DNA of 64,000 nucleotides, taken from the NCBI GenBank assembly GCA_963756875.1, contig CAVWPA010000001.1:128001-192000 (forward strand), given 5' to 3'. Origin of the DNA: an uncultured Verrucomicrobiae bacterium (lineage in GTDB: Bacteria > Verrucomicrobiota > Verrucomicrobiia > Chthoniobacterales > UBA10450). Shown here one piece after another: positions 1 to 64,000 of the stretch; position 1 is the stretch's first letter, and the number at the start of each line of letters is the position of its first letter. A program made the translations under genes and the position numbers. The notes under the pieces were generated by a model that was given only the letters and a program-made list of their open reading frames with translations, made no database searches and was not told where the DNA came from.

Positions 1-263
1 TCATGGAAAAACGCGGCCCAAAAAAAGTTGCTCTGCGCACTTATGAACGGGGCGTCGAAGACGAAACGCTGGCGTGCGGGACCGGCGTCGTGGCCAGCGC
101 TTTGATCTTTGCCGCGACAGACAAGGTGGACGGACCCATCAGCGTCATCGTGCGCAGCGGAAGCGAGTTAAGCGTCGGCTTCGAGCGAGCGGGAGATGGA
201 TTTCGCAATGTTACGCTCACGGGGCCTGCGGAATTTGTGTTCGAAGGGACCATGGAGATCTAG
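1..263 (+). CDS. dapF: diaminopimelate epimerase, C-terminal part (truncated by window start)
   Basis: RTYERGVEDETLACGTG motif and C-terminal LTGPA..VFEG; directly upstream of dapA. Confidence 0.93.
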   Translation, partial: MEKRGPKKVALRTYERGVEDETLACGTGVVASALIFAATDKVDGPISVIVRSGSELSVGFERAGDGFRNVTLTGPAEFVFEGTMEI

Positions 264-272
264 AAAAAAAGT

Positions 273-298
273 GCGACGGTCATAGACCGCCGCTACAG
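273..298. repeat. REP-like palindromic unit (GCGACGGTCATAGACCGCCGCTACAG)
   Basis: Identical copy at 2213-2238; the reverse complement has a GTAG-led hairpin. Confidence 0.75.
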
Positions 299-305
299 CA
301 AAGCA

Positions 306-1184
306 ATGTTTCACGGTACCTTCACTGCTCTGGTTACTCCCTTTCGCAACGGCGCGATCGATCTTTCGGCGCTGGAAAAATTGATCGAGCAGCAGATCGC
401 CGCCGGAATCACCGGCATCGTCGCGGTCGGTACCACGGGTGAATCGCCGACGCTCACACATGAGGAACGGGAAAAAGTCATTCAAACTGCGGTGAAAGTT
501 GCAAATGGCAGGTGCCAGGTCCTTGCGGGGACCGGTTCCTACTCGACCCGCGACGCAATCGAAGCGACCAGGGCGGCTGAAAAAACCGGCGTCGATGGAG
601 TGTTAGTGGTCTCGCCATATTACAACAAGCCGAGCCAGGAAGGGCTCTTCCGCCATTTTCAGGCGATTGCTCAAGCCACGCCGCTATCGATCCTGCTCTA
701 TAATATACCCGGCCGATGCGGCGTGGATATCGGTCCTGAGACAGTGGCCCGACTTGCGGAATCGTGTCGCACGATCGTTTCGATCAAGGAAGCCGGCGGC
801 AATGTCGAGCGGGTAAGCGAATTGCGACGGCGCCTGCCGGATTCATTTACCATCTTGAGCGGCGACGATTCACTGACTCTGCCATTCATGTCGGTCGGCG
901 CGGCCGGCGTGGTCAGTGTGGCTTCGAATTTATTTCCGGCGGAGATTTGTGCACTGGTTCGCGCTTATGAAGCGGGCGATGCGAAAACGGCGGAGAAGTT
1001 GCATCGGCGATTGTTCCCGCTTTTCAAAGATCTGTTCATCGAGCCGAACCCGGTGCCAGTAAAAGCGGCGCTTGGCTGGCGCGGGGCGATGTCGGGGGAG
1101 GTTCGCCTGCCTTTGTGCGAAATGAGCGAGGCCAATCAAGCGCGCCTGCGCAAAACGCTGGAACAATTCGAGCGGGGCAAGTAA
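306..1184 (+). CDS. dapA: 4-hydroxy-tetrahydrodipicolinate synthase
   Basis: GTTGESPTL, PYYNKPSQEGL, LYNIPGR, IKEA, NPVPVK motifs. Confidence 0.97.
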   Translation: MFHGTFTALVTPFRNGAIDLSALEKLIEQQIAAGITGIVAVGTTGESPTLTHEEREKVIQTAVKVANGRCQVLAGTGSYSTRDAIEATRAAEKTGVDGVLVVSPYYNKPSQEGLFRHFQAIAQATPLSILLYNIPGRCGVDIGPETVARLAESCRTIVSIKEAGGNVERVSELRRRLPDSFTILSGDDSLTLPFMSVGAAGVVSVASNLFPAEICALVRAYEAGDAKTAEKLHRRLFPLFKDLFIEPNPVPVKAALGWRGAMSGEVRLPLCEMSEANQARLRKTLEQFERGK

Positions 1185-1216
1185 GGCCGCGCTTCTGTCG
1201 CGCGCGAAGCGTTTTC

Positions 1217-1356
1217 TCTGGGGAGCACAGGCTGCCAGCCTGTCGTTGGCGGCAGGCTGCCGCCAGCAATTCTCCCCGCGCCGCGAGTTCGAACTCCGAA
1301 CAGATGCGTTCGGCAAGCTGCCGAACGCTACAGGCTGGCAGCCTGTGCTCCCCAGA
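1217..1356. repeat. long inverted-repeat intergenic element (REP/BIME-like)
   Basis: TGGGGAGCACAGGCTGCCAGCCTGT ... ACAGGCTGGCAGCCTGTGCTCCCCA terminal inverted arms with internal hairpins. Confidence 0.8.
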
Positions 1357-1439
1357 ACCCAAACCAGAGGGGCCGCCAGCCGGGGCGGGCGCCACCTCTT
1401 TCTTGCAAACGTCGGAGGCAGGCTGAGAGTTTCGCCGCC

Positions 1440-2174
1440 ATGAAGGAATCTCGCGTTCGCGTGCTGCTTGTTGGATCGGCCGGCCGCATGGGGAAAACGA
1501 TTGCCGATGTCGCCAGGCAACATCCGGATATCGATATCGTGGCCTCATGCGATGTGGGCGATCCGCTTGAGCCGGCGATTTCGCACGCCAACGTCGTGAT
1601 CGATTTCAGTCACGCCGGCGCGATCGGCGAAATTTGTCGCGTCGCGTCGCAACATAAACAGCCAGTGGTCATCGGCACGACCGGGCATTCGACGGAGCAA
1701 CTTCGCCAGATCGAAAAATGCGCCGAATCGGTCCCGGTAGTTCTTGCATCCAATTTCAGCGTTGGAGTGAATGCTCTCTTCTGGCTTACGCGCAAAGCGG
1801 CGAAAATGCTCGGGCCGGAGTTCGATATCGAGATCGTCGAGATGCATCACCGTATGAAAAAGGACGCGCCAAGCGGGACGGCCAAGACATTGGCGGAGAT
1901 TTTAAAAGAGGCGCGAAAGATCGGCAATATCCGCCATGGACGGGAAGGCAATGTTGGCGAGCGCGCCGGCGACGAGATCGGCATTCATTCTATTCGTGGC
2001 GGCGACGTGGTTGGCGATCACACCGTGATCTTCGCCGGGGCGGGCGAACGCCTCGAGCTGACACATCGAGCGAGCCGTCGCGAAACATTTGCGCATGGCG
2101 CCTTGCGCGCCGCGCAATGGATCATCGGAAAACCGCCCGGGCTCTACACGATGGGAGATGTGCTGGGACTTTGA
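1440..2174 (+). CDS. dapB: 4-hydroxy-tetrahydrodipicolinate reductase
   Basis: GRMG Rossmann motif, IGTTG, EMHHRMKKDAPSGTA, FAHGALRAA. Confidence 0.97.
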   Translation: MKESRVRVLLVGSAGRMGKTIADVARQHPDIDIVASCDVGDPLEPAISHANVVIDFSHAGAIGEICRVASQHKQPVVIGTTGHSTEQLRQIEKCAESVPVVLASNFSVGVNALFWLTRKAAKMLGPEFDIEIVEMHHRMKKDAPSGTAKTLAEILKEARKIGNIRHGREGNVGERAGDEIGIHSIRGGDVVGDHTVIFAGAGERLELTHRASRRETFAHGALRAAQWIIGKPPGLYTMGDVLGL

Positions 2175-2177
2175 ATT

Positions 2178-2238
2178 TGTAGCGGCGCTCTATGAGCGTC
2201 GGAAGAATTAATGCGACGGTCATAGACCGCCGCTACAG
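2178..2238. repeat. inverted pair of GTAG-type REP-like units
   Basis: TGTAGCGGCGCTCTATGAGCGTCG ... GCGACGGTCATAGACCGCCGCTACA. Confidence 0.75.
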
Positions 2239-2264
2239 ATGAATAAGTTGCGGCGACGTGAAAT

Positions 2265-2777
2265 ATGAGAACGGGTGTTGCGCTTGGATCCAATCTCGGT
2301 GATCGCCTCACCAATTTGCGCGCTGCGCTAAAAGCAATCGTGACCCTGGACGGCGTCATGCCGCCGGTTCTGGCGTCGCCCGTTTATGAGACCGAGCCGG
2401 TCGATTGTGAGCCCGGAGCCGGAAAATTCCTGAATGCGGTCATCGAGTTCGATTACAGGAGTGATCCGGGGGAATTGCTCGGGAAGCTGGCGCAAATCGA
2501 GGAGTCGCTGGGCAGGGAGCGTCATCCTGTTCGGAATGTCTCGCGTCGAATCGATATCGACCTTCTTTACTGCGGAACGCTGGAGATCGACAATGAAACG
2601 TTGCGCCTGCCACATCCGCGTATGCCCCGGCGACGATTCGTTCTTCAACCGCTGGCGGATATTCGGCCGGAATTGGTCCTGCCCGGACAGACAAAAACTG
2701 TGGGCGAGCTGCTCGCGCAGCTCGATGAATCGAGTAAAGTGGTGCGCCTGGACGGAAACAACTGGCTGCTTCCATGA
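2265..2777 (+). CDS. folK: 2-amino-4-hydroxy-6-hydroxymethyldihydropteridine diphosphokinase
   Basis: ALGSNLGDR, YETEP, FLNAV, RRIDIDLL, LPHPRM..RRFVL.PL. Confidence 0.96.
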   Translation: MRTGVALGSNLGDRLTNLRAALKAIVTLDGVMPPVLASPVYETEPVDCEPGAGKFLNAVIEFDYRSDPGELLGKLAQIEESLGRERHPVRNVSRRIDIDLLYCGTLEIDNETLRLPHPRMPRRRFVLQPLADIRPELVLPGQTKTVGELLAQLDESSKVVRLDGNNWLLP

Positions 2778-3562
2778 AAGACTTTCGCGAGATGAAAAAG
2801 CGAGGTGAGAAAATCACCGCGCTGACCGCTTACGATTATCCGACGGCGCGGTTGTTGGATGAGAGCGGGATCGACATCATCCTGGTCGGCGATTCGCTGG
2901 GTATGGTCGTGCTCGGTTACGACGATACAACACAGGTAACGCTCGATGAGATGTTGCATCACACTCGCGCGGTGGCCCGCGGAGTGAAGCGGGCGTTGCT
3001 GGTGGCCGATATGCCGATTCATTCCTATGAGACTCCGGAAATGGCGTTGGCGACGGCGAAACGGCTCGTCGATGCGGGCGCGCAGGCGGTGAAGCTCGAG
3101 GGAGGCGCCAGTCACGTCGCCCAGATCGAGGCGATCACGCGGGCCGGGATCCCGTTCATGGCGCATATCGGCATGCTGCCTCAAAGCGTTCGCCAGGAAG
3201 GCGGCTACAAGGTGAAAGGCAAGACGCAACCGGAAGCTGATGCGCTCATTGAGGATGCGCGCGCCGTGGAAAATGCCGGCGCATTTTCCGTCGTCCTCGA
3301 AATCGTGACTGCCGATCTCGCCCGGCTCATCACAGCGGCGATCGGCATTCCCACTATCGGGATCGGGTCCGGCGAGCATTGCGACGGCCAAATTTTGGTC
3401 ACGCACGATCTGATCGGGCTGTTCCCGTGGTTCACCCCGAAGTTTGTGTCACCGGAAGCGCGCGTAGCCGATGAGATCCGGAACGCAGCCCGGGCATTCA
3501 TAGAACGAACGCGCGGCGGAAGCGCGTTGTCTAATCGAAACAACCAGTTGCAGGCGGGATGA
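2774..3562 (+). CDS. panB: 3-methyl-2-oxobutanoate hydroxymethyltransferase
   Basis: LTAYD, LVGDSLGMV, AVKLEGG, TIGIGSG..CDGQILV; ATGA overlap with folK. Confidence 0.97.
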   Translation: MKDFREMKKRGEKITALTAYDYPTARLLDESGIDIILVGDSLGMVVLGYDDTTQVTLDEMLHHTRAVARGVKRALLVADMPIHSYETPEMALATAKRLVDAGAQAVKLEGGASHVAQIEAITRAGIPFMAHIGMLPQSVRQEGGYKVKGKTQPEADALIEDARAVENAGAFSVVLEIVTADLARLITAAIGIPTIGIGSGEHCDGQILVTHDLIGLFPWFTPKFVSPEARVADEIRNAARAFIERTRGGSALSNRNNQLQAG

Positions 3563-4647
3563 GAGTTTCCGATTTCCAGGATATCGACGACATCGAGCAT
3601 GAGGCACTTCTGACCGGCAGCCAGCAGCGCAGCTGGATTTGGTTCGGGTTGCTTGTTTCGTTGTCTCTGCACGTTGCGCTTTGCGCCTATTTTTACCGTA
3701 CCCGCTTCGAGCCGGCTGTGGCGATGATGTACCAAGGCAGGGAAACTCCCCTGTTTCATGTCAAGCGGGTCGACCTGAAAGAGCAGGACCTGGACAAAGC
3801 CAGCATGGATCAAACGAACGCGGCGGCAAAGCCCGAGCCGGACAAGACCGACGTGCAGTTGCCCAAGGAAAAGAAATCGTTCGAGAAACTACTGGAAGAC
3901 GTCCGGGCCAGCTCTGCGATGCCGGACGATGTGCGCGATGCGTTGCCGGACCAGCCCAAAGTGGAGCAGACCAACGTGAATTCCGTTATCAATGAGATCG
4001 AGCGTACGACCGACCAGAGTCTATCGAGCGATCCGAACGCGACCCGCCCGCAATCTTTATTGAGCGACAGCGCTGTCTCGGGCCGGCCCCAACCGGCGCT
4101 GAGCGGGACGGAGCTGGCGACGAGCACGATCATCAAGAGGCCGAATAATTTCACCAGCAGAATCCCCGGAGACAGCGCCGGTCCGAACAAGAAGGGAGCG
4201 CCCGGTTTCAGCGACATCGATCAGCTTCTGTCGCAGAAAGGGCCGTTGGGATCGGGAACGCAAATTCGGATGCCGGACGACCAGTTGTTTGGGTTCGACA
4301 GCGCGGAGCTGCGGCCCTCGGAGATTTTGCAAAAGCTTGTTATGCTGCTGAAGCGGAACCCGAAAGCGACATTTACGATCGAAGGCTATACCGATTCGAT
4401 CGGGACGGACGAATACAATCTCGACTTGAGCCAGCGTCGCGCCGACAGCGTGAAGCAATATTTGGTGGGCTTGCTCGGAATCGACCCGGCGCAGATCGAG
4501 ACGCGCGGTTACGGGGCAAGGCGGTTTCTGGTTCCGCCGCGTCCGTTCGCGCTGAATGCTTCGCAAGCGGACCTGGACACGGAGATCCAGCGCCAGCGTC
4601 TGAACCGCCGGGTCGTGATCGTGGTAAACACGAACGAGAAACGGTAG
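3559..4647 (+). CDS. membrane-anchored OmpA-family (peptidoglycan-binding) protein
   Basis: N-terminal TM helix; C-terminal LFGFDSA, IEGYTDSIG..YNLDLSQRRADSVK, NRRV. Confidence 0.88.
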   Translation: MRVSDFQDIDDIEHEALLTGSQQRSWIWFGLLVSLSLHVALCAYFYRTRFEPAVAMMYQGRETPLFHVKRVDLKEQDLDKASMDQTNAAAKPEPDKTDVQLPKEKKSFEKLLEDVRASSAMPDDVRDALPDQPKVEQTNVNSVINEIERTTDQSLSSDPNATRPQSLLSDSAVSGRPQPALSGTELATSTIIKRPNNFTSRIPGDSAGPNKKGAPGFSDIDQLLSQKGPLGSGTQIRMPDDQLFGFDSAELRPSEILQKLVMLLKRNPKATFTIEGYTDSIGTDEYNLDLSQRRADSVKQYLVGLLGIDPAQIETRGYGARRFLVPPRPFALNASQADLDTEIQRQRLNRRVVIVVNTNEKR

Positions 4648-4659
4648 GGAGTGATCGAT

Positions 4660-4696
4660 TGCGGAGTGCGGAGTGTGGAGTGTGGAGTGTGGATTG
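4660..4696. repeat. heptamer tandem repeat (GGAGTG[C/T])n
   Basis: gcggagtgcggagtgtggagtgtggagtgtggattg. Confidence 0.8.
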
Positions 4697-4712
4697 CCAA
4701 ATCCTCGATCAG

Positions 4713-4805
4713 GTAGGGACGCACCTCCGGGGCGTCTGTGATATTCGGGATCGCATTGACGGAGAAGAAGAGAATTAGTCGGACATCTCGGAGAGATGTC
4801 CCTAC
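4713..4805. repeat. GTAG-type inverted REP pair
   Basis: GTAGGGACGCACCTCCGGGGCGTC ... GACATCTCGGAGAGATGTCCCTAC; overlaps the pseudopilin stop codon. Confidence 0.65.
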
Positions 4806-5493
4806 CAGTTTGTGATCCACTGATTTCGATCGGCCGCGCTTCCGCTTGTTGTGCCGCCGGTGCTCCACAGATCAAAGGTTGGATTGTAACCCGCTGCGGA
4901 GCCGGCATTTGGATTTGCATCTGGATCTTTGAAGTCGAATACCCGTAGCTGTTCCCGAACGGGTCGCTTATAGAAGTGACTTTGTTCGAGGAGCTGACAG
5001 GCGTCGAACGGGTTTGCCTTCGCCAGCATTTGCGGCTTGAACGAAATATATGTCTTCGTCGCGGTAGAACTCCCATCGTGTGTGGTGTCTCCCGTTAGGG
5101 CCTTGTATAGATCTAGCGTTGCATTGGCGTAACTCCCGTTAACCGGATCGTTGTTAACGGGCCCCGTCGCTGCTAGCGAAACCGTGTTTGTGCGTCGCTC
5201 GGGTAAACCCCGTTATCGGCCTTGTAACTTTCGCACGCGGCGGATATGGCGGCGATTTCCGTTTCGGCGCGGGAACGCGCGCCTTTTTTCTGCACGTAGC
5301 CGGTGGTGCTCAGAATCAATCCGGCCAGGATGATGATGACAGTAATGACGACGAGCAGTTCGATGAGGGTGAACGCAGCTGCGCCTTCGGCGCGAAATGA
5401 CGAATGACGAATGGCGAATGACGAAGGAATTTTAAAATGACGAGTGTTGAAGAGTTCCCGGTTTGAGTTCGTCATTAATTTGGCATTCGTCAT
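4802..5493 (-). pseudogene. type II secretion/type IV pilin-like protein (GspG-like), split over several frames
   Basis: Prepilin motif AFTLIELLVVI..I.ILAG in 5173-5493; DPFGNSYGY and GYNPTFDLWS.G in other frames; frameshifts may be sequencing errors. Confidence 0.8.
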
Positions 5494-5510
5494 TCGTGCT
5501 TTGTCATTTC
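5396..5510. repeat. inverted heptamer arrays (AATGACG)n/(CGTCATT)n overlapping the prepilin leader
   Basis: aatgacgaatgacgaatggcgaatgacgaa ... ttcgtcatt ... cattcgtcattcg. Confidence 0.7.
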
Positions 5511-5523
5511 CGCCTTTAGCGGA

Positions 5524-6816
5524 TCACGTTTGCTCCTGCAAACCGCTGATGATGCTGATCAGCGGCATGAACAGTGCGATCACGATCGTTCCCACGATGA
5601 GCGCGAGGAAAACGATCATGATCGGCTCGAGCGCCGCGGTCATCGCGGCCACGGAATTATCGACTTCGTCGTCGTAAACATCGGCGACTTTCAAAAGCAT
5701 ATCGGGCAGTTGACCTGTTTCCTCGCCGACGTCGATCATGCTGATGACCATTGGCGGAAAGGCGCCGCTTGCCTCGAGCGGTTGCACGATCGATTCGCCT
5801 TCCTTCACCCTGTCGTGCACTTTGCTGATCGCGTCTGCGATGACCGTGTTGCCGGCGGTGTCCCGGGTTATATGGAGCGCCTGTAAAATCGGCACACCGC
5901 TGGTGACCAGCGTCCCAAGCGTGCGCGAGAAACGAGAGATCGCGGTTTTCCGAATCACATCTCCAAAAAGAGGAAGGCGAAGTTTTACCCGGTCGATGGT
6001 CAACCTCCCGCGCGTTGTTCGGTTGGCAAACTTGTATCCGGCGACAAGCGCGATGATCGCTCCGAGCAAAACCAGCCAGTGGCCCTGCACAAACCGGCTC
6101 GTGCCGATGACGAAGCGCGTAACCGTTGGCAACGGTTTGTCGCCGAGCATGTCGTGAAAGATCGCCTCGAACTTCGGCACGATGAACACGAGCAGAAAGC
6201 TCAGAATAACGATGGCGAGCATCACCACAATGAGCGGATAGACCATCGCGGCGATGACCTTGTTTTTAATTTTTGCGGCTTTTTCCTGAAATTCAGCCAA
6301 CCGGCCCAGCACCAGTTCAAGCACGCCACCGAGCTCGCCCGCTTTCACCATGTTGACATACAGGTTGTTAAAAATGCGCGGATGCTGCGCCAGGCTCTCC
6401 GAGAATGTGCCGCCCCCTTGGACGCCGTCGGCGAGCTTGTTGATCGTCCTTTTCAGAACCGGGTCACGTTCCTGCTTGGCTAAAACGTTGAGGCCGCGCA
6501 ACAACGGCAAACCGGAGTCGACCAGTGTCGCCAGCTGGCGCGTAAAGATCATCAAGATCTTCGGCTTTACGGTCTTTCGCTGGAAAAGCGTGATTTCCTT
6601 GCTGGCCAGACCGGTCCGCGCGGGGCGCGCGGTTTTCGCCGCCTTTCGGGCCGCCTTGCCATCGGGACCGCCGCCTTTGCCTTCCTCATAGACACTGGTC
6701 GGGAAATAGCCCGCCTGGCGAAGTTGACCGATGGCCTCGTTGGTCGATCCGGCTTCAACCAGGCCTGTCGATTCCTGCCCGCGAGCATCGAGAGCTACGT
6801 AAGTGTAACGCGGCAT
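5524..6816 (-). CDS. pilC: type IV pilus/T2SS inner-membrane platform protein (PilC/GspF)
   Basis: FTRQLATLVDSGLPL, YVNMVKAGELGG, GEETGQL, LEPIMIV. Confidence 0.93.
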   Translation of the reverse strand: MPRYTYVALDARGQESTGLVEAGSTNEAIGQLRQAGYFPTSVYEEGKGGGPDGKAARKAAKTARPARTGLASKEITLFQRKTVKPKILMIFTRQLATLVDSGLPLLRGLNVLAKQERDPVLKRTINKLADGVQGGGTFSESLAQHPRIFNNLYVNMVKAGELGGVLELVLGRLAEFQEKAAKIKNKVIAAMVYPLIVVMLAIVILSFLLVFIVPKFEAIFHDMLGDKPLPTVTRFVIGTSRFVQGHWLVLLGAIIALVAGYKFANRTTRGRLTIDRVKLRLPLFGDVIRKTAISRFSRTLGTLVTSGVPILQALHITRDTAGNTVIADAISKVHDRVKEGESIVQPLEASGAFPPMVISMIDVGEETGQLPDMLLKVADVYDDEVDNSVAAMTAALEPIMIVFLALIVGTIVIALFMPLISIISGLQEQT

Positions 6817-6825
6817 AAACCTAAG

Positions 6826-6904
6826 CCACAGATTGACACAGATGAAACACAGATTGAAGGCAAATCCATTTCTGAATCCGTGAAAATCTGTGTTCGTCTG
6901 TGGC
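6826..6904. repeat. intergenic inverted repeat built of CACAGAT units
   Basis: gccacagattgacacagatgaaacacagat ... atctgtgttcgtctgtggc. Confidence 0.65.
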
Positions 6905-8593
6905 TCATGTATATTTTAGGACTTCCTCGATGGTGGTGTCACCGGCGAAAATGCTGCGCAAACCGTCCTGGCGCAGGGTGACCATGCCGAGCTCGATCGC
7001 CTTTTGCTTGAGGACGACCGTTGGCGCGCGCTCATTAATTAATTCGCGAACCGGATCGGTGATCTTCATCAATTCGTAAATGCCTTTACGGCCCCTGTAT
7101 CCGGTGTGGTTGCAGACGTCGCAGCCCTTACCGTAAAAGAATTGCCGGTCACCGATTTGGCGCCGCGACAGTTCCAATTGCGCGAGCAGCGATTCGCTCG
7201 GCTGGTAGGTGGCGCGACAATTTGAGCAGATGCTGCGCAGCAGGCGTTGGCCGAGCACCGCTTCCAATGTTGACGAAATTAGGAACGGCTCGACGCCCAT
7301 GTCGATTAAACGCGTGATTGCGCCTGGCGCATCGTTCGTGTGCAGCGTGGTAAAGACGAGGTGTCCGGTGAGCGAAGCCTGGATGGAGATTTGGGCCGTT
7401 TCGAGATCGCGCGTTTCACCGACCATGATGCGATCGGGGTCCTGCCGCAAAAACGCGCGCAAGATGCGGGCAAAGGTAAGGTCGATGGCATCGTTCACGG
7501 GCACTTGCACGATGCCTTCCAGGTCGTATTCGACCGGTTCTTCCGCGGTGAGCAATTTGGAATCGATCGTGTTGATCTTGCGCAAACAGGAATAAAGCGT
7601 GGTGGTTTTTCCCGAACCGGTCGGCCCGGTTACGATGAAAATTCCATTCGGTCGCTCGATGATTTCCAGGATGTAATCGTGAATGTAGTCGGGCATGCCG
7701 AGCATCTCGAGATCGAGATTCACGGTGGAGCGATCGAGCACCCGCAGGACGACGCTCTCGCCAAACTGTGTTGGCAAAGTGGAGACGCGAAGGTCGACTG
7801 GACGTCCCGCGATGTTTTTCTGAATGCGGCCATCCTGGGGCAGTCGGCGTTCTGCGATGTTCATGTTCGCCATGACTTTGACGCGCGAAATCACCGGCAA
7901 CGCAAGATGTCGCGGCGGTGGAGACATTTCATAAAGCGCGCCATCGACACGGTAGCGAATTTTGAATTCGTTCTCGAACGGTTCGAAATGAATGTCGCTG
8001 GCGCGGTCCTGGATGGCCTGATACAAAATCAGATCGACAAAGCGAATGATCGGCGTGGCGTTCGCTTCGGCTTCAACCGCTGCGGCTGTCTCCCCATCGC
8101 CGCGGATCTGCAACATATCCCCGGCTTCGCCGAGTTGTTTGAGCACCTCTTCCATACTGGAGGTGTCGGTGCCGTAAAACTCCTTGATTCGCTCTTCGAT
8201 CTGCTCGGTCGGGGCGACAACAACATCGACGTTCTTGCCCAACGCGAAGCGCAGATCTTCCGCCGCGCTCGGATCGATCGGATCGGCCAACGCAACGCGC
8301 AAAGTGTTTCCGCTCATTCCGATAGGCAACGCGCGGTGCAGCCGGGCGAGGCCGCTTGGAATCAATTTCAGGACGGCAGGCGGAATTTCTCTGTCTTTCA
8401 GATCGACATATTCAGTGCCGAGCGCTGCGGCGATGGTCTGGTAAAAGCCGTGTTCGTCGACGAATCCACCATCGATCATTGCCTGCTCAATCGTTTTTCC
8501 GTTCAGCTGCGCTTCGCTGAGCACATCTTCCGCCTGCGACGGCTGCAAGACGTGTTGCTCGATGAAAAGTTCGGCGACCTGTTTATCGTTCAT
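6905..8593 (-). CDS. pilB: GspE/PilB-family assembly ATPase (paralogue 2)
   Basis: ASDIHFEP, AERRLPQDGR, GPTGSGKTTT, LRQDPD, GHLVFTTLHTN, CxxC zinc motifs; start set at MNDKQ (8593). Confidence 0.92.
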   Translation of the reverse strand: MNDKQVAELFIEQHVLQPSQAEDVLSEAQLNGKTIEQAMIDGGFVDEHGFYQTIAAALGTEYVDLKDREIPPAVLKLIPSGLARLHRALPIGMSGNTLRVALADPIDPSAAEDLRFALGKNVDVVVAPTEQIEERIKEFYGTDTSSMEEVLKQLGEAGDMLQIRGDGETAAAVEAEANATPIIRFVDLILYQAIQDRASDIHFEPFENEFKIRYRVDGALYEMSPPPRHLALPVISRVKVMANMNIAERRLPQDGRIQKNIAGRPVDLRVSTLPTQFGESVVLRVLDRSTVNLDLEMLGMPDYIHDYILEIIERPNGIFIVTGPTGSGKTTTLYSCLRKINTIDSKLLTAEEPVEYDLEGIVQVPVNDAIDLTFARILRAFLRQDPDRIMVGETRDLETAQISIQASLTGHLVFTTLHTNDAPGAITRLIDMGVEPFLISSTLEAVLGQRLLRSICSNCRATYQPSESLLAQLELSRRQIGDRQFFYGKGCDVCNHTGYRGRKGIYELMKITDPVRELINERAPTVVLKQKAIELGMVTLRQDGLRSIFAGDTTIEEVLKYT

Positions 8594-8632
8594 GAGGCGG
8601 TTGAAGCGGGAGATCGTTGAACCGTAAATCCG

Positions 8633-8752
8633 GGGAGCGCACGCGCCTCGCGTGCAGCGTTCGGCGCCCTCGCCGGACGCACCTTTGGGGTCAGCTGCAA
8701 TGGTTCGCGGCGAGGGCGCCGCGAACGGCACGCGAGGGCGCGTGCGCTTTCC
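8633..8752. repeat. inverted-repeat intergenic element (GGAGCGCACGCG family)
   Basis: GGGAGCGCACGCGCCTCGCGTGC ... GCACGCGAGGGCGCGTGCGCTTTCC; related unit at 27568. Confidence 0.8.
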
Positions 8753-8786
8753 GTAAAGCCTGCGAGGTGCGCGATCGGAGTCATAA

Positions 8787-10490
8787 CTAGCTAACGTCTC
8801 CAATTGTGATGGAAATGACTTCCTCGGCCGAGGTGAGGCCGGCGAGGACCTTGCGTACTCCATCTTCACGCAGGGTGCGCATGCCGAGCTCGCGCGCCCG
8901 CTGTCGCAATTGAACGGTCGACGTCCGCTTGTTAATCATGTGTCGCACTTCATCATCGATCCCGAAGATTTCGAAAATGCCCATCCGGCCTTTGTAACCG
9001 GTGCCGCGGCACTGCTCGCACCCGATCGGTTTCATCACCTGGGCGTCGCTTAACTGGCCCGGTTCGATGTTCAGCGCGCGCATTTCCGTCTCGCTGATTT
9101 CGCCTGGCCGCCGGCAATTGACGCAGAGTCGCCTGACCAGCCGTTGCGCCATGATTGCGCGGACGGAGGAGGCGACAAGGAACGGTTGCACTCCAATGTC
9201 AACCAAACGCGCCACAGCCGACGGAGCGTCATTAGTGTGGAGCGTGCTGAAAACAAGATGGCCGGTAAGGCTCGCGTTTGTGGCAATGCTCGCGGTCTCC
9301 AGATCGCGAATTTCTCCGATCATGATGATATTAGGCGCCTGACGAAGAATCGAGCGAAGCGCGGCTGGAAACGTCATCCCGATTTCCGGATTGACCTGCA
9401 CCTGATTGATGCCGGTCATTTGATATTCGACCGGCTCCTCGACCGTGATGATTTTGCGGTCCGGCTTGTTGATGTAATTAAGGCAGGCGTAAAGCGTGCT
9501 GGTCTTTCCGGAACCTGTTGGCCCTGTTACCAGCAGGATCCCATCCGGCAGTTGAATCAAGCGCTCGAATGTTTCCTGGTCGTCGCTGAAGAATCCGAGC
9601 TCCGGCAAGCCGAGCATAAGGCTCGATTTGTCGAGCACACGCATGACCACGCTCTCTCCGTGGTTGGTCGGAATCGTGGAAACACGCAAATCGATGGGCT
9701 TCTTTTTTATTTTTACCTGGATGCGGCCATCCTGGGGCAGACGTTTTTCCGCGATACTCATCGAGCCGGTCATGATTTTGATGCGGCTGATAATGGCCGA
9801 TTGCAAACGTTTGGGCGGCGCCTGCATCTCCTGTAACACACCGTCGATCCGAAACCGGACACGAAATTTTTTGTCGAGCGGCTCGAGATGAATATCGCTG
9901 GCGCCCAGCCGGTGCGCCTCGACTAATAACATCGACACCATGCGAATGATTGGCGCATCGCCCTCATCGCCTTCGGCAAGTTGTGAGCCATCGCCGATTT
10001 CGAGGCCGAGATCGACATCTTCGCCAATCTGTTCCTGGATTACGTCGGCTGCTTCATCCGCGGTGCCGTAATATTTGATCAGGGCCTCGCGAATTTTTTC
10101 AGGGCTGGTGCAAACGAGTTCGAGTTCCCGCTGCAACATGAAGCTGAGGCTGTCGATCGTATCGATGTCGAGCGGATCGCTTACCGCAACGATCAGTCCC
10201 GTCTCGCCGAACGCGACCGGGATGACCTTGTAACGGCGCGCGTCTTCGGCCCGGATTTGTTTGATCACTTCCGGCGGAATGACCATGGTGGAAATGTCGA
10301 TCCAGTCCATGTGCGCCTGCGCGGCGAGAGCGCGAGAAATGTCGGCCTCGGAAACAGCGCCATCCCGGACCAGGACATCAACCACGTTGTCCGCGCCATT
10401 CAATTGTGCGCGGGCGCCGTCAATTTGTTTGCGCGTCACCAGTCCTACATCTTGCAGGACTCGCAGGACATAATCTTCGTTCTGTTGCAC
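8787..10490 (-). CDS. pilB: GspE/PilB-family assembly ATPase (paralogue 1)
   Basis: ASDIHLEP, AEKRLPQDGR, GPTGSGKTST, LRQAPN, GHLVFSTLHTN. Confidence 0.92.
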   Translation of the reverse strand: MQQNEDYVLRVLQDVGLVTRKQIDGARAQLNGADNVVDVLVRDGAVSEADISRALAAQAHMDWIDISTMVIPPEVIKQIRAEDARRYKVIPVAFGETGLIVAVSDPLDIDTIDSLSFMLQRELELVCTSPEKIREALIKYYGTADEAADVIQEQIGEDVDLGLEIGDGSQLAEGDEGDAPIIRMVSMLLVEAHRLGASDIHLEPLDKKFRVRFRIDGVLQEMQAPPKRLQSAIISRIKIMTGSMSIAEKRLPQDGRIQVKIKKKPIDLRVSTIPTNHGESVVMRVLDKSSLMLGLPELGFFSDDQETFERLIQLPDGILLVTGPTGSGKTSTLYACLNYINKPDRKIITVEEPVEYQMTGINQVQVNPEIGMTFPAALRSILRQAPNIIMIGEIRDLETASIATNASLTGHLVFSTLHTNDAPSAVARLVDIGVQPFLVASSVRAIMAQRLVRRLCVNCRRPGEISETEMRALNIEPGQLSDAQVMKPIGCEQCRGTGYKGRMGIFEIFGIDDEVRHMINKRTSTVQLRQRARELGMRTLREDGVRKVLAGLTSAEEVISITIGDVS

Positions 10491-10616
10491 CGGTAAAAAA
10501 TCGCGGGTGTCTAATCTATCTCAATCCAAGCGCCGCGGAAATCGCGATTTTCCTTTGGAGAAACGGCCAATTCAGGGCTGTAGCGGCAGACCCCTGGGCG
10601 GCGCGGCGCGCGCGAT

Positions 10617-12473
10617 CTACTCCACTGTCACGCTCTTAGCCAGGTTGCGGGGCTTGTCCACGTCGCGCCCGAGCTCGACCGCGAGATGGTAGGCGAGAAG
10701 CTGAAGCGGAACAACGGTGAGGATCGGGCTCACGCAATCAGGGACGTCCGGGACTTCGATGATGTCGTTGGCGAGGTTCTTTAGTTGTTTTGCCCCGCTG
10801 CCCGAGGTGACGGCGATGATCGGTCCTTTGCGCGCTTTCACCTGTTCCATGTTGTTGATATTTTTTGAAAGAATCGCGTCGTCCGGTGCGATAAAGACCG
10901 AAGGAAGTTCCGGTCTGACGAGCGCGATGATGCCGTGTTTGAGTTCGGCGCTGGGGTGGCCTTCGGCGAAGAGATAGGTGATCTCTTTCATCTTCAGTGC
11001 GCCCTCCAAAGCGATGGGGAAATTGAACTGGCGTCCAAAAAAGAGCATTCCGCTCACGCCTGCATACTTTTTCGCGATCGCTTTGATGTGATCGCTCAGT
11101 TTAAGCGTATCCTCAATCTGCTGTGGCAAAGCGTCGAGTGCTTCGATGATTCGGCTTCCTTCGGCTGTGGAAAGTTGCCGCATCCGGCCGAGTAGAAGAC
11201 CGATGAGCGTGAGAATCACGAGCTGCGATGTGAACGATTTTGTCGCCGCCACGCCAATCTCGGGCCCGGCGTGCATATAAACGCCGCCATCGCTCTCGCG
11301 CGCGATGGTACTCGCGACGTTGTTGCAGATGCCGAGCGTCCGATGTCCCTTGCGGCGGCTCTCGCGCAAAGCGCCGAGCGTGTCGGCGGTCTCACCGCTC
11401 TGGCTAATGGCGAAGACAAGCGTGTTCGGCGTCATGGGCGTATTGCGATGGCGGAACTCGCTCGCGTATTCCACTTCGACAGGAATGTTGGCCAGTCTTT
11501 CGATGAGATACTCGCCGACCATGCCGGCGTGCAGAGCGGTGCCGCAGCCGGTAAGCACGATACGGGCGACGTCGCGCAGCTCAGCCGGCGTCATATTCAA
11601 ACCGCCGAGTTTGGCGGTGCATTCGTCGTACGTGAGACGGCCGCGCATGGCGTCACGGACTGAATCCGGCTGCTCAAAGATTTCCTTCAGCATGTAATGC
11701 GGGTAATCGCCTTTCCGGATGTCTTCGGCGCTGAACTCAACCTTGCTGACGGCGTATTGTCCGCCGGCACCATCGACCGAGCTGATTTCGAACTTGTCGC
11801 GCTCGACGGCCACGACGTCGAAATCGTTCAAGTAAATGGCGTCGCGCGTGTGGGCGACGATCGCGCTGACATCGCTAGCCAGAAAATTTTCGTCTTTGCC
11901 GACGCCGAGAACGAGTGGGCTGCCGCGGCGGGCGCCCACGATGAAATCTGGAATGTCGGCATGTACGAGCGCAATCCCGTAGGTGCCGATCACCTGTTTC
12001 AATGCCGACCGGACGGCATTGACCAGACGGGCCTTGGAATCCTTGCCGCCGAGCTGCCGGTAAATGCTGCCGATGAGATGTGCGAGAACTTCGGTATCGG
12101 TGTCGGAACGGAAATTCGTGTCTCCGTTTTGAATCAGCTGCTCCTTGAGCGCCTGGTAATTCTCAACGACGCCGTTGTGCACGAGAGCGATTTTGCCGCT
12201 GGCATCGAAGTGCGGATGCGCGTTTTCGTCGTTAACCTTCCCGTGCGTGGCCCAGCGGGTGTGACTGATGCCAAAGGAGCCGGCGGCCGGCTTTTGCGAC
12301 ACCAATTTTGCGAGAGAAGCGATACGGCCCGCGCACTTGCGTGTCTCGACATGGTCACCGTTGACAATCGCGATGCCGGCGGAGTCGTAGCCGCGATACT
12401 CGAGGCGGCGCAAGCCGTCGAGCAAGATCGGCGCGGCCTCCGAGCGCCCGACGTAACCGACAATTCCGCACAT
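10617..12473 (-). CDS. glmS: glutamine--fructose-6-phosphate transaminase
   Basis: N-terminal MCGIVG, LEYRGYDSAG, HTRWATHG, SQSGETAD, C-terminal DKPRNLAKSVTVE. Confidence 0.98.
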   Translation of the reverse strand: MCGIVGYVGRSEAAPILLDGLRRLEYRGYDSAGIAIVNGDHVETRKCAGRIASLAKLVSQKPAAGSFGISHTRWATHGKVNDENAHPHFDASGKIALVHNGVVENYQALKEQLIQNGDTNFRSDTDTEVLAHLIGSIYRQLGGKDSKARLVNAVRSALKQVIGTYGIALVHADIPDFIVGARRGSPLVLGVGKDENFLASDVSAIVAHTRDAIYLNDFDVVAVERDKFEISSVDGAGGQYAVSKVEFSAEDIRKGDYPHYMLKEIFEQPDSVRDAMRGRLTYDECTAKLGGLNMTPAELRDVARIVLTGCGTALHAGMVGEYLIERLANIPVEVEYASEFRHRNTPMTPNTLVFAISQSGETADTLGALRESRRKGHRTLGICNNVASTIARESDGGVYMHAGPEIGVAATKSFTSQLVILTLIGLLLGRMRQLSTAEGSRIIEALDALPQQIEDTLKLSDHIKAIAKKYAGVSGMLFFGRQFNFPIALEGALKMKEITYLFAEGHPSAELKHGIIALVRPELPSVFIAPDDAILSKNINNMEQVKARKGPIIAVTSGSGAKQLKNLANDIIEVPDVPDCVSPILTVVPLQLLAYHLAVELGRDVDKPRNLAKSVTVE

Positions 12474-12595
12474 AATCAGGGGAAAGTGAGCCTGATACTA
12501 ACGTCTCCGCAGGGTTGTAGCAACCGGCCCCGTGCCGCTTCATCTGTCTGCGCAAAAGATTTGCTCGAAGCCTCAGACGCTGAGTTATTGACGAT

Positions 12596-13936
12596 GTGAA
12601 GACAAGTGACGGTCCACGGAGCGACGTAAATCTGTTGTCGACGTCGGCGCCCTTGCTTCCCCCTGGCATTACACAGCGAACCCTTGCCATCATCATGGGG
12701 GGCGGCGCGGGAACGCGGCTGTTTCCGTTGACTAAAGACCGCGCGAAGCCGGCGGTCCCGCTCGGTGGAAAGTATCGTATCGTCGATATCCCCATCAGCA
12801 ATTGTCTGAACTCCGGTTTGCGATCGATCTACGTGCTCACGCAGTTCAACAGCATGTCGCTGCATCGGCATATTCAGGCCAGCTACAAGTTCGATCATTT
12901 CTCCCGTAGCTTTATCGATCTTCTCGCGGCGCAACAAACTCCCGAGGGTTCGCAGTGGTACCAGGGAACCGCCGATGCTGTCCGGCAAAACATGCGCTAC
13001 TTTCTCGAGCGGCCGTTTGAGTATTACCTCATCCTGAGCGGCGATCAGCTTTATCGCATGGATTTTCGCGTGCTGCTGCATCAACACATTCAATCGGGAG
13101 CCGATATTACGCTGGCGACCAAGCCGATTGAGCGGCATCGGGTTTCCGAATTTGGCATTATGCAGAGCGGAGTGGACCGGCGCATTACCCGCTTTGTGGA
13201 AAAGCCGAAGGACGAAGCGGTGCTTGGCGAAATGAAAATGAGCGGCGAGTTGCTCGCCGCCGTCGGCCTGAACGAACAGGATGAATTATTCCAGGCTTCG
13301 ATGGGGATTTACATTTTCAATCGGGACGTTCTCGTTAAATGCCTGGACAATGAGCTGGTCGATTTTGGAAAGCACATCATCCCGCAGTCGATCGCCGACC
13401 GGCATGTGAGCGCATTTATCTTCAAGGGCTATTGGGAGGATATCGGCACGGTGCGCGCCTTTTATGAAGCAAACCTGGATCTGACGGATCTTGTCCCCGA
13501 GTACAGCTTCTTTGACACGGAGGCGCCGATTTACACGCACCCCCGCTTTTTACCCGGGAGCAAGGTCAACGGCGCGACGCTGCGCCAGGCGATTATCTCG
13601 GACGGGTGCATCATCTCGGATGCGCATTTGGAGAGAAGCGTGATCGGCATCCGCAGCATCATTCAAAGCGGTGCCACGATTCGCGACAGCATTATCATGG
13701 GAGCGGATTACTTCGAACAAAACCGGCACGAGCATTCGGACCTGCCGGCCATCGGGATTGGACGCAACTGCGTGATTGACCGCGCCATTATCGACAAGAA
13801 CGCGCGCATCGCAGACGGCGTAGTCATTACACCGGAGGGAAAATCAGCGAATCTGGACGCGGAAAATTACTTTATCCGCGACGGGATTGTGGTGGTCCCG
13901 AAGAATGCCGTGATCCCGGCGGGATTCTGGATCTGA
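12596..13936 (+). CDS. glgC: glucose-1-phosphate adenylyltransferase
   Basis: GGGAGTRLFPLTKDRAKPAVP, WYQGTADAV, LSGDQLYRMD, ASMGIY, YWEDIGT; start uncertain. Confidence 0.97.
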   Translation: MKTSDGPRSDVNLLSTSAPLLPPGITQRTLAIIMGGGAGTRLFPLTKDRAKPAVPLGGKYRIVDIPISNCLNSGLRSIYVLTQFNSMSLHRHIQASYKFDHFSRSFIDLLAAQQTPEGSQWYQGTADAVRQNMRYFLERPFEYYLILSGDQLYRMDFRVLLHQHIQSGADITLATKPIERHRVSEFGIMQSGVDRRITRFVEKPKDEAVLGEMKMSGELLAAVGLNEQDELFQASMGIYIFNRDVLVKCLDNELVDFGKHIIPQSIADRHVSAFIFKGYWEDIGTVRAFYEANLDLTDLVPEYSFFDTEAPIYTHPRFLPGSKVNGATLRQAIISDGCIISDAHLERSVIGIRSIIQSGATIRDSIIMGADYFEQNRHEHSDLPAIGIGRNCVIDRAIIDKNARIADGVVITPEGKSANLDAENYFIRDGIVVVPKNAVIPAGFWI

Positions 13937-14000
13937 TCGGCTTGCGATGCGGCATGCCGCGGTCGTCGTCGCCAGAACGCTGCGTAAGAGTGGGCGACGC

Positions 14001-14213
14001 TTAGTGCGCCCTGTCGGTCACCCCTGCGAGCGGTCCGCCCACTTCCCATTGTTCCTGTTTGTCCCAGGGGATCTGGGAGTCGTTATGGGTTTCGGGATCC
14101 TTCACCACGGAGGCCGTCTCTTTCGGTGTAGCGCAGGACACCAGCGTGAAGGTGCTCGCAAACAGAAGGCCGAGCACGACTGCTTTTCCCAGCTTAAGAA
14201 TTTGTGCCAGCAT
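14001..14213 (-). CDS. small putative lipoprotein
   Basis: Signal peptide with LVSC lipobox-like motif; overlaps the upstream gene. Confidence 0.65.
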   Translation of the reverse strand: MLAQILKLGKAVVLGLLFASTFTLVSCATPKETASVVKDPETHNDSQIPWDKQEQWEVGGPLAGVTDRAH

Positions 14214-14994
14214 AAATAACAGTATCTCCAGGTTGCACCTGCACCCCTCGTGCCAAAGTGCTGGTGATTATATCGCCGATAGCCGTAGCCGGTTCAACTG
14301 AAGAAATACGAATTTTGCCGATGAAACTGCCGTCGCGCAAAACGAGCATTTCCGAGTTGGCTTCGACCCCCTCGCGCCCTCCCAGATTCAGAACGACGAA
14401 ATTGTAAGCCTGGTTGACCGCCAGCACGGTGCCACGAAGACCGACCTGTCTTGCGGAAGCAGCCGGCCGCTTCCTCTTTTCTTCCGCCAGCCGCGAAGAA
14501 CGCTCTTCGAGTGATTGCAGCTTGTCGGAAAGGAAGGATTTCTCCCGCTCCGCATCGTCGAGTTGCCGCCTGGCGTCATCGAGTTGGGCCTGTAATTCCT
14601 GTGCAGATGGAGCGCCCGGATTGGCGGAGCCGGGCTTGGCTTCATCAATTTGTTTTTGAAGATTGGCGATTTCGGTTTCGTTGGCCGTCAACTTGGCTTG
14701 TAGATCGTCCTTTTCCTTCTGCGTCTTCACGATCTCTGCCTCGGCGCTTGCCACCTGCTTCTCGTTATCGGCAATCTTCGCTTTTTCTGCGGCAATGGCT
14801 GCCTCTCGGGCCTTGATTTGCTTTTGTTCAGCCGCGCGCCGCAGTTCGGCTGTCTTACGGGCGTTATTGGCCTCTGCTGCCGCTGCATGCAACGATTTTG
14901 TCTTGAACGTGTTAAGAACGCCAAACACTGCCGCCAACCCCAGGAGCGCGACTGAAGCGGCAATTAACGTCTTGGGCGTTGCGGAAATTGCCAT
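14194..14994 (-). CDS. membrane-anchored coiled-coil protein with a C-terminal beta-rich domain
   Basis: N-terminal TM, long heptad region, GTVLAVNQAYNFVVLNLG domain. Confidence 0.75.
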   Translation of the reverse strand: MAISATPKTLIAASVALLGLAAVFGVLNTFKTKSLHAAAAEANNARKTAELRRAAEQKQIKAREAAIAAEKAKIADNEKQVASAEAEIVKTQKEKDDLQAKLTANETEIANLQKQIDEAKPGSANPGAPSAQELQAQLDDARRQLDDAEREKSFLSDKLQSLEERSSRLAEEKRKRPAASARQVGLRGTVLAVNQAYNFVVLNLGGREGVEANSEMLVLRDGSFIGKIRISSVEPATAIGDIITSTLARGVQVQPGDTVIYAGTNS

Positions 14995-15137
14995 GGAATA
15001 ACAAAAAACAGACCGATCCTTTTAAACGGGATCCATCTGGAAATGCAATCCCGGATTTATGTTTGAAGCGGATTTTTTTCGACGACCTGTCGGGACAGTC
15101 TCCTTGCGCTTGGCTCTTTCGCAGCTATATGCAGTCC

Positions 15138-15275
15138 GTGAGCCAGCAACATCGTGTGCAGGAAAAGCGCAAGCGACGCAAAGCCTATCTCAAACGGAAA
15201 AGGGTCGCTACGAAGGCGGCACGACCGCGGCCCGCAAAAGCAAAGAGCAAGAAGCAACCGGCATCGGCGGAGTAA
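15138..15275 (+). CDS. small highly basic protein (45 aa)
   Basis: GTG start, (M)SQQHRVQEKRKRRKAYLKRKR..., Lys/Arg/Ala-rich. Confidence 0.6.
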   Translation: MSQQHRVQEKRKRRKAYLKRKRVATKAARPRPAKAKSKKQPASAE

Positions 15276-15326
15276 GGTGGGCGGTGGTCATCTCGCGCAC
15301 CGGCGAAGGATGCCGTATCATTCCGG

Positions 15327-15749
15327 ATGCGCCGGCGCTATTTGATCGTCGATGGACACAGCGTGATTTTCGCCTGGAGCGCCCTGCGCAAATTGCATGG
15401 AAGACGGACATCTTTGGGTCGCGAGGCGTTGATTAAACAGCTTCGTGATTACCAGGACCGCACCGGAACCAGGGTGGTGGTCGTTTTCGATGGCAAAGGG
15501 GAATGCATCAGCGAGACGTCGTTTCCCGGCGAGGTGCATGTCTTTTACTCTCGCCGCGGACAGTCGGCGGATGCCATCGTTGAGCGGCTCGCCAGCAAAT
15601 ATGCCGCGCGATTCGACCTCACGGTGGTCACGTCAGATTCGTTGGAGCGGGAAACAGTGCATGCATGCGGCGCGGCGTGCATTTCGCCCGAAGCATTGCG
15701 CGGCCTTATCGAGGAAGCGCGAGGTGCCTGTTCGGGAGACAGGCTATAA
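15327..15749 (+). CDS. NYN-domain (YacP/Rae1-like) ribonuclease
   Basis: YLIVDGHSV, VVVFDG, SADAIVERL, VVTSD. Confidence 0.85.
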   Translation: MRRRYLIVDGHSVIFAWSALRKLHGRRTSLGREALIKQLRDYQDRTGTRVVVVFDGKGECISETSFPGEVHVFYSRRGQSADAIVERLASKYAARFDLTVVTSDSLERETVHACGAACISPEALRGLIEEARGACSGDRL

Positions 15750-15753
15750 ACAC

Positions 15754-16203
15754 TCAGGCGGCGCCGACCAAAGCGTGATGCGGCTGGCCGCCCGAACTTC
15801 GAGCGGCGGTCCGATGCCGGCAGGTGGCGAGCACACGCGCCAGCACGCAATAAAGTTGTTCGATTGGCAGGTTCTTGCTCACGTAACCATTGGCTCCGGC
15901 TTGCAAGGCCGCATGCATTTGCTCCTCGTCGTAGCCGACGCCGGTGAAAACCACGATCGGGATATAGCCGTTGATCTCGCGGATGAAAGAAATGAGCGAA
16001 ATACCATCCACTTTTGGCATCTTGAGATCGACAATCACGACGTCGCAATCGTGGCGGGCGAGCCAGGCAGCCGTCTGGAAGCCGTCGGTGATGGAATGGC
16101 AGGTATGTCCGCGTTGCCGGAGGTAGGCGACCAGGAATTTGGCGATACCGGGGTCATCGTCGATGATAAGAAACTGAGAGAAATCGCGGGTTTGCGTTGT
16201 CAT
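15754..16203 (-). CDS. single-domain response regulator
   Basis: LIIDDD, IVDLKMPKVDG, VFTG, GANGYVSK. Confidence 0.9.
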   Translation of the reverse strand: MTTQTRDFSQFLIIDDDPGIAKFLVAYLRQRGHTCHSITDGFQTAAWLARHDCDVVIVDLKMPKVDGISLISFIREINGYIPIVVFTGVGYDEEQMHAALQAGANGYVSKNLPIEQLYCVLARVLATCRHRTAARSSGGQPHHALVGAA

Positions 16204-16228
16204 TGGCTATAATTTCCATAATCAATTA

Positions 16229-16244
16229 AGCACTAACCTTGCCA
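16229..16244 (-). promoter_or_regulatory. candidate sigma54 promoter of the response regulator
   Basis: Minus strand TGGCAAGGTTAGTGCT = GG-N10-GC, about 25 bp upstream of the ATG. Confidence 0.5.
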
Positions 16245-16302
16245 ACTTCACCCAGGCTATTTGCTTTTTGCCAGCCGCCGGACCGGGTCGGGTCGGCCAA
16301 GC

Positions 16303-17316
16303 CTACGACTCCAGCTTTTCTTCAATGGCTTTGACCCGGGCGAACAGCTTTCCGAGCCGATGAATCCAGGCAATCTGCCGTTTTGCGTTGGCAAAGGGTA
16401 CGGCTGGAGAACCGAACCAGACGCCTCCACGGGTGTCCTTCGTGATTCCGCTTTGCGCTGCGATCATGGTCCCGTCACCGATCTCAATGTGACCTATGAC
16501 GCCCACCTGGCCGGCCATCATGACGCGCTCGCCGAGGCGGGTACTGCCTGATACTCCCGCTTGCGCCGCGATCACGGAATGTTTGCCGATCACAACGTTG
16601 TGCGCCACCTGCACCAGATTATCGATCTTCACCCCCTCCTGTATCCAGGTGCGGCCAAAGCGGGCGCGATCGACGGTCGTGTTGGCCCCGATTTCCACGT
16701 CGTTATCGATCTGCACGATTCCGACCTGTTGAATTTTCCGCTGGCGGCCATCGACGAATTCGAAGCCAAAACCATCCGCCCCGATCACCGCGCCGCTATG
16801 AATAATGACGCGGGCGCCGATACGTGTCCGTTCGCGAATCGCGACATGGGGATAGATGGTACATTCCGGGCCGATTACGGTTTCATGGCCCACATAGGTT
16901 TGCGCTCCAATCACCGTGTCATCCCCGATGCTCGCCCCGGCCTCGATTACCGCGTACGGTTGCACCGAGACGCGCGCGCCCAGTTTTGCGCTCGGATCCA
17001 CGATCGCACTCGGGTGAACTCCTGGCGGAAACACCACAGGTTTCGGGGCCAGTCGCAGAACGATTTGTTCGAATGCCTTGGATGGATTTGAAACGTGAAT
17101 TTGTGCGGCTGGGATCGTTTCGGAGAAATCAACCGGCACGAAAACCGCGGAAGCGCGGGTCTTTTGCACCAGGGAAGCGTATCTGGGATCGGCAAAAAAC
17201 GTGATTTCACCCGGTTCGGCTTCCGCGAGCGACGCCGCCCCGGTTATTTTCCCGGCGGGATCACCGTGCAACTCGCCACCGGTGATCTTCGCGATTTCCT
17301 GGAGAGTAAAAGTCAT
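16303..17316 (-). CDS. lpxD: UDP-3-O-(3-hydroxyacyl)glucosamine N-acyltransferase
   Basis: Hexapeptide repeats, IGADGFGF, EIGANTTVDRA, KIDNLVQVAHNV. Confidence 0.96.
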   Translation of the reverse strand: MTFTLQEIAKITGGELHGDPAGKITGAASLAEAEPGEITFFADPRYASLVQKTRASAVFVPVDFSETIPAAQIHVSNPSKAFEQIVLRLAPKPVVFPPGVHPSAIVDPSAKLGARVSVQPYAVIEAGASIGDDTVIGAQTYVGHETVIGPECTIYPHVAIRERTRIGARVIIHSGAVIGADGFGFEFVDGRQRKIQQVGIVQIDNDVEIGANTTVDRARFGRTWIQEGVKIDNLVQVAHNVVIGKHSVIAAQAGVSGSTRLGERVMMAGQVGVIGHIEIGDGTMIAAQSGITKDTRGGVWFGSPAVPFANAKRQIAWIHRLGKLFARVKAIEEKLES

Positions 17317-17459
17317 CAATTACTGTAGCGGTGCTTTACGAGCGTCGCTAAAATTTATGCCCGAAATAGTCCGACAGTCGTAGATCGCGAAAGAGTCTAG
17401 GAATTGAGCTCCGGATTCCAAGCTCCAACATCCTCTTTGGGATCCCCGGGCCTGGAATT

Positions 17460-19463
17460 CTACCGTTGCTCGGTCCCTGGCAGCAGCACACTGACCGACG
17501 TGCCTTGAGGGCCCGAATCGATGTCCACCCTCCCGTTGTGATCGAAGATCGTGCGCTTCACAATCGGCAATCCTAATCCCATCCCGCGCGGCTTGGTGGT
17601 GCAAAAAGGAGAAAATATTTTCTCCTTCAACTCCGGCGCGATTCCTTTGCCGTTGTCCCGCACAGTAATCACAACTCCGCCGGGCCCGTCGTTTTCACGG
17701 AGTGGTTTTACCGAAAGCGCGATGCGGCGTTTCTTTTGATGGGAAAGAGCCTCGGCCGCGTTGGCCACCAGGTGAGCAAACGCTTCGGCAAGGGCTTCTT
17801 CATCGCCAAGCACGTGTGGCAGGTTGCCAGGCAGCGACGTTTCCACTTCAATCCCGCCATTTACCCCGAAGCGCGACCGGGCGATTTCGAGGCCTTTCTT
17901 TACCGGTGCGCGCACGTCGATGGACTTCAGAACAATTTCGGGCGGATGCGCGAAGCTATTGATCTGGGTAATGATCCTGTCCAGGCGATCGACCTCTTTA
18001 ACTACGATTTTGTTGAATTCCTTGCGGAAGTCGGCGTCCTCGAAGCGTTCGGGAAGAAGTTGGGCAAAAGTTTTTATGGCAACCAGCGGGTTGCGGATCT
18101 CGTGCGACATGCTGGCAGCGAGATCGGTCCAGAAGGCGGCTCGATCGAGCAGCGCCTGTTTTTCGCGCGTCGTTACTTCGGTGGTCAGATCGTGCAGAAC
18201 AGCCACGGCCCCAAGGGGCGTGCGCTGGTCTGCCAGGCGGCGCACCTCAACCGACAGCGGGCGACGCGTGTTATTGTCGGTCCACTGCCGCGCCGGCAGA
18301 TTCGCTTTCGAATCGAGGGCGTCGCGCAGGAACGAGGCCAGACGGGTTCCCAGTGCTTCCACAGGTTTGTTCACGGCATTTGAGCTCGACACTCCGAGAA
18401 GTTGCTCAGCCGTCGGGTTAAACCAACGCACGACTCCATCCTCATCGGTGGCTACGATGCCTGACGGAATCGATTTGAGAAGAGTTTCAGCCAGCGTTTT
18501 TTGCAGCGTTACTTCCTCGTAAAGCAGGGAGTTCTCCAGCACGGTTGAGACCTGTTCAGCCAGCAGCATCAGGGCTTCAAGATCGCGGTAATCGAACGGC
18601 TGGCCGGCGATCCGATGTCCGAAAAATAACCAGCCGATGATACGACCGCGTGCGTAAAGGGGCACAATGACTTCCGCGCCAAAAGCGTCCAGGGCGCGCC
18701 GCATCACCTGACGCGTTCTCTGATCCGCGGCTTGCGCAAGATTTGCGCGTGCGATCAGGGAGGCGTTCGATTCGAACCAGCGGACCAGCGCATCGCGCTC
18801 GCCAAATTCCATTTCGTGCGTTTCGGGCAGGCAGCGCAACCCCGCCCGTAGCCGGTAATCTTCGCCCTGGCGCCCGCGTGAAAAAATACCCACTCGCGCT
18901 ACACCGGCCGCGTCCGCCACGCCTTCCACAATGCTCCCGAGCAAAGCGTCGATATTTTCAAACCGGCGAAAAACCCGGGGAAAACGCATCATCACCGCAG
19001 ACGACGCGCCATAACGCTCCGCAGCAACCTCCGGTCGATGCAGTGGCTGGGCCACAGGGACCATGGCGGATGTTTCCCGCAAGTCCCGATTTTCCTGCAA
19101 AGCTTTGAGATAATCGAAAGCCCGGCCGGCCAAAGCCTGGAACCGGCGGCGATCCAACTCGAGATCTTCCGCTGCGTAAATTCCAAATTGTTCCGCTTCA
19201 CGCAGCGGTTCCGAGCGCATGACGCCGAGCGCTATGATCAGTACGTCCTGCCATTCCTGTTGAACTTGTTCGATGAGATCGCGGCATTCTTTGGCGCGGA
19301 GATCTGCAATCAGCAGGCAGGCGCCGACTTGCTGAAGAACCGCGTCCAGACGATCCGGCTCGCTGACGTGCCGTACTTGTGCGGCCATACGCAGGTACGC
19401 CCTGACCCGCCGGCTCAGATCGGAATCCTGCGTATATAAGATGCAGACCGGCGGGGGAATCAT
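17460..19463 (-). CDS. cytoplasmic sensor histidine kinase (degenerate receiver, GAF, PAS, HisKA, HATPase)
   Basis: MSHEIRNPL H-box, DNGKGI, FSPFCTTK, GMGLGL; start set at MIPPP (19463). Confidence 0.88.
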   Translation of the reverse strand: MIPPPVCILYTQDSDLSRRVRAYLRMAAQVRHVSEPDRLDAVLQQVGACLLIADLRAKECRDLIEQVQQEWQDVLIIALGVMRSEPLREAEQFGIYAAEDLELDRRRFQALAGRAFDYLKALQENRDLRETSAMVPVAQPLHRPEVAAERYGASSAVMMRFPRVFRRFENIDALLGSIVEGVADAAGVARVGIFSRGRQGEDYRLRAGLRCLPETHEMEFGERDALVRWFESNASLIARANLAQAADQRTRQVMRRALDAFGAEVIVPLYARGRIIGWLFFGHRIAGQPFDYRDLEALMLLAEQVSTVLENSLLYEEVTLQKTLAETLLKSIPSGIVATDEDGVVRWFNPTAEQLLGVSSSNAVNKPVEALGTRLASFLRDALDSKANLPARQWTDNNTRRPLSVEVRRLADQRTPLGAVAVLHDLTTEVTTREKQALLDRAAFWTDLAASMSHEIRNPLVAIKTFAQLLPERFEDADFRKEFNKIVVKEVDRLDRIITQINSFAHPPEIVLKSIDVRAPVKKGLEIARSRFGVNGGIEVETSLPGNLPHVLGDEEALAEAFAHLVANAAEALSHQKKRRIALSVKPLRENDGPGGVVITVRDNGKGIAPELKEKIFSPFCTTKPRGMGLGLPIVKRTIFDHNGRVDIDSGPQGTSVSVLLPGTEQR

Positions 19464-19555
19464 GCCGCCGTCGCTCCTGGAATACTCCGGTTCGGAGACT
19501 TTTTGGTGCCTGGTGTCGGGAAAGTGGAATTTCCCATTAGATCGCGACGGAAGGA

Positions 19556-19756
19556 CCAAATCCCAAGCACCAAATCCCAAAGAAACTTCAAGCTCCAATC
19601 TCCAAAGGGCGGTCTCGCGCAGCAATCTAACCTACGGGTCTCACCAATGATTGGCCAAACACCCGCTAAAGACATCGCGCTGTTACCGGACGCGATACGC
19701 GATATTTGAGTATTGGTATTTGGAGATTCCCTGGAGCTTGGGCTTTGGGATTTGAG
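19556..19756. repeat. inverted heptamer-type arrays (CCAAATC/CCAAGCT ... TTGGGAT)
   Basis: accaaatcccaagcaccaaatcccaaa ... ggagcttgggctttgggatttga. Confidence 0.6.
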
Positions 19757-19773
19757 GCTTCCGGTCATCGGTT

Positions 19774-22305
19774 TCATGCCGCCGCCACCTCGCTGCCAAA
19801 TCTAACGAGGGGAAGCAGAATGTGAAAAGCTGTTCCTTTTTTAAGTTCGCTCTCGACCTCGATCTGTCCCTCGTGCTCCTGAATGATTCCATGCACTACC
19901 GACAGGCCCAGTCCGGTCCCGTAATCCTTTGTCGTGAAGAAAGGATCAAAGACATGCGGGATATCCTGCTTGCGAATTCCATCGCCCGTATCGCGGATCG
20001 TGATTCGCAAAACCTCTATTTCCGCCGCACCGCCGTTGCCTTGGGCCATTGAAGAGGCCCATCTCTTTTGCGTTTGAATCTGGGTATTAACGACCAGTTC
20101 GCCGCCGTTTTTCATCGCGTCCATGGCATTCAGAAAGAAATTGAGAAAGACTTGCTCGAGCTGGTCGGCATCGCCGCGGATTGTATCAACATTTGCCTCC
20201 CAAGAGCGAGTTAATTTGATTTCTTTTTGATATAACCGGTGGCCGACCAGCATGAGCGATTTTTCCAGCGCTTCATGTGCGTGCATCTTCTTAAGATGCG
20301 GTTTGGCCGGGCGAGCAAAGCGAAGCAGCTGGTTAACCAGCGAATCGATCCGGTCGATCTCGTGTCCGATCAGGTTCGAGAAAGTCTCACGGAAATCGGA
20401 ATCCTGATAACGCTCCGGTAACAACTGCGCGAATGTTTTGATCGAAACCAGCGGATTCTTGATTTCGTGGGCCATGCCGGCCGAGAGCGTGCCGAGGCTG
20501 GCCAGCCGATCGCTGCGGCGAATTTGCGATTCGAGTCGCTTGAGCGCCGTGATATCGGTCAGCACCATCAGCGCACCGAGCATCTCTCCATTTTGATCGT
20601 GAAAGATGGACGTGCTTGTGCGCGCGACCCTCGCCTCGTCCCCAGACTGCAGGGCCAGCTCGTTGTTCTCCCGGCCCTGCCCGGTGTTCAAAGTTTCGCG
20701 CAACGTATCGCGCAACGGGCCGGGGAGCGCTCCAAGGGAAATGCCGGGAATTTCGTCGGCCTTGAGTCCCGTGATTCGTCCGGCTTCGTTGTTGAATACG
20801 GTAATAAGCTCGTCGGCGCCCGTGGCGATGACGCCAGTGGTCAGATTTTCCAGCAAAGTCTCGTTGTAAATCTTTGCGTTCTGCACCTCGGTAAAGAGCT
20901 CGGCATTTTCAATTGCCACCGCGAGCTGGCCGCATAAAACCTGCAAGGCGCTTTGCTCGACGCTTCCGTAAATGCGTCCCGATTTCCGTGCGCCGAGCAG
21001 CATCACGCCGGCCAGATGATCGCGAGCGAAGATTCCCATGGCCACCGCGACCTGGAGCGAGTTCAACTGTCTCATTACACTCTGGAGTTGCTCGGTGGGC
21101 CGCACGCGGCGCAGCTCGTCCATGACGACCGGCTCGTGCTCGGATTCAAGTTGCACGATCGTTGCCTGGTCGCGTGTCAATTCCAGCCGTTGGCGGGAAC
21201 CGGGCTCGACCATCGGATATTGCTGCGAAAATCCCTGTCTGTCCGGCAAAAGGATGAAGATCCGCTCGGTGCCGACGGCTCCGGCTACCGTATTGGCGAA
21301 TTTGTCCAACAGGTCTCTCAGAGTTGTAACGGAACTTAATATTTTGGCGGCCTTGCTTACGGTCGCGCGAAAATCGAGCTGATGGGAACCGATGAAAAGC
21401 CGTTCTGCAAATCGTTGCGAAACACCGCGTGCCGGCGCCATTGCAAACGCGATAACGATGGCCGCTACGACGTGCGCAATGGCGTGGGAATTCCCCGCCG
21501 AAGAATGCAATGCGGTCGCAACGAGCCACCAGACCAGCGCATAAAGGCTGAGCAGGTAAACCGTGAGTAAGCTATAAGAGATAACGCGACGAAGAAGGAC
21601 GCCGACGTCCATGATTTTTCGGGTCGCGATGCCGTAAGCGACTACCAGACTAAACAAAACGATTCGAAACGGGCCTAGCCAAGTCAACCTCGACGTATCT
21701 ACGAAGAGGCTTAAAAGAAGGTACAAAGGAATGGAAAGCAGAAGGGCTACAACAGCACCCATGATAACGAGTGCCATTTCTGATTTCTCAGGGCCCGAAA
21801 CTCGACGTAGGTCGAGTGACAAGAGGATGATTAAAGCGACGATCGCGCCCGCGAAGCACATCGCGAACAAATGAAAGCCCGGCCCATAAGAAGGGACGGG
21901 GAAAGATGAGGCATGCCCGGCCTCGTGACTTAGATGAACCCCTTTTAGAAAAAACTTAGTCTGACAAAGGATCGCGATGGCGATGCTACCTAAGAACCAT
22001 GGAAGCGCTCGCCGCAGGAGGGCGCGCCACCTTTCTTTTCCCCTGCGAATGGAGAGACGAAGAAGATTAACAGTCGCCAGAATGAACGCGCCCACGGCGG
22101 AGGCCTGTCGAATGCAAAACTCGGCGACCCCTAGGTTGTTCGTCAGTAGCCCGTAATAAAGGTTTGCCAGCCATCCGGTAATGGCGAGCGAAAGAAATAA
22201 GAAACACTGGTTGGATTTTCGCTTCGGGTTGGCTTGGAAGACGACCAGTCCTAAGCCCACCTGGATGAGAATCGCTGCAAGGGCTGGTAAGCCAGCGCTA
22301 GTCAT
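19774..22305 (-). CDS. multi-TM sensor histidine kinase (membrane domain, GAF, PAS, HisKA, HATPase; PrsK-like layout)
   Basis: About 9 hydrophobic segments, then GAF and PAS, MAHEIKNPL, DTGDGI, FFTTK, GTGLGL; ATG at 22305 overlaps the upstream stop. Confidence 0.9.
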   Translation of the reverse strand: MTSAGLPALAAILIQVGLGLVVFQANPKRKSNQCFLFLSLAITGWLANLYYGLLTNNLGVAEFCIRQASAVGAFILATVNLLRLSIRRGKERWRALLRRALPWFLGSIAIAILCQTKFFLKGVHLSHEAGHASSFPVPSYGPGFHLFAMCFAGAIVALIILLSLDLRRVSGPEKSEMALVIMGAVVALLLSIPLYLLLSLFVDTSRLTWLGPFRIVLFSLVVAYGIATRKIMDVGVLLRRVISYSLLTVYLLSLYALVWWLVATALHSSAGNSHAIAHVVAAIVIAFAMAPARGVSQRFAERLFIGSHQLDFRATVSKAAKILSSVTTLRDLLDKFANTVAGAVGTERIFILLPDRQGFSQQYPMVEPGSRQRLELTRDQATIVQLESEHEPVVMDELRRVRPTEQLQSVMRQLNSLQVAVAMGIFARDHLAGVMLLGARKSGRIYGSVEQSALQVLCGQLAVAIENAELFTEVQNAKIYNETLLENLTTGVIATGADELITVFNNEAGRITGLKADEIPGISLGALPGPLRDTLRETLNTGQGRENNELALQSGDEARVARTSTSIFHDQNGEMLGALMVLTDITALKRLESQIRRSDRLASLGTLSAGMAHEIKNPLVSIKTFAQLLPERYQDSDFRETFSNLIGHEIDRIDSLVNQLLRFARPAKPHLKKMHAHEALEKSLMLVGHRLYQKEIKLTRSWEANVDTIRGDADQLEQVFLNFFLNAMDAMKNGGELVVNTQIQTQKRWASSMAQGNGGAAEIEVLRITIRDTGDGIRKQDIPHVFDPFFTTKDYGTGLGLSVVHGIIQEHEGQIEVESELKKGTAFHILLPLVRFGSEVAAA

Positions 22306-23545
22306 CGCCTGAAATACGGTTCGCAATCATCGTGCACGCACTGCCTCCGAGGCCTCTGACATTGATAAGGGTGCAGCCTACCTTCGTTTTGCGAGGGCGG
22401 GACGGAACGAAATCGAGGTCGCAATCGGCATCCCCGGTTTCGAAGTTTGCCGTTGGCGCGATGATCTGATCGCGAATGCTAAGGGCACACGTGGCCAGTT
22501 GCAATGGGCCTCCGGCAGCCAACGGGTTTCCAGTGACGCCTTTAATGGAGTTGACTGGAATTTCGTAGGCTCGCTCGCGAAAAACCTCCTTTATAAACCG
22601 CACTTCCGCCGCGTCCAAAGTTCGATCGCTTGGACCGTACGCAGAGATGTAGTCAACGTCTTCGGTGGAACGCACCGCGTTCGCCAGTGCAAGCCTCATT
22701 GAGTCGACCAAACCGGAACCGGGTCTCTCGGGATCGAGATCGCGCCGCTTCGCATAACCGCATATTTCGAGATAAGCGCGCGCTCCCCGAGCTTCTGCGT
22801 GCTCCAGATTTTCAAGGATGAAAATACATGCGCCCTCCGCGAGAACACCACATTGTCTCTCGGAATCAAAAGGTCGGCTGGCTTTCTCAGGTTCCCCATT
22901 CGTGGTCGAACAAAGTCCGCTTCCTATGAAACTCGCCATCGTTAACGGTGTTATAGGAGCGTCTGCCCCGCCGGCGACGGCAATCTCTGCTTCTCCCATG
23001 CGGATCATGGCAGCCGCGTCAGCCACCGCATCGAGACCGGATGGGCAAGCCGAAGAAACCGTCACCGCGTTGGCGCACGCGCCCAGTCGATCAGCGATAA
23101 GGTTTGCCGGCGCTTGAGGAATTGAAGCGGCCGATGCGCTCGCGGGCGCGCGGTTCGGCCCGCGGTCCCGCAGGGCGAAATAAACACTTTCGATCACATC
23201 TATCGCGCTGGTGCTTATTCCGATCACCACCGGAGTCGGGCTGGGTAATTCGAGATTGTCGGGATCCAGTCCCGCGTCTCGTAGCGCCATCATTGTTGCC
23301 GCGTAGGCAAACTGCGTGTGCCGCGCCATCCGCTTGGGTTTCAACTCCGGCTCAATGTAATCCAGCGGATCGAAGTTCTTTACCTCACCGGCAATGCGAC
23401 TCTTGAAACCAGTCGCATCGAACAACGTGATCGGCCCAATCCCGCTGCGACTGGCGAGGAGCGACTCCCAAAATGGCTCAATGCCAATCCCGTTCGGGGC
23501 TAGAATTCCCATGCCAGTGATAACAACGCGATTTCTCCTGGTCAT
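22298..23545 (-). CDS. FabF-fold beta-ketoacyl synthase-like protein with a non-canonical active site
   Basis: RVVITGMG, SSACPSG (Cys kept), ASRPFD, AEGA; ISAYGP and VTGNPL where FabF has NAHGT and TGHxL. Confidence 0.88.
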   Translation of the reverse strand: MTRRNRVVITGMGILAPNGIGIEPFWESLLASRSGIGPITLFDATGFKSRIAGEVKNFDPLDYIEPELKPKRMARHTQFAYAATMMALRDAGLDPDNLELPSPTPVVIGISTSAIDVIESVYFALRDRGPNRAPASASAASIPQAPANLIADRLGACANAVTVSSACPSGLDAVADAAAMIRMGEAEIAVAGGADAPITPLTMASFIGSGLCSTTNGEPEKASRPFDSERQCGVLAEGACIFILENLEHAEARGARAYLEICGYAKRRDLDPERPGSGLVDSMRLALANAVRSTEDVDYISAYGPSDRTLDAAEVRFIKEVFRERAYEIPVNSIKGVTGNPLAAGGPLQLATCALSIRDQIIAPTANFETGDADCDLDFVPSRPRKTKVGCTLINVRGLGGSACTMIANRISGDD

Positions 23546-23760
23546 ATTATTCTATTCCATTTCGAGAAATGGTGGTTCATAGTGCCGACAATGCGGGTGA
23601 CTCGATCTCTGCGGCAGAGAAATTTCGCTGCGGTGGTTATAAACCCAAAGTAATGGCCGGTCACACTGGACACGAGCGGATCACGACCGATTCTAAACGC
23701 TACATTAAATCCAGTCATTATATTTTTCTGCCACTTTCAGCCCGACTTATTCACCAAATT

Positions 23761-23782
23761 TGCAACTTATCCACAAGTTGCA
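23761..23782. promoter_or_regulatory. perfect 8-bp-arm palindrome in a divergent intergenic region (candidate operator/enhancer)
   Basis: TGCAACTT-ATCCAC-AAGTTGCA. Confidence 0.55.
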
Positions 23783-23794
23783 TCTTGCGCGCCA
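23779..23794 (-). promoter_or_regulatory. candidate sigma54 promoter for the ketosynthase-kinase operon
   Basis: Minus strand TGGCGCGCAAGATGCA = GG-N10-GC. Confidence 0.45.
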
Positions 23795-23868
23795 ACTGTT
23801 TTCATTTCAGCTTCTTTACTCCGTTTTCTATGCTTCCGCGGCCTTTTTTTTCATCTCGTCACCCTCCT

Positions 23869-23884
23869 CGGCACGCGCCTAGCT
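23869..23884 (+). promoter_or_regulatory. candidate sigma54 promoter for the REC-kinase gene
   Basis: CGGCACGCGCCTAGCT = GG-N10-GC, 20 bp upstream of the ATG. Confidence 0.45.
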
Positions 23885-23904
23885 GTTAACCCGCTCGGTC
23901 ATAC

Positions 23905-25059
23905 ATGACTGCCTCAACCGAATTGCCTCAAATTCTCGTTATTGACGATGAAATGGGACCGCGGGAAAGCCTGCGCATGCTGCTAAAACCGAACTACCAG
24001 GTTCACACGGCCGATTGCGTCGAGGCGGGTCTCAAACTGCTCAAGGAAAAATCTCCCGACACGATCGTCATGGATATCCGCATGCCTGGTATGACCGGAA
24101 TCGATGGCTTGCGAAAGATCCGCGAGATCGATCCGCATCTTTCCGTCATTATGCTCACCGGTTTTGGAGCGCTTGATACGGCAAAAGAGGCCCTGCGCCT
24201 GGGCGCCAACGATTATATCAGCAAACCGTTTGATGCGCGCGAAATGCAGGAAGTAATCGGCCGTAACGTGGAACGCACCCGCGTTCAACGAACCGCGGAT
24301 CATGCCGCTGAAGAAATCAAGGAGCTAAACAACCGCCTGCTCAAAGAACTGGCTCAAAAGGAAAGACTGGCGTCCCTCGGTCAAGCCTCGGCCGAATTCG
24401 TGCATGATCTCGGTAACCCGCTGACCATTGTCTGGGGTTATGTGCAGCTGCTGGCCAAGCGGCTGGAAAAATCCGAAAACAGCGATACTGCTACCCAAAA
24501 TGCGACCTCGGTTAAAGAGCTCAATATTATCGAACAGAACGTCCGTCTGTGCCGTGAGCTTCTTACAATGTGGCAAAGTTACGGCAGCGTCGAAGCGTCT
24601 CCGCCCAAGCCCCTCTCCGTGTCGGAAATCCTCCGGGAAATCATCAAAGGCATCAGCGCGGTGGCAACTCAGAGCGGCGTGGAACTAAATGCCACCATCT
24701 GCGAAGACCCGTGCATTCTGCTCGGCGACGCCGTGCAAGTGAGACGCGCGATTCAAAACGTGGTGATTAACGCGGTGCAAGCTTCCGCGGAGAAAAAAGG
24801 GTCGGTCAAAGTCACCTGCACAAAAAAAGATTTCTACGTCGATCTTCTCATCGAAGACAACGGACCCGGAATTGCTCCCGCGGAACTGAACAGAATTTTC
24901 GACCCTTATTTCACGACCAAGCAGGCGAAGAGCGGCACCGGTCTTGGACTGTATATCACGAAAAAAGTCGTCCAGGATCACAATGGTTCGATCAAGGTGG
25001 ACACCACGCCCGGTGTCGGCAGTATTTTCACAATCCGTTTGCCGCTCTCGAATAAGTAG
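23905..25059 (+). CDS. hybrid response regulator/histidine kinase (REC-HisKA-HATPase)
   Basis: LVIDDE, MDIRMPGMTG, FVHDLGNPL, DNGPGI, YFTTK, GTGLGL. Confidence 0.92.
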   Translation: MTASTELPQILVIDDEMGPRESLRMLLKPNYQVHTADCVEAGLKLLKEKSPDTIVMDIRMPGMTGIDGLRKIREIDPHLSVIMLTGFGALDTAKEALRLGANDYISKPFDAREMQEVIGRNVERTRVQRTADHAAEEIKELNNRLLKELAQKERLASLGQASAEFVHDLGNPLTIVWGYVQLLAKRLEKSENSDTATQNATSVKELNIIEQNVRLCRELLTMWQSYGSVEASPPKPLSVSEILREIIKGISAVATQSGVELNATICEDPCILLGDAVQVRRAIQNVVINAVQASAEKKGSVKVTCTKKDFYVDLLIEDNGPGIAPAELNRIFDPYFTTKQAKSGTGLGLYITKKVVQDHNGSIKVDTTPGVGSIFTIRLPLSNK

Positions 25060-25217
25060 TAACGGCGGAGACGTCGGCAACGAATCTATGCGTTGTAGAG
25101 GCGTCCGTGCCGGCGCAAACTTGCGACCAAGCGACATCGTAGGGTAATTCACGCTTCCGGCGTGCGGTTTCGCGATATCCCCGCCGCGGCAGCACGCGAT
25201 ATGGGCGTGCGCTTCGC

Positions 25218-27545
25218 GTGCGCTCTTCTCCAGATTTAAGAATTGCTACTGCGCGGGCGTTTCGTTTTCCTGAACGCGTGCCATCTGCTTATCAAGTCGC
25301 ACCGATTTTTTTGATCCGGATGGCGGGAGTTCCTTTCGAGCGAATTGAACACCTTGCCACTCGGGAGACGGCCGCGACCGCTCGCGAACTGGTCTCGAAG
25401 GTGAATAAATTGAACTCTGAAGACGAAGCACGCCTGCTTACAGCGCTTCAAATCGAACTGGAGAGATCGAGGAAATCGCTTTTTGAGGCCGCGCGCACGG
25501 TCCTTCCGCATTATTTGGTTTTTGCAGGCGAAGGCATGCAGGAGAGAGCAGCCTCTTTGATTGAAGGGCTAGTCACCCAGGACAATACGTTGCCCGCGCG
25601 CAACAGTCGCAATCGGGATCGTGAGCGCCACTTGGTTCTTTATCTTCAACGAATCGCAGCCAAGAACGACACTTTTGGTGAGTTCGGTCCCTCAGGCTGG
25701 GGCAGGATTGACGGCAATCGTACCGGCGTAAAGATCGACGTCGTACCTGGCGTTGCAGCGCGGGAGGTATTTCTCGAACGCTGGACCGCGCACGCGATCG
25801 CCGGCGTTATCAACGCCGATCCTGACATTCAGCCCGAACTTTGTCCGCGGCTGAATCCAAACGGCCGGATTGAAGGGCTAGCTTTCGTTTTTGCCGATTC
25901 CGGCGAAAAAGTGGTGCTGGATCAGGCCACGCTCGATCTCGTCAAACGATGCGATGGGCGAACGCCGGTTCATTCGTTAGGCGTACCGGTCGAGAACATT
26001 TACGCCCTTGTGGAAAAGAAATTCCTGCGCTGCGCGATGGAAGTTCCCGCTCTTGATCCACATGCGTTCGCGATCCTGTGTGATGATGTCAGGAAATGGC
26101 GTGCTGGGCCGGTGCGCGACAAGTGGTTGTCGATATTGCAGCCAATTTCGGAGCTACCGCAGGCGTTTGTCACCGCATCTAAAACGAAAGATCGACATGC
26201 AATTATCGATGAAGCGCGGGCCCGTCTTCTCTCGGCGGGGGCTGTCCACAAGCCGGGCGACCGGTTCTTGTACTCGGCAAGCAACCCGATCGGCGAGGAA
26301 TGTTTTCGTGAATGCGGTATCTCGATCGACGCAGCCTTGATCAATGAGGTCGCGACGGAGGCCGAACCCTGGATCGATTTCTGGCGCGATTCCTACGCCT
26401 TTGTCGCGTCGCGCGTCGCGGGCGGTTTGCGACAGATAATGGAAAAGGCCGGCGCCCAAAATGGACCGATTCCGTTGCCTGCATTTCTCAGTGCCTGCGA
26501 AGCGGCGAAACTCTCGCTTAGCGGTCCGGGACTTGTCGCCTTCGCGGTCATGGCCTTTCAAGAAGTAAAAGCCGCTTTCCGGCAGCGCCTGAAACCACAT
26601 GTCGATTGCGCCGAGTACGAGCTCACGGTCGAAGACTGCCATGTCGTGCGCAATAACTTCCAGTACCCGCTCTTCGACGAATACACATATCCGTCGGCCG
26701 ATCTGCAAATTGCAGCAAAATCTGCTGACGCGATTGCGCGCGGCGATTATCAATGGATTTTGGCCGAATTGCATCCGCCGGCGGCATTGCTGCATCATTG
26801 CATGTATTGGAGTTGTCCGGACAAACCGGCCCTCAACAGGGCGATGGCCAGCGTCGTATTTGGTCGCCCCAATTTTCACTTCGGGTTTTTTGCCGCCGAT
26901 TTTACTTCGCATACGGCAGTACGCTTGTTCGACGCGCTTCCCGAATTTTCCAACTTTGTCGCGCCGCAACGGGGAAATCCAAACTGGCGCACCGTTCCGC
27001 CATCTCAGGCCGAAGTTTATGTCGATCCCGAGAGCGGAGATGTTTGTCTGCGCAAGATCGACAATCAGGAATACCTCGGCTCATTTGCACGGGCCTGGAT
27101 CATTCCGCTCGGTTTCCACCCGTTCCAATTTGGAGTGGCTCCGCAGACGCCGCGGTTGCGGTGCGGTAAAGTGATCGTCCAACGGCGCGCCTGGGTAGTG
27201 ACCGTCGCTGAAATCCCGCCTGGAAATTATACCGGCGTATCGCGCAACCTTGTCCTGGCGATCGAGCGGTTGCGCGCGAAAAGAGATTTGCCGCGCTATA
27301 TTTACATTCGCCCGACCGAACAGGCGCTTCGCCGCAGCGGCGCGGAAGGTCGCGATAAAGACACCAAACCGGTGTTTATCGATCTGGAGAGCTATCTTTT
27401 TCTCGAAATCTTCTATCGCTGGCTTACGAAAGCCGGCGAGTTGGAGGTGACCGAAATGCTCCCGGACCCGGAGCATTTGCCATGGAAAGAGCCGGATGGC
27501 CGGCACACGTTTGAGCTGCGCACGCTCATCGTTCCGCGCGCATGA
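25218..27545 (+). CDS. small LanB-type protein (lantibiotic dehydratase aminoacylation domain only; PEARL-like)
   Basis: YLQRIAAKNDTFGEFGP, YPSADLQI, ILAELH, PRL..GKVIVQRRAW, KPVFIDLES, TEMLPD, ELR; 775 aa, no elimination domain. Confidence 0.82.
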   Translation: MRSSPDLRIATARAFRFPERVPSAYQVAPIFLIRMAGVPFERIEHLATRETAATARELVSKVNKLNSEDEARLLTALQIELERSRKSLFEAARTVLPHYLVFAGEGMQERAASLIEGLVTQDNTLPARNSRNRDRERHLVLYLQRIAAKNDTFGEFGPSGWGRIDGNRTGVKIDVVPGVAAREVFLERWTAHAIAGVINADPDIQPELCPRLNPNGRIEGLAFVFADSGEKVVLDQATLDLVKRCDGRTPVHSLGVPVENIYALVEKKFLRCAMEVPALDPHAFAILCDDVRKWRAGPVRDKWLSILQPISELPQAFVTASKTKDRHAIIDEARARLLSAGAVHKPGDRFLYSASNPIGEECFRECGISIDAALINEVATEAEPWIDFWRDSYAFVASRVAGGLRQIMEKAGAQNGPIPLPAFLSACEAAKLSLSGPGLVAFAVMAFQEVKAAFRQRLKPHVDCAEYELTVEDCHVVRNNFQYPLFDEYTYPSADLQIAAKSADAIARGDYQWILAELHPPAALLHHCMYWSCPDKPALNRAMASVVFGRPNFHFGFFAADFTSHTAVRLFDALPEFSNFVAPQRGNPNWRTVPPSQAEVYVDPESGDVCLRKIDNQEYLGSFARAWIIPLGFHPFQFGVAPQTPRLRCGKVIVQRRAWVVTVAEIPPGNYTGVSRNLVLAIERLRAKRDLPRYIYIRPTEQALRRSGAEGRDKDTKPVFIDLESYLFLEIFYRWLTKAGELEVTEMLPDPEHLPWKEPDGRHTFELRTLIVPRA

Positions 27546-27722
27546 AAATTGTCGCCATCGCAAATTCCGGGGAGCGCACGCGCCGCCGCGTGCTGGCGAT
27601 GGCGCCACCGCCATCGCGAACTTTTTCTTCTGAAGGATTTTCTCTTGATCGAACTGGGGATCGATGTCCCTCGGATGTATTCGTGGGCGTCACGACCAAA
27701 TGAAAATTGTCGCCATCGCAAA
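27542..27722. repeat. 23-bp direct repeat of the parA start flanking a REP-like insert
   Basis: ATGAAAATTGTCGCCATCGCAAA at 27542 and 27700, with GGGGAGCGCACGCGCCGCCGCGTGC between. Confidence 0.85.
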
Positions 27723-28482
27723 CCAGAAAGGGGGCGTGGGCAAGACCACCACGGCCGTGAACCTGAGTGTAGCACTCGCTGAAAAACGGTTGCGGATTCT
27801 GCTTGTTGACCTCGATCCTCAGGCGAACGCAACCAGTTCGCTCGGGATGCAGGAAAGCGAGGGCGAAAGCATTTACGCTTCGCTGCTGGGCGAAAATTCG
27901 ATTGCTGAAAAAGTGTTGCCCACGCGCATCGATCGCTTGTTTCTTGTGCCTGCCGATCTCGATCTGGCCGGCGCTGAAATCGAGATTGCGCGGATGAGCG
28001 ATCATCTCACGCGGTTGGCTGGGGCTTTATCGATCTTTCGTTCGGACGAAACCTTCGACTTCATCCTGATTGATTGTCCTCCTTCGCTGGGCATTTTGAT
28101 GACGAACGCTCTTGCCGCCGCGGATGAGATCCTGACACCAATCCAGTGCGAATATTTTGCACTGGAAGGTCTGGTAAAAATCGTGCGCGTGGTCGAGCAG
28201 GTGCGCGACTCCGGCGCGAACGATCACGTCGAGATCGGCGGCATCGTGATGACCATGTTCGATAGCCGGACAAATTTGAGCGCGCAGGTCGTCACGGAAG
28301 TTCGCCAGCATTTCGGTCAACGCGTTTATCAAACGGTTATTCCGCGCACGGTTCGCCTCAGCGAAGCGCCCAGCTTTGGCAAATCGATTCTCGAACATGA
28401 CCCGAGTGGGACCGGCGCCAACGCTTACCGCGCTCTGGCGCGCGAATTTATCAAGCGTCACGGCTTGTCAGCCAGCCGGTAG
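27700..28482 (+). CDS. parA: ParA/Soj-family ATPase (no adjacent parB)
   Basis: IANQKGGVGKTTT, DLDPQANAT, IDCPPSLG, QCEYFALEG, IPRTVRLSEAPSFG. Confidence 0.93.
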   Translation: MKIVAIANQKGGVGKTTTAVNLSVALAEKRLRILLVDLDPQANATSSLGMQESEGESIYASLLGENSIAEKVLPTRIDRLFLVPADLDLAGAEIEIARMSDHLTRLAGALSIFRSDETFDFILIDCPPSLGILMTNALAAADEILTPIQCEYFALEGLVKIVRVVEQVRDSGANDHVEIGGIVMTMFDSRTNLSAQVVTEVRQHFGQRVYQTVIPRTVRLSEAPSFGKSILEHDPSGTGANAYRALAREFIKRHGLSASR

Positions 28483-28720
28483 CAAGTGGCATTGGCTTGC
28501 AGCCAATGTTTCATCGGGCGAGAAATTCAATCCCTGCCGCGCGAAATGAATACGAATACCGCGTGACGTGCGGTTCATAATCGGAGGATGCAAACAGACA
28601 TCAAGGAATACGCGCGACCGGCCACGCCGCCCGACACGTCAAGTCTGGCGACGGTACGTGAGGCCGCATGCGCGTGCGAGGCTTGCCTAAACGATAGCGA
28701 CTCGATCTAATAGCTCCACG

Positions 28721-29020
28721 ATGAAATTAAGAACCCTATTCAGCGCAGTGGCAGCCTTAAGTCTTGCTCTTAACAGCCTGGCTTTGGCAGCCGGTCCGAA
28801 AACGTATCAAGTGACAGGGCCAGTCCTCGAGATGACTGACACGATGATCACCGTTCAGAAGGGGAAAGACCGATGGGAGATTGCACGCGATTCGGCTACA
28901 AAAGTCACCGGCGACCTGAAAGTCGGCGCGAAAGTGACCATCACCTACACCATGACAGCGACGGATGTGCAGGTGAAAGCCGAGAAAGCCGCGAAAGCCG
29001 CGGGCGCCAAGAAAAAATAG
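28721..29020 (+). CDS. small secreted beta-barrel protein
   Basis: Signal peptide ending ALA; beta-strand-rich body; Lys/Ala tail. Confidence 0.75.
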   Translation: MKLRTLFSAVAALSLALNSLALAAGPKTYQVTGPVLEMTDTMITVQKGKDRWEIARDSATKVTGDLKVGAKVTITYTMTATDVQVKAEKAAKAAGAKKK

Positions 29021-29071
29021 GCCCGGGCAAAGATCAGTTTCCCGATCGTTTGAGACGGGAGGGAATCGAAA

Positions 29072-29102
29072 CCCGCGGTGGGCTTCGCCACCGCGGGATT
29101 TT
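29072..29102. terminator. intrinsic terminator between convergent genes
   Basis: CCCGCGGTGG-GCTTCG-CCACCGCGGG followed by ATTTT. Confidence 0.7.
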
Positions 29103-29122
29103 GATTGCTTACAGCCGAAGGA

Positions 29123-29629
29123 TTACGGCTTGGCCGAAGCGGATGCTGCGGGAGAGGCTGCCGCGGCTTTCTCCTTCTTTGCGGCTCGCTTTTCCTTGCG
29201 AGCTTCTGCCGCGGCTTTCTCCTCTTCGGTCAACGGCCCGAGTTTCACAGTCCGGGCTTCCAGCGTGCCGTCGGCGTGCTTCCAGTAGGAGCCGCGCGCT
29301 TCCTCGTTTGCGACAACGTCTTTTATCGTTGCGGAATTGCCCGCTTTGGTGAGGACGGTTTTGTCTGTGATCATGAAGACGCGCGACTTCTCCTTGCCGG
29401 CGATGGTGAATGTCTTGGCCTTTGCGTCAACGGCTGAGATCATTCCATGGAAAGGAATGGCTCGCTGCGGTTTTGCCGTTGCCGACGCCGTCGCGCTGGC
29501 GGCCGGCGAAGCACTTGCCCCGGAAGAAGGCGAAGCGGTCTTCTTCGCGCGGGCCGAAGCGGTGAGCGGCAGATTAATCGCAAGCAGTGCGATGACGGCG
29601 AAACTGACAAGTGGTGCTTTGTATTTCAT
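29123..29629 (-). CDS. secreted protein with Ala/Ser/Pro linkers and a small beta domain
   Basis: Signal peptide; FHGMISAVD...FTIAG domain; low-complexity ends. Confidence 0.72.
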   Translation of the reverse strand: MKYKAPLVSFAVIALLAINLPLTASARAKKTASPSSGASASPAASATASATAKPQRAIPFHGMISAVDAKAKTFTIAGKEKSRVFMITDKTVLTKAGNSATIKDVVANEEARGSYWKHADGTLEARTVKLGPLTEEEKAAAEARKEKRAAKKEKAAAASPAASASAKP

Positions 29630-29795
29630 AGTTTTTATTTTTACGGGATTCGTTATCGAGTCCGCCGATATTGACGAGGGCGGACCAGATTCTCTTCAAC
29701 CGATTTAATCGTTTGGCCCAAAGGATGACAATCGCCTTTTTGGCGAAACGCCGGAGACCCGGGCCTCATGCTTGCATTCGGTTCTTTGCCGTGCC

Positions 29796-29913
29796 TGCCG
29801 GGTCGAAGCTCGACACGTTCGTTTGGCAGGGTGAAAGATCCCCCTTCGTCCCGCAGGCGCGGGACTACGGCGCGACAGCCCCGAAAGCCTTCGGGGCTCA
29901 AGGTAAGGGGATT
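29796..29913. repeat. degenerate copy of the tRNA-Ala 3' end and its downstream spacer
   Basis: Matches 30212-30335 (TGCCG.GTCGAAGCTCG...GTTCGTTTGGCA.GGTGAAAGA ... CGGCGCGACAG ... AGGTAAGGGGATT). Confidence 0.75.
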
Positions 29914-29954
29914 ACGCTCCCGCTAGTGCATCCAATAGTGAAGCCCGCTATGAG

Positions 29955-30200
29955 TCAAAGATGCTTCTTTATGAAGACCCGTCCCGAGGACGACTTCAGA
30001 TAAGCTTCCAAACGCTTTGCGCGGTCCACATTAGAGAATGCAATGTACGTTTTGATCTTCCACGGTTTCCACTTTGATGTGTGGCGGATTTCTCCACTGT
30101 TATGGCGAGCAAATCGTTTACGGAGATTACCTGTGCAGCCCGTATAAAATCGCGCGGGATCGATTTCGCTCTGCAAAATGTACGCGTATGTGAACTTCAT
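29955..30200 (-). CDS. small GIY-YIG nuclease-family protein
   Basis: YAYILQS...FYTGCT.NL.KR...HNSG...TSKWKPW...EAYLKS; 81 aa. Confidence 0.88.
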   Translation of the reverse strand: MKFTYAYILQSEIDPARFYTGCTGNLRKRFARHNSGEIRHTSKWKPWKIKTYIAFSNVDRAKRLEAYLKSSSGRVFIKKHL

Positions 30201-30319
30201 ACTGGCTGGCATGCCGAGTCGAAGCTCGCCGCGTTCGTTTGGCAAGGTGAAAGACGTCCGCCTTCGCTATGGCTTCGGCGCGACAGTCTACGCTCTCCGC
30301 CACCGCTGCGAGCGTAGAC

Positions 30320-30392
30320 TGGAGGTAAGGGGATTCGAACCCCTGGCCTTCTCATTGCGAACGAGACGCTCTACCAGCTGAGCTATACCCCC
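30320..30392 (-). tRNA. tRNA-Ala (anticodon CGC)
   Basis: GGGGGTATAGCTCAGCTGGTAGAGCGTCTCGTTCGCAATGAGAAGGCCAGGGGTTCGAATCCCCTTACCTCCA folds as a cloverleaf; CCA not encoded. Confidence 0.96.
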
Positions 30393-30607
30393 GAAATCTT
30401 TCAACTGCCGAGACTTAACGCGTGAAATCAGCTTGGTCAAAAACCTGCCACCCCACCCGTTTTGCCCCCCCCGATGATTTTCCGTCAGTCCACTCCTGTC
30501 CAGAAAGTCAGGGTCGAACATTGTGAGAATCGGTTCATACTTCATCTCAAAACGCTCAACTGCGAGGGAAAAGTATCAAGGTGGAGCGGGATTTTACAAG
30601 TGAGAAG
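30355..30607. repeat. ~250-bp direct repeat, copy 1 (tRNA anticodon loop, 5' half, promoter, att-like arm)
   Basis: Near-identical to 38514-38766. Confidence 0.92.
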
Positions 30608-30695
30608 GGTCGGGTAGAGCATTTTCGTATTGCGATCTTGCTTTACGGTCATGAAAATTATCGCGATGCGCGCATTTGGAGCAATGAGCAAACGC

Positions 30696-31409
30696 TCAAA
30701 GTCGGAAGACAGAGTGTTTGTACTTCAAAAGGTTCAACCGGCTCTGCTCGGGCTGCCGGGTCCTCTCAATTTTGATGCGACGCTCATGGTCTTCGCGCCG
30801 TTTTTGTTCCTCCTCATATTGGCGGTGCCATTCCTCGTGCTCTAGCCGGCGCACTTTGAGTGCGGCTGAGGCTGCCGCCACTCCGTCCAGAAATTCCGCG
30901 AGAACGTCCTCCAAGCGCTACCTCTTTCCATCAGACCACGAGCGGCGCATCCCGCTAGGGAGCCAATCGGTGATTTGCAAGGTGAGCCTCCCACTGTCTT
31001 CGTATTTGAACTTCGGTTTCCAATACGACCATGCTTTTTCCTCTTTTGTGGATGGCAGCTCAATCCGATCCGTTTGCTCCACCATTGAAAAGCTCACTGG
31101 ATCATCTGCGATCTTGATACGGGATCCCTGTTTTTCGTTCTTCCCCTCGACCGCCCACCCGGCCTTTTCAGCTGCCCGAATAATGGCCTCCAAGAGTCGC
31201 AATGCTCGTGGCAGTGCGCTTTTGCTCACGCGCAGATTAAGAATCCCCAATATTGGTTCCGGTGCCGAATAGGGTTCCGTCAGTTTAGGCCGATAAAATT
31301 GTGCCTGGCGCGTTTTGGTTATGATCGGGTGGCAGCCGTGTAGGTCTTCCGGGATTTGAATGTCGTAGTCCATCCCGTCATCCTGAACCAGCGCGGAGAG
31401 TGGAGACAA
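30696..31409 (-). pseudogene. hypothetical island protein interrupted by an in-frame TAG at 30918-30920
   Basis: ORFs 30918-31409 and 30696-30914 are in one frame: ...WSDGKR*RLEDVLAEFL... Confidence 0.65.
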
Positions 31410-31469
31410 GGGCCGTTGCTGGCTCAGAGTTCGGGCGGGTAACAGGGAGGGAGCAGGATCGGCACGCCA

Positions 31470-32264
31470 ATGGCTCTACAGAGACGAGACATGGCCAAAG
31501 TATTCGGCGAAGCAGGTCGCAACGCGGCGGAGCAGTTTCACCTACGCACGAAGCGATTGCTTATTGCCGGATTTACCGGGATCGCAGCTCTCGCTCTTAT
31601 CGGCGGATACGCTATTGGCGCAGCATTCCCGATCCGGGGCTTTCCGCTCACGTGGGTTTTGCTAATCAGCGTCTTAATGGCCGTTCTTATTTGGCTCATC
31701 GGAAAGTGGGCGAGCGACAAGATTGACACGATTGATCGAGAACGAATGGCGTGGCGCAAAGGCGTGATCGGTGAGGCCCTCGTGGCGTTAACGCTTCAAG
31801 AATTGTCAGACAATTTCGTTGTCGTGAACGATGTTTCGAAGCGATTCGCAAATATTGACCATGTAGTGATCGGTCCTACCGGCGTTTACGTGGTGGACGC
31901 GAAGTATTGGAGAGGAACAGTTGAGGCTAACGGACAGGGGGACCTTATGCTCAACGGGCAGGCTTTAGACAAGCCGGCGGTCAAGAGTTTGCTCGGCTCA
32001 GTCATGGATTTTCAATCCAAATTGAAGGCACTCACTGACACGGATCATTTCGTGCGGGGATTGATGGTTTTTCCCAACGCGTACGTGGAAGCAAACTTCG
32101 GCTCCACCAGAGAAATCCATTGTCTTCGCTCCGAGCGGCTGATCGATTATCTTAGCAATGAAAAGTTCCGGCAGAAACTCTCATCTGGCGAAGTAGAGCG
32201 AATCCGGAGAGCGACGCTGCAGTTGGCCGGGATGGACGAGCGCTTCATGGCCTCGCAAAGCTGA
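31470..32264 (+). CDS. membrane-anchored NERD (nuclease-related domain) protein
   Basis: Two TM helices, then G.IGE...NIDHVVIGPTGVYVVDAK.W. Confidence 0.88.
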   Translation: MALQRRDMAKVFGEAGRNAAEQFHLRTKRLLIAGFTGIAALALIGGYAIGAAFPIRGFPLTWVLLISVLMAVLIWLIGKWASDKIDTIDRERMAWRKGVIGEALVALTLQELSDNFVVVNDVSKRFANIDHVVIGPTGVYVVDAKYWRGTVEANGQGDLMLNGQALDKPAVKSLLGSVMDFQSKLKALTDTDHFVRGLMVFPNAYVEANFGSTREIHCLRSERLIDYLSNEKFRQKLSSGEVERIRRATLQLAGMDERFMASQS

Positions 32265-32514
32265 AAGCTGCCCCGGCGCTCAAGACTAGGCCTTTTCCGC
32301 GTCGCGAGCGCCTCGGCTGGGTCTCGACCTGGCCTAATCAGCTGATGGAAAGGCACCTCTCCGGCGGCCGGATCTGATGAAGTTTTTAATGTCAATTACC
32401 TCCCGCACCCGATCCAGAACCGCCGAAAAGGTGATTCATAAATAGCGTATCAGTTCAAACTCGTTAGGCCACTCGCTCTGGTAGATCCTCGATTTACAAG
32501 TGTGATCGGATTCT

Positions 32515-32548
32515 TTGACACGCACCGAGAATACGCTACTTAGCGTAT
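32515..32548 (+). promoter_or_regulatory. TTGACA -35 box plus operator palindrome at the XRE gene start (probably leaderless)
   Basis: TTGACA at 32515; ATACGCTA-CT-TAGCGTAT at 32531-32548 abuts the ATG. Confidence 0.65.
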
Positions 32549-32881
32549 ATGCCAGATGACGTTCTCAGCTTTGGTCGGCGGATCGCAAATCAGCGAAAGG
32601 AATTAGGACTTAGTCTGCAAGAAGTCGCAGACCAAGTTAAAAAAGAAGATGGGGAGACGATATCTCCGCAATACCTTAACGATATTGAACATGACCGGCG
32701 ACAGCCTGATTCGAATCACTTGATCCAACAGTTGGCGTCGGCGCTCAAGCTCCCGCCGGAAGTGCTTTATTACGAAGCAGGAAAACTCGGGGACTCCACA
32801 CGGGTTCGGAGAGTAAGCGAAGAGAAAATCGTTGCGGCATACAAGGCATTCCGCCGCGAATTGAAAGGTCTAGGCAAATGA
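32549..32881 (+). CDS. XRE-family helix-turn-helix regulator
   Basis: FGRRI...RKELGLSLQEVA...ISPQYLNDIEHDRRQP. Confidence 0.9.
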   Translation: MPDDVLSFGRRIANQRKELGLSLQEVADQVKKEDGETISPQYLNDIEHDRRQPDSNHLIQQLASALKLPPEVLYYEAGKLGDSTRVRRVSEEKIVAAYKAFRRELKGLGK

Positions 32882-33590
32882 AGTACGTGCCCGATCGCAC
32901 TGGCCGATTCCCCAAGCGCCCGCACTACGAACCAGCTGAACTAGACCAAGAATGTGAGCACATCATCACTGATTTCCTGCGCGATCGTTGCGGTGGTTTT
33001 CGGTTGCCGATACCGACCGAAGCGTTGACAAAGCTCATCGAGAAAGATGCCGAAGACCTTGATCTATTCGCAGACCTATCTGGAGAAGGTAGCGATGTCG
33101 AGGGGGTGACGGACTTCGTCGCTAAATGCAAACCGCGTGTGCGGATTTCCGGCACTCTGTCAGCCCAGCGTAGTGAGAACCGTCTCCGGACCACTCTGGC
33201 GCACGAGTGCCAGGTCACGTGAAGTTCCACGATTTTCTGTGGCAGGTTGAGGTAACAAATCAAAGACTTCATCCGCAGTTCGCACGCGGGACTTCGCCTA
33301 AGTGTCACCGGGGGCGAATCCTTGATGCGCCGTACTCCGATTGGATGGAGTGGCAGGCGGGATACATATCAGGGGGCTTGCTGATGCCGGCCACTGCGAT
33401 TCGGGAAATTACCGGGACGTTCTTGGAAACTCATAAACTTTTCGTTCCCGTGCCGTCGACGGCGAATGAAGCTGGGCAGCTTGTAAATTTGATTCATACC
33501 GCTTTTGCTGTTTCCCTCGAGGCTGCCCGTGTTCGTTTGTTGAAGCTCAAACTGTTAAGCTCCGTCGATCTGGGACCGCAACTGTTCTGA
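32878..33590 (+). pseudogene. ImmA/IrrE-family zinc metallopeptidase, frameshifted at the HExxH motif (~33210)
   Basis: RLRTTLAHEC | GHVKFH ... MEWQA....GLLMP ... FAVS.EAARVRL across two frames; ATGA-coupled to the XRE gene. Confidence 0.82.
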
Positions 33591-33687
33591 TTTTATTTTT
33601 CTTGCGTTTACGTCAATCCGCGGATACGCTTAATGACGGATGCGGATGAACCGCGTTCAATCAATAAAATACGTGAGCAAACAGTAT

Positions 33688-33990
33688 ATGAAAGAATACC
33701 AAGTAACGTGCGTAACGAAGCCGGATCGCTTTAGCAGGCACGAGCATATCACGCATATCGGCAATGTCGCCGATAAGTGGAAGATCACACGCGAGCTGAC
33801 CGTCGAGAAAATCGAATCCAAGCAGGAGGCCTTTTTCACCGTAGATCGCACTACGGGGCGAAAGATGTACGTGGGCGTCGTCCGCGAAGCAGGCCGACTG
33901 CCTTATCTCCGCACACACGCTGACGGAAAATGGAACGATAACTTGCTGGCCCAAGCAGAATGCAACGGGTCGTGCAAATTGATTGGCTAA
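33688..33990 (+). CDS. DUF3892-like small protein
   Basis: YQVTCV.K...HEHITHIG ... YLRTHADG...DNLL...EC. Confidence 0.75.
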   Translation: MKEYQVTCVTKPDRFSRHEHITHIGNVADKWKITRELTVEKIESKQEAFFTVDRTTGRKMYVGVVREAGRLPYLRTHADGKWNDNLLAQAECNGSCKLIG

Positions 33991-34049
33991 TTAGGATTGG
34001 GGTGGCGAACAAATAATTGCCGCCCCAAATTCCCTGACACGAGGAACGT

Positions 34050-35446
34050 ATGAATATCATAATTTATTCGGACGGCACTGGTCAGCGGGGAGGGCTATTG
34101 TTCGACGAGCGACGCAGCAACATCTACAAGCTGTTTCGGGCAACACGTTGTGGCCCGGATTCGTCTATCAATCCTGCCGAACAATTAACCTTTTACGATC
34201 CTGGCCTAGGCACCGTGCCGCCAGGCCACGGCGGCTCTGGCATCATTGCAGCCCTGTGGCGTTCATTCTACAATCGCGTTAGTCAAGCCACGGGCCTCGG
34301 CATCACGCGCAACATCGTCGACTGCTATGCGGCCACTGTCCAACTTTGGCATCCCGGCGACCGTATCTTTTTGTTCGGCTTCAGTCGAGGTGCTTACACG
34401 GTGCGGCGCTTAAGTGCGGTACTGGCGATGTGCGGCGTTCCCACTCAAGATAAAGGAGCCAGGTCGCTTCGCCGCGATGAAAATACGGCAAAGCGAATCG
34501 CGGTGGAGGGCGTCAAAAAGGTCTATCAACACACTGAGTCAAGAAAGACGTTTGCCACGACTCGGCAAAAAGAGCTGCACGCGCAGCGCGAAGAATTGGC
34601 CCGGCGTTTTCGCGGACGGTACGCGTCAGCTGATCCGACCGACGCAAGCAAAGCGAACGTCTACCCGTATTTCATCGGCGTTTTCGACACCGTGGCTTCG
34701 TTGGCGAACCCGGTTGTAGCAACGTCGACGTTTCTTGTGGCAGTCTTGGCTCTCGCACTTCTTAGCTGCATCCTCGGCTGGTTTGTTTTCCACTTCGGCT
34801 TCTGGTTGTCGTTCGGCGCTGTCACGGCCATTGCTATTTTGATCGCGGCTCTGGCTTTAGTGAAAAGCTTGGTACGGTTCGAATTCGGTCTGCCGATAAA
34901 CAAGAATTGGCGTCCCTTCCATTTCACGGAGGTGCATATCGAGCAATACGAGACGGACCTCAGCACCGAGGTAACATATGCAAGGCATGCGATGTCGATC
35001 GACGAGCGTCGGAAATCGTTTTCGAGGGTGGGATGGGGCGGCTCCGATTCTGACAAGAAGACGCAGGAGGGATGGTTTGAACAACTATGGTTTGCGGGTA
35101 ACCATTCCGATGTTGGCGGTAGCTATTCGGAAAACGAATCCCGGCTATCGGATATCTCTCTCCAGTGGATGCTGGAAGCAGCTGTCAAAGCCGGCCTGAA
35201 ATACGATCCTTCCGTTCTCAAGCTGTTTCCAGACCCGTTTGGTCCTCAGCACGATGAAACCGAAGTAGTTTGTTTCGCTTGGCCCCGAAGTTAACGAGGG
35301 CGATTCCGCACGATGCACCGCTTCACCCTTCCGTCCTTGAGCGTTTCCAGGCCGCCGAAGTACTCGATTACGATACCGTTAGGCGGTACCGACCCGAGAA
35401 TCTTCGCAACCACGATGCGGTAAAGCAGTATTTTGTCGCTGAGTAG
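34050..35446 (+). CDS. DUF2235 (Tle1-like) alpha/beta hydrolase with an internal TM hairpin; frameshift near the C-terminus
   Basis: DGT, SNIYKL, FGFSRGAYT, GVFDTV, ARHA.SIDERR, WFAG.HSDVGG; HPSVLERF..YRPENL continues in another frame to TAG at 35446. Confidence 0.85.
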
Positions 35447-35552
35447 CTGAGTCGCGGCACCGATGTGTTTCGCGCCGTTAGAGCGCGATGATTCTTCTTG
35501 GTAAGAACGCGGCAATCACATAAACAAGGGCGGAGACGAAACCGTCACTTTT

Positions 35553-37170
35553 ATGCGGAACTGTTTGAAACGAGTCAGACTTGGGGCTGTCTATCCCATA
35601 TTCCTTTTGCTGGGTGGCTGTGGAAATGACACAGCCAGCACCGGGTCAACGCATTATCCTGATCAAAAACTAAAGGCACCGAACCATCTTGACCAAGGAG
35701 TGGTCTTGGCCTGGAATCGTGAATCACCGCCAGCCGACGATAAAGTCAATACAGTTTCCGTTGGTCAGACGTTAGTTGTTCGTGTCCGGAACTTGGATGG
35801 CTGGCTGGTCGATAAACTCAAGGATGGCCGATTGACAGGCGAGCCGGCTATGACACCGGAAGAACGATTTAATTACTTCGTTCTGCAAAAGTTGCGTGGC
35901 AGCGAGAAGGTTGATGATTTTCTCACAAGATATGAAGCGGCTGAGGCATTAGAAACACGACCGTCTTCGACCGTCTCGCCGCTCCCCTCGAATACGAACC
36001 CGGCGCCTAGCAAAATCCCTTCACCACTTCCGCCACTGCCCCCAGGTGTGACGGTAAAACAGCTGCGTGATGCGAGGATTCTTCGAAGCCCTACTTAGCC
36101 ACGTGAAGCGCCAGTTATTTTTGATAATCAACAACAGCCATTCATCAGATCAAAGCTGAAAATCCTGACGCCGGCGTAGTGACGGCAGAGTGAAGGCGAA
36201 GCCAGGCGATACCGTCCAGGAGTTTGATTTTCGGATACGACGTAGGCCAGGCGACGAAGATGCCTGGAACAATCTCTATGATGGAACGCGGGCGATTCAT
36301 GATGTGCGGGTAAGTCTTGGCATTGAACTGGACCAAAGAACATTCGTGCTCGATACGGCTGTGTACCTCAGGCCGACGCCAAGGTTCAACGAATGAAGCT
36401 TGAGCTTTTCAGTATGCATGGCTCTGGGGAACTCTCGCTGTCCTTGCGATTCTGCTCGTCGGCGGTTTTTGGCTTGCTTTGCGCACACCTTTGCTGCGCG
36501 ACATGGATATGCCAATGCGCGCTGATGGGTGGCCCCAATTCAGTCTTTCGCGGGCTCAACTCGCCTTTTGGACTGTACCTCGTGGTTGGAGCTTTTCTCA
36601 TAATCTGGCTTGTCACTGATCGTCAGACACCTTAAACCCCACTGTTCTCGCACTCCTGGGAATTAGCTGTGCGACCACGCTGGCTTCAAAGATGGCAAAC
36701 TTCACACTGGACGGGGGAACGACCGTGTCCGAACTGGCGAGAGCGGCCAGGCGTACTAAGCCGGTAAGCCAAGTACGGCAGGAACTTGCAACGGAGTTGA
36801 CGAACCTTGAACAGCTGGCCGCAACCCCTGCAAGCGAGGATGCCCAAAACAAACCAAATGTCCTCGCCGCCAAGATTCAGCAACTGCGGGATGATCTGGA
36901 CTACTTGAAGCACAGCCGGGTGACTAGATTTTTCATCGATCTCCTGGGAGAAACGGGACGGTAACATTGCACCGACTCCAGATTGTCGTGTGGACACTCG
37001 TTCTAGGGTTCGTATTTATTTCGAGGGTGTTGCGAGACCTGTCGATGCCGGTATTCAGCGATACTCTTCTCGGTCTTATGGGTCTAAGTTCGGCGACCTA
37101 CGTAGCACTCAAAGTTCCGGAATTGAAGAAGACGCAAGGACGGATTGATTCCATAGCCAAGGCTTCCTAG
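35553..37170 (+). pseudogene. lipoprotein/membrane protein split over several frames
   Basis: LGGC lipobox at the start; consecutive + fragments end in HRLQIVVWTLVLGFVF...TLLGLMGLSSATY. Confidence 0.6.
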
Positions 37171-37312
37171 TAACGGGGGACCATAGCAGAGGGCGCGATC
37201 TGACTTCGAACGTCCACCCGTTGCCCCCCTGGCGCTGGAAAATCACCTAGTCCCCCAGGTCGTGCAGAGGGGCGCTATTGACGGGTTAATGGATCGGGCG
37301 ACGAATACATCC

Positions 37313-38336
37313 ATGACAACTGCAACTCCTTGGCCTATTTGCTTCATTGCTAGCGCACTGGGCAAAAGAGAAGTCGATCAGATTTACGATAAGGGAATTC
37401 GCCCCGTGCTACGAAAGCTTCGCATCAGACCGGTGCGAGTCGACCGCATCGAGCACAACGATGACATCGACGACAAAATTCTGGCCCTGAATACAACGCT
37501 GCGAACTCTGTATCGCTGACCTCACCTTCGCACGCCCATCGGTTTATTATGAAGCCGGCATGGTTCACGGCCTTAGCAGGCCTGTTGTTTTCATCGCTCG
37601 GTCCGATCACTTCCGAGACAAGGACATCGATCCGCACGGGAACTTGCGGGTTCACTTTGATTTGCAGATGAAGAATGTCATTTCTTGGACCGGACCTAAT
37701 GCGGCATTTCGTAGCCGACTTCAGGGGCGGCTGAGAAAAGTGATTCAGCCTGTCCTGTTAAACCGAAGAAGGGAAGACGCTCTTTTGGAGCAGCGCGCTG
37801 CTTTTAAAACAATGCCCGTATTTCACCAGCTAGCGCTGATTCGCAGAATGACCGTGCAACTGCTACCAAGTCGAGGTTTCGGGGCCCTACGCCAGCGCGT
37901 CCATCGCGAGATGTCGAGCGTGTCCGAAACTGCACTGCGATGCATGAAAAGGAGTGCGACGGCCTCCGAAGATACAATCGAAATGTACGCTTTCGATCGT
38001 CTTACCAGCTCGCATTTAAACGAATGGTGGCGCTGGTCAATTCTGGGACGGTCGACAGATGATCCGACAAAGCACCATTACATCGTTTACCTAGCCATCA
38101 GTCTGAGGCGGGTCTCCGAAGCGACGTTTCGTTCCGCGCTTCCGCTCTTCAGACCGGTTGCCCCGTATCTTTTAACGCGCACCGAGCCGTCTGACCTTAC
38201 TGGCGGGGTGCCGCACACGATCTTTTTCTCATTGATTCAAAACGTTATGTCGATAGAAGAGCTCAGACAAAATCTTCGAGACCTTCTGGGGTGGCTTGAT
38301 AAGAATAAGTTGAGCTATCGCCCTCAAAGTGCCTAA
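37313..38336 (+). pseudogene. nucleoside 2-deoxyribosyltransferase-like domain protein, frameshifted near 37490
   Basis: CFIA...IRPV...RVDRIEHNDDIDDKI | CIADLT.ARPSVYYEAG..HGL.RPVV...VHFDL. Confidence 0.7.
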
Positions 38337-38513
38337 GTTTCAAGGATAGGGTCCACCCGTTTTGCCCCCCTGGCGCTGGAAATTCGGTCTACTCCTGTCC
38401 AGAACTGTCCACACGACTGTGCGGAGTTAATTCAATCGGAATTCTTTTAGCGTCCGTACCTGTCCTGATCTGTCCACCACGGGCCTAACGAGTCACAAAA
38501 TCGCCAAAAATCT

Positions 38514-38551
38514 TTGCGAACGAGACGCTCTACCAGCTGAGCTATACCCCC
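38514..38551 (-). pseudogene. tRNA-Ala 5' half fragment ending at the anticodon loop
   Basis: Identical to 30355-30392; no T-arm or 3' acceptor strand follows. Confidence 0.9.
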
Positions 38552-38766
38552 GAAATCTTTCAACTGCCGAGACTTAACGCGTGAAATCAGCTTGGTCAAA
38601 AACCTGCCACCCCACCCGTTTTGCCCCCCCCGATGATTTTCCGTCAGTCCACTCCTGTCCAGAAAGTCAGGGTCGAACGTTGTGAGAATCGGTTCATTCT
38701 TCAACTCAAAACGCCCAACTGCGAGGGAAAAGTATCAAGGTAGAGCGGGATTTTTCAAGCGAGAAG
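38514..38766. repeat. ~250-bp direct repeat, copy 2
   Basis: Near-identical to 30355-30607. Confidence 0.92.
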
Positions 38767-38854
38767 GTCTGGGTCACTCGGGTTCGGATTAGGGCCGATT
38801 GTTTTGGCTTTCCGACCGAGGCTGAATAAAGTCCCTGCAGCAGGTAGAATCCAT

Positions 38855-39589
38855 ATGAAACCAAGTATTAGGTTAACCCAACTGTTCGCGGTAGTTTTTG
38901 CGCTCTGCACGATGACAGCGAGCGTCAGCTCGGCCAGGCAAAAGCCACCACCTGCTGGTCCAACCGGCGCGACCGGGGCGACTGGCCTAACTGGAGCCAC
39001 AGGCGCGACAGGTCCGACCGGCGCAACCGGCGTTGGTGTAGCTGGAACGACTGGCGCGACTGGGGTGATCGGCGCTACTGGCGCTACTGGCGCTACTGGC
39101 GCTACTGGCGCAACGGGAGCAATATCACAATTTGCTATGTTCTTTGGCTTAACATCTGGAACAGGAAATGCCGGACCAACAGATTACGCTGCAACCATTG
39201 CAGTTAAAAGTGCTGCTGGTACTGGACGAGTTCCTTTTCCACAGGATGGTCCAACAGCAGGAGGTATCATTCGTGTTGACGCTTCCAGCTTTATATTGCC
39301 CGACATTGGAACGTATGAAATTACTTTTAGGGTTCACACCACAGAGCCGGGTCAACTACAGCTTGAGCTTAATGGTGTTGATTTACCTGAGACTGTTGCC
39401 GTTAACGCGAATCCAACTTCGGGCGGACACCCTATTATTGGTAACTTCTTTATTACAACAACTTCTATTAATTCGGTATTGGCTGTAGTTAACCCTAGCG
39501 GTAACGCTACGGCGCTTACCATTACTCCTGCCGATGGAGCGGATACCCATGCAAACTCTCAGAGCTTAGCGATTAAAAGGATTGAATAA
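38855..39589 (+). CDS. secreted collagen-like protein 1 (signal peptide, G-A/P-T repeats, beta-rich head reminiscent of BclA C-terminus)
   Basis: [18 protein letters not shown]..., (GAT)n encoded by GGCGCTACT 9-mers; head GTYEITF...QL.L.LNG. Confidence 0.82.
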
Positions 39590-39591
39590 TG

Positions 39592-39950
39592 CGTCAGTCC
39601 ACTCCTGTCCAGAAAAGTCAGGGTCGAACGCTGTAAGAATCGGCTCGCGCCTCAACTCAAAACGCCCAACTGCGAGGGAAAAGTATCAAGGTAGAGCGGG
39701 AATTTTCAAGCGAGAAGGTCTGGGTCACTCGGGTTCGGATTAGGGCCGATTGTTTTGGCTTTCCGGCGGAGGCTGAAATAAGGTCCCTGTATCCGGTAGA
39801 ATCGATATGAAACCAAGTATTAGGTTCACCCAACTGTTCGCGGTAGTTTTTGCGCTCTGCACGATGATGGCAAGCGTCAGCTTGGCCAGGCAAAAGCCTC
39901 CCCCAGTAGGCCCCACGGGTCCAACCGGCGCGACCGGCGCTACAGGCGCA
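39592..39950. repeat. duplicate of the att-like arm, promoter, signal peptide and collagen start
   Basis: Closely matches ~38642-38985. Confidence 0.88.
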
Positions 39951-40565
39951 ACTGGCCCACAAGGCTCACCGGGAACGCAAGGTTCACCCGGGCCGCAGGG
40001 CTCACCGGGGCCCCAGGGCGTAACGGGCTCTACCGGAGCAACCGGAGCAACCGGAGCAACCGGAGCAACTGGCGCAACTGGCGCAACTGGGGCAACAGGT
40101 GTTGGTGCTACAGGAGCAACGGGAGCAACGGGAATTGTCGGCGCAGCAGAATTTGTAAGAACCATTCAGGTGCCAAATGATTCTGTGCCCCCAGGTACTG
40201 CGTTCACAATCGATACAGAAGTGTTCAATAATATTCCCGCAGAAATTGTTGCTTCAGCCGGAAGTGGCGGAACTGTTTTCACACTCACAGCGGGCACATA
40301 CGTCATAGACTATGAAATGAGTTTGACGTCAGCAGGTTCTATTGGCATTTACTCCGGACCTGACAGTGGATCTTTGGCTCTAGATACAAATACTGTTTCA
40401 GGGTCTACTACCGCCACAACATGGATTCATGGACGAGCTATTATTGTAGCGGTGGATTCGCTGACTTTCGGAATTAGTTCTGTTGTTGGTACTGCTTCAA
40501 TTGGACCTGCTGGAATTGATCCCGGTTCTTACATGATCCGACTCACCATTTTGAAAATAGAGTAA
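39807..40565 (+). CDS. secreted collagen-like protein 2 (same N-terminus, different head)
   Basis: [18 protein letters not shown]..., GPQGSP and (GAT)n repeats; head GTYVIDYEM. Confidence 0.82.
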
Positions 40566-40740
40566 ATTAATCGCTCCCAGTTTTCGAACTCAACGCCGGT
40601 AGTGGTGCCTCACGGCGGTACAAGAATGATGTAAGGCCACCCGTTTTGCCCCCCTGATGATTTTCCGTCAGTCCACTCCTGTCCAGACTCTGGTAGCAAA
40701 ATTGTCGCATCGCTGCTTGCCTGCCATAGATTCGGTAATC

Positions 40741-41137
40741 ATGTCCCTCTTGTACAAATACTTCGATCCATGCGGCATCAAAGTGCTGCAAACCGGAAGG
40801 CTTCGAACATTAGATCCATCGACCTTCAACGATGAACATCGGGATTTACTTCTTCTATCCGGCCTCCGCCGGTGGTCCCGGTCCGCGCTATCTTGAACGG
40901 ACGGTGCAACAAGCCGGAGACGAGAAGAAGATTGTTTTGCTCAAAACCGGGACTTATCCTGCGGAAAATGCCGGCGACCTGACTCGAAATCCGCCCGTGC
41001 TGTCGTCGGCAAACACGTTGTATTTTATTTTGTGCGACCAGCCGGAACGCGATGCGGTTTTGAAACGATTTCCGGGACGCAAAATCTTTGTTTACCAATA
41101 CCCAGGTGATCTACGCAGAACAGCCGACAGCCAATAA
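40741..41137 (+). pseudogene. chimeric remnant: DUF2971-like N-terminus joined to the tail of an unrelated gene
   Basis: MSLLYKYF...KVLQTGRLR...PSTFND stops resembling the family at ~40833; ORF 40832-41137 lacks its own N-terminus. Confidence 0.4.
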
Positions 41138-41193
41138 GTCCGGTCTAGCCGCATGAGAGAAAGCCTTAATCGCCGGATCGTACGGGAGCCCTC

Positions 41194-41883
41194 ATGAAAC
41201 TTTCTGTGGTCATTCCCTGCTTTGACGAACGAGGAACAATCGAAAAGATTGTCGCGGCGGTGCGCGCGGCGCCTCTGGAGGATCTTGAGATTATCGTCGT
41301 CGATGACGGCTCGACGGACGGGACGACCGCTTTGTTAAAGGAAAAAGTTTCTTCAATCGCGGATCGAATTATTTATCAGCCACGTAACATGGGGAAGGGC
41401 GCGGCACTGCGTGCCGGTTTTGCGGCCGCTACCGGCGACATCATCCTCGTGCAGGATGCAGATCTTGAATACAATCCGGCGGATTACCCGGTTTTGCTCG
41501 AGCCAATTTTATCGGGGAAAGCCGATGCGGTTTTCGGTTCGCGGTTTATGGGTGGACGCCCGCATCGGGTCCTTTACTTCTGGCACATGGTCGGGAACAA
41601 ATTTCTAACGCTCCTTTCGAACATGTTTACGAATCTCAACCTGACCGATCTGGAGACGTGTTACAAAGCGTTTCGCGCGGAGCTGCTGAAGAGTCTCGAT
41701 CTTCGGGAAAATCGTTTTGGATTCGAACCGGAGGTGACTGCGAAATTGGCAAAAACAAAATGCCGTATTTACGAAGTAGGCATTTCCTACAATGGTCGGA
41801 CTTATAACGAAGGAAAAAAGATCGGTTGGAAGGATGGTTTCCAGGCGATCTACGCGATCTTGCGCTACAATCTTTTTTCGTAG
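41194..41883 (+). CDS. GT2 glycosyltransferase (DPM1-like)
   Basis: [41 protein letters not shown]. Confidence 0.93.
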
Positions 41884-41925
41884 AAGCCAGTTCAACCTGG
41901 CCGTTCACGTTTTGCGTTTGCGGCC

Positions 41926-43437
41926 TCACGCTGCCAGGTGCGACTCTGATACTCCGGCCATCAACCGGAGTACCGCCTCCTGAGAGGCTTCCGCGCGGGA
42001 CAGTTCCCCGACAATCTTACCCTCGCGCATCACGATGATTCGCGTGGACAGATTGAGCACCTCGGGAAGTTCGGAAGAAATGAGCATCACGGCCAGGCCA
42101 TTTTGCGCGAGGTTGTCGATCAGTGCGTGAAGTGAGGCCTTTGCGCCAACATCGACGCCGCGCGTGGGTTCGTCGACGATCAGCAGCTTGCCACCGTGGG
42201 CGAGCCATTTGGCCAGAACAATTTTTTGCTGGTTGCCGCCGCTGAGCGAGTTGACCGGCGCTTCGAGTGAAGCGGCTTTGACGTGCAAGCGCTGGAAATA
42301 CTCCGCGGCCATCTGTTTTTCTTTTGTTCGATCGAGGACGCCCAGTTTTCGCAACCGATCCAGCGACGCCAGGCTGACGTTCGCCCGGCACGGCATTCCA
42401 AGTATGCAGCCCTGCCGTTTGCGATCTTCCGGAACGAGGGCAATTCCCGCGCGCATGGCAGCCCGGATGGAACCTGGCGGAAGTACGCTTCCATCGAGCA
42501 CAACTTCGCCGGTCGCCTGCGGGTCCAGACCGAAAACGGCTTTCGCGAGTTCACTGCGCCCGGCGCCGACGAGACCGGCAAACCCGACAATCTCTCCGGC
42601 GCGGATTTCAAAGGAAACGTTATGGAAACGTCCGGGCGAACTCAGGTTTTGAACGCGTAATATTACGTTGCGGGCTTTCGCGGAAAGATATTGCGGGAAG
42701 TACTCTTCCACGGAACGACCGATCATCATGCGGACCATAGCGTCCTGCGTCATTTCCGCGCGACCGAGCGTTCCTACGTACTGGCCGTCGCGCAAAACGC
42801 TGATCCTGTCGCACAACCGGAAGAGTTCAGGCATCCGGTGCGAGATATAGATCATCGTGATTCCACGGCTCTTGAGATCTTCGATTAATTTGAACAGCGA
42901 TTGCGCCTCCGGATCGGAGAGTGAACTGGTGGGCTCGTCAAAGATCAAAATTCGCGGATTGGCGCCGACGGCGGCGGCTATTTGAACCTGCTGTTCCTGT
43001 GCGGTCGAAAGATCGCGCATGTTTTGCCGTACATTCAGATGGACGCCGATCGCGCCAAGCAATTGTTCCGCGCGACGGGTCATCTCAGTGCGGTCGAGCA
43101 GGACCCGAAGCTTTCTAGGGTATCGCCCCATACAAAGATTTTCCGCAACACTTAGGTCCGGGCAGAAGGCGAGCTCCTGATGGACCATCGCGATTCCGGC
43201 ATCCATCGCGTCGCGCGGCGAGTTAAAGAGGTGACGCAGTCCGTCGATCAGTATCTCGCCGCCGTCGGGCTTGTGAATGCCGGCGAGGATTCTTCCGAGG
43301 GTCGATTTTCCAGCGCCGTTTTCGCCTATGAGGCCATGACATTCACCCGCCTCAATCCCCAGTGTGACATTCCGTAGCGCTGTGACGCCGCCGAATACCT
43401 TGGTGATGGAGCGAAACTGGATGAACGATTTCGCCAT
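41926..43437 (-). CDS. sugar ABC transporter ATP-binding protein (RbsA-type)
   Basis: GENGAGKST, FDEPTSSL, LSGGNQQK, DEPTRGVDVGAK. Confidence 0.95.
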   Translation of the reverse strand: MAKSFIQFRSITKVFGGVTALRNVTLGIEAGECHGLIGENGAGKSTLGRILAGIHKPDGGEILIDGLRHLFNSPRDAMDAGIAMVHQELAFCPDLSVAENLCMGRYPRKLRVLLDRTEMTRRAEQLLGAIGVHLNVRQNMRDLSTAQEQQVQIAAAVGANPRILIFDEPTSSLSDPEAQSLFKLIEDLKSRGITMIYISHRMPELFRLCDRISVLRDGQYVGTLGRAEMTQDAMVRMMIGRSVEEYFPQYLSAKARNVILRVQNLSSPGRFHNVSFEIRAGEIVGFAGLVGAGRSELAKAVFGLDPQATGEVVLDGSVLPPGSIRAAMRAGIALVPEDRKRQGCILGMPCRANVSLASLDRLRKLGVLDRTKEKQMAAEYFQRLHVKAASLEAPVNSLSGGNQQKIVLAKWLAHGGKLLIVDEPTRGVDVGAKASLHALIDNLAQNGLAVMLISSELPEVLNLSTRIIVMREGKIVGELSRAEASQEAVLRLMAGVSESHLAA

Positions 43438-43440
43438 GCC

Positions 43441-44448
43441 TTATTTTTTACCGAGCCATTTCTCCCAATTTTTTCCGAACCCATCGACGTTTTCTTTCGT
43501 TACCCGGGTTAACGGATCGATGATGGTTGAACTGGGCGGGTTCTCTTTATTGACGATCTTGTCGAGTAAAACTTGGACCGATTTGGTGCCCCAACCGTAG
43601 CAATCCTGAGCGAACAGCGCTTCCACGTAGCCGCTCTTGACGTAATTCAACTCCGCCGGCAACGCGTCGGCTGCTACCACCTTGATTGAGCCGGGCGGCC
43701 ACTTGAGCGCGTCGGCGGTGAAGAGCGGCCAGCCGCCGATCATGGCCCAACCTTGAATTCCGGGATTGGCGTTCTGGGCGGTTTGCACGGCTTCGGCGCC
43801 TTTCTCCGGAGTCTCGGCGTGATAAAACACACCGGGATCGTTCAACTTCATGTTTGGAAATTTGGCGAGCTCTTCCTTGGCGCCGGCGACGCGCTTTTGT
43901 AAATTCGGGGCGCTCTGGTTGCCTCCGAGAATCGCGACGGTACCTTTCTCATTCATCGCCTTGGCCAGCTCTTCCATGATTCGCGCGCCGCAGGCGTGCG
44001 CATCGCTTCCATAAAAGGCGAAGCGTTTGCTATTGGGCGCGTCGGAATCGAAGCACATGACCGGAACACCTTTTTCAACGGCCTTGTCGATGGAAGGTGT
44101 GACAGTGTTTGCTTCCGAACAGGAAATAGCGATCCCGTCAACGCCTCGGCGGGCGAGGGCCTCGATCGCCTCGGCTTGTTTGGTGGCGTCCTCGTCGTTC
44201 GGAGTTCGAATCTCGATTTCGACATCGGCGTTGTACTTCGGGCCAAGTTCTTTGGCCGCGTCGCGCGCGCCGGATTGCGCCGCCTGGAAGACATCGTTTG
44301 TCAGGCTTTTGCCAAGAAACCCGATTACAATTTTGCGTTTGCCGCCCTCTGCGGACGTCGGCGCTTTCTTGGTGCAGGCGGTCAGAGCGATCGCAGCGCA
44401 AGCAAAGGCCGTGGCCAGTTGGTGAAACTGAACGTGATGTCTATTCAT
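43441..44448 (-). CDS. sugar ABC transporter substrate-binding lipoprotein
   Basis: LTAC lipobox, periplasmic-binding type I features (GVPVMCFDSD). Confidence 0.9.
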   Translation of the reverse strand: MNRHHVQFHQLATAFACAAIALTACTKKAPTSAEGGKRKIVIGFLGKSLTNDVFQAAQSGARDAAKELGPKYNADVEIEIRTPNDEDATKQAEAIEALARRGVDGIAISCSEANTVTPSIDKAVEKGVPVMCFDSDAPNSKRFAFYGSDAHACGARIMEELAKAMNEKGTVAILGGNQSAPNLQKRVAGAKEELAKFPNMKLNDPGVFYHAETPEKGAEAVQTAQNANPGIQGWAMIGGWPLFTADALKWPPGSIKVVAADALPAELNYVKSGYVEALFAQDCYGWGTKSVQVLLDKIVNKENPPSSTIIDPLTRVTKENVDGFGKNWEKWLGKK

Positions 44449-45551
44449 GGGATGACGGTTTCTGTTTTTGCTTCCTTTAAATGGTGACGACGGGTTCGGA
44501 GATAGCTGCTTACCCGATCAAGCGATACCGCAACGATGATCGCCAGGCCGATGATCACAAGGCGGTATTCCTGAGCGAGCCGTAGAATAATGATACCATT
44601 TTCGATCAGCGCGATCACGAGCGTGCCCAAAAGCGCGCCGAGAGCGGTGCCGCGACCACCGACCAGACTTGCGCCGCCGACCACTGCCGCAGCGATCACG
44701 GTAAGCTCGTAACCCGAGCCGGTGCTGGTGGAAGCGGTTCCGAATCTTCCCAGTGAGACCATTCCAGCTACGCCCGCCGCCAGGCCGGCCAGCGCGTACG
44801 TGCGCAGTTTGATCCAGCCCACGCGTAGTCCGCTAAAGCGTGCCGCTTCCTCGTTGCCGCCAATCGCGTACGTTTCCCGGCCGGCAACCATCATTCGCAA
44901 ATAGAACCATCCCAGCGCGACGCAGATGAGCATGATAATAAGAGGCATCGGCTCCAGACCGAACAACTCCAGTCGCATAAATCCCGTGGTAAAAGCAGGC
45001 GGCAGAGTTTTTCCAGCGGCGGGCAATGTTTTTTCCGGGGGCAAAACATTCGCCAGACCGCGGAAGATACTCATCGTGCCGAGCGTTACGATAAATGGAT
45101 GCAATGAAAGTCCTGTAACGAGTGCGCCATTAATGGCGCCACAGAGCAGGCCGATACCGAGTGGCACGAGAATCGCGACAGGCAACGTCTGCAGCGCCGG
45201 CGCATTGGCCGGCAACGCCTGCAGAGCGGAAGCCCCGCCGAGTGCGGACAACGCCATGATCGATCCAACGGAAATATCGATCCCGCCAGTGATGATCACA
45301 ATCGTCATGCCGATGGCCATGATTGCGTAGTACGACATTGGCGTGGCGATGCCGTCGATGAAGTTATCGAAATTTAAGAACGTGTTCGGTTTGCCCGGCG
45401 CGGCATCATACCAGCCGTAGATGCTCAAAATCGTTGCAAGCAGCAGGACCACGAGCGCCAGACCAATTTCCTGCGCGACAGAAAGACGCGGTCGAGAAGG
45501 AAGCTGCTCGACCGTGGCAGGCGGCGTTTCGCCAGAACGCGATTCTTTCAC
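44445..45551 (-). CDS. sugar ABC transporter permease (RbsC-type)
   Basis: GGIDISVGS, PFIVTLGT, AIGGNEEAARFSG, YELTVIAAAVVGG. Confidence 0.94.
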   Translation of the reverse strand: MKESRSGETPPATVEQLPSRPRLSVAQEIGLALVVLLLATILSIYGWYDAAPGKPNTFLNFDNFIDGIATPMSYYAIMAIGMTIVIITGGIDISVGSIMALSALGGASALQALPANAPALQTLPVAILVPLGIGLLCGAINGALVTGLSLHPFIVTLGTMSIFRGLANVLPPEKTLPAAGKTLPPAFTTGFMRLELFGLEPMPLIIMLICVALGWFYLRMMVAGRETYAIGGNEEAARFSGLRVGWIKLRTYALAGLAAGVAGMVSLGRFGTASTSTGSGYELTVIAAAVVGGASLVGGRGTALGALLGTLVIALIENGIIILRLAQEYRLVIIGLAIIVAVSLDRVSSYLRTRRHHLKEAKTETVIP

Positions 45552-47770
45552 GGCTTCACGGTTGGAGACGGCTGCGCAGTTGGAGAAGGCAGCCCGGCCA
45601 CAACGATTCCCTTTGTTTCGGTTCCGCGCCCCTCTAAAACTCCATTCTCCGTTATCAACCGGACCTCGACTGGTCGATCGGGAATTTGCATGCGGCCCTG
45701 GCGTTTTTCGACGCCCACGACAACGGATTCGCCTTCACGCCGTGCTCGATAGGTCGTTAACGCAAAATTTCCTCGCATATAATCGAAACCATCTCCGGCA
45801 TCTTCGTAAAGATTTCCTCGTGCCTGCCCACTTTGGTCAAGGCAAACAAGCAATGTAAGCGGATCGAGCGATGCCTCATTCGTGTTTTGCACCACCCGAC
45901 CGAGAGGAACGATCGCGCCGCCGTGAATCTTCACTTCCGGTTGATAGCCATCTTTTTCCCGGTCGCCATCGAGCAGCGAAACATCGCGCCAGATGCCTTT
46001 TGGAAGCTTGGGATCTGATGCCCATGGCGGGACGACAAGGAGATCGGGGCCGAAGAGAAAGGCGCTTTCTTCGGCGCGCAGCTCCGGATCTTTTGGATCG
46101 GCAAAGAAGACGGGTTGCATGATCGGTTCGCCGGTTATCGAAGCGTTGAATGCGAGCGTGTAAAGGTAGGGCAACAGCCGATAGCGCCGTTCCAAGGCGG
46201 TGCGAGCCACATTTTCGAATTTGGCACCGAACCTCCATGGCTCCTGGAATTGGCTGTCGACTGAGGCGTGCGCGCGACAGAAAGGATAAAACACACCGGT
46301 TGCGATCCATTTTCCGAAAAGGTCCGGTGTTGCATTGCCTTCGTATCCACCAATATCTGCGCCGCTGAGCGGCTGGCCGGAAAGGCTGAGATTCAGCGAC
46401 ATCGGCACTGACGTTTTCAAATATTCCATTCGCGCCATGTTATCGCCGGTCCAGGTAGCCGCGTAACGCTGACCGCCGAGATGCGTGGAACGGGTCAGCA
46501 CAAATGGCCGTTTATCGGGGCGAACTTTTAAAATTCCCTCGCGCGTGGCTGCTGTCTCCAACATTCCATAGACGTTGTGGTACATGCGGTGCGGGCCAGG
46601 CGGCAGATTCCCTCCTCCGCGATGAACGATGTCCTCAGGCATTGTCCAGTCAGGCGCGTTGAATACAGCGGGTTCGTTCATGTCGTTCCACACGCCATCG
46701 ACACCTTTTGCGATGAAATTCCTGTACAAATCTCCCCACCAATGTCGGGCATCCGGCATCGTGAAATCGGGAAAAACGCACATGCCCGGCCAGACTTCGC
46801 CTTCGTAATCCTTGCCATGCGGTTTCTGCACCCACAAACGGCGTGCGCTGCCGGAGTCGTAAACAAAGTAACCTCGCTCAGCCTTGACTCCGGGATCAAT
46901 CATCCAGACCGAGTGAAAGCCATTGTCATGCAGGTAGTCGTTCGTCGCCTTTGGATCGGGAAACCGTTTCGGATCGAAAGTAAAAATCCGGTAACCGTTC
47001 ATGTAATGGATATCGAGCCAGATGACATCGCACGGCAGATGACGTTTGCGGAATTCGCTCGCGATTTCGCGCACCTGGGCATCGGGATAGTAAGAGTAGC
47101 GACACTGATGAAATCCTAGCGCCCATCGCGGAGGAAGCGGCATTGCGCCAATCAATTCGGCGAGGCCGCGCATGACGGCTTGCGGCGAGCTGCGGTCGAT
47201 GACAATCACACGAAATGCCGGACCCTCACTTTTAAAAACGATTTCGTCGGATCCGGTTTGCAGTTCGGACTTCCACGTCGTGTCAAAGAGCACGCCGAAA
47301 GCGGTTCCATCCGGTCGAACACCGAGTACCCAGGGATGGGATTGATACAGCCGGCGGCCGTTATCTTTTTTGTAGGCGAAGTTGTCGGTGTTCCAGATCT
47401 CGATCGATTTGTCGTTGCGCAACAGCGGACCGCTTACTTCGCCGGTGCCGTACAAGCTCGCGTCCTTTGGCACTACGAGCGATGCGCTCGCTTTGCCATT
47501 CCCGGCGCTGAACTCTGGAACAAGCGTCCAGCCCCGGGGCATCGGACCTGATTCTCGCGGCGGAGCGACCAGCGCCAGCGAAGGCGTTTTAAGGGAATTG
47601 TATCCTTCTGGAACAAAGAGAACGATTCCGCGACCAATTTGTGCGGCGCGCTCGATCTTTATTCTCTGGGTTCCGGCAGAAAGAACGGGATCAGCCAGCG
47701 CAAGAACGAGCCAAGGAACCGCGAGAAAACGCGTTGTGTTCGAGAGTTGTCTGGCGTGCGAATGCTTCAT
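45548..47770 (-). CDS. GH31 alpha-glucosidase-like glycoside hydrolase with a putative signal peptide
   Basis: LYQSHPW, WLDIHYM, GVWNDMNEP, WTGDN, GADIGG, PFCRAH; start set at MKHSH. Confidence 0.92.
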   Translation of the reverse strand: MKHSHARQLSNTTRFLAVPWLVLALADPVLSAGTQRIKIERAAQIGRGIVLFVPEGYNSLKTPSLALVAPPRESGPMPRGWTLVPEFSAGNGKASASLVVPKDASLYGTGEVSGPLLRNDKSIEIWNTDNFAYKKDNGRRLYQSHPWVLGVRPDGTAFGVLFDTTWKSELQTGSDEIVFKSEGPAFRVIVIDRSSPQAVMRGLAELIGAMPLPPRWALGFHQCRYSYYPDAQVREIASEFRKRHLPCDVIWLDIHYMNGYRIFTFDPKRFPDPKATNDYLHDNGFHSVWMIDPGVKAERGYFVYDSGSARRLWVQKPHGKDYEGEVWPGMCVFPDFTMPDARHWWGDLYRNFIAKGVDGVWNDMNEPAVFNAPDWTMPEDIVHRGGGNLPPGPHRMYHNVYGMLETAATREGILKVRPDKRPFVLTRSTHLGGQRYAATWTGDNMARMEYLKTSVPMSLNLSLSGQPLSGADIGGYEGNATPDLFGKWIATGVFYPFCRAHASVDSQFQEPWRFGAKFENVARTALERRYRLLPYLYTLAFNASITGEPIMQPVFFADPKDPELRAEESAFLFGPDLLVVPPWASDPKLPKGIWRDVSLLDGDREKDGYQPEVKIHGGAIVPLGRVVQNTNEASLDPLTLLVCLDQSGQARGNLYEDAGDGFDYMRGNFALTTYRARREGESVVVGVEKRQGRMQIPDRPVEVRLITENGVLEGRGTETKGIVVAGLPSPTAQPSPTVKP

Positions 47771-48037
47771 TGATTGCGACACCCGCGAGCGGCGACCATT
47801 GTTATCACTATGATCGGCTGCGACCAAGCGAGGCAAGCCCGCTTCCGCGCAAGGAATCCTTCATTGCGCCCGCAATCGAGCCGCGATCGTGCCCAAGGCG
47901 CTTTAGAGATGACCGCGTTTCGCCCTCTTCACCAGAATGAATGGAAGCCTGGAGAGCAGCTAAAAAACGGGTGATAATCTCGACACAGGAGACTCAGGTC
48001 GAGCTGTTATTCAGCTCTTTGTTCATGGCGTGATAGC

Positions 48038-51000
48038 CTAGTTTCCTCCACCGGCTGCGACTAGATTACCACCACCGGCGGAGATGATGTTGCCGCTCGC
48101 TGTCACGATGCTTGCGGTGGAATCAGGAGTGGAAGCAAGGATGTTGCCGCCGCCGGCCGAGACGACTCCGCCTGAATTCGAGCTAATGATATTTCCGCCA
48201 CCCGCGGCGATGAGGTTCCCACCGCCTGCGGCCACCAGATTTCCTCCACCGGCCGAAACCACATTGCCGCCGCCGGCCGAGACGACACCGGCTGAATTCG
48301 AGCCGATGATATTGCCGCCGCCGGCCGAAACGACACCGGCTGAATTCGAGCCGATGATATTGCCGCCGCCCGCGGCGATGAGATTTCCTCCACCCGCGGA
48401 GACGACGCCGTTACCGACGAGCTGACCTGCGCCCGGTCCGACAAGGCCACCTGGAAGGGCGTTGCCGCCGCCGGCTGCGACAAGGTTACCGCCTCCTGCG
48501 GCGATGATGTTCCCGCCCCCTGCGGAGACAATGCTGGCGGCATTATCGAGCAACGCGGCGGCTGTCGTGACGCCGGTTGAAATCGCGTTGCCACCGCCTG
48601 CGGCGACGAGATTGCCACCGCCAGCAGCGATGATGTTCCCGCCACCGGCGGCCACCAGGTTGCCTCCGCCTGCGGCCACCAGGTTGTTTCCGCCAATGTC
48701 GATGATTGTCACATCGCCACCGTTGAAGATGAAGTGGTTCAACGGAGGGCCGCCGTTGTTTGTAATATGAGTGGTCGGACCATCTGAAAACAGCGGGTTC
48801 CCGCCACTGACGATCGAGATGGATGCTGGATCAGTATCGATAACTCCCAGAAAGCTGGCGTTGATGTGAGCATGGCCAGGCCCGTCGCCGCCGAATGTGA
48901 TTGTGCTGAATAGCGCGCCGCTGGCCTGGAAGGTAAACGTGACCGCGCCAGCAGTGTGAGGATCGAGGAAATCTAGATTGACGTCCACAGTAGTTCCCTC
49001 CTGAATGAAATTTGGATTCTGGTGACCAGCACCGGGTATCGTCGCGGCCACGCTAACGTAGTTGGCGCCGGTCGGTAACAGGAATACCAAACCCGGGTTT
49101 CTTACCTCGTTGTCACCGTAATTGTAGATCACGAATGTGACTGTAAAGGTGCTTCCGGCGACAACGGTGTCCCTTCCATTCCCATTGGTTGCAATAATTC
49201 TCTGAACTCCGAGCTTGGGCACATGCTGCGCGTCGGCGACGGGCTCGGCCTTAAGCGTCGCCGTTGCCTGGTGCGGCTTCATGAAGTCGAGGAAGCCGAA
49301 GGGGTTGAAGATGTCTCTTTTAGGCGAATCTCCGACTATTTGCGCAAGGTTCGTTAAGGGCGCGCTCGATATCGTCTGCGCCGCGCCCGCCAGGGCAAGG
49401 CTCGCCGCTTGAACAGTATTATCGTAAATGGTCAGGGCGGGCGCGATGTTGTCGCCGACAAGCGAGCCGGTTTGCTGGATTGCATCTTGTGTGACGATCA
49501 CTTCCACCATCACGTCGCCTTCGCCTGGCGGCAGCTGATTGAACGTGAATCGAACAATCCCCGGGTGCGATGGATCGGTGGGCGGCTCAACTCCGAAACC
49601 AGCTGGCGTGAGACTCAGCGGAAGTATTGAGCCGGGTATCGCTCGGTTGGTCAAACCTGCAAACCCCGCGCGGTAGAAAACGGTGTGTGCCGGAAGAGTC
49701 ACATCCAAATTGACGCCAGTTGCTGTAGTCGTGCCGATGTTTTTGTAGTGAATGTAGTAGCGTTCCTCCCCGGGAAGGTAGGAGGTTGGATCGCTGGGAT
49801 TGGGGGGAACCGCGCTTATGTAGGCTGCGAAGCTGCTGTTATAAAGCGCGTCCAGCGCGGCCTTCGTCGCGTTGACATCGGTGCTGACCGTGGCCGGGCG
49901 CACAAGCATGCCCTCGAGCAACGGCCGCGCAAACTGCACGTCACCGATTACCTCGATCGCGGCGTTGCCGTGCCCGCCGCCGCCGGCCATACCAAAATAT
50001 CCCACCGGCGTGTGCGGCGTGCTCGTTGAGCCAATGGAGGACGCTGACTCCGGCTGGTTATTGGGATCGTCTGCATTGATGAATGTGCCAGAAACTGGAG
50101 CATTTGCGCCACTGTCAACCTGGACGGTATACACGATGGCAATCGATGCCTTCGAGGCCAGAGTAAATCCCTCGAATCGCAGGTGGTGGCCGTCCGGGTC
50201 GAGAACCGGTTGAAGCGGAATCGGCACTGGCGCGGGTGCTGGAGGCGGACTTTTCTTTTTCTTATGTTTGCCTCCATGTCCGGTACTTGGCGCCGGCGTT
50301 GGAAGCGGGTAGAGCAGTTGCGCTGAAACGAACGTCGCGTGGTCGGGCATGCGGTCCTGAATATAAACAGCGTCGGCTTCGGACTTGCCGTTGTTTGTGG
50401 CCGTGAGGATGAAGCTAATCTGATCGCCCGGCTTAACGATATTCACGCTCTGGCCGGAACCGTCCGCGACCGTTTGTGTTGGTAGATTGCTGATGACCTT
50501 AGCCAGGGCAAGAACCGGCTGGTTATCGAGACTTCCCTGCAATGTGATGTCGATTACTCCGGAATCGTTTGTGCTCAGCGCGATGTCATTGCTGGCGTTG
50601 CGGATGAACATCATGAAATCCATCGACGATATCGGTATGCCCGCGGCGAACGCGCTACTGAATTGGGCGTAGGCAGTGTTAGTGAGAAATGCCGCGCCAT
50701 AATCGATCGTGCTGATTTTGGGCACGTCCGCCGGGTCCGCCCATTGCGCCTGGAAGGTGACCGAAAAAGTCATCGAACCATGAGCAACCAGCGCCGGGTT
50801 TTGGATGGTTTTCTTTTTCTTTTTAACAACGGTCCCCTCAATATCGATTACAATTTCAGGCGGGAGATTGCCGGTAGAGTAAATCTGTTTCCCCTGAATA
50901 GCGGCGGTGCCACCGTTGTTATAGGAAAGTCCCGAGAAACTTCCGCCATTGATCGAATAACTTGGAGCCCAGCGGGCGAATTCCGGTACTGTGACGACAG

Positions 51001-53476
51001 CGACAGCGTGCTGAATGTCCGTTGGGCCAAGGTTGGCCAGCGTGAACGTGTAGGTAAACAGTCCGCCCGGCGCCACGCTCGCTGGCGCGGAGGTGACTGT
51101 GAACGAAATCGGTCCTTCGATGTTCGTTCCGTTGGAGGGCGAACCCGACACGGTTCCGAACGGCTGCGGCGGGTTACTGGCACTGGAAATCGAATAGGCG
51201 TTTAGGCGCAGGCTCTGATTGATGCGGACGTTGCTGGACAAATGTACCTTAAAAGAAACGGTGTTGAAGAGGCATTGACCCGAAGGCGGTGTTGCAAGGT
51301 CGCCCACGGTCCAGACAATCTTTGTGCCGTCTGGGCTGAGAGTGCCGAATGGGCTGATGAAAGTGGGAACGTACAGGTGGTGAGAGTTGTTAGCATCCAG
51401 ATAATCGGGGATCAGCGCAGTGATCTGAAGGTTCCTGGCCGGCGCCGAGCCGCAATTGGCGAATGTGATTGTAAACGTCACGTCGTCGCCGATGTGGGTA
51501 ACGTTGCCGTTGATGGGATCGCTGGTCGATGTCAGCTTGGCCGAGATGGCGAGCGAAGCTTGTTGCAAAGACAACGGTCCGAGCGGCGTGGAGACGATGT
51601 CGCTCTCGTTGGTTTTCGATGCGATGGCGCGGAAATAAATCGCGCTACCTGCCGGATACGCGGCGGTATCCAGAACGTAGCCGCCGGAGTTCGCCGGCGT
51701 CTCGGTCATGTGGCCGCTGTTGCCGTCTACTAAATCCGTCCAGCTCGCTTCCGTGTCCGGCGTTGTGGTCGATTGCACCCGAACCGTCCGCCCACTCTCT
51801 GTTGTCGCTGTGAAATGAATGCTTCCTCCGGGCGTTGCGGGCCCTGTTTCGGAGAACGTGATACCCGGCGTCGGGGTGGGTGTCGGCGTCGGCGTCGGCG
51901 TCGCGGTGGGCGTGGGTGTCGGCGTCGGCGTGGGAGTTGTGGCCTGCACCAGAACGGTTGGGATATTCCAGCTTGGGCTCTTTACGGCTAGATCCTCCAC
52001 GATGAATTGCGGATCGCCGGTGACTGTCAATTGGCCCGGCGAGACGCGGACAAAATCGGTGATCGGCGTCGGCGCTCGCGTCGTATCTGTAACGGTGAAA
52101 ACATCGATCGGCAGCTCAGCCATCACGTCGTTAAAGGTCGCAACCTGTCGAGCCGCATCCGTTTTCACAATCCACCAATCGGCCTTGCCGTGATTGTCTG
52201 AAGGCTCGCCCATGTAGCTGTAGGTATTGGTGGTGAAAGCATAGCCGCCGTCATTCATTGCAACGGCTGCGCCGGTGCTGCTCGCAAGCACTGCGCCGTT
52301 CTGCGCACTGGGGCCTTCGTCTCGTTCGCCGCCCAGAACGCTAACGAATTGCAACGCGCCGGTCGAATCCAGTTTCATCAGTGCCGCCTTGAACGGGCGA
52401 TAACTCACCGGCGAGCTGCCGAAAATCAAGAAGCCGCCATCACCAGTGAGCGCGATGCTCGACGGGTTGAACAATCCTTCGCCGCCGCCCCCAGCGGTGG
52501 TCCCGCGCCGAATCACTTTCTCAAACTGCTCGCTGAGGTCGGCGTTGAGCTTGCGCACAATCAACCCGCCACGAAGATACCCTACGCTGTCCCCGAGTTG
52601 GCTCAGTGTCGCGTAGCCGCCGTCGGGTGTAGCGATAACTTGGATCGGTAATTCGTATGTCCCGTCAGTCCACGGATAAGTTATCTGCGAAACGATGTCG
52701 CCATTGGAATCGAGCAGCACCGCAGCCATGCCGTTTTTGCCGTAGGCAAGTTGTTTGATGGCCAGGTACTGTGAGCCATCATGGGATTGGCAAATCGCTT
52801 GCGTGGAATTGTATTGGTCCGGATATTCCAGCTCTGAAAAAAGCCCGAGCGAGCCGTCGCCATTAAACTTCGCCACAATCGGCACGCTGTGATAGCCGGT
52901 TGGATTGATCGATGAGCCGACAACTACGCCGCCATCGGCGGTCAGTCCCATCGTGTGAAACGATGTCAGGCCCGCAATTCCGTTTTGCCAGATCAGCGTG
53001 CCAGCCGAATTAAACTTCGCGACTATGGGCAGGATGAATTGTTCGGTCGCGATGAAAATGTTGCCTTGCGAGTCTGTGGCCACCTGATAGACGCGGCTTG
53101 GCGGGTTGGCGCCGTGATTGGTGTCAGGTCGCAATAATTTTTCCCAAATGATGTCGCCATTCGGCCCGTAACGGACCAGAGCTGCACCGGTTCCCCCAAG
53201 ATTTTCCAGCTCCGGTAAACCGAGCTGACCCGCAACAACCACACCGCCGTCGGGCATTCTGGCGATGCCGATCGCTGTGTCGTAGCCACCAGGCCGGTCG
53301 TAACCCGCAGGTGTGCCGTCATTATTGACGCTCAATGTACCGAAGCTCTGAGCCCAGGTATCGCCAGAACCGGCAGGGGCGTTCTTCTGGACGTAGGCGC
53401 TCACGCCGCCCACGAACATCGACAGTAGAATTGCTAGCGGGACAATTGATCTTGTTTTCATAATCATGCCTTTCAC
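48038..53476 (-). CDS. large secreted protein: propeller-like repeats, PT linker, DUF11-like Ig domains, C-terminal xx[AS]AGGGN repeats
   Basis: 1812-aa ORF with signal peptide, (TP)n, GD.VTFTIT..N.G and PG...TYTFTL.N.G motifs, 17 AGGGN octamers. Confidence 0.85.
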   Translation of the reverse strand: MKGMIMKTRSIVPLAILLSMFVGGVSAYVQKNAPAGSGDTWAQSFGTLSVNNDGTPAGYDRPGGYDTAIGIARMPDGGVVVAGQLGLPELENLGGTGAALVRYGPNGDIIWEKLLRPDTNHGANPPSRVYQVATDSQGNIFIATEQFILPIVAKFNSAGTLIWQNGIAGLTSFHTMGLTADGGVVVGSSINPTGYHSVPIVAKFNGDGSLGLFSELEYPDQYNSTQAICQSHDGSQYLAIKQLAYGKNGMAAVLLDSNGDIVSQITYPWTDGTYELPIQVIATPDGGYATLSQLGDSVGYLRGGLIVRKLNADLSEQFEKVIRRGTTAGGGGEGLFNPSSIALTGDGGFLIFGSSPVSYRPFKAALMKLDSTGALQFVSVLGGERDEGPSAQNGAVLASSTGAAVAMNDGGYAFTTNTYSYMGEPSDNHGKADWWIVKTDAARQVATFNDVMAELPIDVFTVTDTTRAPTPITDFVRVSPGQLTVTGDPQFIVEDLAVKSPSWNIPTVLVQATTPTPTPTPTPTATPTPTPTPTPTPGITFSETGPATPGGSIHFTATTESGRTVRVQSTTTPDTEASWTDLVDGNSGHMTETPANSGGYVLDTAAYPAGSAIYFRAIASKTNESDIVSTPLGPLSLQQASLAISAKLTSTSDPINGNVTHIGDDVTFTITFANCGSAPARNLQITALIPDYLDANNSHHLYVPTFISPFGTLSPDGTKIVWTVGDLATPPSGQCLFNTVSFKVHLSSNVRINQSLRLNAYSISSASNPPQPFGTVSGSPSNGTNIEGPISFTVTSAPASVAPGGLFTYTFTLANLGPTDIQHAVAVVTVPEFARWAPSYSINGGSFSGLSYNNGGTAAIQGKQIYSTGNLPPEIVIDIEGTVVKKKKKTIQNPALVAHGSMTFSVTFQAQWADPADVPKISTIDYGAAFLTNTAYAQFSSAFAAGIPISSMDFMMFIRNASNDIALSTNDSGVIDITLQGSLDNQPVLALAKVISNLPTQTVADGSGQSVNIVKPGDQISFILTATNNGKSEADAVYIQDRMPDHATFVSAQLLYPLPTPAPSTGHGGKHKKKKSPPPAPAPVPIPLQPVLDPDGHHLRFEGFTLASKASIAIVYTVQVDSGANAPVSGTFINADDPNNQPESASSIGSTSTPHTPVGYFGMAGGGGHGNAAIEVIGDVQFARPLLEGMLVRPATVSTDVNATKAALDALYNSSFAAYISAVPPNPSDPTSYLPGEERYYIHYKNIGTTTATGVNLDVTLPAHTVFYRAGFAGLTNRAIPGSILPLSLTPAGFGVEPPTDPSHPGIVRFTFNQLPPGEGDVMVEVIVTQDAIQQTGSLVGDNIAPALTIYDNTVQAASLALAGAAQTISSAPLTNLAQIVGDSPKRDIFNPFGFLDFMKPHQATATLKAEPVADAQHVPKLGVQRIIATNGNGRDTVVAGSTFTVTFVIYNYGDNEVRNPGLVFLLPTGANYVSVAATIPGAGHQNPNFIQEGTTVDVNLDFLDPHTAGAVTFTFQASGALFSTITFGGDGPGHAHINASFLGVIDTDPASISIVSGGNPLFSDGPTTHITNNGGPPLNHFIFNGGDVTIIDIGGNNLVAAGGGNLVAAGGGNIIAAGGGNLVAAGGGNAISTGVTTAAALLDNAASIVSAGGGNIIAAGGGNLVAAGGGNALPGGLVGPGAGQLVGNGVVSAGGGNLIAAGGGNIIGSNSAGVVSAGGGNIIGSNSAGVVSAGGGNVVSAGGGNLVAAGGGNLIAAGGGNIISSNSGGVVSAGGGNILASTPDSTASIVTASGNIISAGGGNLVAAGGGN
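48041..48706 (-). repeat. coding octapeptide repeat [LIV][VI][AS]AGGGN
   Basis: 17 copies plus II[GS]SNS[AG]G variants in the same register. Confidence 0.92.
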
Positions 53477-53570
53477 CTGCTAACGCGGCGAATTCGGCTG
53501 CAACGGACCAGAAAAGTTGGAAATAAATGCAAGCTCGACGGTTCTACGGAAAATTGGTAAGATCCTGGCA

Positions 53571-54176
53571 ATGCAAAGGACGGTAATCTCCTCCGGTAGT
53601 TCACCGGCGTTTCAGCCGGCACTAATCGACGATCTGACGTCGACCGTTTCAACGGCGGACGCCGCCACGATTCGTGGGATGTTACCGGCCGTTTACGATG
53701 AACTGCGCCGCGTCGCGGCTGGATTTATGCGCGATGAACAGCCTAACCACACACTTCAGCCGACTGCCCTGGTGCATGAGGCGTATCTTCGCATGGCCGA
53801 TCAGCGGCAATCAACCTGGCAGAATCGCGCGCAATTACTCGGCATCTTCGCACGGATGATGCGCCGTATTTTGATCGATCATGCCAACGCCCGTTTCGCC
53901 GCGAAGCGCGGTGGCAGGGAGGCGGTGCGGATCGCTCTCGACGACGATCTTGAAATCTACAGTCGCCAGGAAATTGATCTGCTCGAGGTGGATGAGGCGT
54001 TGCGCAATCTCGAGCATCTCGATCCGCCCCAGGCCAAGGTCGTGGAGATGCGATTTTTTGGCGGATTAACCATCGATGAGATTGCCAAGGCGCTCGATAT
54101 TTCGCCGACAACCGTGAAACGCGAATGGGCGGTCGCAAAACGCTGGCTTCAGCGCGAACTGTCGCGCCCCGTGTAG
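53571..54176 (+). CDS. ECF sigma factor of the Ser/Thr kinase-associated type (TIGR02999-like)
   Basis: VYDELRRVA, HTLQPTALVHEAYLR, AAKRGG, VEMRFFGGLT, TVKREW..AK.WL; start uncertain. Confidence 0.9.
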   Translation: MQRTVISSGSSPAFQPALIDDLTSTVSTADAATIRGMLPAVYDELRRVAAGFMRDEQPNHTLQPTALVHEAYLRMADQRQSTWQNRAQLLGIFARMMRRILIDHANARFAAKRGGREAVRIALDDDLEIYSRQEIDLLEVDEALRNLEHLDPPQAKVVEMRFFGGLTIDEIAKALDISPTTVKREWAVAKRWLQRELSRPV

Positions 54177-54179
54177 AGA

Positions 54180-56936
54180 TTGAAGCCGCCGAACAGAGCA
54201 GAGCTGACTGCGGAACGGTGGCAACGCGTTAAAGTCATCGTTGCCGAAGCACTTGAAGAAAAATCGTTGCCGGCGCGCATCGTGTTGGTCAAAGAACGCT
54301 GCGGGGACGATGTTGATCTCTTAAGGGAAGTAGAATCTCTTCTCGAACAAACAACGGAGTCGCTGGAAGACTTTGCCGAAAGCGCCACCGAGTCGTTTCG
54401 ACGGGAAATGTCGATCCTGTCTCCGGGAAACCGGGTAGGAGCCTACGCGGTTGTGGGCGAGTTGGGCCGCGGAGGAATGGGTGCGGTTTTTCTGGCGGAG
54501 AGAGCGGACGGAGCGTTCAAAAAGCAAGTCGCGATTAAAATTTTAAAGCGCGGCACCGATACCGATGAAGTCCTTCGGCGATTTCGCGCCGAGCGCGAAA
54601 TTCTGGCGAGACTGGATCATCCGAACATTGCTCGATTGATTGATGCCGGAACGACCGACGACGGCCTGCCCTACCTGGTCATGGACTATGTCGATGGCAA
54701 GCCGATTACCAAATACGCGGACGAACATGAGTTGTCTGTCACCGAACGGCTTAAGCTGTTTCGAGTCGTTTGTTCGGCTGTAAGTTATGCGCACCAGAAT
54801 CTGGTCATTCATCGCGACATCAAGCCGAGCAACGTGTTTGTGACCAAAATGGGCGAAATCAAGCTGCTCGACTTCGGCATTGCCAAACTCTTGCAGGAGG
54901 CCGGCGTAGAACAGGCAGATGTCACTCTGACCGTGCACCGGGTGATGACCCCGGAGTACGCCAGCCCCGAGCAAGTAAAGGGCGAGCCGGTCACAACGGT
55001 CAGCGATGTCTATTCGTTAGGCGTCTTTCTTTATGAGTTACTTACCGGCCAACGGCCGTACAAGCTCAAACAAAGAACGCCGGACGAGATCACGAAAGCC
55101 ATCTGCGATCAGGAGCCCGAACGGCCCAGCACGGCCATCGCCAAAGGCGTCGGAAATGCCAAGGTCCAAATCCCGAATTCCAAATTATTGCGCGGCGACC
55201 TGGATAACATTGTCTTGAAAGCGCTTCGAAAGGAGCCCCAGCGGCGTTACGCTTCGGTCGATTTACTCTCCGAAGATATCCGGCGCCATCTGGAAGGCCT
55301 GCCGGTGCGCGCGCGCAAAGACACTCCCGCGTACCGCGCGTCAAAATTCGTTCGACGCCATAAGCTGAGTGTTGCCGCCACGGTCCTTGTCGCATTGGCA
55401 TTGGTCGCAGGAACCATTACCACGGCATGGCAAGCGCATAAGGCGAACATTGAAAGGGCAAGAGCCGAAAAGCGTTTTAGCCAGGTCCGTAAGCTAGCCC
55501 ACTCGATGTTATTCGATTATCACGATCAAATCGCGGCCCTTCCCGGATCGACAAAGGTGCGCGAACAACTTGTTAGGAATTCGCTGGAGTATCTCGACAG
55601 TCTGTCAAAGGAGGCGGGTACAGATCTGGGTCTGTTGCGAGAGTTGGCCGCAGCTTATGAGAAGGTGGCAATGGTGCAGGGTGGCGTAAGTGTATCGCGT
55701 CGCGGGACTGCCCTCACAGCATCGAACCTGGGAGATACCCAGGGGGCAATCGAGAGTCTGCGCAAGGCCCTGACTATACGCGAGAAGGTATCATCCTTGG
55801 ACAAAAACAACAAGGATACTCAGCAAGAGTTGGCCTTTTGCTATGAGAGAATAGGGGTGCTTTACGTCTACAGGGGCCCGCCAGGCAAGGCTATTGAGAA
55901 CCTGCGTAAAGCAACGCCGATTCTAGAGGGCCTGCTGGCGAGCGATCCTGCGAACGAAGATCTTCAATATGCTCTGGTTGATAATTATCAGGGCATATCC
56001 AAATCGTTAGGCAACCCGAGTGTGCCGAATCTGGGAGATACCAAGGGCGCATTGGAATACATACGTAAAGCTCAGCCAATCGCAGAAAAACTGGTCCTCG
56101 ATCATCCTGCAAATCCTGCTTATCAACTCTATCTCGCCGGTATTCATAACGCATTTTCGTGGGTGCTGAGCGTAAGCGGCGAGCTGCCCGATGCGCTGGA
56201 CCATGCGCGGAAAGCCGTAACAATTAGCCGAGAACTGGTTAAGAGAGAGCCGGGCAATACGTTGTACCGGACCCAGCTCGCTAACGAGCTCGCGCTCTCC
56301 GGCCGAACGATGCTAAAGACGGGCGATAACGTTGGGGCGCTGGAAAGCTTCAAAGAGGGGACCTCGATTTACGAGACTGTCTCGACAGCCGATCGCGGCG
56401 ACAACTATGCCTTGAAGGGTGTCGCCATCGGCTATCGCAACATGGGCGTCGCGCTAAACGCGATAGGCGAGCACGAGCGTGCGTTAAGTCAGTTCCGTAA
56501 GGCGCGGAAAATATTCGCGCAAACCGTAGCGAAAGATCCCACAAATGCAGACTCTCGGGGCAAATTGGCGAGTGTTTATCTCGATATGAGCCGAGCCCAG
56601 CTGCCCGAGGGCGATTTAAACGGCGCAGTCGAAAGCACTCTCCAGGGGATCAAAATTGATGAAGGGTTGGTGGCTGCCGCTCCGAGGAACGCGATCGCGC
56701 GCAACGCTCTGGCCTCGCTTTATTCGCAATTGGGCGCGGCCCATGCCGCGCTGGGCCAAAAAGCGAGTCCGAGCGAAAGCGGCAAGCATTGGCGAGCGGC
56801 AAGAGATGCCTACCGCAAGAGCCTTAATGCCTATCTCGACATGAAAGCAAAAGGTACGCTGAGCGTGGCGGATGGCGCAAAACCAACCGAAATGCTTCAG
56901 AAGATTGCGGATTGTGAAACAGCTTTGAATCGATAG
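54180..56936 (+). CDS. membrane Ser/Thr protein kinase with a C-terminal TPR-like region
   Basis: GRGGMG, VAIK, HRDIKPSN, DFG, TPEYASPEQ, TM helix, helical repeats. Confidence 0.95.
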   Translation: MKPPNRAELTAERWQRVKVIVAEALEEKSLPARIVLVKERCGDDVDLLREVESLLEQTTESLEDFAESATESFRREMSILSPGNRVGAYAVVGELGRGGMGAVFLAERADGAFKKQVAIKILKRGTDTDEVLRRFRAEREILARLDHPNIARLIDAGTTDDGLPYLVMDYVDGKPITKYADEHELSVTERLKLFRVVCSAVSYAHQNLVIHRDIKPSNVFVTKMGEIKLLDFGIAKLLQEAGVEQADVTLTVHRVMTPEYASPEQVKGEPVTTVSDVYSLGVFLYELLTGQRPYKLKQRTPDEITKAICDQEPERPSTAIAKGVGNAKVQIPNSKLLRGDLDNIVLKALRKEPQRRYASVDLLSEDIRRHLEGLPVRARKDTPAYRASKFVRRHKLSVAATVLVALALVAGTITTAWQAHKANIERARAEKRFSQVRKLAHSMLFDYHDQIAALPGSTKVREQLVRNSLEYLDSLSKEAGTDLGLLRELAAAYEKVAMVQGGVSVSRRGTALTASNLGDTQGAIESLRKALTIREKVSSLDKNNKDTQQELAFCYERIGVLYVYRGPPGKAIENLRKATPILEGLLASDPANEDLQYALVDNYQGISKSLGNPSVPNLGDTKGALEYIRKAQPIAEKLVLDHPANPAYQLYLAGIHNAFSWVLSVSGELPDALDHARKAVTISRELVKREPGNTLYRTQLANELALSGRTMLKTGDNVGALESFKEGTSIYETVSTADRGDNYALKGVAIGYRNMGVALNAIGEHERALSQFRKARKIFAQTVAKDPTNADSRGKLASVYLDMSRAQLPEGDLNGAVESTLQGIKIDEGLVAAAPRNAIARNALASLYSQLGAAHAALGQKASPSESGKHWRAARDAYRKSLNAYLDMKAKGTLSVADGAKPTEMLQKIADCETALNR

Positions 56937-56996
56937 TGAGTCGCTGTCGGCGCGGCCCCTCGCGCATCTTGCCGGCAGGCGGAAATAGCCGTTTCG

Positions 56997-58163
56997 TTAC
57001 GAAATCGCGCCGAATGCGAGTCCGAGACTGTAAGTCACTCCGGCTTCGATCACGCCGACCAGCGTCATTTCGAACCCCGACGCCCACCAGGAGCGAATGG
57101 TGATGAGCGATTTGGCGGCGCCCACTATGAAATGGGCGACGATGCTGATCACGAATGCTGCTGCCACCGCCGCGAAGCCGCTCATGAAAAAGAACGGGAT
57201 GATCGGAATGAACGCGCCAATCGCGGTGGAGATTGCGGCCGAGGCGGACGATTTCCATGGATTGGGAAAACGATGCTCGGATAGGCCAAGTTCGCTCTGC
57301 GCCATTGCCTGCACCAGTTGTTCCGGTTGTTCCGCGAGGCGCTCCGCCATTTTTTGCGATTCTTCGGGGGTAAATCCCTGCAACTGGTAGAAGAGCGACA
57401 TCTCTTCGATTTCTTCCTCGGGATTTTCTTCCACTTCCGCTTTTTCGCGCGCGATCTCCGCTTCGTAAACTTCGCCTTCGCTTTTCACGGCCAGGTACGC
57501 GCCGGCGCCCATCGATAGGGACGAAGCAATCATTCCCGCCAGGCCGGAGATCAGAATGTAGTGTTGCGCGTTGTCCGTCGCACCGGCCACCCCGGAAACA
57601 ATTCCAAACACCGCGCCCAGGCCGTCGTTCACTCCATAAATCGCATCCGCGACCCAGCTACCGCCGCGCCCGTGCCACCGCTCACGTTTTAGGATGGTAT
57701 CCAGCACCGTGCGGGGGCTGGGCGGCGGCGCCATTGTTTGCAACGCGCGCGCGTGCGCTTTTTCTTCCAGCGCGCTTTCCCGCAGGAAATCCTTCACGTC
57801 GTGTTCGCCGGCCAGCGCGCGATCGCGCTGGTCGCGGAATTCCGCCTCGTGTTTTTCCTCGGCCGCTTCCATCCGGCGAATCGCAATGTCGGTGCCGAGC
57901 CCGCGATTCAGCCATCGCTTAAACCGGCGCCCAAGCGTGTCGGGCAAAGTGGGAGCGGGTTCCCCAAGGTCGGTGAGTTTCTTTTCCCAGCGTTGCGCGT
58001 GGCGCTCTTCGGCCTCCGCCATACGCGTCAAGATTCCCTTCCGCTTTTCGTCTTTTTCCCGCGCCGCCAGTTCCCGATATGCCTCCGCTGTCTCGACTTC
58101 AGCGCGCCAATTACGTCTGACTACCTCGACGGTTTCTTTCCGGTCTGGCGGATCGTTGGGCAT
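56997..58163 (-). CDS. rubrerythrin/ferritin-like domain fused to a VIT1/CCC1 transporter
   Basis: EERHA and EKAHA ExxH motifs; DAIYGVNDGL, SLSMGAGAYL, IPIIPF. Confidence 0.88.
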   Translation of the reverse strand: MPNDPPDRKETVEVVRRNWRAEVETAEAYRELAAREKDEKRKGILTRMAEAEERHAQRWEKKLTDLGEPAPTLPDTLGRRFKRWLNRGLGTDIAIRRMEAAEEKHEAEFRDQRDRALAGEHDVKDFLRESALEEKAHARALQTMAPPPSPRTVLDTILKRERWHGRGGSWVADAIYGVNDGLGAVFGIVSGVAGATDNAQHYILISGLAGMIASSLSMGAGAYLAVKSEGEVYEAEIAREKAEVEENPEEEIEEMSLFYQLQGFTPEESQKMAERLAEQPEQLVQAMAQSELGLSEHRFPNPWKSSASAAISTAIGAFIPIIPFFFMSGFAAVAAAFVISIVAHFIVGAAKSLITIRSWWASGFEMTLVGVIEAGVTYSLGLAFGAIS

Positions 58164-58275
58164 GGCAGATTAAAGCCGTGGCATTGGCGTCCTGCCAACA
58201 ATTATTCGGAACGTCTGCCAGCCTCCTGCTCGTAGAGCCATACGGCTCGGAGAGAAACCGATGCCACATCGGACT

Positions 58276-59241
58276 TCATCTTGCACAATCAACCGGGTCT
58301 ACCGCGGCTGAGATCGGCGGCGCAGCTTGTGGTTTCAACTGTTGAGCTGTTATCACGAGCGCGACGGAGCCGACAATCAAACCTGCGGCAAACAGAGTGC
58401 GTAAAGACAGAGTTTCGTGTGCAAACAACGTTCCGAGAAAAACGGCCACGATCGGATTGACGTAAGCATAGGTTGCCACCTTCGAGGGATGGCAGTTGCG
58501 CAGAAGAAAAATGTAAGCTGGAAATCCAACCAGCGCGCCAATCGCAACCAGATAAATAAAGGCGCCCGATGAAAGCCAGGTGATGCGGTGGAAATCGAAC
58601 CCGCGGTATTCACCCAGCGTCACGCCGAAGAGAAAGAGCAATGCACCGCCACACAGCATTTGCTGACCGGCTGCGAGAAACGGCGACCGCGAGTTCTGCG
58701 CCGTGCGCGAATATAACGAGCCTGCCGACCAAAAAAGCGAGCCGACAAGCAGAATCGACATGCCCAAGGCAAGATGATCAGGCGAAGAGCGCGCGAACGA
58801 ACCGGCGAATGCGGGTCCAACCAGCACGGCCACGCCGGCAAACCCGCCGATCAGCCCGAGCCAGACAATCCGGGTCGGTGGCGCCGTCGTTCCGGTGATC
58901 CAGCCGAGCAATGTGATGTAAATTGGAACGGTTGCGACGAGCAGGGCGGCGAGTCCCGAAGGCACCCATTGCTCGGAAATGCACACCCCTCCGTTTCCGC
59001 CAAGCAACAAACATGCGCCGACGATGAGTGCGCTTCGCCAGGTTCGACGTTCAGGCTTCGGAGCGCCTTGGATACGGGCGATGGCGTACATGATTACGCC
59101 GGCCAGAAAATATCGTGTGCCCGCCATTAAAAGCGGCGGAATCGAACGAATAGCAAAGAGGATCCCAAGGTAGGTCGAACCCCAAATGAGGTAGAGAGCG
59201 GCAAATGCGAGAACGATCCAAATTCGTTTTGGTGCTGCCAC
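58276..59241 (-). CDS. EamA/DMT-family transporter (YedA-like)
   Basis: LYLIWGSTYL, VPSGLAALLVA, TYAYVNPIVAV. Confidence 0.92.
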   Translation of the reverse strand: MAAPKRIWIVLAFAALYLIWGSTYLGILFAIRSIPPLLMAGTRYFLAGVIMYAIARIQGAPKPERRTWRSALIVGACLLLGGNGGVCISEQWVPSGLAALLVATVPIYITLLGWITGTTAPPTRIVWLGLIGGFAGVAVLVGPAFAGSFARSSPDHLALGMSILLVGSLFWSAGSLYSRTAQNSRSPFLAAGQQMLCGGALLFLFGVTLGEYRGFDFHRITWLSSGAFIYLVAIGALVGFPAYIFLLRNCHPSKVATYAYVNPIVAVFLGTLFAHETLSLRTLFAAGLIVGSVALVITAQQLKPQAAPPISAAVDPVDCAR

Positions 59242-59356
59242 AATGAAAGCACGAACGTAGCAGGAGTTTATCTTTCACCAAAAAGCGAATCGCCATGGCA
59301 GCGAACTGCGGTCCGGCCGACGGCAGAATAGGGAGGTTGGAAACAGCTCCTCTATT

Positions 59357-59614
59357 TCAGGAACGGCGGAAGATCAATCGATAGAGCAGGAGCAGGATCA
59401 TCGCTCCGACCACCGACATGATCCAGCCGGCAATATAATTGTCGCCCACAAAGAGGCGTCCAATCCATGTGCCAACAAATGCGCCCGCAATGCCCAGCAA
59501 CATCGTAACGATGCAGCCGCCGGGATCTTTTCCCGGCATCAACAGCTTAGCGATCGCTCCAATAACGAGACCGATGAGCAAAATCCAGATGATAGAATGA
59601 GCGGCAAAATCCAT
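59357..59614 (-). CDS. GlsB/YeaQ/YmgE-family membrane protein
   Basis: IGL.IG.IAK.LMPG.DPGG...T.LLGI.GA.VG. Confidence 0.9.
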   Translation of the reverse strand: MDFAAHSIIWILLIGLVIGAIAKLLMPGKDPGGCIVTMLLGIAGAFVGTWIGRLFVGDNYIAGWIMSVVGAMILLLLYRLIFRRS

Positions 59615-59723
59615 AGATGGGCGATTTTGAAGAGAGAATCAGAGCAGGTCAATCATGCAGTGTTGCGGCATGGTGTGCCCGGGGGATTACCACTCCGGGG
59701 AATCGGCAGGATGCCGATGCCAC

Positions 59724-61316
59724 TTACAATTCAATCACCTGTGCGGAGCGGATGTCGTCGCTGGCGCGAATTTCAGCAAGCAACAATTCGGTCGGCGCGG
59801 TATCGAGATTCAAAACAGTGAGCGCAGTCCCGCCCTCCTGGTTTCGGCTCAGGGACATGGTTGCGATATTCACGCCATGATTTCCGAGCAATGTGCCGAT
59901 TCGGCCGACAATTCCTGGGCGGTCCGTGTTTTCCAGAACGAGCACGACGCCATGCGGACGCGCTTCCACGGGGCGGTTGTTCACGCTTACGATCCGTGGT
60001 GTGGCGCCAAAAAATGCGCCGCCTACTGAAACGGTTTTCCCCTCGGCGGTGGCGGCGAGCTCCAGCAAATCCGTATAATCGCCGGGCGCGCTGAGTCGCG
60101 TCTCGGTCACTTTCAGTCCCAGGCTCTCTGCAAAAGCGGGAGCATTTACTTCGTTGACGTCCGCGCCGCCGGCGGATTGCAGAAAGCCTTTCAGGATCGC
60201 GCGCGTAATTGCCGTCGTGTCCACTTCGTTGACTTTGCCACTGTAATTAATGTTCAACTGCTCGACACGGCGCGGCGCAACCTGCGACAAAAATCTTCCG
60301 AGCTTTTCGCCGAAGCGCAGATGGGGACCGATGACCGACAACGTTCGGGCGTCAAGATTCGGCATGTTCACCGCGTTGCGGATTGTGCCTTCGAGCAGAG
60401 CGGCGCGAATTGATTGTGCGATCTCAATTCCGACACTCTCCTGCGCTTCCGCCGTAGATGCGCCCAGATGCGGAGTCAGAATCAGATTCGGTGCGGCACG
60501 AAGCGGCGAATCATCGGGCAAAGGTTCGATTTCAAAAACATCCAGCGCGGCAGCCGCGACATGCCCGTCCCGAAGCGCGCCAGCCAGCGCAGTCTCGTCG
60601 ATCAATCCACCGCGAGCGCAATTGATGATGCGCACACCGCGCCTGGTTTTTTGCAATCGCGGCGCATCGAGAATATGTCGCGTCTCATTTGTAAGCGGCG
60701 TGTGCAACGAGATGAAATCGGCGCCGGCAAGAAGATCGTCCAGTTCTTCCACCAGCTCCACCTGCAGGCTTCGCGCGCGCGCGGCGGCCAGATACGGGTC
60801 GTAAGCCATCACCCGCATTCCAAACGCAATGGCGCGCCGGCTCAATTCACTGCCAATGCGGCCCATTCCGATCACCCCGAGCGTCTTGTTATAAAGCTCG
60901 ACGCCTTCAAAACTTTTCCTGCTCCAGTTCTTGCCGCGCACGCTGGCGTCGGCTTGCGGGATCTTGCGCGCGACGCAGAGCAAGAGAGAAAACGCATGCT
61001 CGGCGGTGGAAATCGTGTTGCCGCCGGGTGCATTTAACACAATCACGCCTCGACGGGTGGCCGTTTCCACATCGACGTTGTCCACCCCCACACCGGCGCG
61101 CCCGATCACACGCAACTGTGTGCCGGCGTTTAGAACGTCCGCCGTGACTTTCGTTTCGCTGCGCACAACCAGCGCGCTGAATTGCGGAATCACTTCGACG
61201 AGCTTTGCCGCGCCGAGTTTGGTTTGCACCGACACATCCAGCGCGCCGTCACGTGAAAGTTCTTCGACTCCGCGTTGCGAGATTGCATCGGCGACCAGAA
61301 CTTTAGGCGGAGTCAT
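59724..61316 (-). CDS. serA: D-3-phosphoglycerate dehydrogenase
   Basis: VRSETKV, GRAGVGVDNVD, GMGRIG, NCARGG, TPHLGAST, C-terminal ACT domain (DRPGIVG). Confidence 0.97.
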   Translation of the reverse strand: MTPPKVLVADAISQRGVEELSRDGALDVSVQTKLGAAKLVEVIPQFSALVVRSETKVTADVLNAGTQLRVIGRAGVGVDNVDVETATRRGVIVLNAPGGNTISTAEHAFSLLLCVARKIPQADASVRGKNWSRKSFEGVELYNKTLGVIGMGRIGSELSRRAIAFGMRVMAYDPYLAAARARSLQVELVEELDDLLAGADFISLHTPLTNETRHILDAPRLQKTRRGVRIINCARGGLIDETALAGALRDGHVAAAALDVFEIEPLPDDSPLRAAPNLILTPHLGASTAEAQESVGIEIAQSIRAALLEGTIRNAVNMPNLDARTLSVIGPHLRFGEKLGRFLSQVAPRRVEQLNINYSGKVNEVDTTAITRAILKGFLQSAGGADVNEVNAPAFAESLGLKVTETRLSAPGDYTDLLELAATAEGKTVSVGGAFFGATPRIVSVNNRPVEARPHGVVLVLENTDRPGIVGRIGTLLGNHGVNIATMSLSRNQEGGTALTVLNLDTAPTELLLAEIRASDDIRSAQVIEL

Positions 61317-61400
61317 AGCGGCAAGCGAGAGTTAACGTCTAACGCGCAACGCCCAACGTCCCAACGCCGAATGCAGAAATGTTTTGAACCCAGATGGGTT

Positions 61401-63328
61401 CTATCCGAAAATAATCAGCCGAATCGATTCGGGCAGTTGCTGGGCGACATTGGTGGCGACGCTGCCCCGAAGTAATTTGGTCATCGCGCTGCGTTGCGAT
61501 GCGCCGATGATGAGGTAGTCGACGCCCATGGTCGCGGCGAGATCGAGAATCAGTGGAGGCAGCGTCTTCGCTGACAGCATAGAGCGGCAGACACGCACGA
61601 TCGCGCTCCTCACCCAGCTTGAGCATCAATGTTCATGATGGCAGTTGGCTTCGGGGTTCGTCCTGCCAGCTGGTACGTCGGGTAATGGTCGGCCCCCCTC
61701 CGTAGAAAACAGCAATTTCCTTCACGTAAAGCACACACAGAGTGGCCTTGCGTAGTTGCGCCTCCTCCAGCGCGAAGCCGAGCACTGGCGTGATCCCCCG
61801 GGCGGCTACCATGATCTTTTGGCCTTCCTGGAGCTGCGGTTGAATGGGGCGTTCCTTCAGATCCGGCGAAACCATCTCCGCCACCGACTGCTGTACGGTG
61901 AGCGTTGTCAGCCCCGCGCTTTTGTGCGAAGGCAGCGCAAGCCAAGTCCGACTGACGAAAACACAGATCACGAAGAAGAGTGCATCGGGCTTGGTTTGGC
62001 AATGGTGAGTTCGACCGCCGCGAGAACCACAAACGTAATGCCGAACAGAACCCGATCCCACGACCGCAGACCGAGATCTGATTAAATGTGCACGAACCGA
62101 CGATTAACCGTGATCGCTCCAACAACACCAATGGCATAAAGCCCGGCCAGAGCATCGAAATTGCTTTGTGCTCACGAGAACAGACGATGGGAAGGCCGAC
62201 AGCGATGAGCAGCGGAACCATGGGCACGCCATGACGATTCAGCCGCAGGAACTGCGTGGCATCTCGCCGTCGCTGCGTCATCATATAAGTCAGTCCGATC
62301 AGTGCGACTATCGCTGTATTGAACGCGCTAAGCAGAAGAAGCGAAGACAATAGCACCGACAAACCAACCGAAAACGATGTCCAAATCCAGGCGAAATTGT
62401 CACCGCGTCTCGAATTGCTTCGCCGACAAAGCGCAGCATGTCTTCTTTGCGCTGCGCAGCACAGTGGAAATCTCGCCCATGCTGGTCAGATGAAGCGTTT
62501 TTTTGAAAGCTTGGCAGGGAGAGCATCGCCCAGCCGAGCAGTGCCGTGCCGGCAACCACTTCGACTGCGACAGGCACAATGGCTTTGATCGACTGTTTGC
62601 TAACCTCGGGGCTCCGGAGTCGAGCCGGGATCGAGCTTCATGACACCGGTGAGATTGGCGATCGATTCCACCCCGTGAGAGGGCAAGGATAACTCCCACG
62701 AATGGCACCCATACGCGGCCGACAGTCTCGATGGCGCGGCTCGAGAAACGGCGTGTGTAAGATGCGGCACGCTAACGCCGATGAAAACCAGCGACGACAG
62801 ACCACCGTTGGCAAAGCCAGAGCGATTGCCAGACTGCCGCTGTGTTTCGGCCCGAAATAGTTGATGACCCCCAAAACCAGGAGGACCATGTCGATGGTCA
62901 GAGCAATGTGGTCGCGAAGGAGCTTGATCCACGCGACGTGTTCGGCTCCCGAAGTGATGTAGCCAATGCCGACCAGCCGCTCAGCGCGGCCGTAACGGTT
63001 AAAGTCCGCGACCAGCAGCAGCGCTCCGACCACGGCGAGAAGGCGGCCTTGCGATGCGCGCTGCAGAGTAGACTCCGCCGCCATCAGGGAAATGGCGGCA
63101 AAAACGACATAATTAATTCCAACAAGATGGCGGTTAAGCCACAGACTGCCAGAATGATTGGAAAAGAGGAAAAGCCCGCAGCCACAAAGCCAGGCCGATG
63201 ACGTAAGCCTTGCTTGTGCCCCAGTCACCGTAGAGCAGCGCCGCGGCGCGTTTCCAATCGACGTTTCGCGGCCGATGTACGCGTGCAGGAATAGATTTCG
63301 GCCATTGCTATTCGATGTGAATCTCCAT
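61401..63328 (-). pseudogene. APC-family amino acid permease with a C-terminal USP-like domain; many frameshifts (likely low-quality sequence)
   Basis: Fragments across frames: VDWKRAAALLYGDWGTSKAYVIG, NYFGPKHSG, HGVESIANLTGVMKLD, LLLSAFNTA, RLNRHGVP, KLLRGSVATNVA. Confidence 0.75.
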
Positions 63329-63359
63329 TGTTGCCTCGCTCGCTCGCAGATTTCTGCAA

Positions 63360-64000
63360 CTAATTAGCAATGGCGGTAACGCGCAAGTGCGCTACGACTT
63401 CAATCTCGGCGGTTTGGGGAAACATGTCGAGAGGTGTGACCGATTCGATCGCAAACCGGCCGCGCAAGTCGGCCAGGTCGCGCGCCAGTGTGGAAGGGTT
63501 GCAAGAAACGTAGATCAATGTTGCCGGCGCAAGTTCCGCGATGATTCGCCGGCCACTGGCGGTTAAGCCCGTCGCCGGCGGATCGACGATCATTACAAGG
63601 GACCGGCGATCTTCAGAATGGCATCGGCTCCCAGTCGGCGCTTTTGATGAGATTGGCCCCGCCGAGACGGGGTCAATGCCACTCTGGTCGGCGGCTGGGA
63701 AGCCGCTCCTTGATGCTTTGCCTAGCTCTTCATCCACGTCGCCGGCAATGTACGTTTCCTTCGGCGTCGCAGTCTCCTGCGCAAGGGCGATTGCAAACTT
63801 GTCCCAATCGATCCCGATTACGTGTTGAAATCTTGCGAGCAATGCCCTGGCAAAAAACCCCGCGCCACAGTAGGCGTCGATCAGCAGCGCCTGGCCCTGA
63901 TCCGCCGGAATGAGTCGCGTAACCAGATCGCGGAGGGCCATCGCCAGCGCGTCGTTGGTTTGCGAAAAGACGCGCGGTCCGGATTGCGCGCGCAACGTGT
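63360..64000 (-). CDS. RlmD/TrmA-family RNA uracil-5-methyltransferase, C-terminal part (truncated by window end)
   Basis: FSQTN, DAYCGAG, IVDPP, IYVSCNPSTLARD, DMFPQT.EIE. Confidence 0.9.
   Translation of the reverse strand, partial: TLRAQSGPRVFSQTNDALAMALRDLVTRLIPADQGQALLIDAYCGAGFFARALLARFQHVIGIDWDKFAIALAQETATPKETYIAGDVDEELGKASRSGFPAADQSGIDPVSAGPISSKAPTGSRCHSEDRRSLVMIVDPPATGLTASGRRIIAELAPATLIYVSCNPSTLARDLADLRGRFAIESVTPLDMFPQTAEIEVVAHLRVTAIAN

What the first reader, a model, noticed from the sequence alone, without database searches (positions are those of the whole stretch)
19774..23545. Non-canonical ketosynthase coupled to a membrane sensor kinase: candidate signal-synthase/receptor pair
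Seen: a stand-alone FabF-fold gene overlaps the start of a multi-TM GAF-PAS histidine kinase by 8 nt. It keeps the active-site Cys (SSACPSG), but the two histidine positions read ISAYGP and TGNPL. No ACP, fab or PKS genes are nearby; the neighbours are two more kinases and a response regulator. Known: FabF/FabB use a Cys-His-His triad for malonyl decarboxylation, and ketosynthase-fold enzymes make signalling molecules in Photorhabdus (PpyS photopyrones, DarB dialkylresorcinols). Inference: the enzyme does non-decarboxylative acyl transfer or condensation to make a lipophilic signal sensed by the adjacent kinase, i.e. an undescribed quorum-sensing-like system.
Basis: partly seen in the sequence, partly recalled or inferred. 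Interest (0 to 1): 0.78.

Follow-up and report, generated by a model that had tools for sequence, protein, structure and literature searches.

The report
Ketosynthase-like gene paired with membrane kinase
A fatty-acid-synthase-like enzyme that has lost two of its three catalytic residues is always encoded directly in front of a many-pass membrane sensor kinase, in bacteria from at least five phyla, which points to an undescribed lipid-based signalling module whose chemistry is still unknown.

Summary
Gene 22298-23545(-) is a FabF-fold ketosynthase homologue. It keeps Cys167 and Lys335, but Tyr303 and Asn340 replace the two catalytic histidines. Its stop overlaps by 8 nt the start of a 7-8-TM GAF-PAS histidine kinase at 19774-22305(-).

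The pairing is not chance. In 52 of 80 related genome loci a kinase gene with this 7TM domain starts -7 to +120 nt after the ketosynthase stop. None of the 23 loci with ordinary FabF or type II PKS ketosynthases has such a kinase gene. The linked loci come from Verrucomicrobiota, Lentisphaerota, Kiritimatiellota, Planctomycetota, Ratteibacteria and Thermodesulfobacteriota.

The kinase-linked ketosynthases form one clade. Cys is invariant in it, while the histidine positions vary (H/Y/N/W and H/Q/N). Members of the clade are often flanked by B12-radical-SAM genes or FadL-type outer-membrane lipid channels, which suggests a lipid ligand.

My best reading (confidence about 0.4) is that the enzyme forms an acyl-Cys intermediate and makes or loads a lipid ligand, without decarboxylation, that the kinase senses. 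A close rival is that the acyl-enzyme is itself the sensor. I found no paper describing this module. Its function is untested.

The parts
22298..23545 (-). Ketosynthase-like protein, 415 aa, FabF fold. Cys167 and Lys335 are kept. Tyr303 and Asn340 replace the two catalytic His, and Leu399 replaces the gating Phe.
   Evidence: At least 117 of 121 close homologues show the AYG motif, and 121 of 121 show K-x3-G-N.
19774..22305 (-). Sensor histidine kinase HK1, 843 aa: HisKA_7TM (about 8 hydrophobic helices, no large periplasmic domain), GAF, PAS, HisKA, HATPase_c. Its start overlaps the KS stop by 8 nt.
   Evidence: AF2 model of residues 1-320 has pLDDT 85.9. Phospho-acceptor His613 and the N and G boxes are invariant in 39 orthologues.
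17460..19625 (-). Second kinase HK2: cytoplasmic, GAF-PAS-HisKA-HATPase_c. The true start is probably internal, near 19463. It follows HK1 in most related loci.
23905..25059 (+). Hybrid REC-HisKA-HATPase_c protein, divergently transcribed from the KS. It is conserved next to the KS in Verrucomicrobiota and related phyla.
16303..17319 (-). lpxD (UDP-3-O-acylglucosamine N-acyltransferase), same strand, downstream of HK2. Present in 10 related Chthoniobacterales loci and absent from others, so it is probably not a core part.
15754..16203 (-). Stand-alone receiver (single-domain response regulator), last gene on this strand after lpxD.
   Evidence: The 255-aa + strand ORF 15445-16212 that overlaps it has no family match and is probably spurious.
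25218..27545 (+). 775-aa protein with only a weak local match to the lantibiotic dehydratase N domain. Conserved after the REC-kinase hybrid in Chthoniobacterales loci only. Role unknown.
27664..28482 (+). ParA/MinD-type ATPase, the conserved last gene of the divergent arm in Chthoniobacterales loci.

Best explanation
The pair is one copy of a conserved two-gene module. It consists of a divergent FabF-type ketosynthase homologue co-translated with a polytopic 7TM-GAF-(PAS) histidine kinase.

Shown:
- the fold of the enzyme;
- the retained Cys and Lys and the loss of both histidines;
- the tight adjacency of the two genes across phyla;
- that the kinase-linked ketosynthases group as a single clade;
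- lipid-related accessory genes in related loci.

Inferred:
- The enzyme takes an acyl group from an acyl-thioester (acyl-ACP or acyl-CoA) onto Cys167.
- In this lineage it passes the acyl group on without malonyl decarboxylation, because the histidines needed for that step are gone. This makes or loads a lipophilic ligand.
- The membrane-embedded 7TM domain of the kinase binds that ligand and sets the kinase's activity.
- The kinase then feeds a branched phosphorelay: the second kinase, the REC-kinase hybrid and the single receiver here; sigma-54 NtrC-type regulators in other phyla.

Whether the ligand leaves the cell (quorum-sensing-like) or reports the cell's own lipid state is open.
For: Active site:
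- Cys and Lys are kept, H303 is Tyr and H340 is Asn, against solved FabF. The score is below the fabF cutoff.

Linkage:
- A 7TM kinase gene starts -7 to +120 nt after the KS stop in 52 of 80 loci. Their site patterns are 36 CYKN, 5 CHKN, 2 CNKN, 7 CHKQ and 2 CHKH.
- Of the other 28 loci, 23 have no 7TM kinase anywhere in the locus (21 CHKH, 1 SHKH, 1 AGKH); one of these, L043, has only 205 nt downstream. Three end at the KS. One (L041) has a frame-broken KS followed by the kinase. One (L054) has the kinase 3.5 kb downstream, after an IS element.
- HisKA_7TM was confirmed by Pfam in the window, in 15 of the 16 distant kinase-linked loci tested and in L054.

Phylogeny:
- The 27 kinase-linked KS in the tree sit on one side of a branch: 1 change, SH-aLRT 93, and 0 of 500 label shuffles as low.
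- In a 175-row FastTree they lie in a 97-supported clade of 76 rows. Cys is present in all 76. His340 is present in only 3.
- Across 44 clade members from at least 5 phyla, C167 and K335 are invariant.

Lipid context:
- B12-binding radical SAM genes of the lipid/hopanoid-methylase type lie next to the KS in L049, L062, L066, L065, L059, L060, L025 and L054.
- FadL/TodX outer-membrane channels lie next to it in L023, L024, L025, L026 and L048.

Kinase:
- It has about 8 hydrophobic helices and no large periplasmic domain.
- Residues in the membrane region are conserved across phyla: W45 and Y224 are invariant, and R66, Y140, P212 and Y244 are at least 90% conserved.

From recall: known lipid or peptide autoinducer receptors (CqsS, LqsS, RpfC, AgrC) are also polytopic kinases encoded beside their synthase.
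Against: - No product, acyl adduct or kinase response has been measured.
- The two histidine positions vary within the clade: Y, N, W, C or S at 303, and N, Q, C, S or I at 340. Dedicated synthases usually keep their catalytic residues, and Trp or Asn cannot act as a base for acyl transfer.
- The window holds no ACP, acyl-activating enzyme, exporter or other biosynthetic gene.
- The radical SAM partner found in other phyla is absent from all 36 CYKN loci.
- The KS structure model was poor (pLDDT 62), so the pocket could not be examined.
- Context is known only for the 80 genome loci. The 49 further cluster representatives in the clade have no known neighbours.
Confidence: 0.4

Rival explanations
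1. Covalent acyl sensor. The KS-like protein makes no product. Its conserved function is to be acylated reversibly on Cys167 by the cell's acyl-ACP (or by imported, activated fatty acids). The acylated and free forms act differently on the kinase's cytoplasmic GAF/PAS part. The module would then report acyl-chain supply or envelope lipid status.
For: - Cys and Lys are invariant while the residues needed for the second half-reaction vary freely.
- The whole clade, including members that keep both histidines, lacks the FabF loop motif DAYHxT and the threonines of HGTxT. From recall, these serve malonyl-ACP handling and gating.
- Gene overlaps of 1-8 nt suggest production in fixed proportion.
- The FadL import channels in the relatives from Verrucomicrobiota and allied phyla fit sensing of incoming lipid.
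- lpxD and glmS lie near the module here.
Against: - No binding evidence exists.
- The branch near L053 mostly keeps a full Cys-His-His triad with Phe (106 of 120 close homologues), and radical SAM partners are common outside this group. Both look like biosynthesis.
- lpxD is present in only 10 related loci.
Confidence: 0.27
2. Regulated output. The kinase senses a membrane or envelope cue on its own. The KS-like enzyme is its effector, remodelling lipids under kinase control, and does not supply the input.
For: Canonical FabF-type domains occur fused to signalling input domains:
- REC-KS: P0168.
- PilZ-KS: P0290, P0292, P0161, P0196, P0212, P0220, P0242.
- PocR-GGDEF-KS: P0286, P0176, P0187, P0225, P0236.
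- PocR-KS: P0191, P0194, P0207, P0259.
So ketosynthases can be outputs of signalling.
Against: - The fused KS domains that entered the tree fall outside the kinase-linked clade, and most keep a canonical site.
- The window KS has no receiver or other regulatory domain.
- An enzyme without its histidines is a poor lipid-synthesis effector.
- The KS gene precedes the kinase gene, whereas outputs usually follow the regulator.
Confidence: 0.1
3. Catalytically dead scaffold. The protein keeps the fold only and serves as a structural partner of the kinase, or in some unrelated role, without acyl chemistry.
For: Both histidines and the gating Phe are lost, and there is a 4-residue deletion in the loop next to the active site.
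Against: Cys167 is invariant in all 44 aligned clade members and in all 76 rows of the wider clade. Lys335 is invariant in the 44 and is replaced (by Arg) in only 2 of the 76. Dead enzymes usually lose the nucleophile first.
Confidence: 0.08
4. Ordinary fatty-acid elongase paralogue whose position beside a kinase has no functional meaning.
For: Public annotations call all homologues 3-oxoacyl-ACP synthase II.
Against: - The score is below the fabF cutoff, and the histidines are missing.
- The adjacency is kept in 52 loci across at least 5 phyla and is absent from all 23 loci with canonical KS.
- A separate canonical FabF exists in a Chthoniobacterales genome (L073, CHKHF, 36% identity).
Confidence: 0.03

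Closest known systems
FabF / KAS II elongating ketosynthases (solved examples 4ls5, 1j3n, 1kas)
   Same: Same fold and domain pair over the full length (E 8.6e-79 to B. subtilis FabF). The active-site Cys, Lys335 and the D311/E314 pair are kept.
   Different: Both catalytic histidines are replaced, the gating Phe is Leu, the DAYHxT loop is deleted and the HGTxT threonines are lost. The score is below the equivalog cutoff. There is no fab or ACP context. It is always paired with a 7TM kinase.
Autoinducer synthase / polytopic sensor kinase pairs: CqsA-CqsS, LqsA-LqsS, RpfF-RpfC, PhcB-PhcS (recalled, not tested here)
   Same: The logic is the same: an acyl-handling enzyme gene sits directly beside a many-pass membrane kinase without a large periplasmic domain, and the pair feeds sigma-54-type regulators in some loci.
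   Different: The enzyme family is unrelated: a ketosynthase fold rather than a PLP transferase, crotonase or methyltransferase. The kinase sensor domain is HisKA_7TM, which has no known ligand. No signal molecule is known.
Non-elongating KS0 domains of trans-AT polyketide synthases (recalled)
   Same: Cys is kept and a catalytic His is lost, so the expected chemistry is acyl transfer without condensation.
   Different: KS0 domains are embedded in megasynthases between carrier proteins. This protein is free-standing with no carrier protein nearby.
FabH-type signal synthases PpyS, DarB, PqsD/PqsBC
   Same: They are thiolase-superfamily enzymes that build signalling lipids.
   Different: They belong to the KAS III branch. 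The window protein gave no KAS III Pfam domain and matches FabF-type models only.
PrsK/PrsR (XrtA/PEP-CTERM two-component system)
   Same: The kinase of the Syntrophaceae relative L053 aligns over its full length, including the membrane part, to the PrsK model. Its downstream regulator resembles PrsR.
   Different: Both score below the curated cutoffs (176 vs 300 bits; 469 vs 502.6 bits). The window kinase did not list PrsK among its best 25 families. I know of no ketosynthase described in PrsK systems (recall).

Membership tests
FabF / KAS II elongating ketosynthase | Thiolase-fold ketoacyl-synt N and C domains | tested here: met
   PF00109 E 6.5e-44 and PF02801 E 2.2e-18. Full-length alignment to solved FabF.
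FabF / KAS II elongating ketosynthase | Cys-His-His catalytic triad | tested here: not met
   Cys167 is kept. H303 is Tyr and H340 is Asn in the alignment to 4ls5 and 1j3n. The same is seen in all 36 CYKN loci.
FabF / KAS II elongating ketosynthase | Score at or above the curated NCBIfam fabF equivalog cutoff | tested here: not met
   340.2 bits against a cutoff of 493.75.
FabF / KAS II elongating ketosynthase | Gating elements: GFGG Phe and the DAYHxT loop (motif names recalled) | tested here: not met
   The sequence reads GLGG. The loop carries a 4-residue deletion relative to the canonical FabF of L036, L073 and L067.
FabF / KAS II elongating ketosynthase | Elongates acyl-ACP with malonyl-ACP; complements fabF/fabB | not testable with these tools
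   Needs an enzyme assay or complementation.
Autoinducer synthase + sensor kinase pair (CqsA/CqsS type) | Synthase gene adjacent to a polytopic kinase that lacks a large periplasmic domain | tested here: met
   8-nt overlap. About 8 hydrophobic helices. Adjacency in 52 loci.
Autoinducer synthase + sensor kinase pair (CqsA/CqsS type) | The enzyme makes a diffusible signal that activates the kinase | not testable with these tools
Autoinducer synthase + sensor kinase pair (CqsA/CqsS type) | Homology to a known synthase or receptor family | tested here: not met
   The enzyme matches only ketosynthase and thiolase models. The kinase's best NCBIfam matches are generic C-terminal ones (AtoS, ZraS), all below cutoff.
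Non-elongating KS0 of trans-AT PKS | Cys kept and catalytic His lost, embedded between carrier-protein domains in a PKS | tested here: not met
   The active-site pattern is similar, but the protein is free-standing and no PP-binding domain was found nearby.
Chain-length factor (KS-beta) of type II PKS | Cys replaced (usually by Gln); encoded next to a KS-alpha partner | tested here: not met
   Cys is kept. There is no second KS in the window. True KS/CLF pairs (L069-L071, L075-L078, L080) fall outside the clade.
FabH-type (KAS III) signal synthases | KAS III fold domains and a Cys-His-Asn triad in that scaffold | tested here: not met
   No KAS III Pfam family is among the matches.
PrsK (XrtA/PEP-CTERM kinase) | Score at or above the TIGR02916 cutoff | tested here: not met
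   PrsK is not among the best 25 families for the window kinase. The relative L053 scores 176.5 bits against a cutoff of 300.

The most novel reading that the evidence does not exclude
A two-component kinase whose sensory input is the covalent acylation state of a retired ketosynthase. The KS-like protein captures acyl chains on its conserved Cys, from acyl-ACP or from lipids imported through FadL. The acyl-enzyme, not a free small molecule, switches the 7TM-GAF kinase. This would be a direct protein read-out of acyl-chain supply in several bacterial phyla. It would also explain why Cys is invariant while the condensation residues decay.
Probability: 0.25. Interest if true: 0.88.

Novelty: new variant of a known kind. 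Interest (0 to 1): 0.72.

Why it matters
How bacteria outside the model Proteobacteria sense lipids, or talk to each other through them, is largely unknown. The HisKA_7TM sensor domain has no known ligand. Only two papers in the searched library mention it, and both only list it as a domain.

This module ties that domain to an acyl-handling enzyme in soil Verrucomicrobiota, Planctomycetota, Thermodesulfobacteriota and others. That gives a concrete, testable handle on the domain. It also offers a natural series: from members with a full Cys-His-His triad, to His-Gln or His-Asn, to Tyr-Asn. This series shows how a condensing enzyme is repurposed.

If the product is a secreted lipid, this is a new autoinducer class in abundant uncultured soil and sediment bacteria. 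If the acyl-enzyme is the sensor, it is a new kind of input to two-component signalling.

All homologues are currently annotated as plain 3-oxoacyl-ACP synthase II, which is probably misleading.

Tried and rejected
- Complex prediction of KS with HK1 residues 1-480, using my own alignments, gave no verdict (score 0.00). It counts neither for nor against binding.
- The AlphaFold model of the KS from a 30-row alignment of close relatives was poor (pLDDT 62), so I did not use it or search folds with it.
- A Foldseek search with the good 7TM model (pLDDT 85.9) returned only eukaryotic GPCR bundles, with TM-scores of 0.29-0.53 (mostly 0.4-0.5) and rmsd 4-22 Å. I read that as generic seven-helix-bundle similarity, not homology.
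- The search for KS-kinase fusion proteins found none among the 120 listed (162 proteins with E <= 0.001 out of 8000 candidates). P0281 and P0285, two long proteins 49-50% identical to the query, are truncated or read-through predictions joined to unrelated sequence.
- The first tree attempts, with the mixture model on 75 rows, did not finish. The tree I report uses 51 rows and LG+G4. I left out 25 CYKN loci as near-duplicates and 5 fragments (L025, L027, L040, L044, L072).
- The ESM Atlas gave only generic ketosynthase clusters.
- ORFs 23569-23889(+) and 19460-19777(-) have no family match and junk-like sequence, so I dismissed them as genes.
- The 775-aa LanB-N-like protein has no counterpart in the non-Chthoniobacterales loci.
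- Rfam and the promoter/terminator scans showed nothing around the pair.
- Six literature searches found no description of a ketosynthase-kinase module. From those hits I saw search listings and abstract starts only, plus the HisKA_7TM passages of PMC5847659 and PMC6944256.
- The metagenome contigs and viral contigs collections and paper supplements were closed and stayed unchecked.

Full report
**What is in the window**

The minus strand between 15.7 and 23.5 kb carries, in order:
- a 415-aa ketosynthase (KS) homologue, 22298-23545;
- an 843-aa sensor kinase HK1, 19774-22305;
- a second kinase HK2, 17460-19625;
- lpxD, 16303-17319;
- a stand-alone receiver, 15754-16203.

Divergently on the plus strand lie a REC-HisKA-HATPase hybrid (23905-25059), a 775-aa protein with only a weak local LanB-N match (25218-27545) and a ParA-type ATPase (27664-28482).

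The HK1 start codon overlaps the KS stop by 8 nt, in the sequence ATGACTAG. Close homologues are named by their sources as Chthoniobacterales or Verrucomicrobia.

**The enzyme**

The KS homologue aligns over its full length with solved FabF structures (E 8.6e-79 to 4ls5).
- The nucleophile Cys167 (SSACPSG) and Lys335 are in place.
- The first catalytic His aligns with Tyr303 (ISAYGPS against INAHGTS).
- The second catalytic His aligns with Asn340 (TGNPL against TGHLL).
- The Phe of GFGG is Leu.
- The segment that reads DAYHxT in canonical FabF carries a 4-residue deletion.
- It scores 340 bits on the NCBIfam fabF equivalog, against a cutoff of 493.75.

The pattern is fixed in the family. Among the query and its 120 best homologues (72-92% identity), 121 of 121 show K-x3-G-N. 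At least 117 of 121 show AYG in register; the other 4 were out of register in my fixed-offset window.

No ACP, fab or PKS domain was found in the 45 larger ORFs scanned, nor in the 57 of 110 small ORFs between 13.9 and 31.7 kb.

**The kinase**

HK1 has HisKA_7TM, GAF, PAS, HisKA and HATPase_c domains. It has about eight hydrophobic helices and no large periplasmic loop.
- An AlphaFold model of residues 1-320 is confident (pLDDT 85.9). It shows a helical bundle with one short beta-hairpin.
- Its PDB neighbours are only generic seven-helix bundles with TM-scores mostly of 0.4-0.5.
- The phospho-acceptor His613 and the ATP-binding boxes are invariant in 39 orthologues.
- Within the membrane part, W45 and Y224 are invariant. 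R66, Y140, P212 and Y244 are at least 90% conserved across phyla.
- The two papers in the library that mention HisKA_7TM only list it as a sensor domain of unknown ligand.
- HK2 has no hydrophobic segment.

**Is the pairing conserved?**

A scan of one genome per species returned 80 loci (492 of 599 pattern matches encoded relatives, and the best 80 were kept). The outcome:

| Loci | Result |
|---|---|
| 52 | a gene with the 7TM domain starts -7 to +120 nt after the KS stop |
| 23 | no 7TM kinase anywhere in the locus (L043 has only 205 nt downstream) |
| 3 | contig ends at the KS (L025, L044, L072) |
| 1 | L041: KS frame broken, kinase follows |
| 1 | L054: kinase 3.5 kb downstream, after a methyltransferase, an IS element and a radical SAM gene |

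The 52 linked loci come from these groups:
- 36 Chthoniobacterales-type loci with the Cys-Tyr-Lys-Asn site;
- other Verrucomicrobiota, Lentisphaeraceae and Pontiellaceae (CHKN, CNKN);
- Ratteibacteria (CHKN);
- Planctomycetota (CHKH, CHKQ);
- Thermodesulfobacteriota and Syntrophaceae (CHKQ, CHKH).

Pfam confirmed HisKA_7TM in 15 of the 16 distant linked loci tested. The exception, L024, was confirmed by tblastn.

The 23 unlinked loci carry canonical KS: 21 CHKH, one SHKH and one AGKH. They include FabF beside RNase III, FabF beside an acyl-CoA dehydrogenase, and actinobacterial KS/CLF pairs.

**Phylogeny**

In a maximum-likelihood tree of 51 rows, the 27 kinase-linked KS are one side of a branch. 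That takes one change of label, has SH-aLRT 93, and 0 of 500 shuffles scored as low. L054 is their sister. This tree used a quick search with LG+G4. The mixture model did not finish, and I left out 25 near-duplicate CYKN rows and 5 fragments.

In a 175-row FastTree with 50%-identity cluster representatives, the kinase-linked KS fall in a 97-supported clade of 76 rows.
- All 76 rows keep Cys.
- Only 3 keep His at position 340. The rest have N, Q, C, S or I.
- Position 303 is mostly His, but Y, N, W, C or S appear in several lineages.
- The neighbours of the 49 representatives in this clade are unknown.

The branch near the Syntrophaceae member L053 mostly keeps the full triad: 106 of its 120 best homologues read CHKHF and 14 read CHKQF. 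Yet even these lack the DAYHxT loop and the threonines of HGTxT.

So the clade began as a divergent but probably competent condensing enzyme. It lost His340 and then, in the lineages related to Verrucomicrobiota, His303.

KS and HK1 pairwise distances correlate (r = 0.94 over 703 pairs from 38 loci; r = 0.67 for the 379 close pairs). Any co-inherited neighbours would show this.

**Accessory genes**

- B12-binding radical SAM genes sit next to the KS in L049, L062, L066, L065 (partial), L059, L060, L025 and L054. Their best sub-threshold matches are lipid, hopanoid and P-methyltransferase types. tblastn found none in the 36 CYKN loci.
- FadL/TodX outer-membrane channels lie divergently upstream in L023, L024, L025, L026 and L048.
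- Sigma-54 NtrC-type regulators follow the kinases in L023, L049, L053, L057, L059 and L063. REC-HD proteins follow in L049, L053, L057, L059 and L063.
- The L053 kinase aligns over its full length to the PrsK model, but below its cutoff.
- lpxD follows HK2 in only 10 related loci, so I do not count it as a core part.

**Reading**

The module is real and conserved. Its invariant feature is a thiol nucleophile in a ketosynthase fold, encoded with a membrane-embedded kinase, often beside lipid-modifying or lipid-importing genes.

I think the enzyme supplies the kinase's lipid input. It forms an acyl-Cys intermediate. In this lineage, which lacks both histidines, it transfers the acyl group without decarboxylative condensation to make or load the ligand (confidence 0.4).

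The variation at the histidine positions, the translational coupling and the FadL partners fit almost as well a model in which the acyl-enzyme itself is the signal (0.27). Lesser rivals are a regulated-output role (0.1), a dead scaffold (0.08) and an incidental FabF paralogue (0.03).

The regulated-output idea comes from REC-, PilZ- and PocR-GGDEF-fused ketosynthases in the databases. Those that entered the tree fall outside this clade.

**Novelty and limits**

Six full-text searches found no description of a ketosynthase-kinase module. All homologues carry generic FabF names.

The limits are these:
- There is no biochemical evidence.
- Gene context is known for 80 genome loci only.
- The metagenome and viral contig collections, cluster-member names and paper supplements were unavailable.
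- The complex prediction gave no verdict.
- The motif names and roles given for FabF gating elements, and for the comparison systems, are from recall.

Noticed in passing
window 29955-41900: A tRNA gene (30320-30392, minus strand) is followed by about 11 kb of lower G+C (0.52-0.54, against 0.55-0.59 elsewhere). This stretch holds a GIY-YIG ORF, a NERD nuclease-domain gene, a Tle1-like T6SS phospholipase-domain gene (34050-35294) and two collagen-repeat proteins, one with a BclA C-terminal domain (38804-39589, 39807-40565). It looks like an island inserted at a tRNA.
   Followed up: partly
database proteins P0168, P0290, P0292, P0161, P0196, P0212, P0220, P0242, P0286, P0176, P0187, P0225, P0236, P0191, P0194, P0207, P0259: FabF-type ketosynthase domains occur fused to signalling domains: receiver (REC-KS), PilZ (PilZ-KS), PocR-GGDEF-KS and PocR-KS. 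Most have a canonical Cys-His-His site; P0212 and P0220 do not. This suggests ketosynthases controlled directly by phosphorylation or c-di-GMP. One literature search found no paper on this. Those that entered the tree lie outside the kinase-linked clade.
   Followed up: partly
window 25218-28482: A 775-aa protein with only a weak local match to the lantibiotic dehydratase N domain (residues 634-704) is followed by a ParA-type ATPase. Both are conserved after the REC-kinase hybrid in Chthoniobacterales loci and have no counterpart in the other phyla. Function unknown.
   Followed up: partly
window 15327-16212: The 255-aa plus-strand ORF 15445-16212 is probably spurious. The real genes here are a stand-alone receiver on the minus strand (15754-16203) and a YacP-like NYN-domain gene on the plus strand (15327-15749).
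   Followed up: yes
L054 11271-14664: In the sister locus, the KS is separated from its 7TM kinase by a SAM methyltransferase, an IS element (transposase and integrase-core ORFs at 11724-12889), a B12-radical SAM gene and a small ORF. This looks like a larger biosynthetic version of the module that was later interrupted.
   Followed up: partly
L041 10001-11239: The KS homologue in this Verrucomicrobiae genome is spread over three reading frames. It is either a decaying copy or carries assembly frameshifts. The 7TM kinase still follows it.
   Followed up: no
window 5524-10490: Two tandem type II/IV secretion ATPase genes with MshEN domains (6905-8869, 8787-10490) are followed by a T2SS F-type platform gene (5524-6816).
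   Followed up: no
window 48038-56936: A 1812-aa protein with DUF11-type repeats (48038-53476) lies beside an ECF sigma factor gene (53517-54176) and a 918-aa Ser/Thr protein kinase with TPR repeats (54180-56936).
   Followed up: no
L053 13426-14973, L057 5522-7069, L059 13423-14973, L063 13427-14974: In the Thermodesulfobacteriota versions, the 7TM kinase is followed by an unusual protein that joins a sigma-54-type AAA+ domain to a HisKA domain, with no receiver or DNA-binding domain. After it come an NtrC-type regulator and a REC-HD protein.
   Followed up: no
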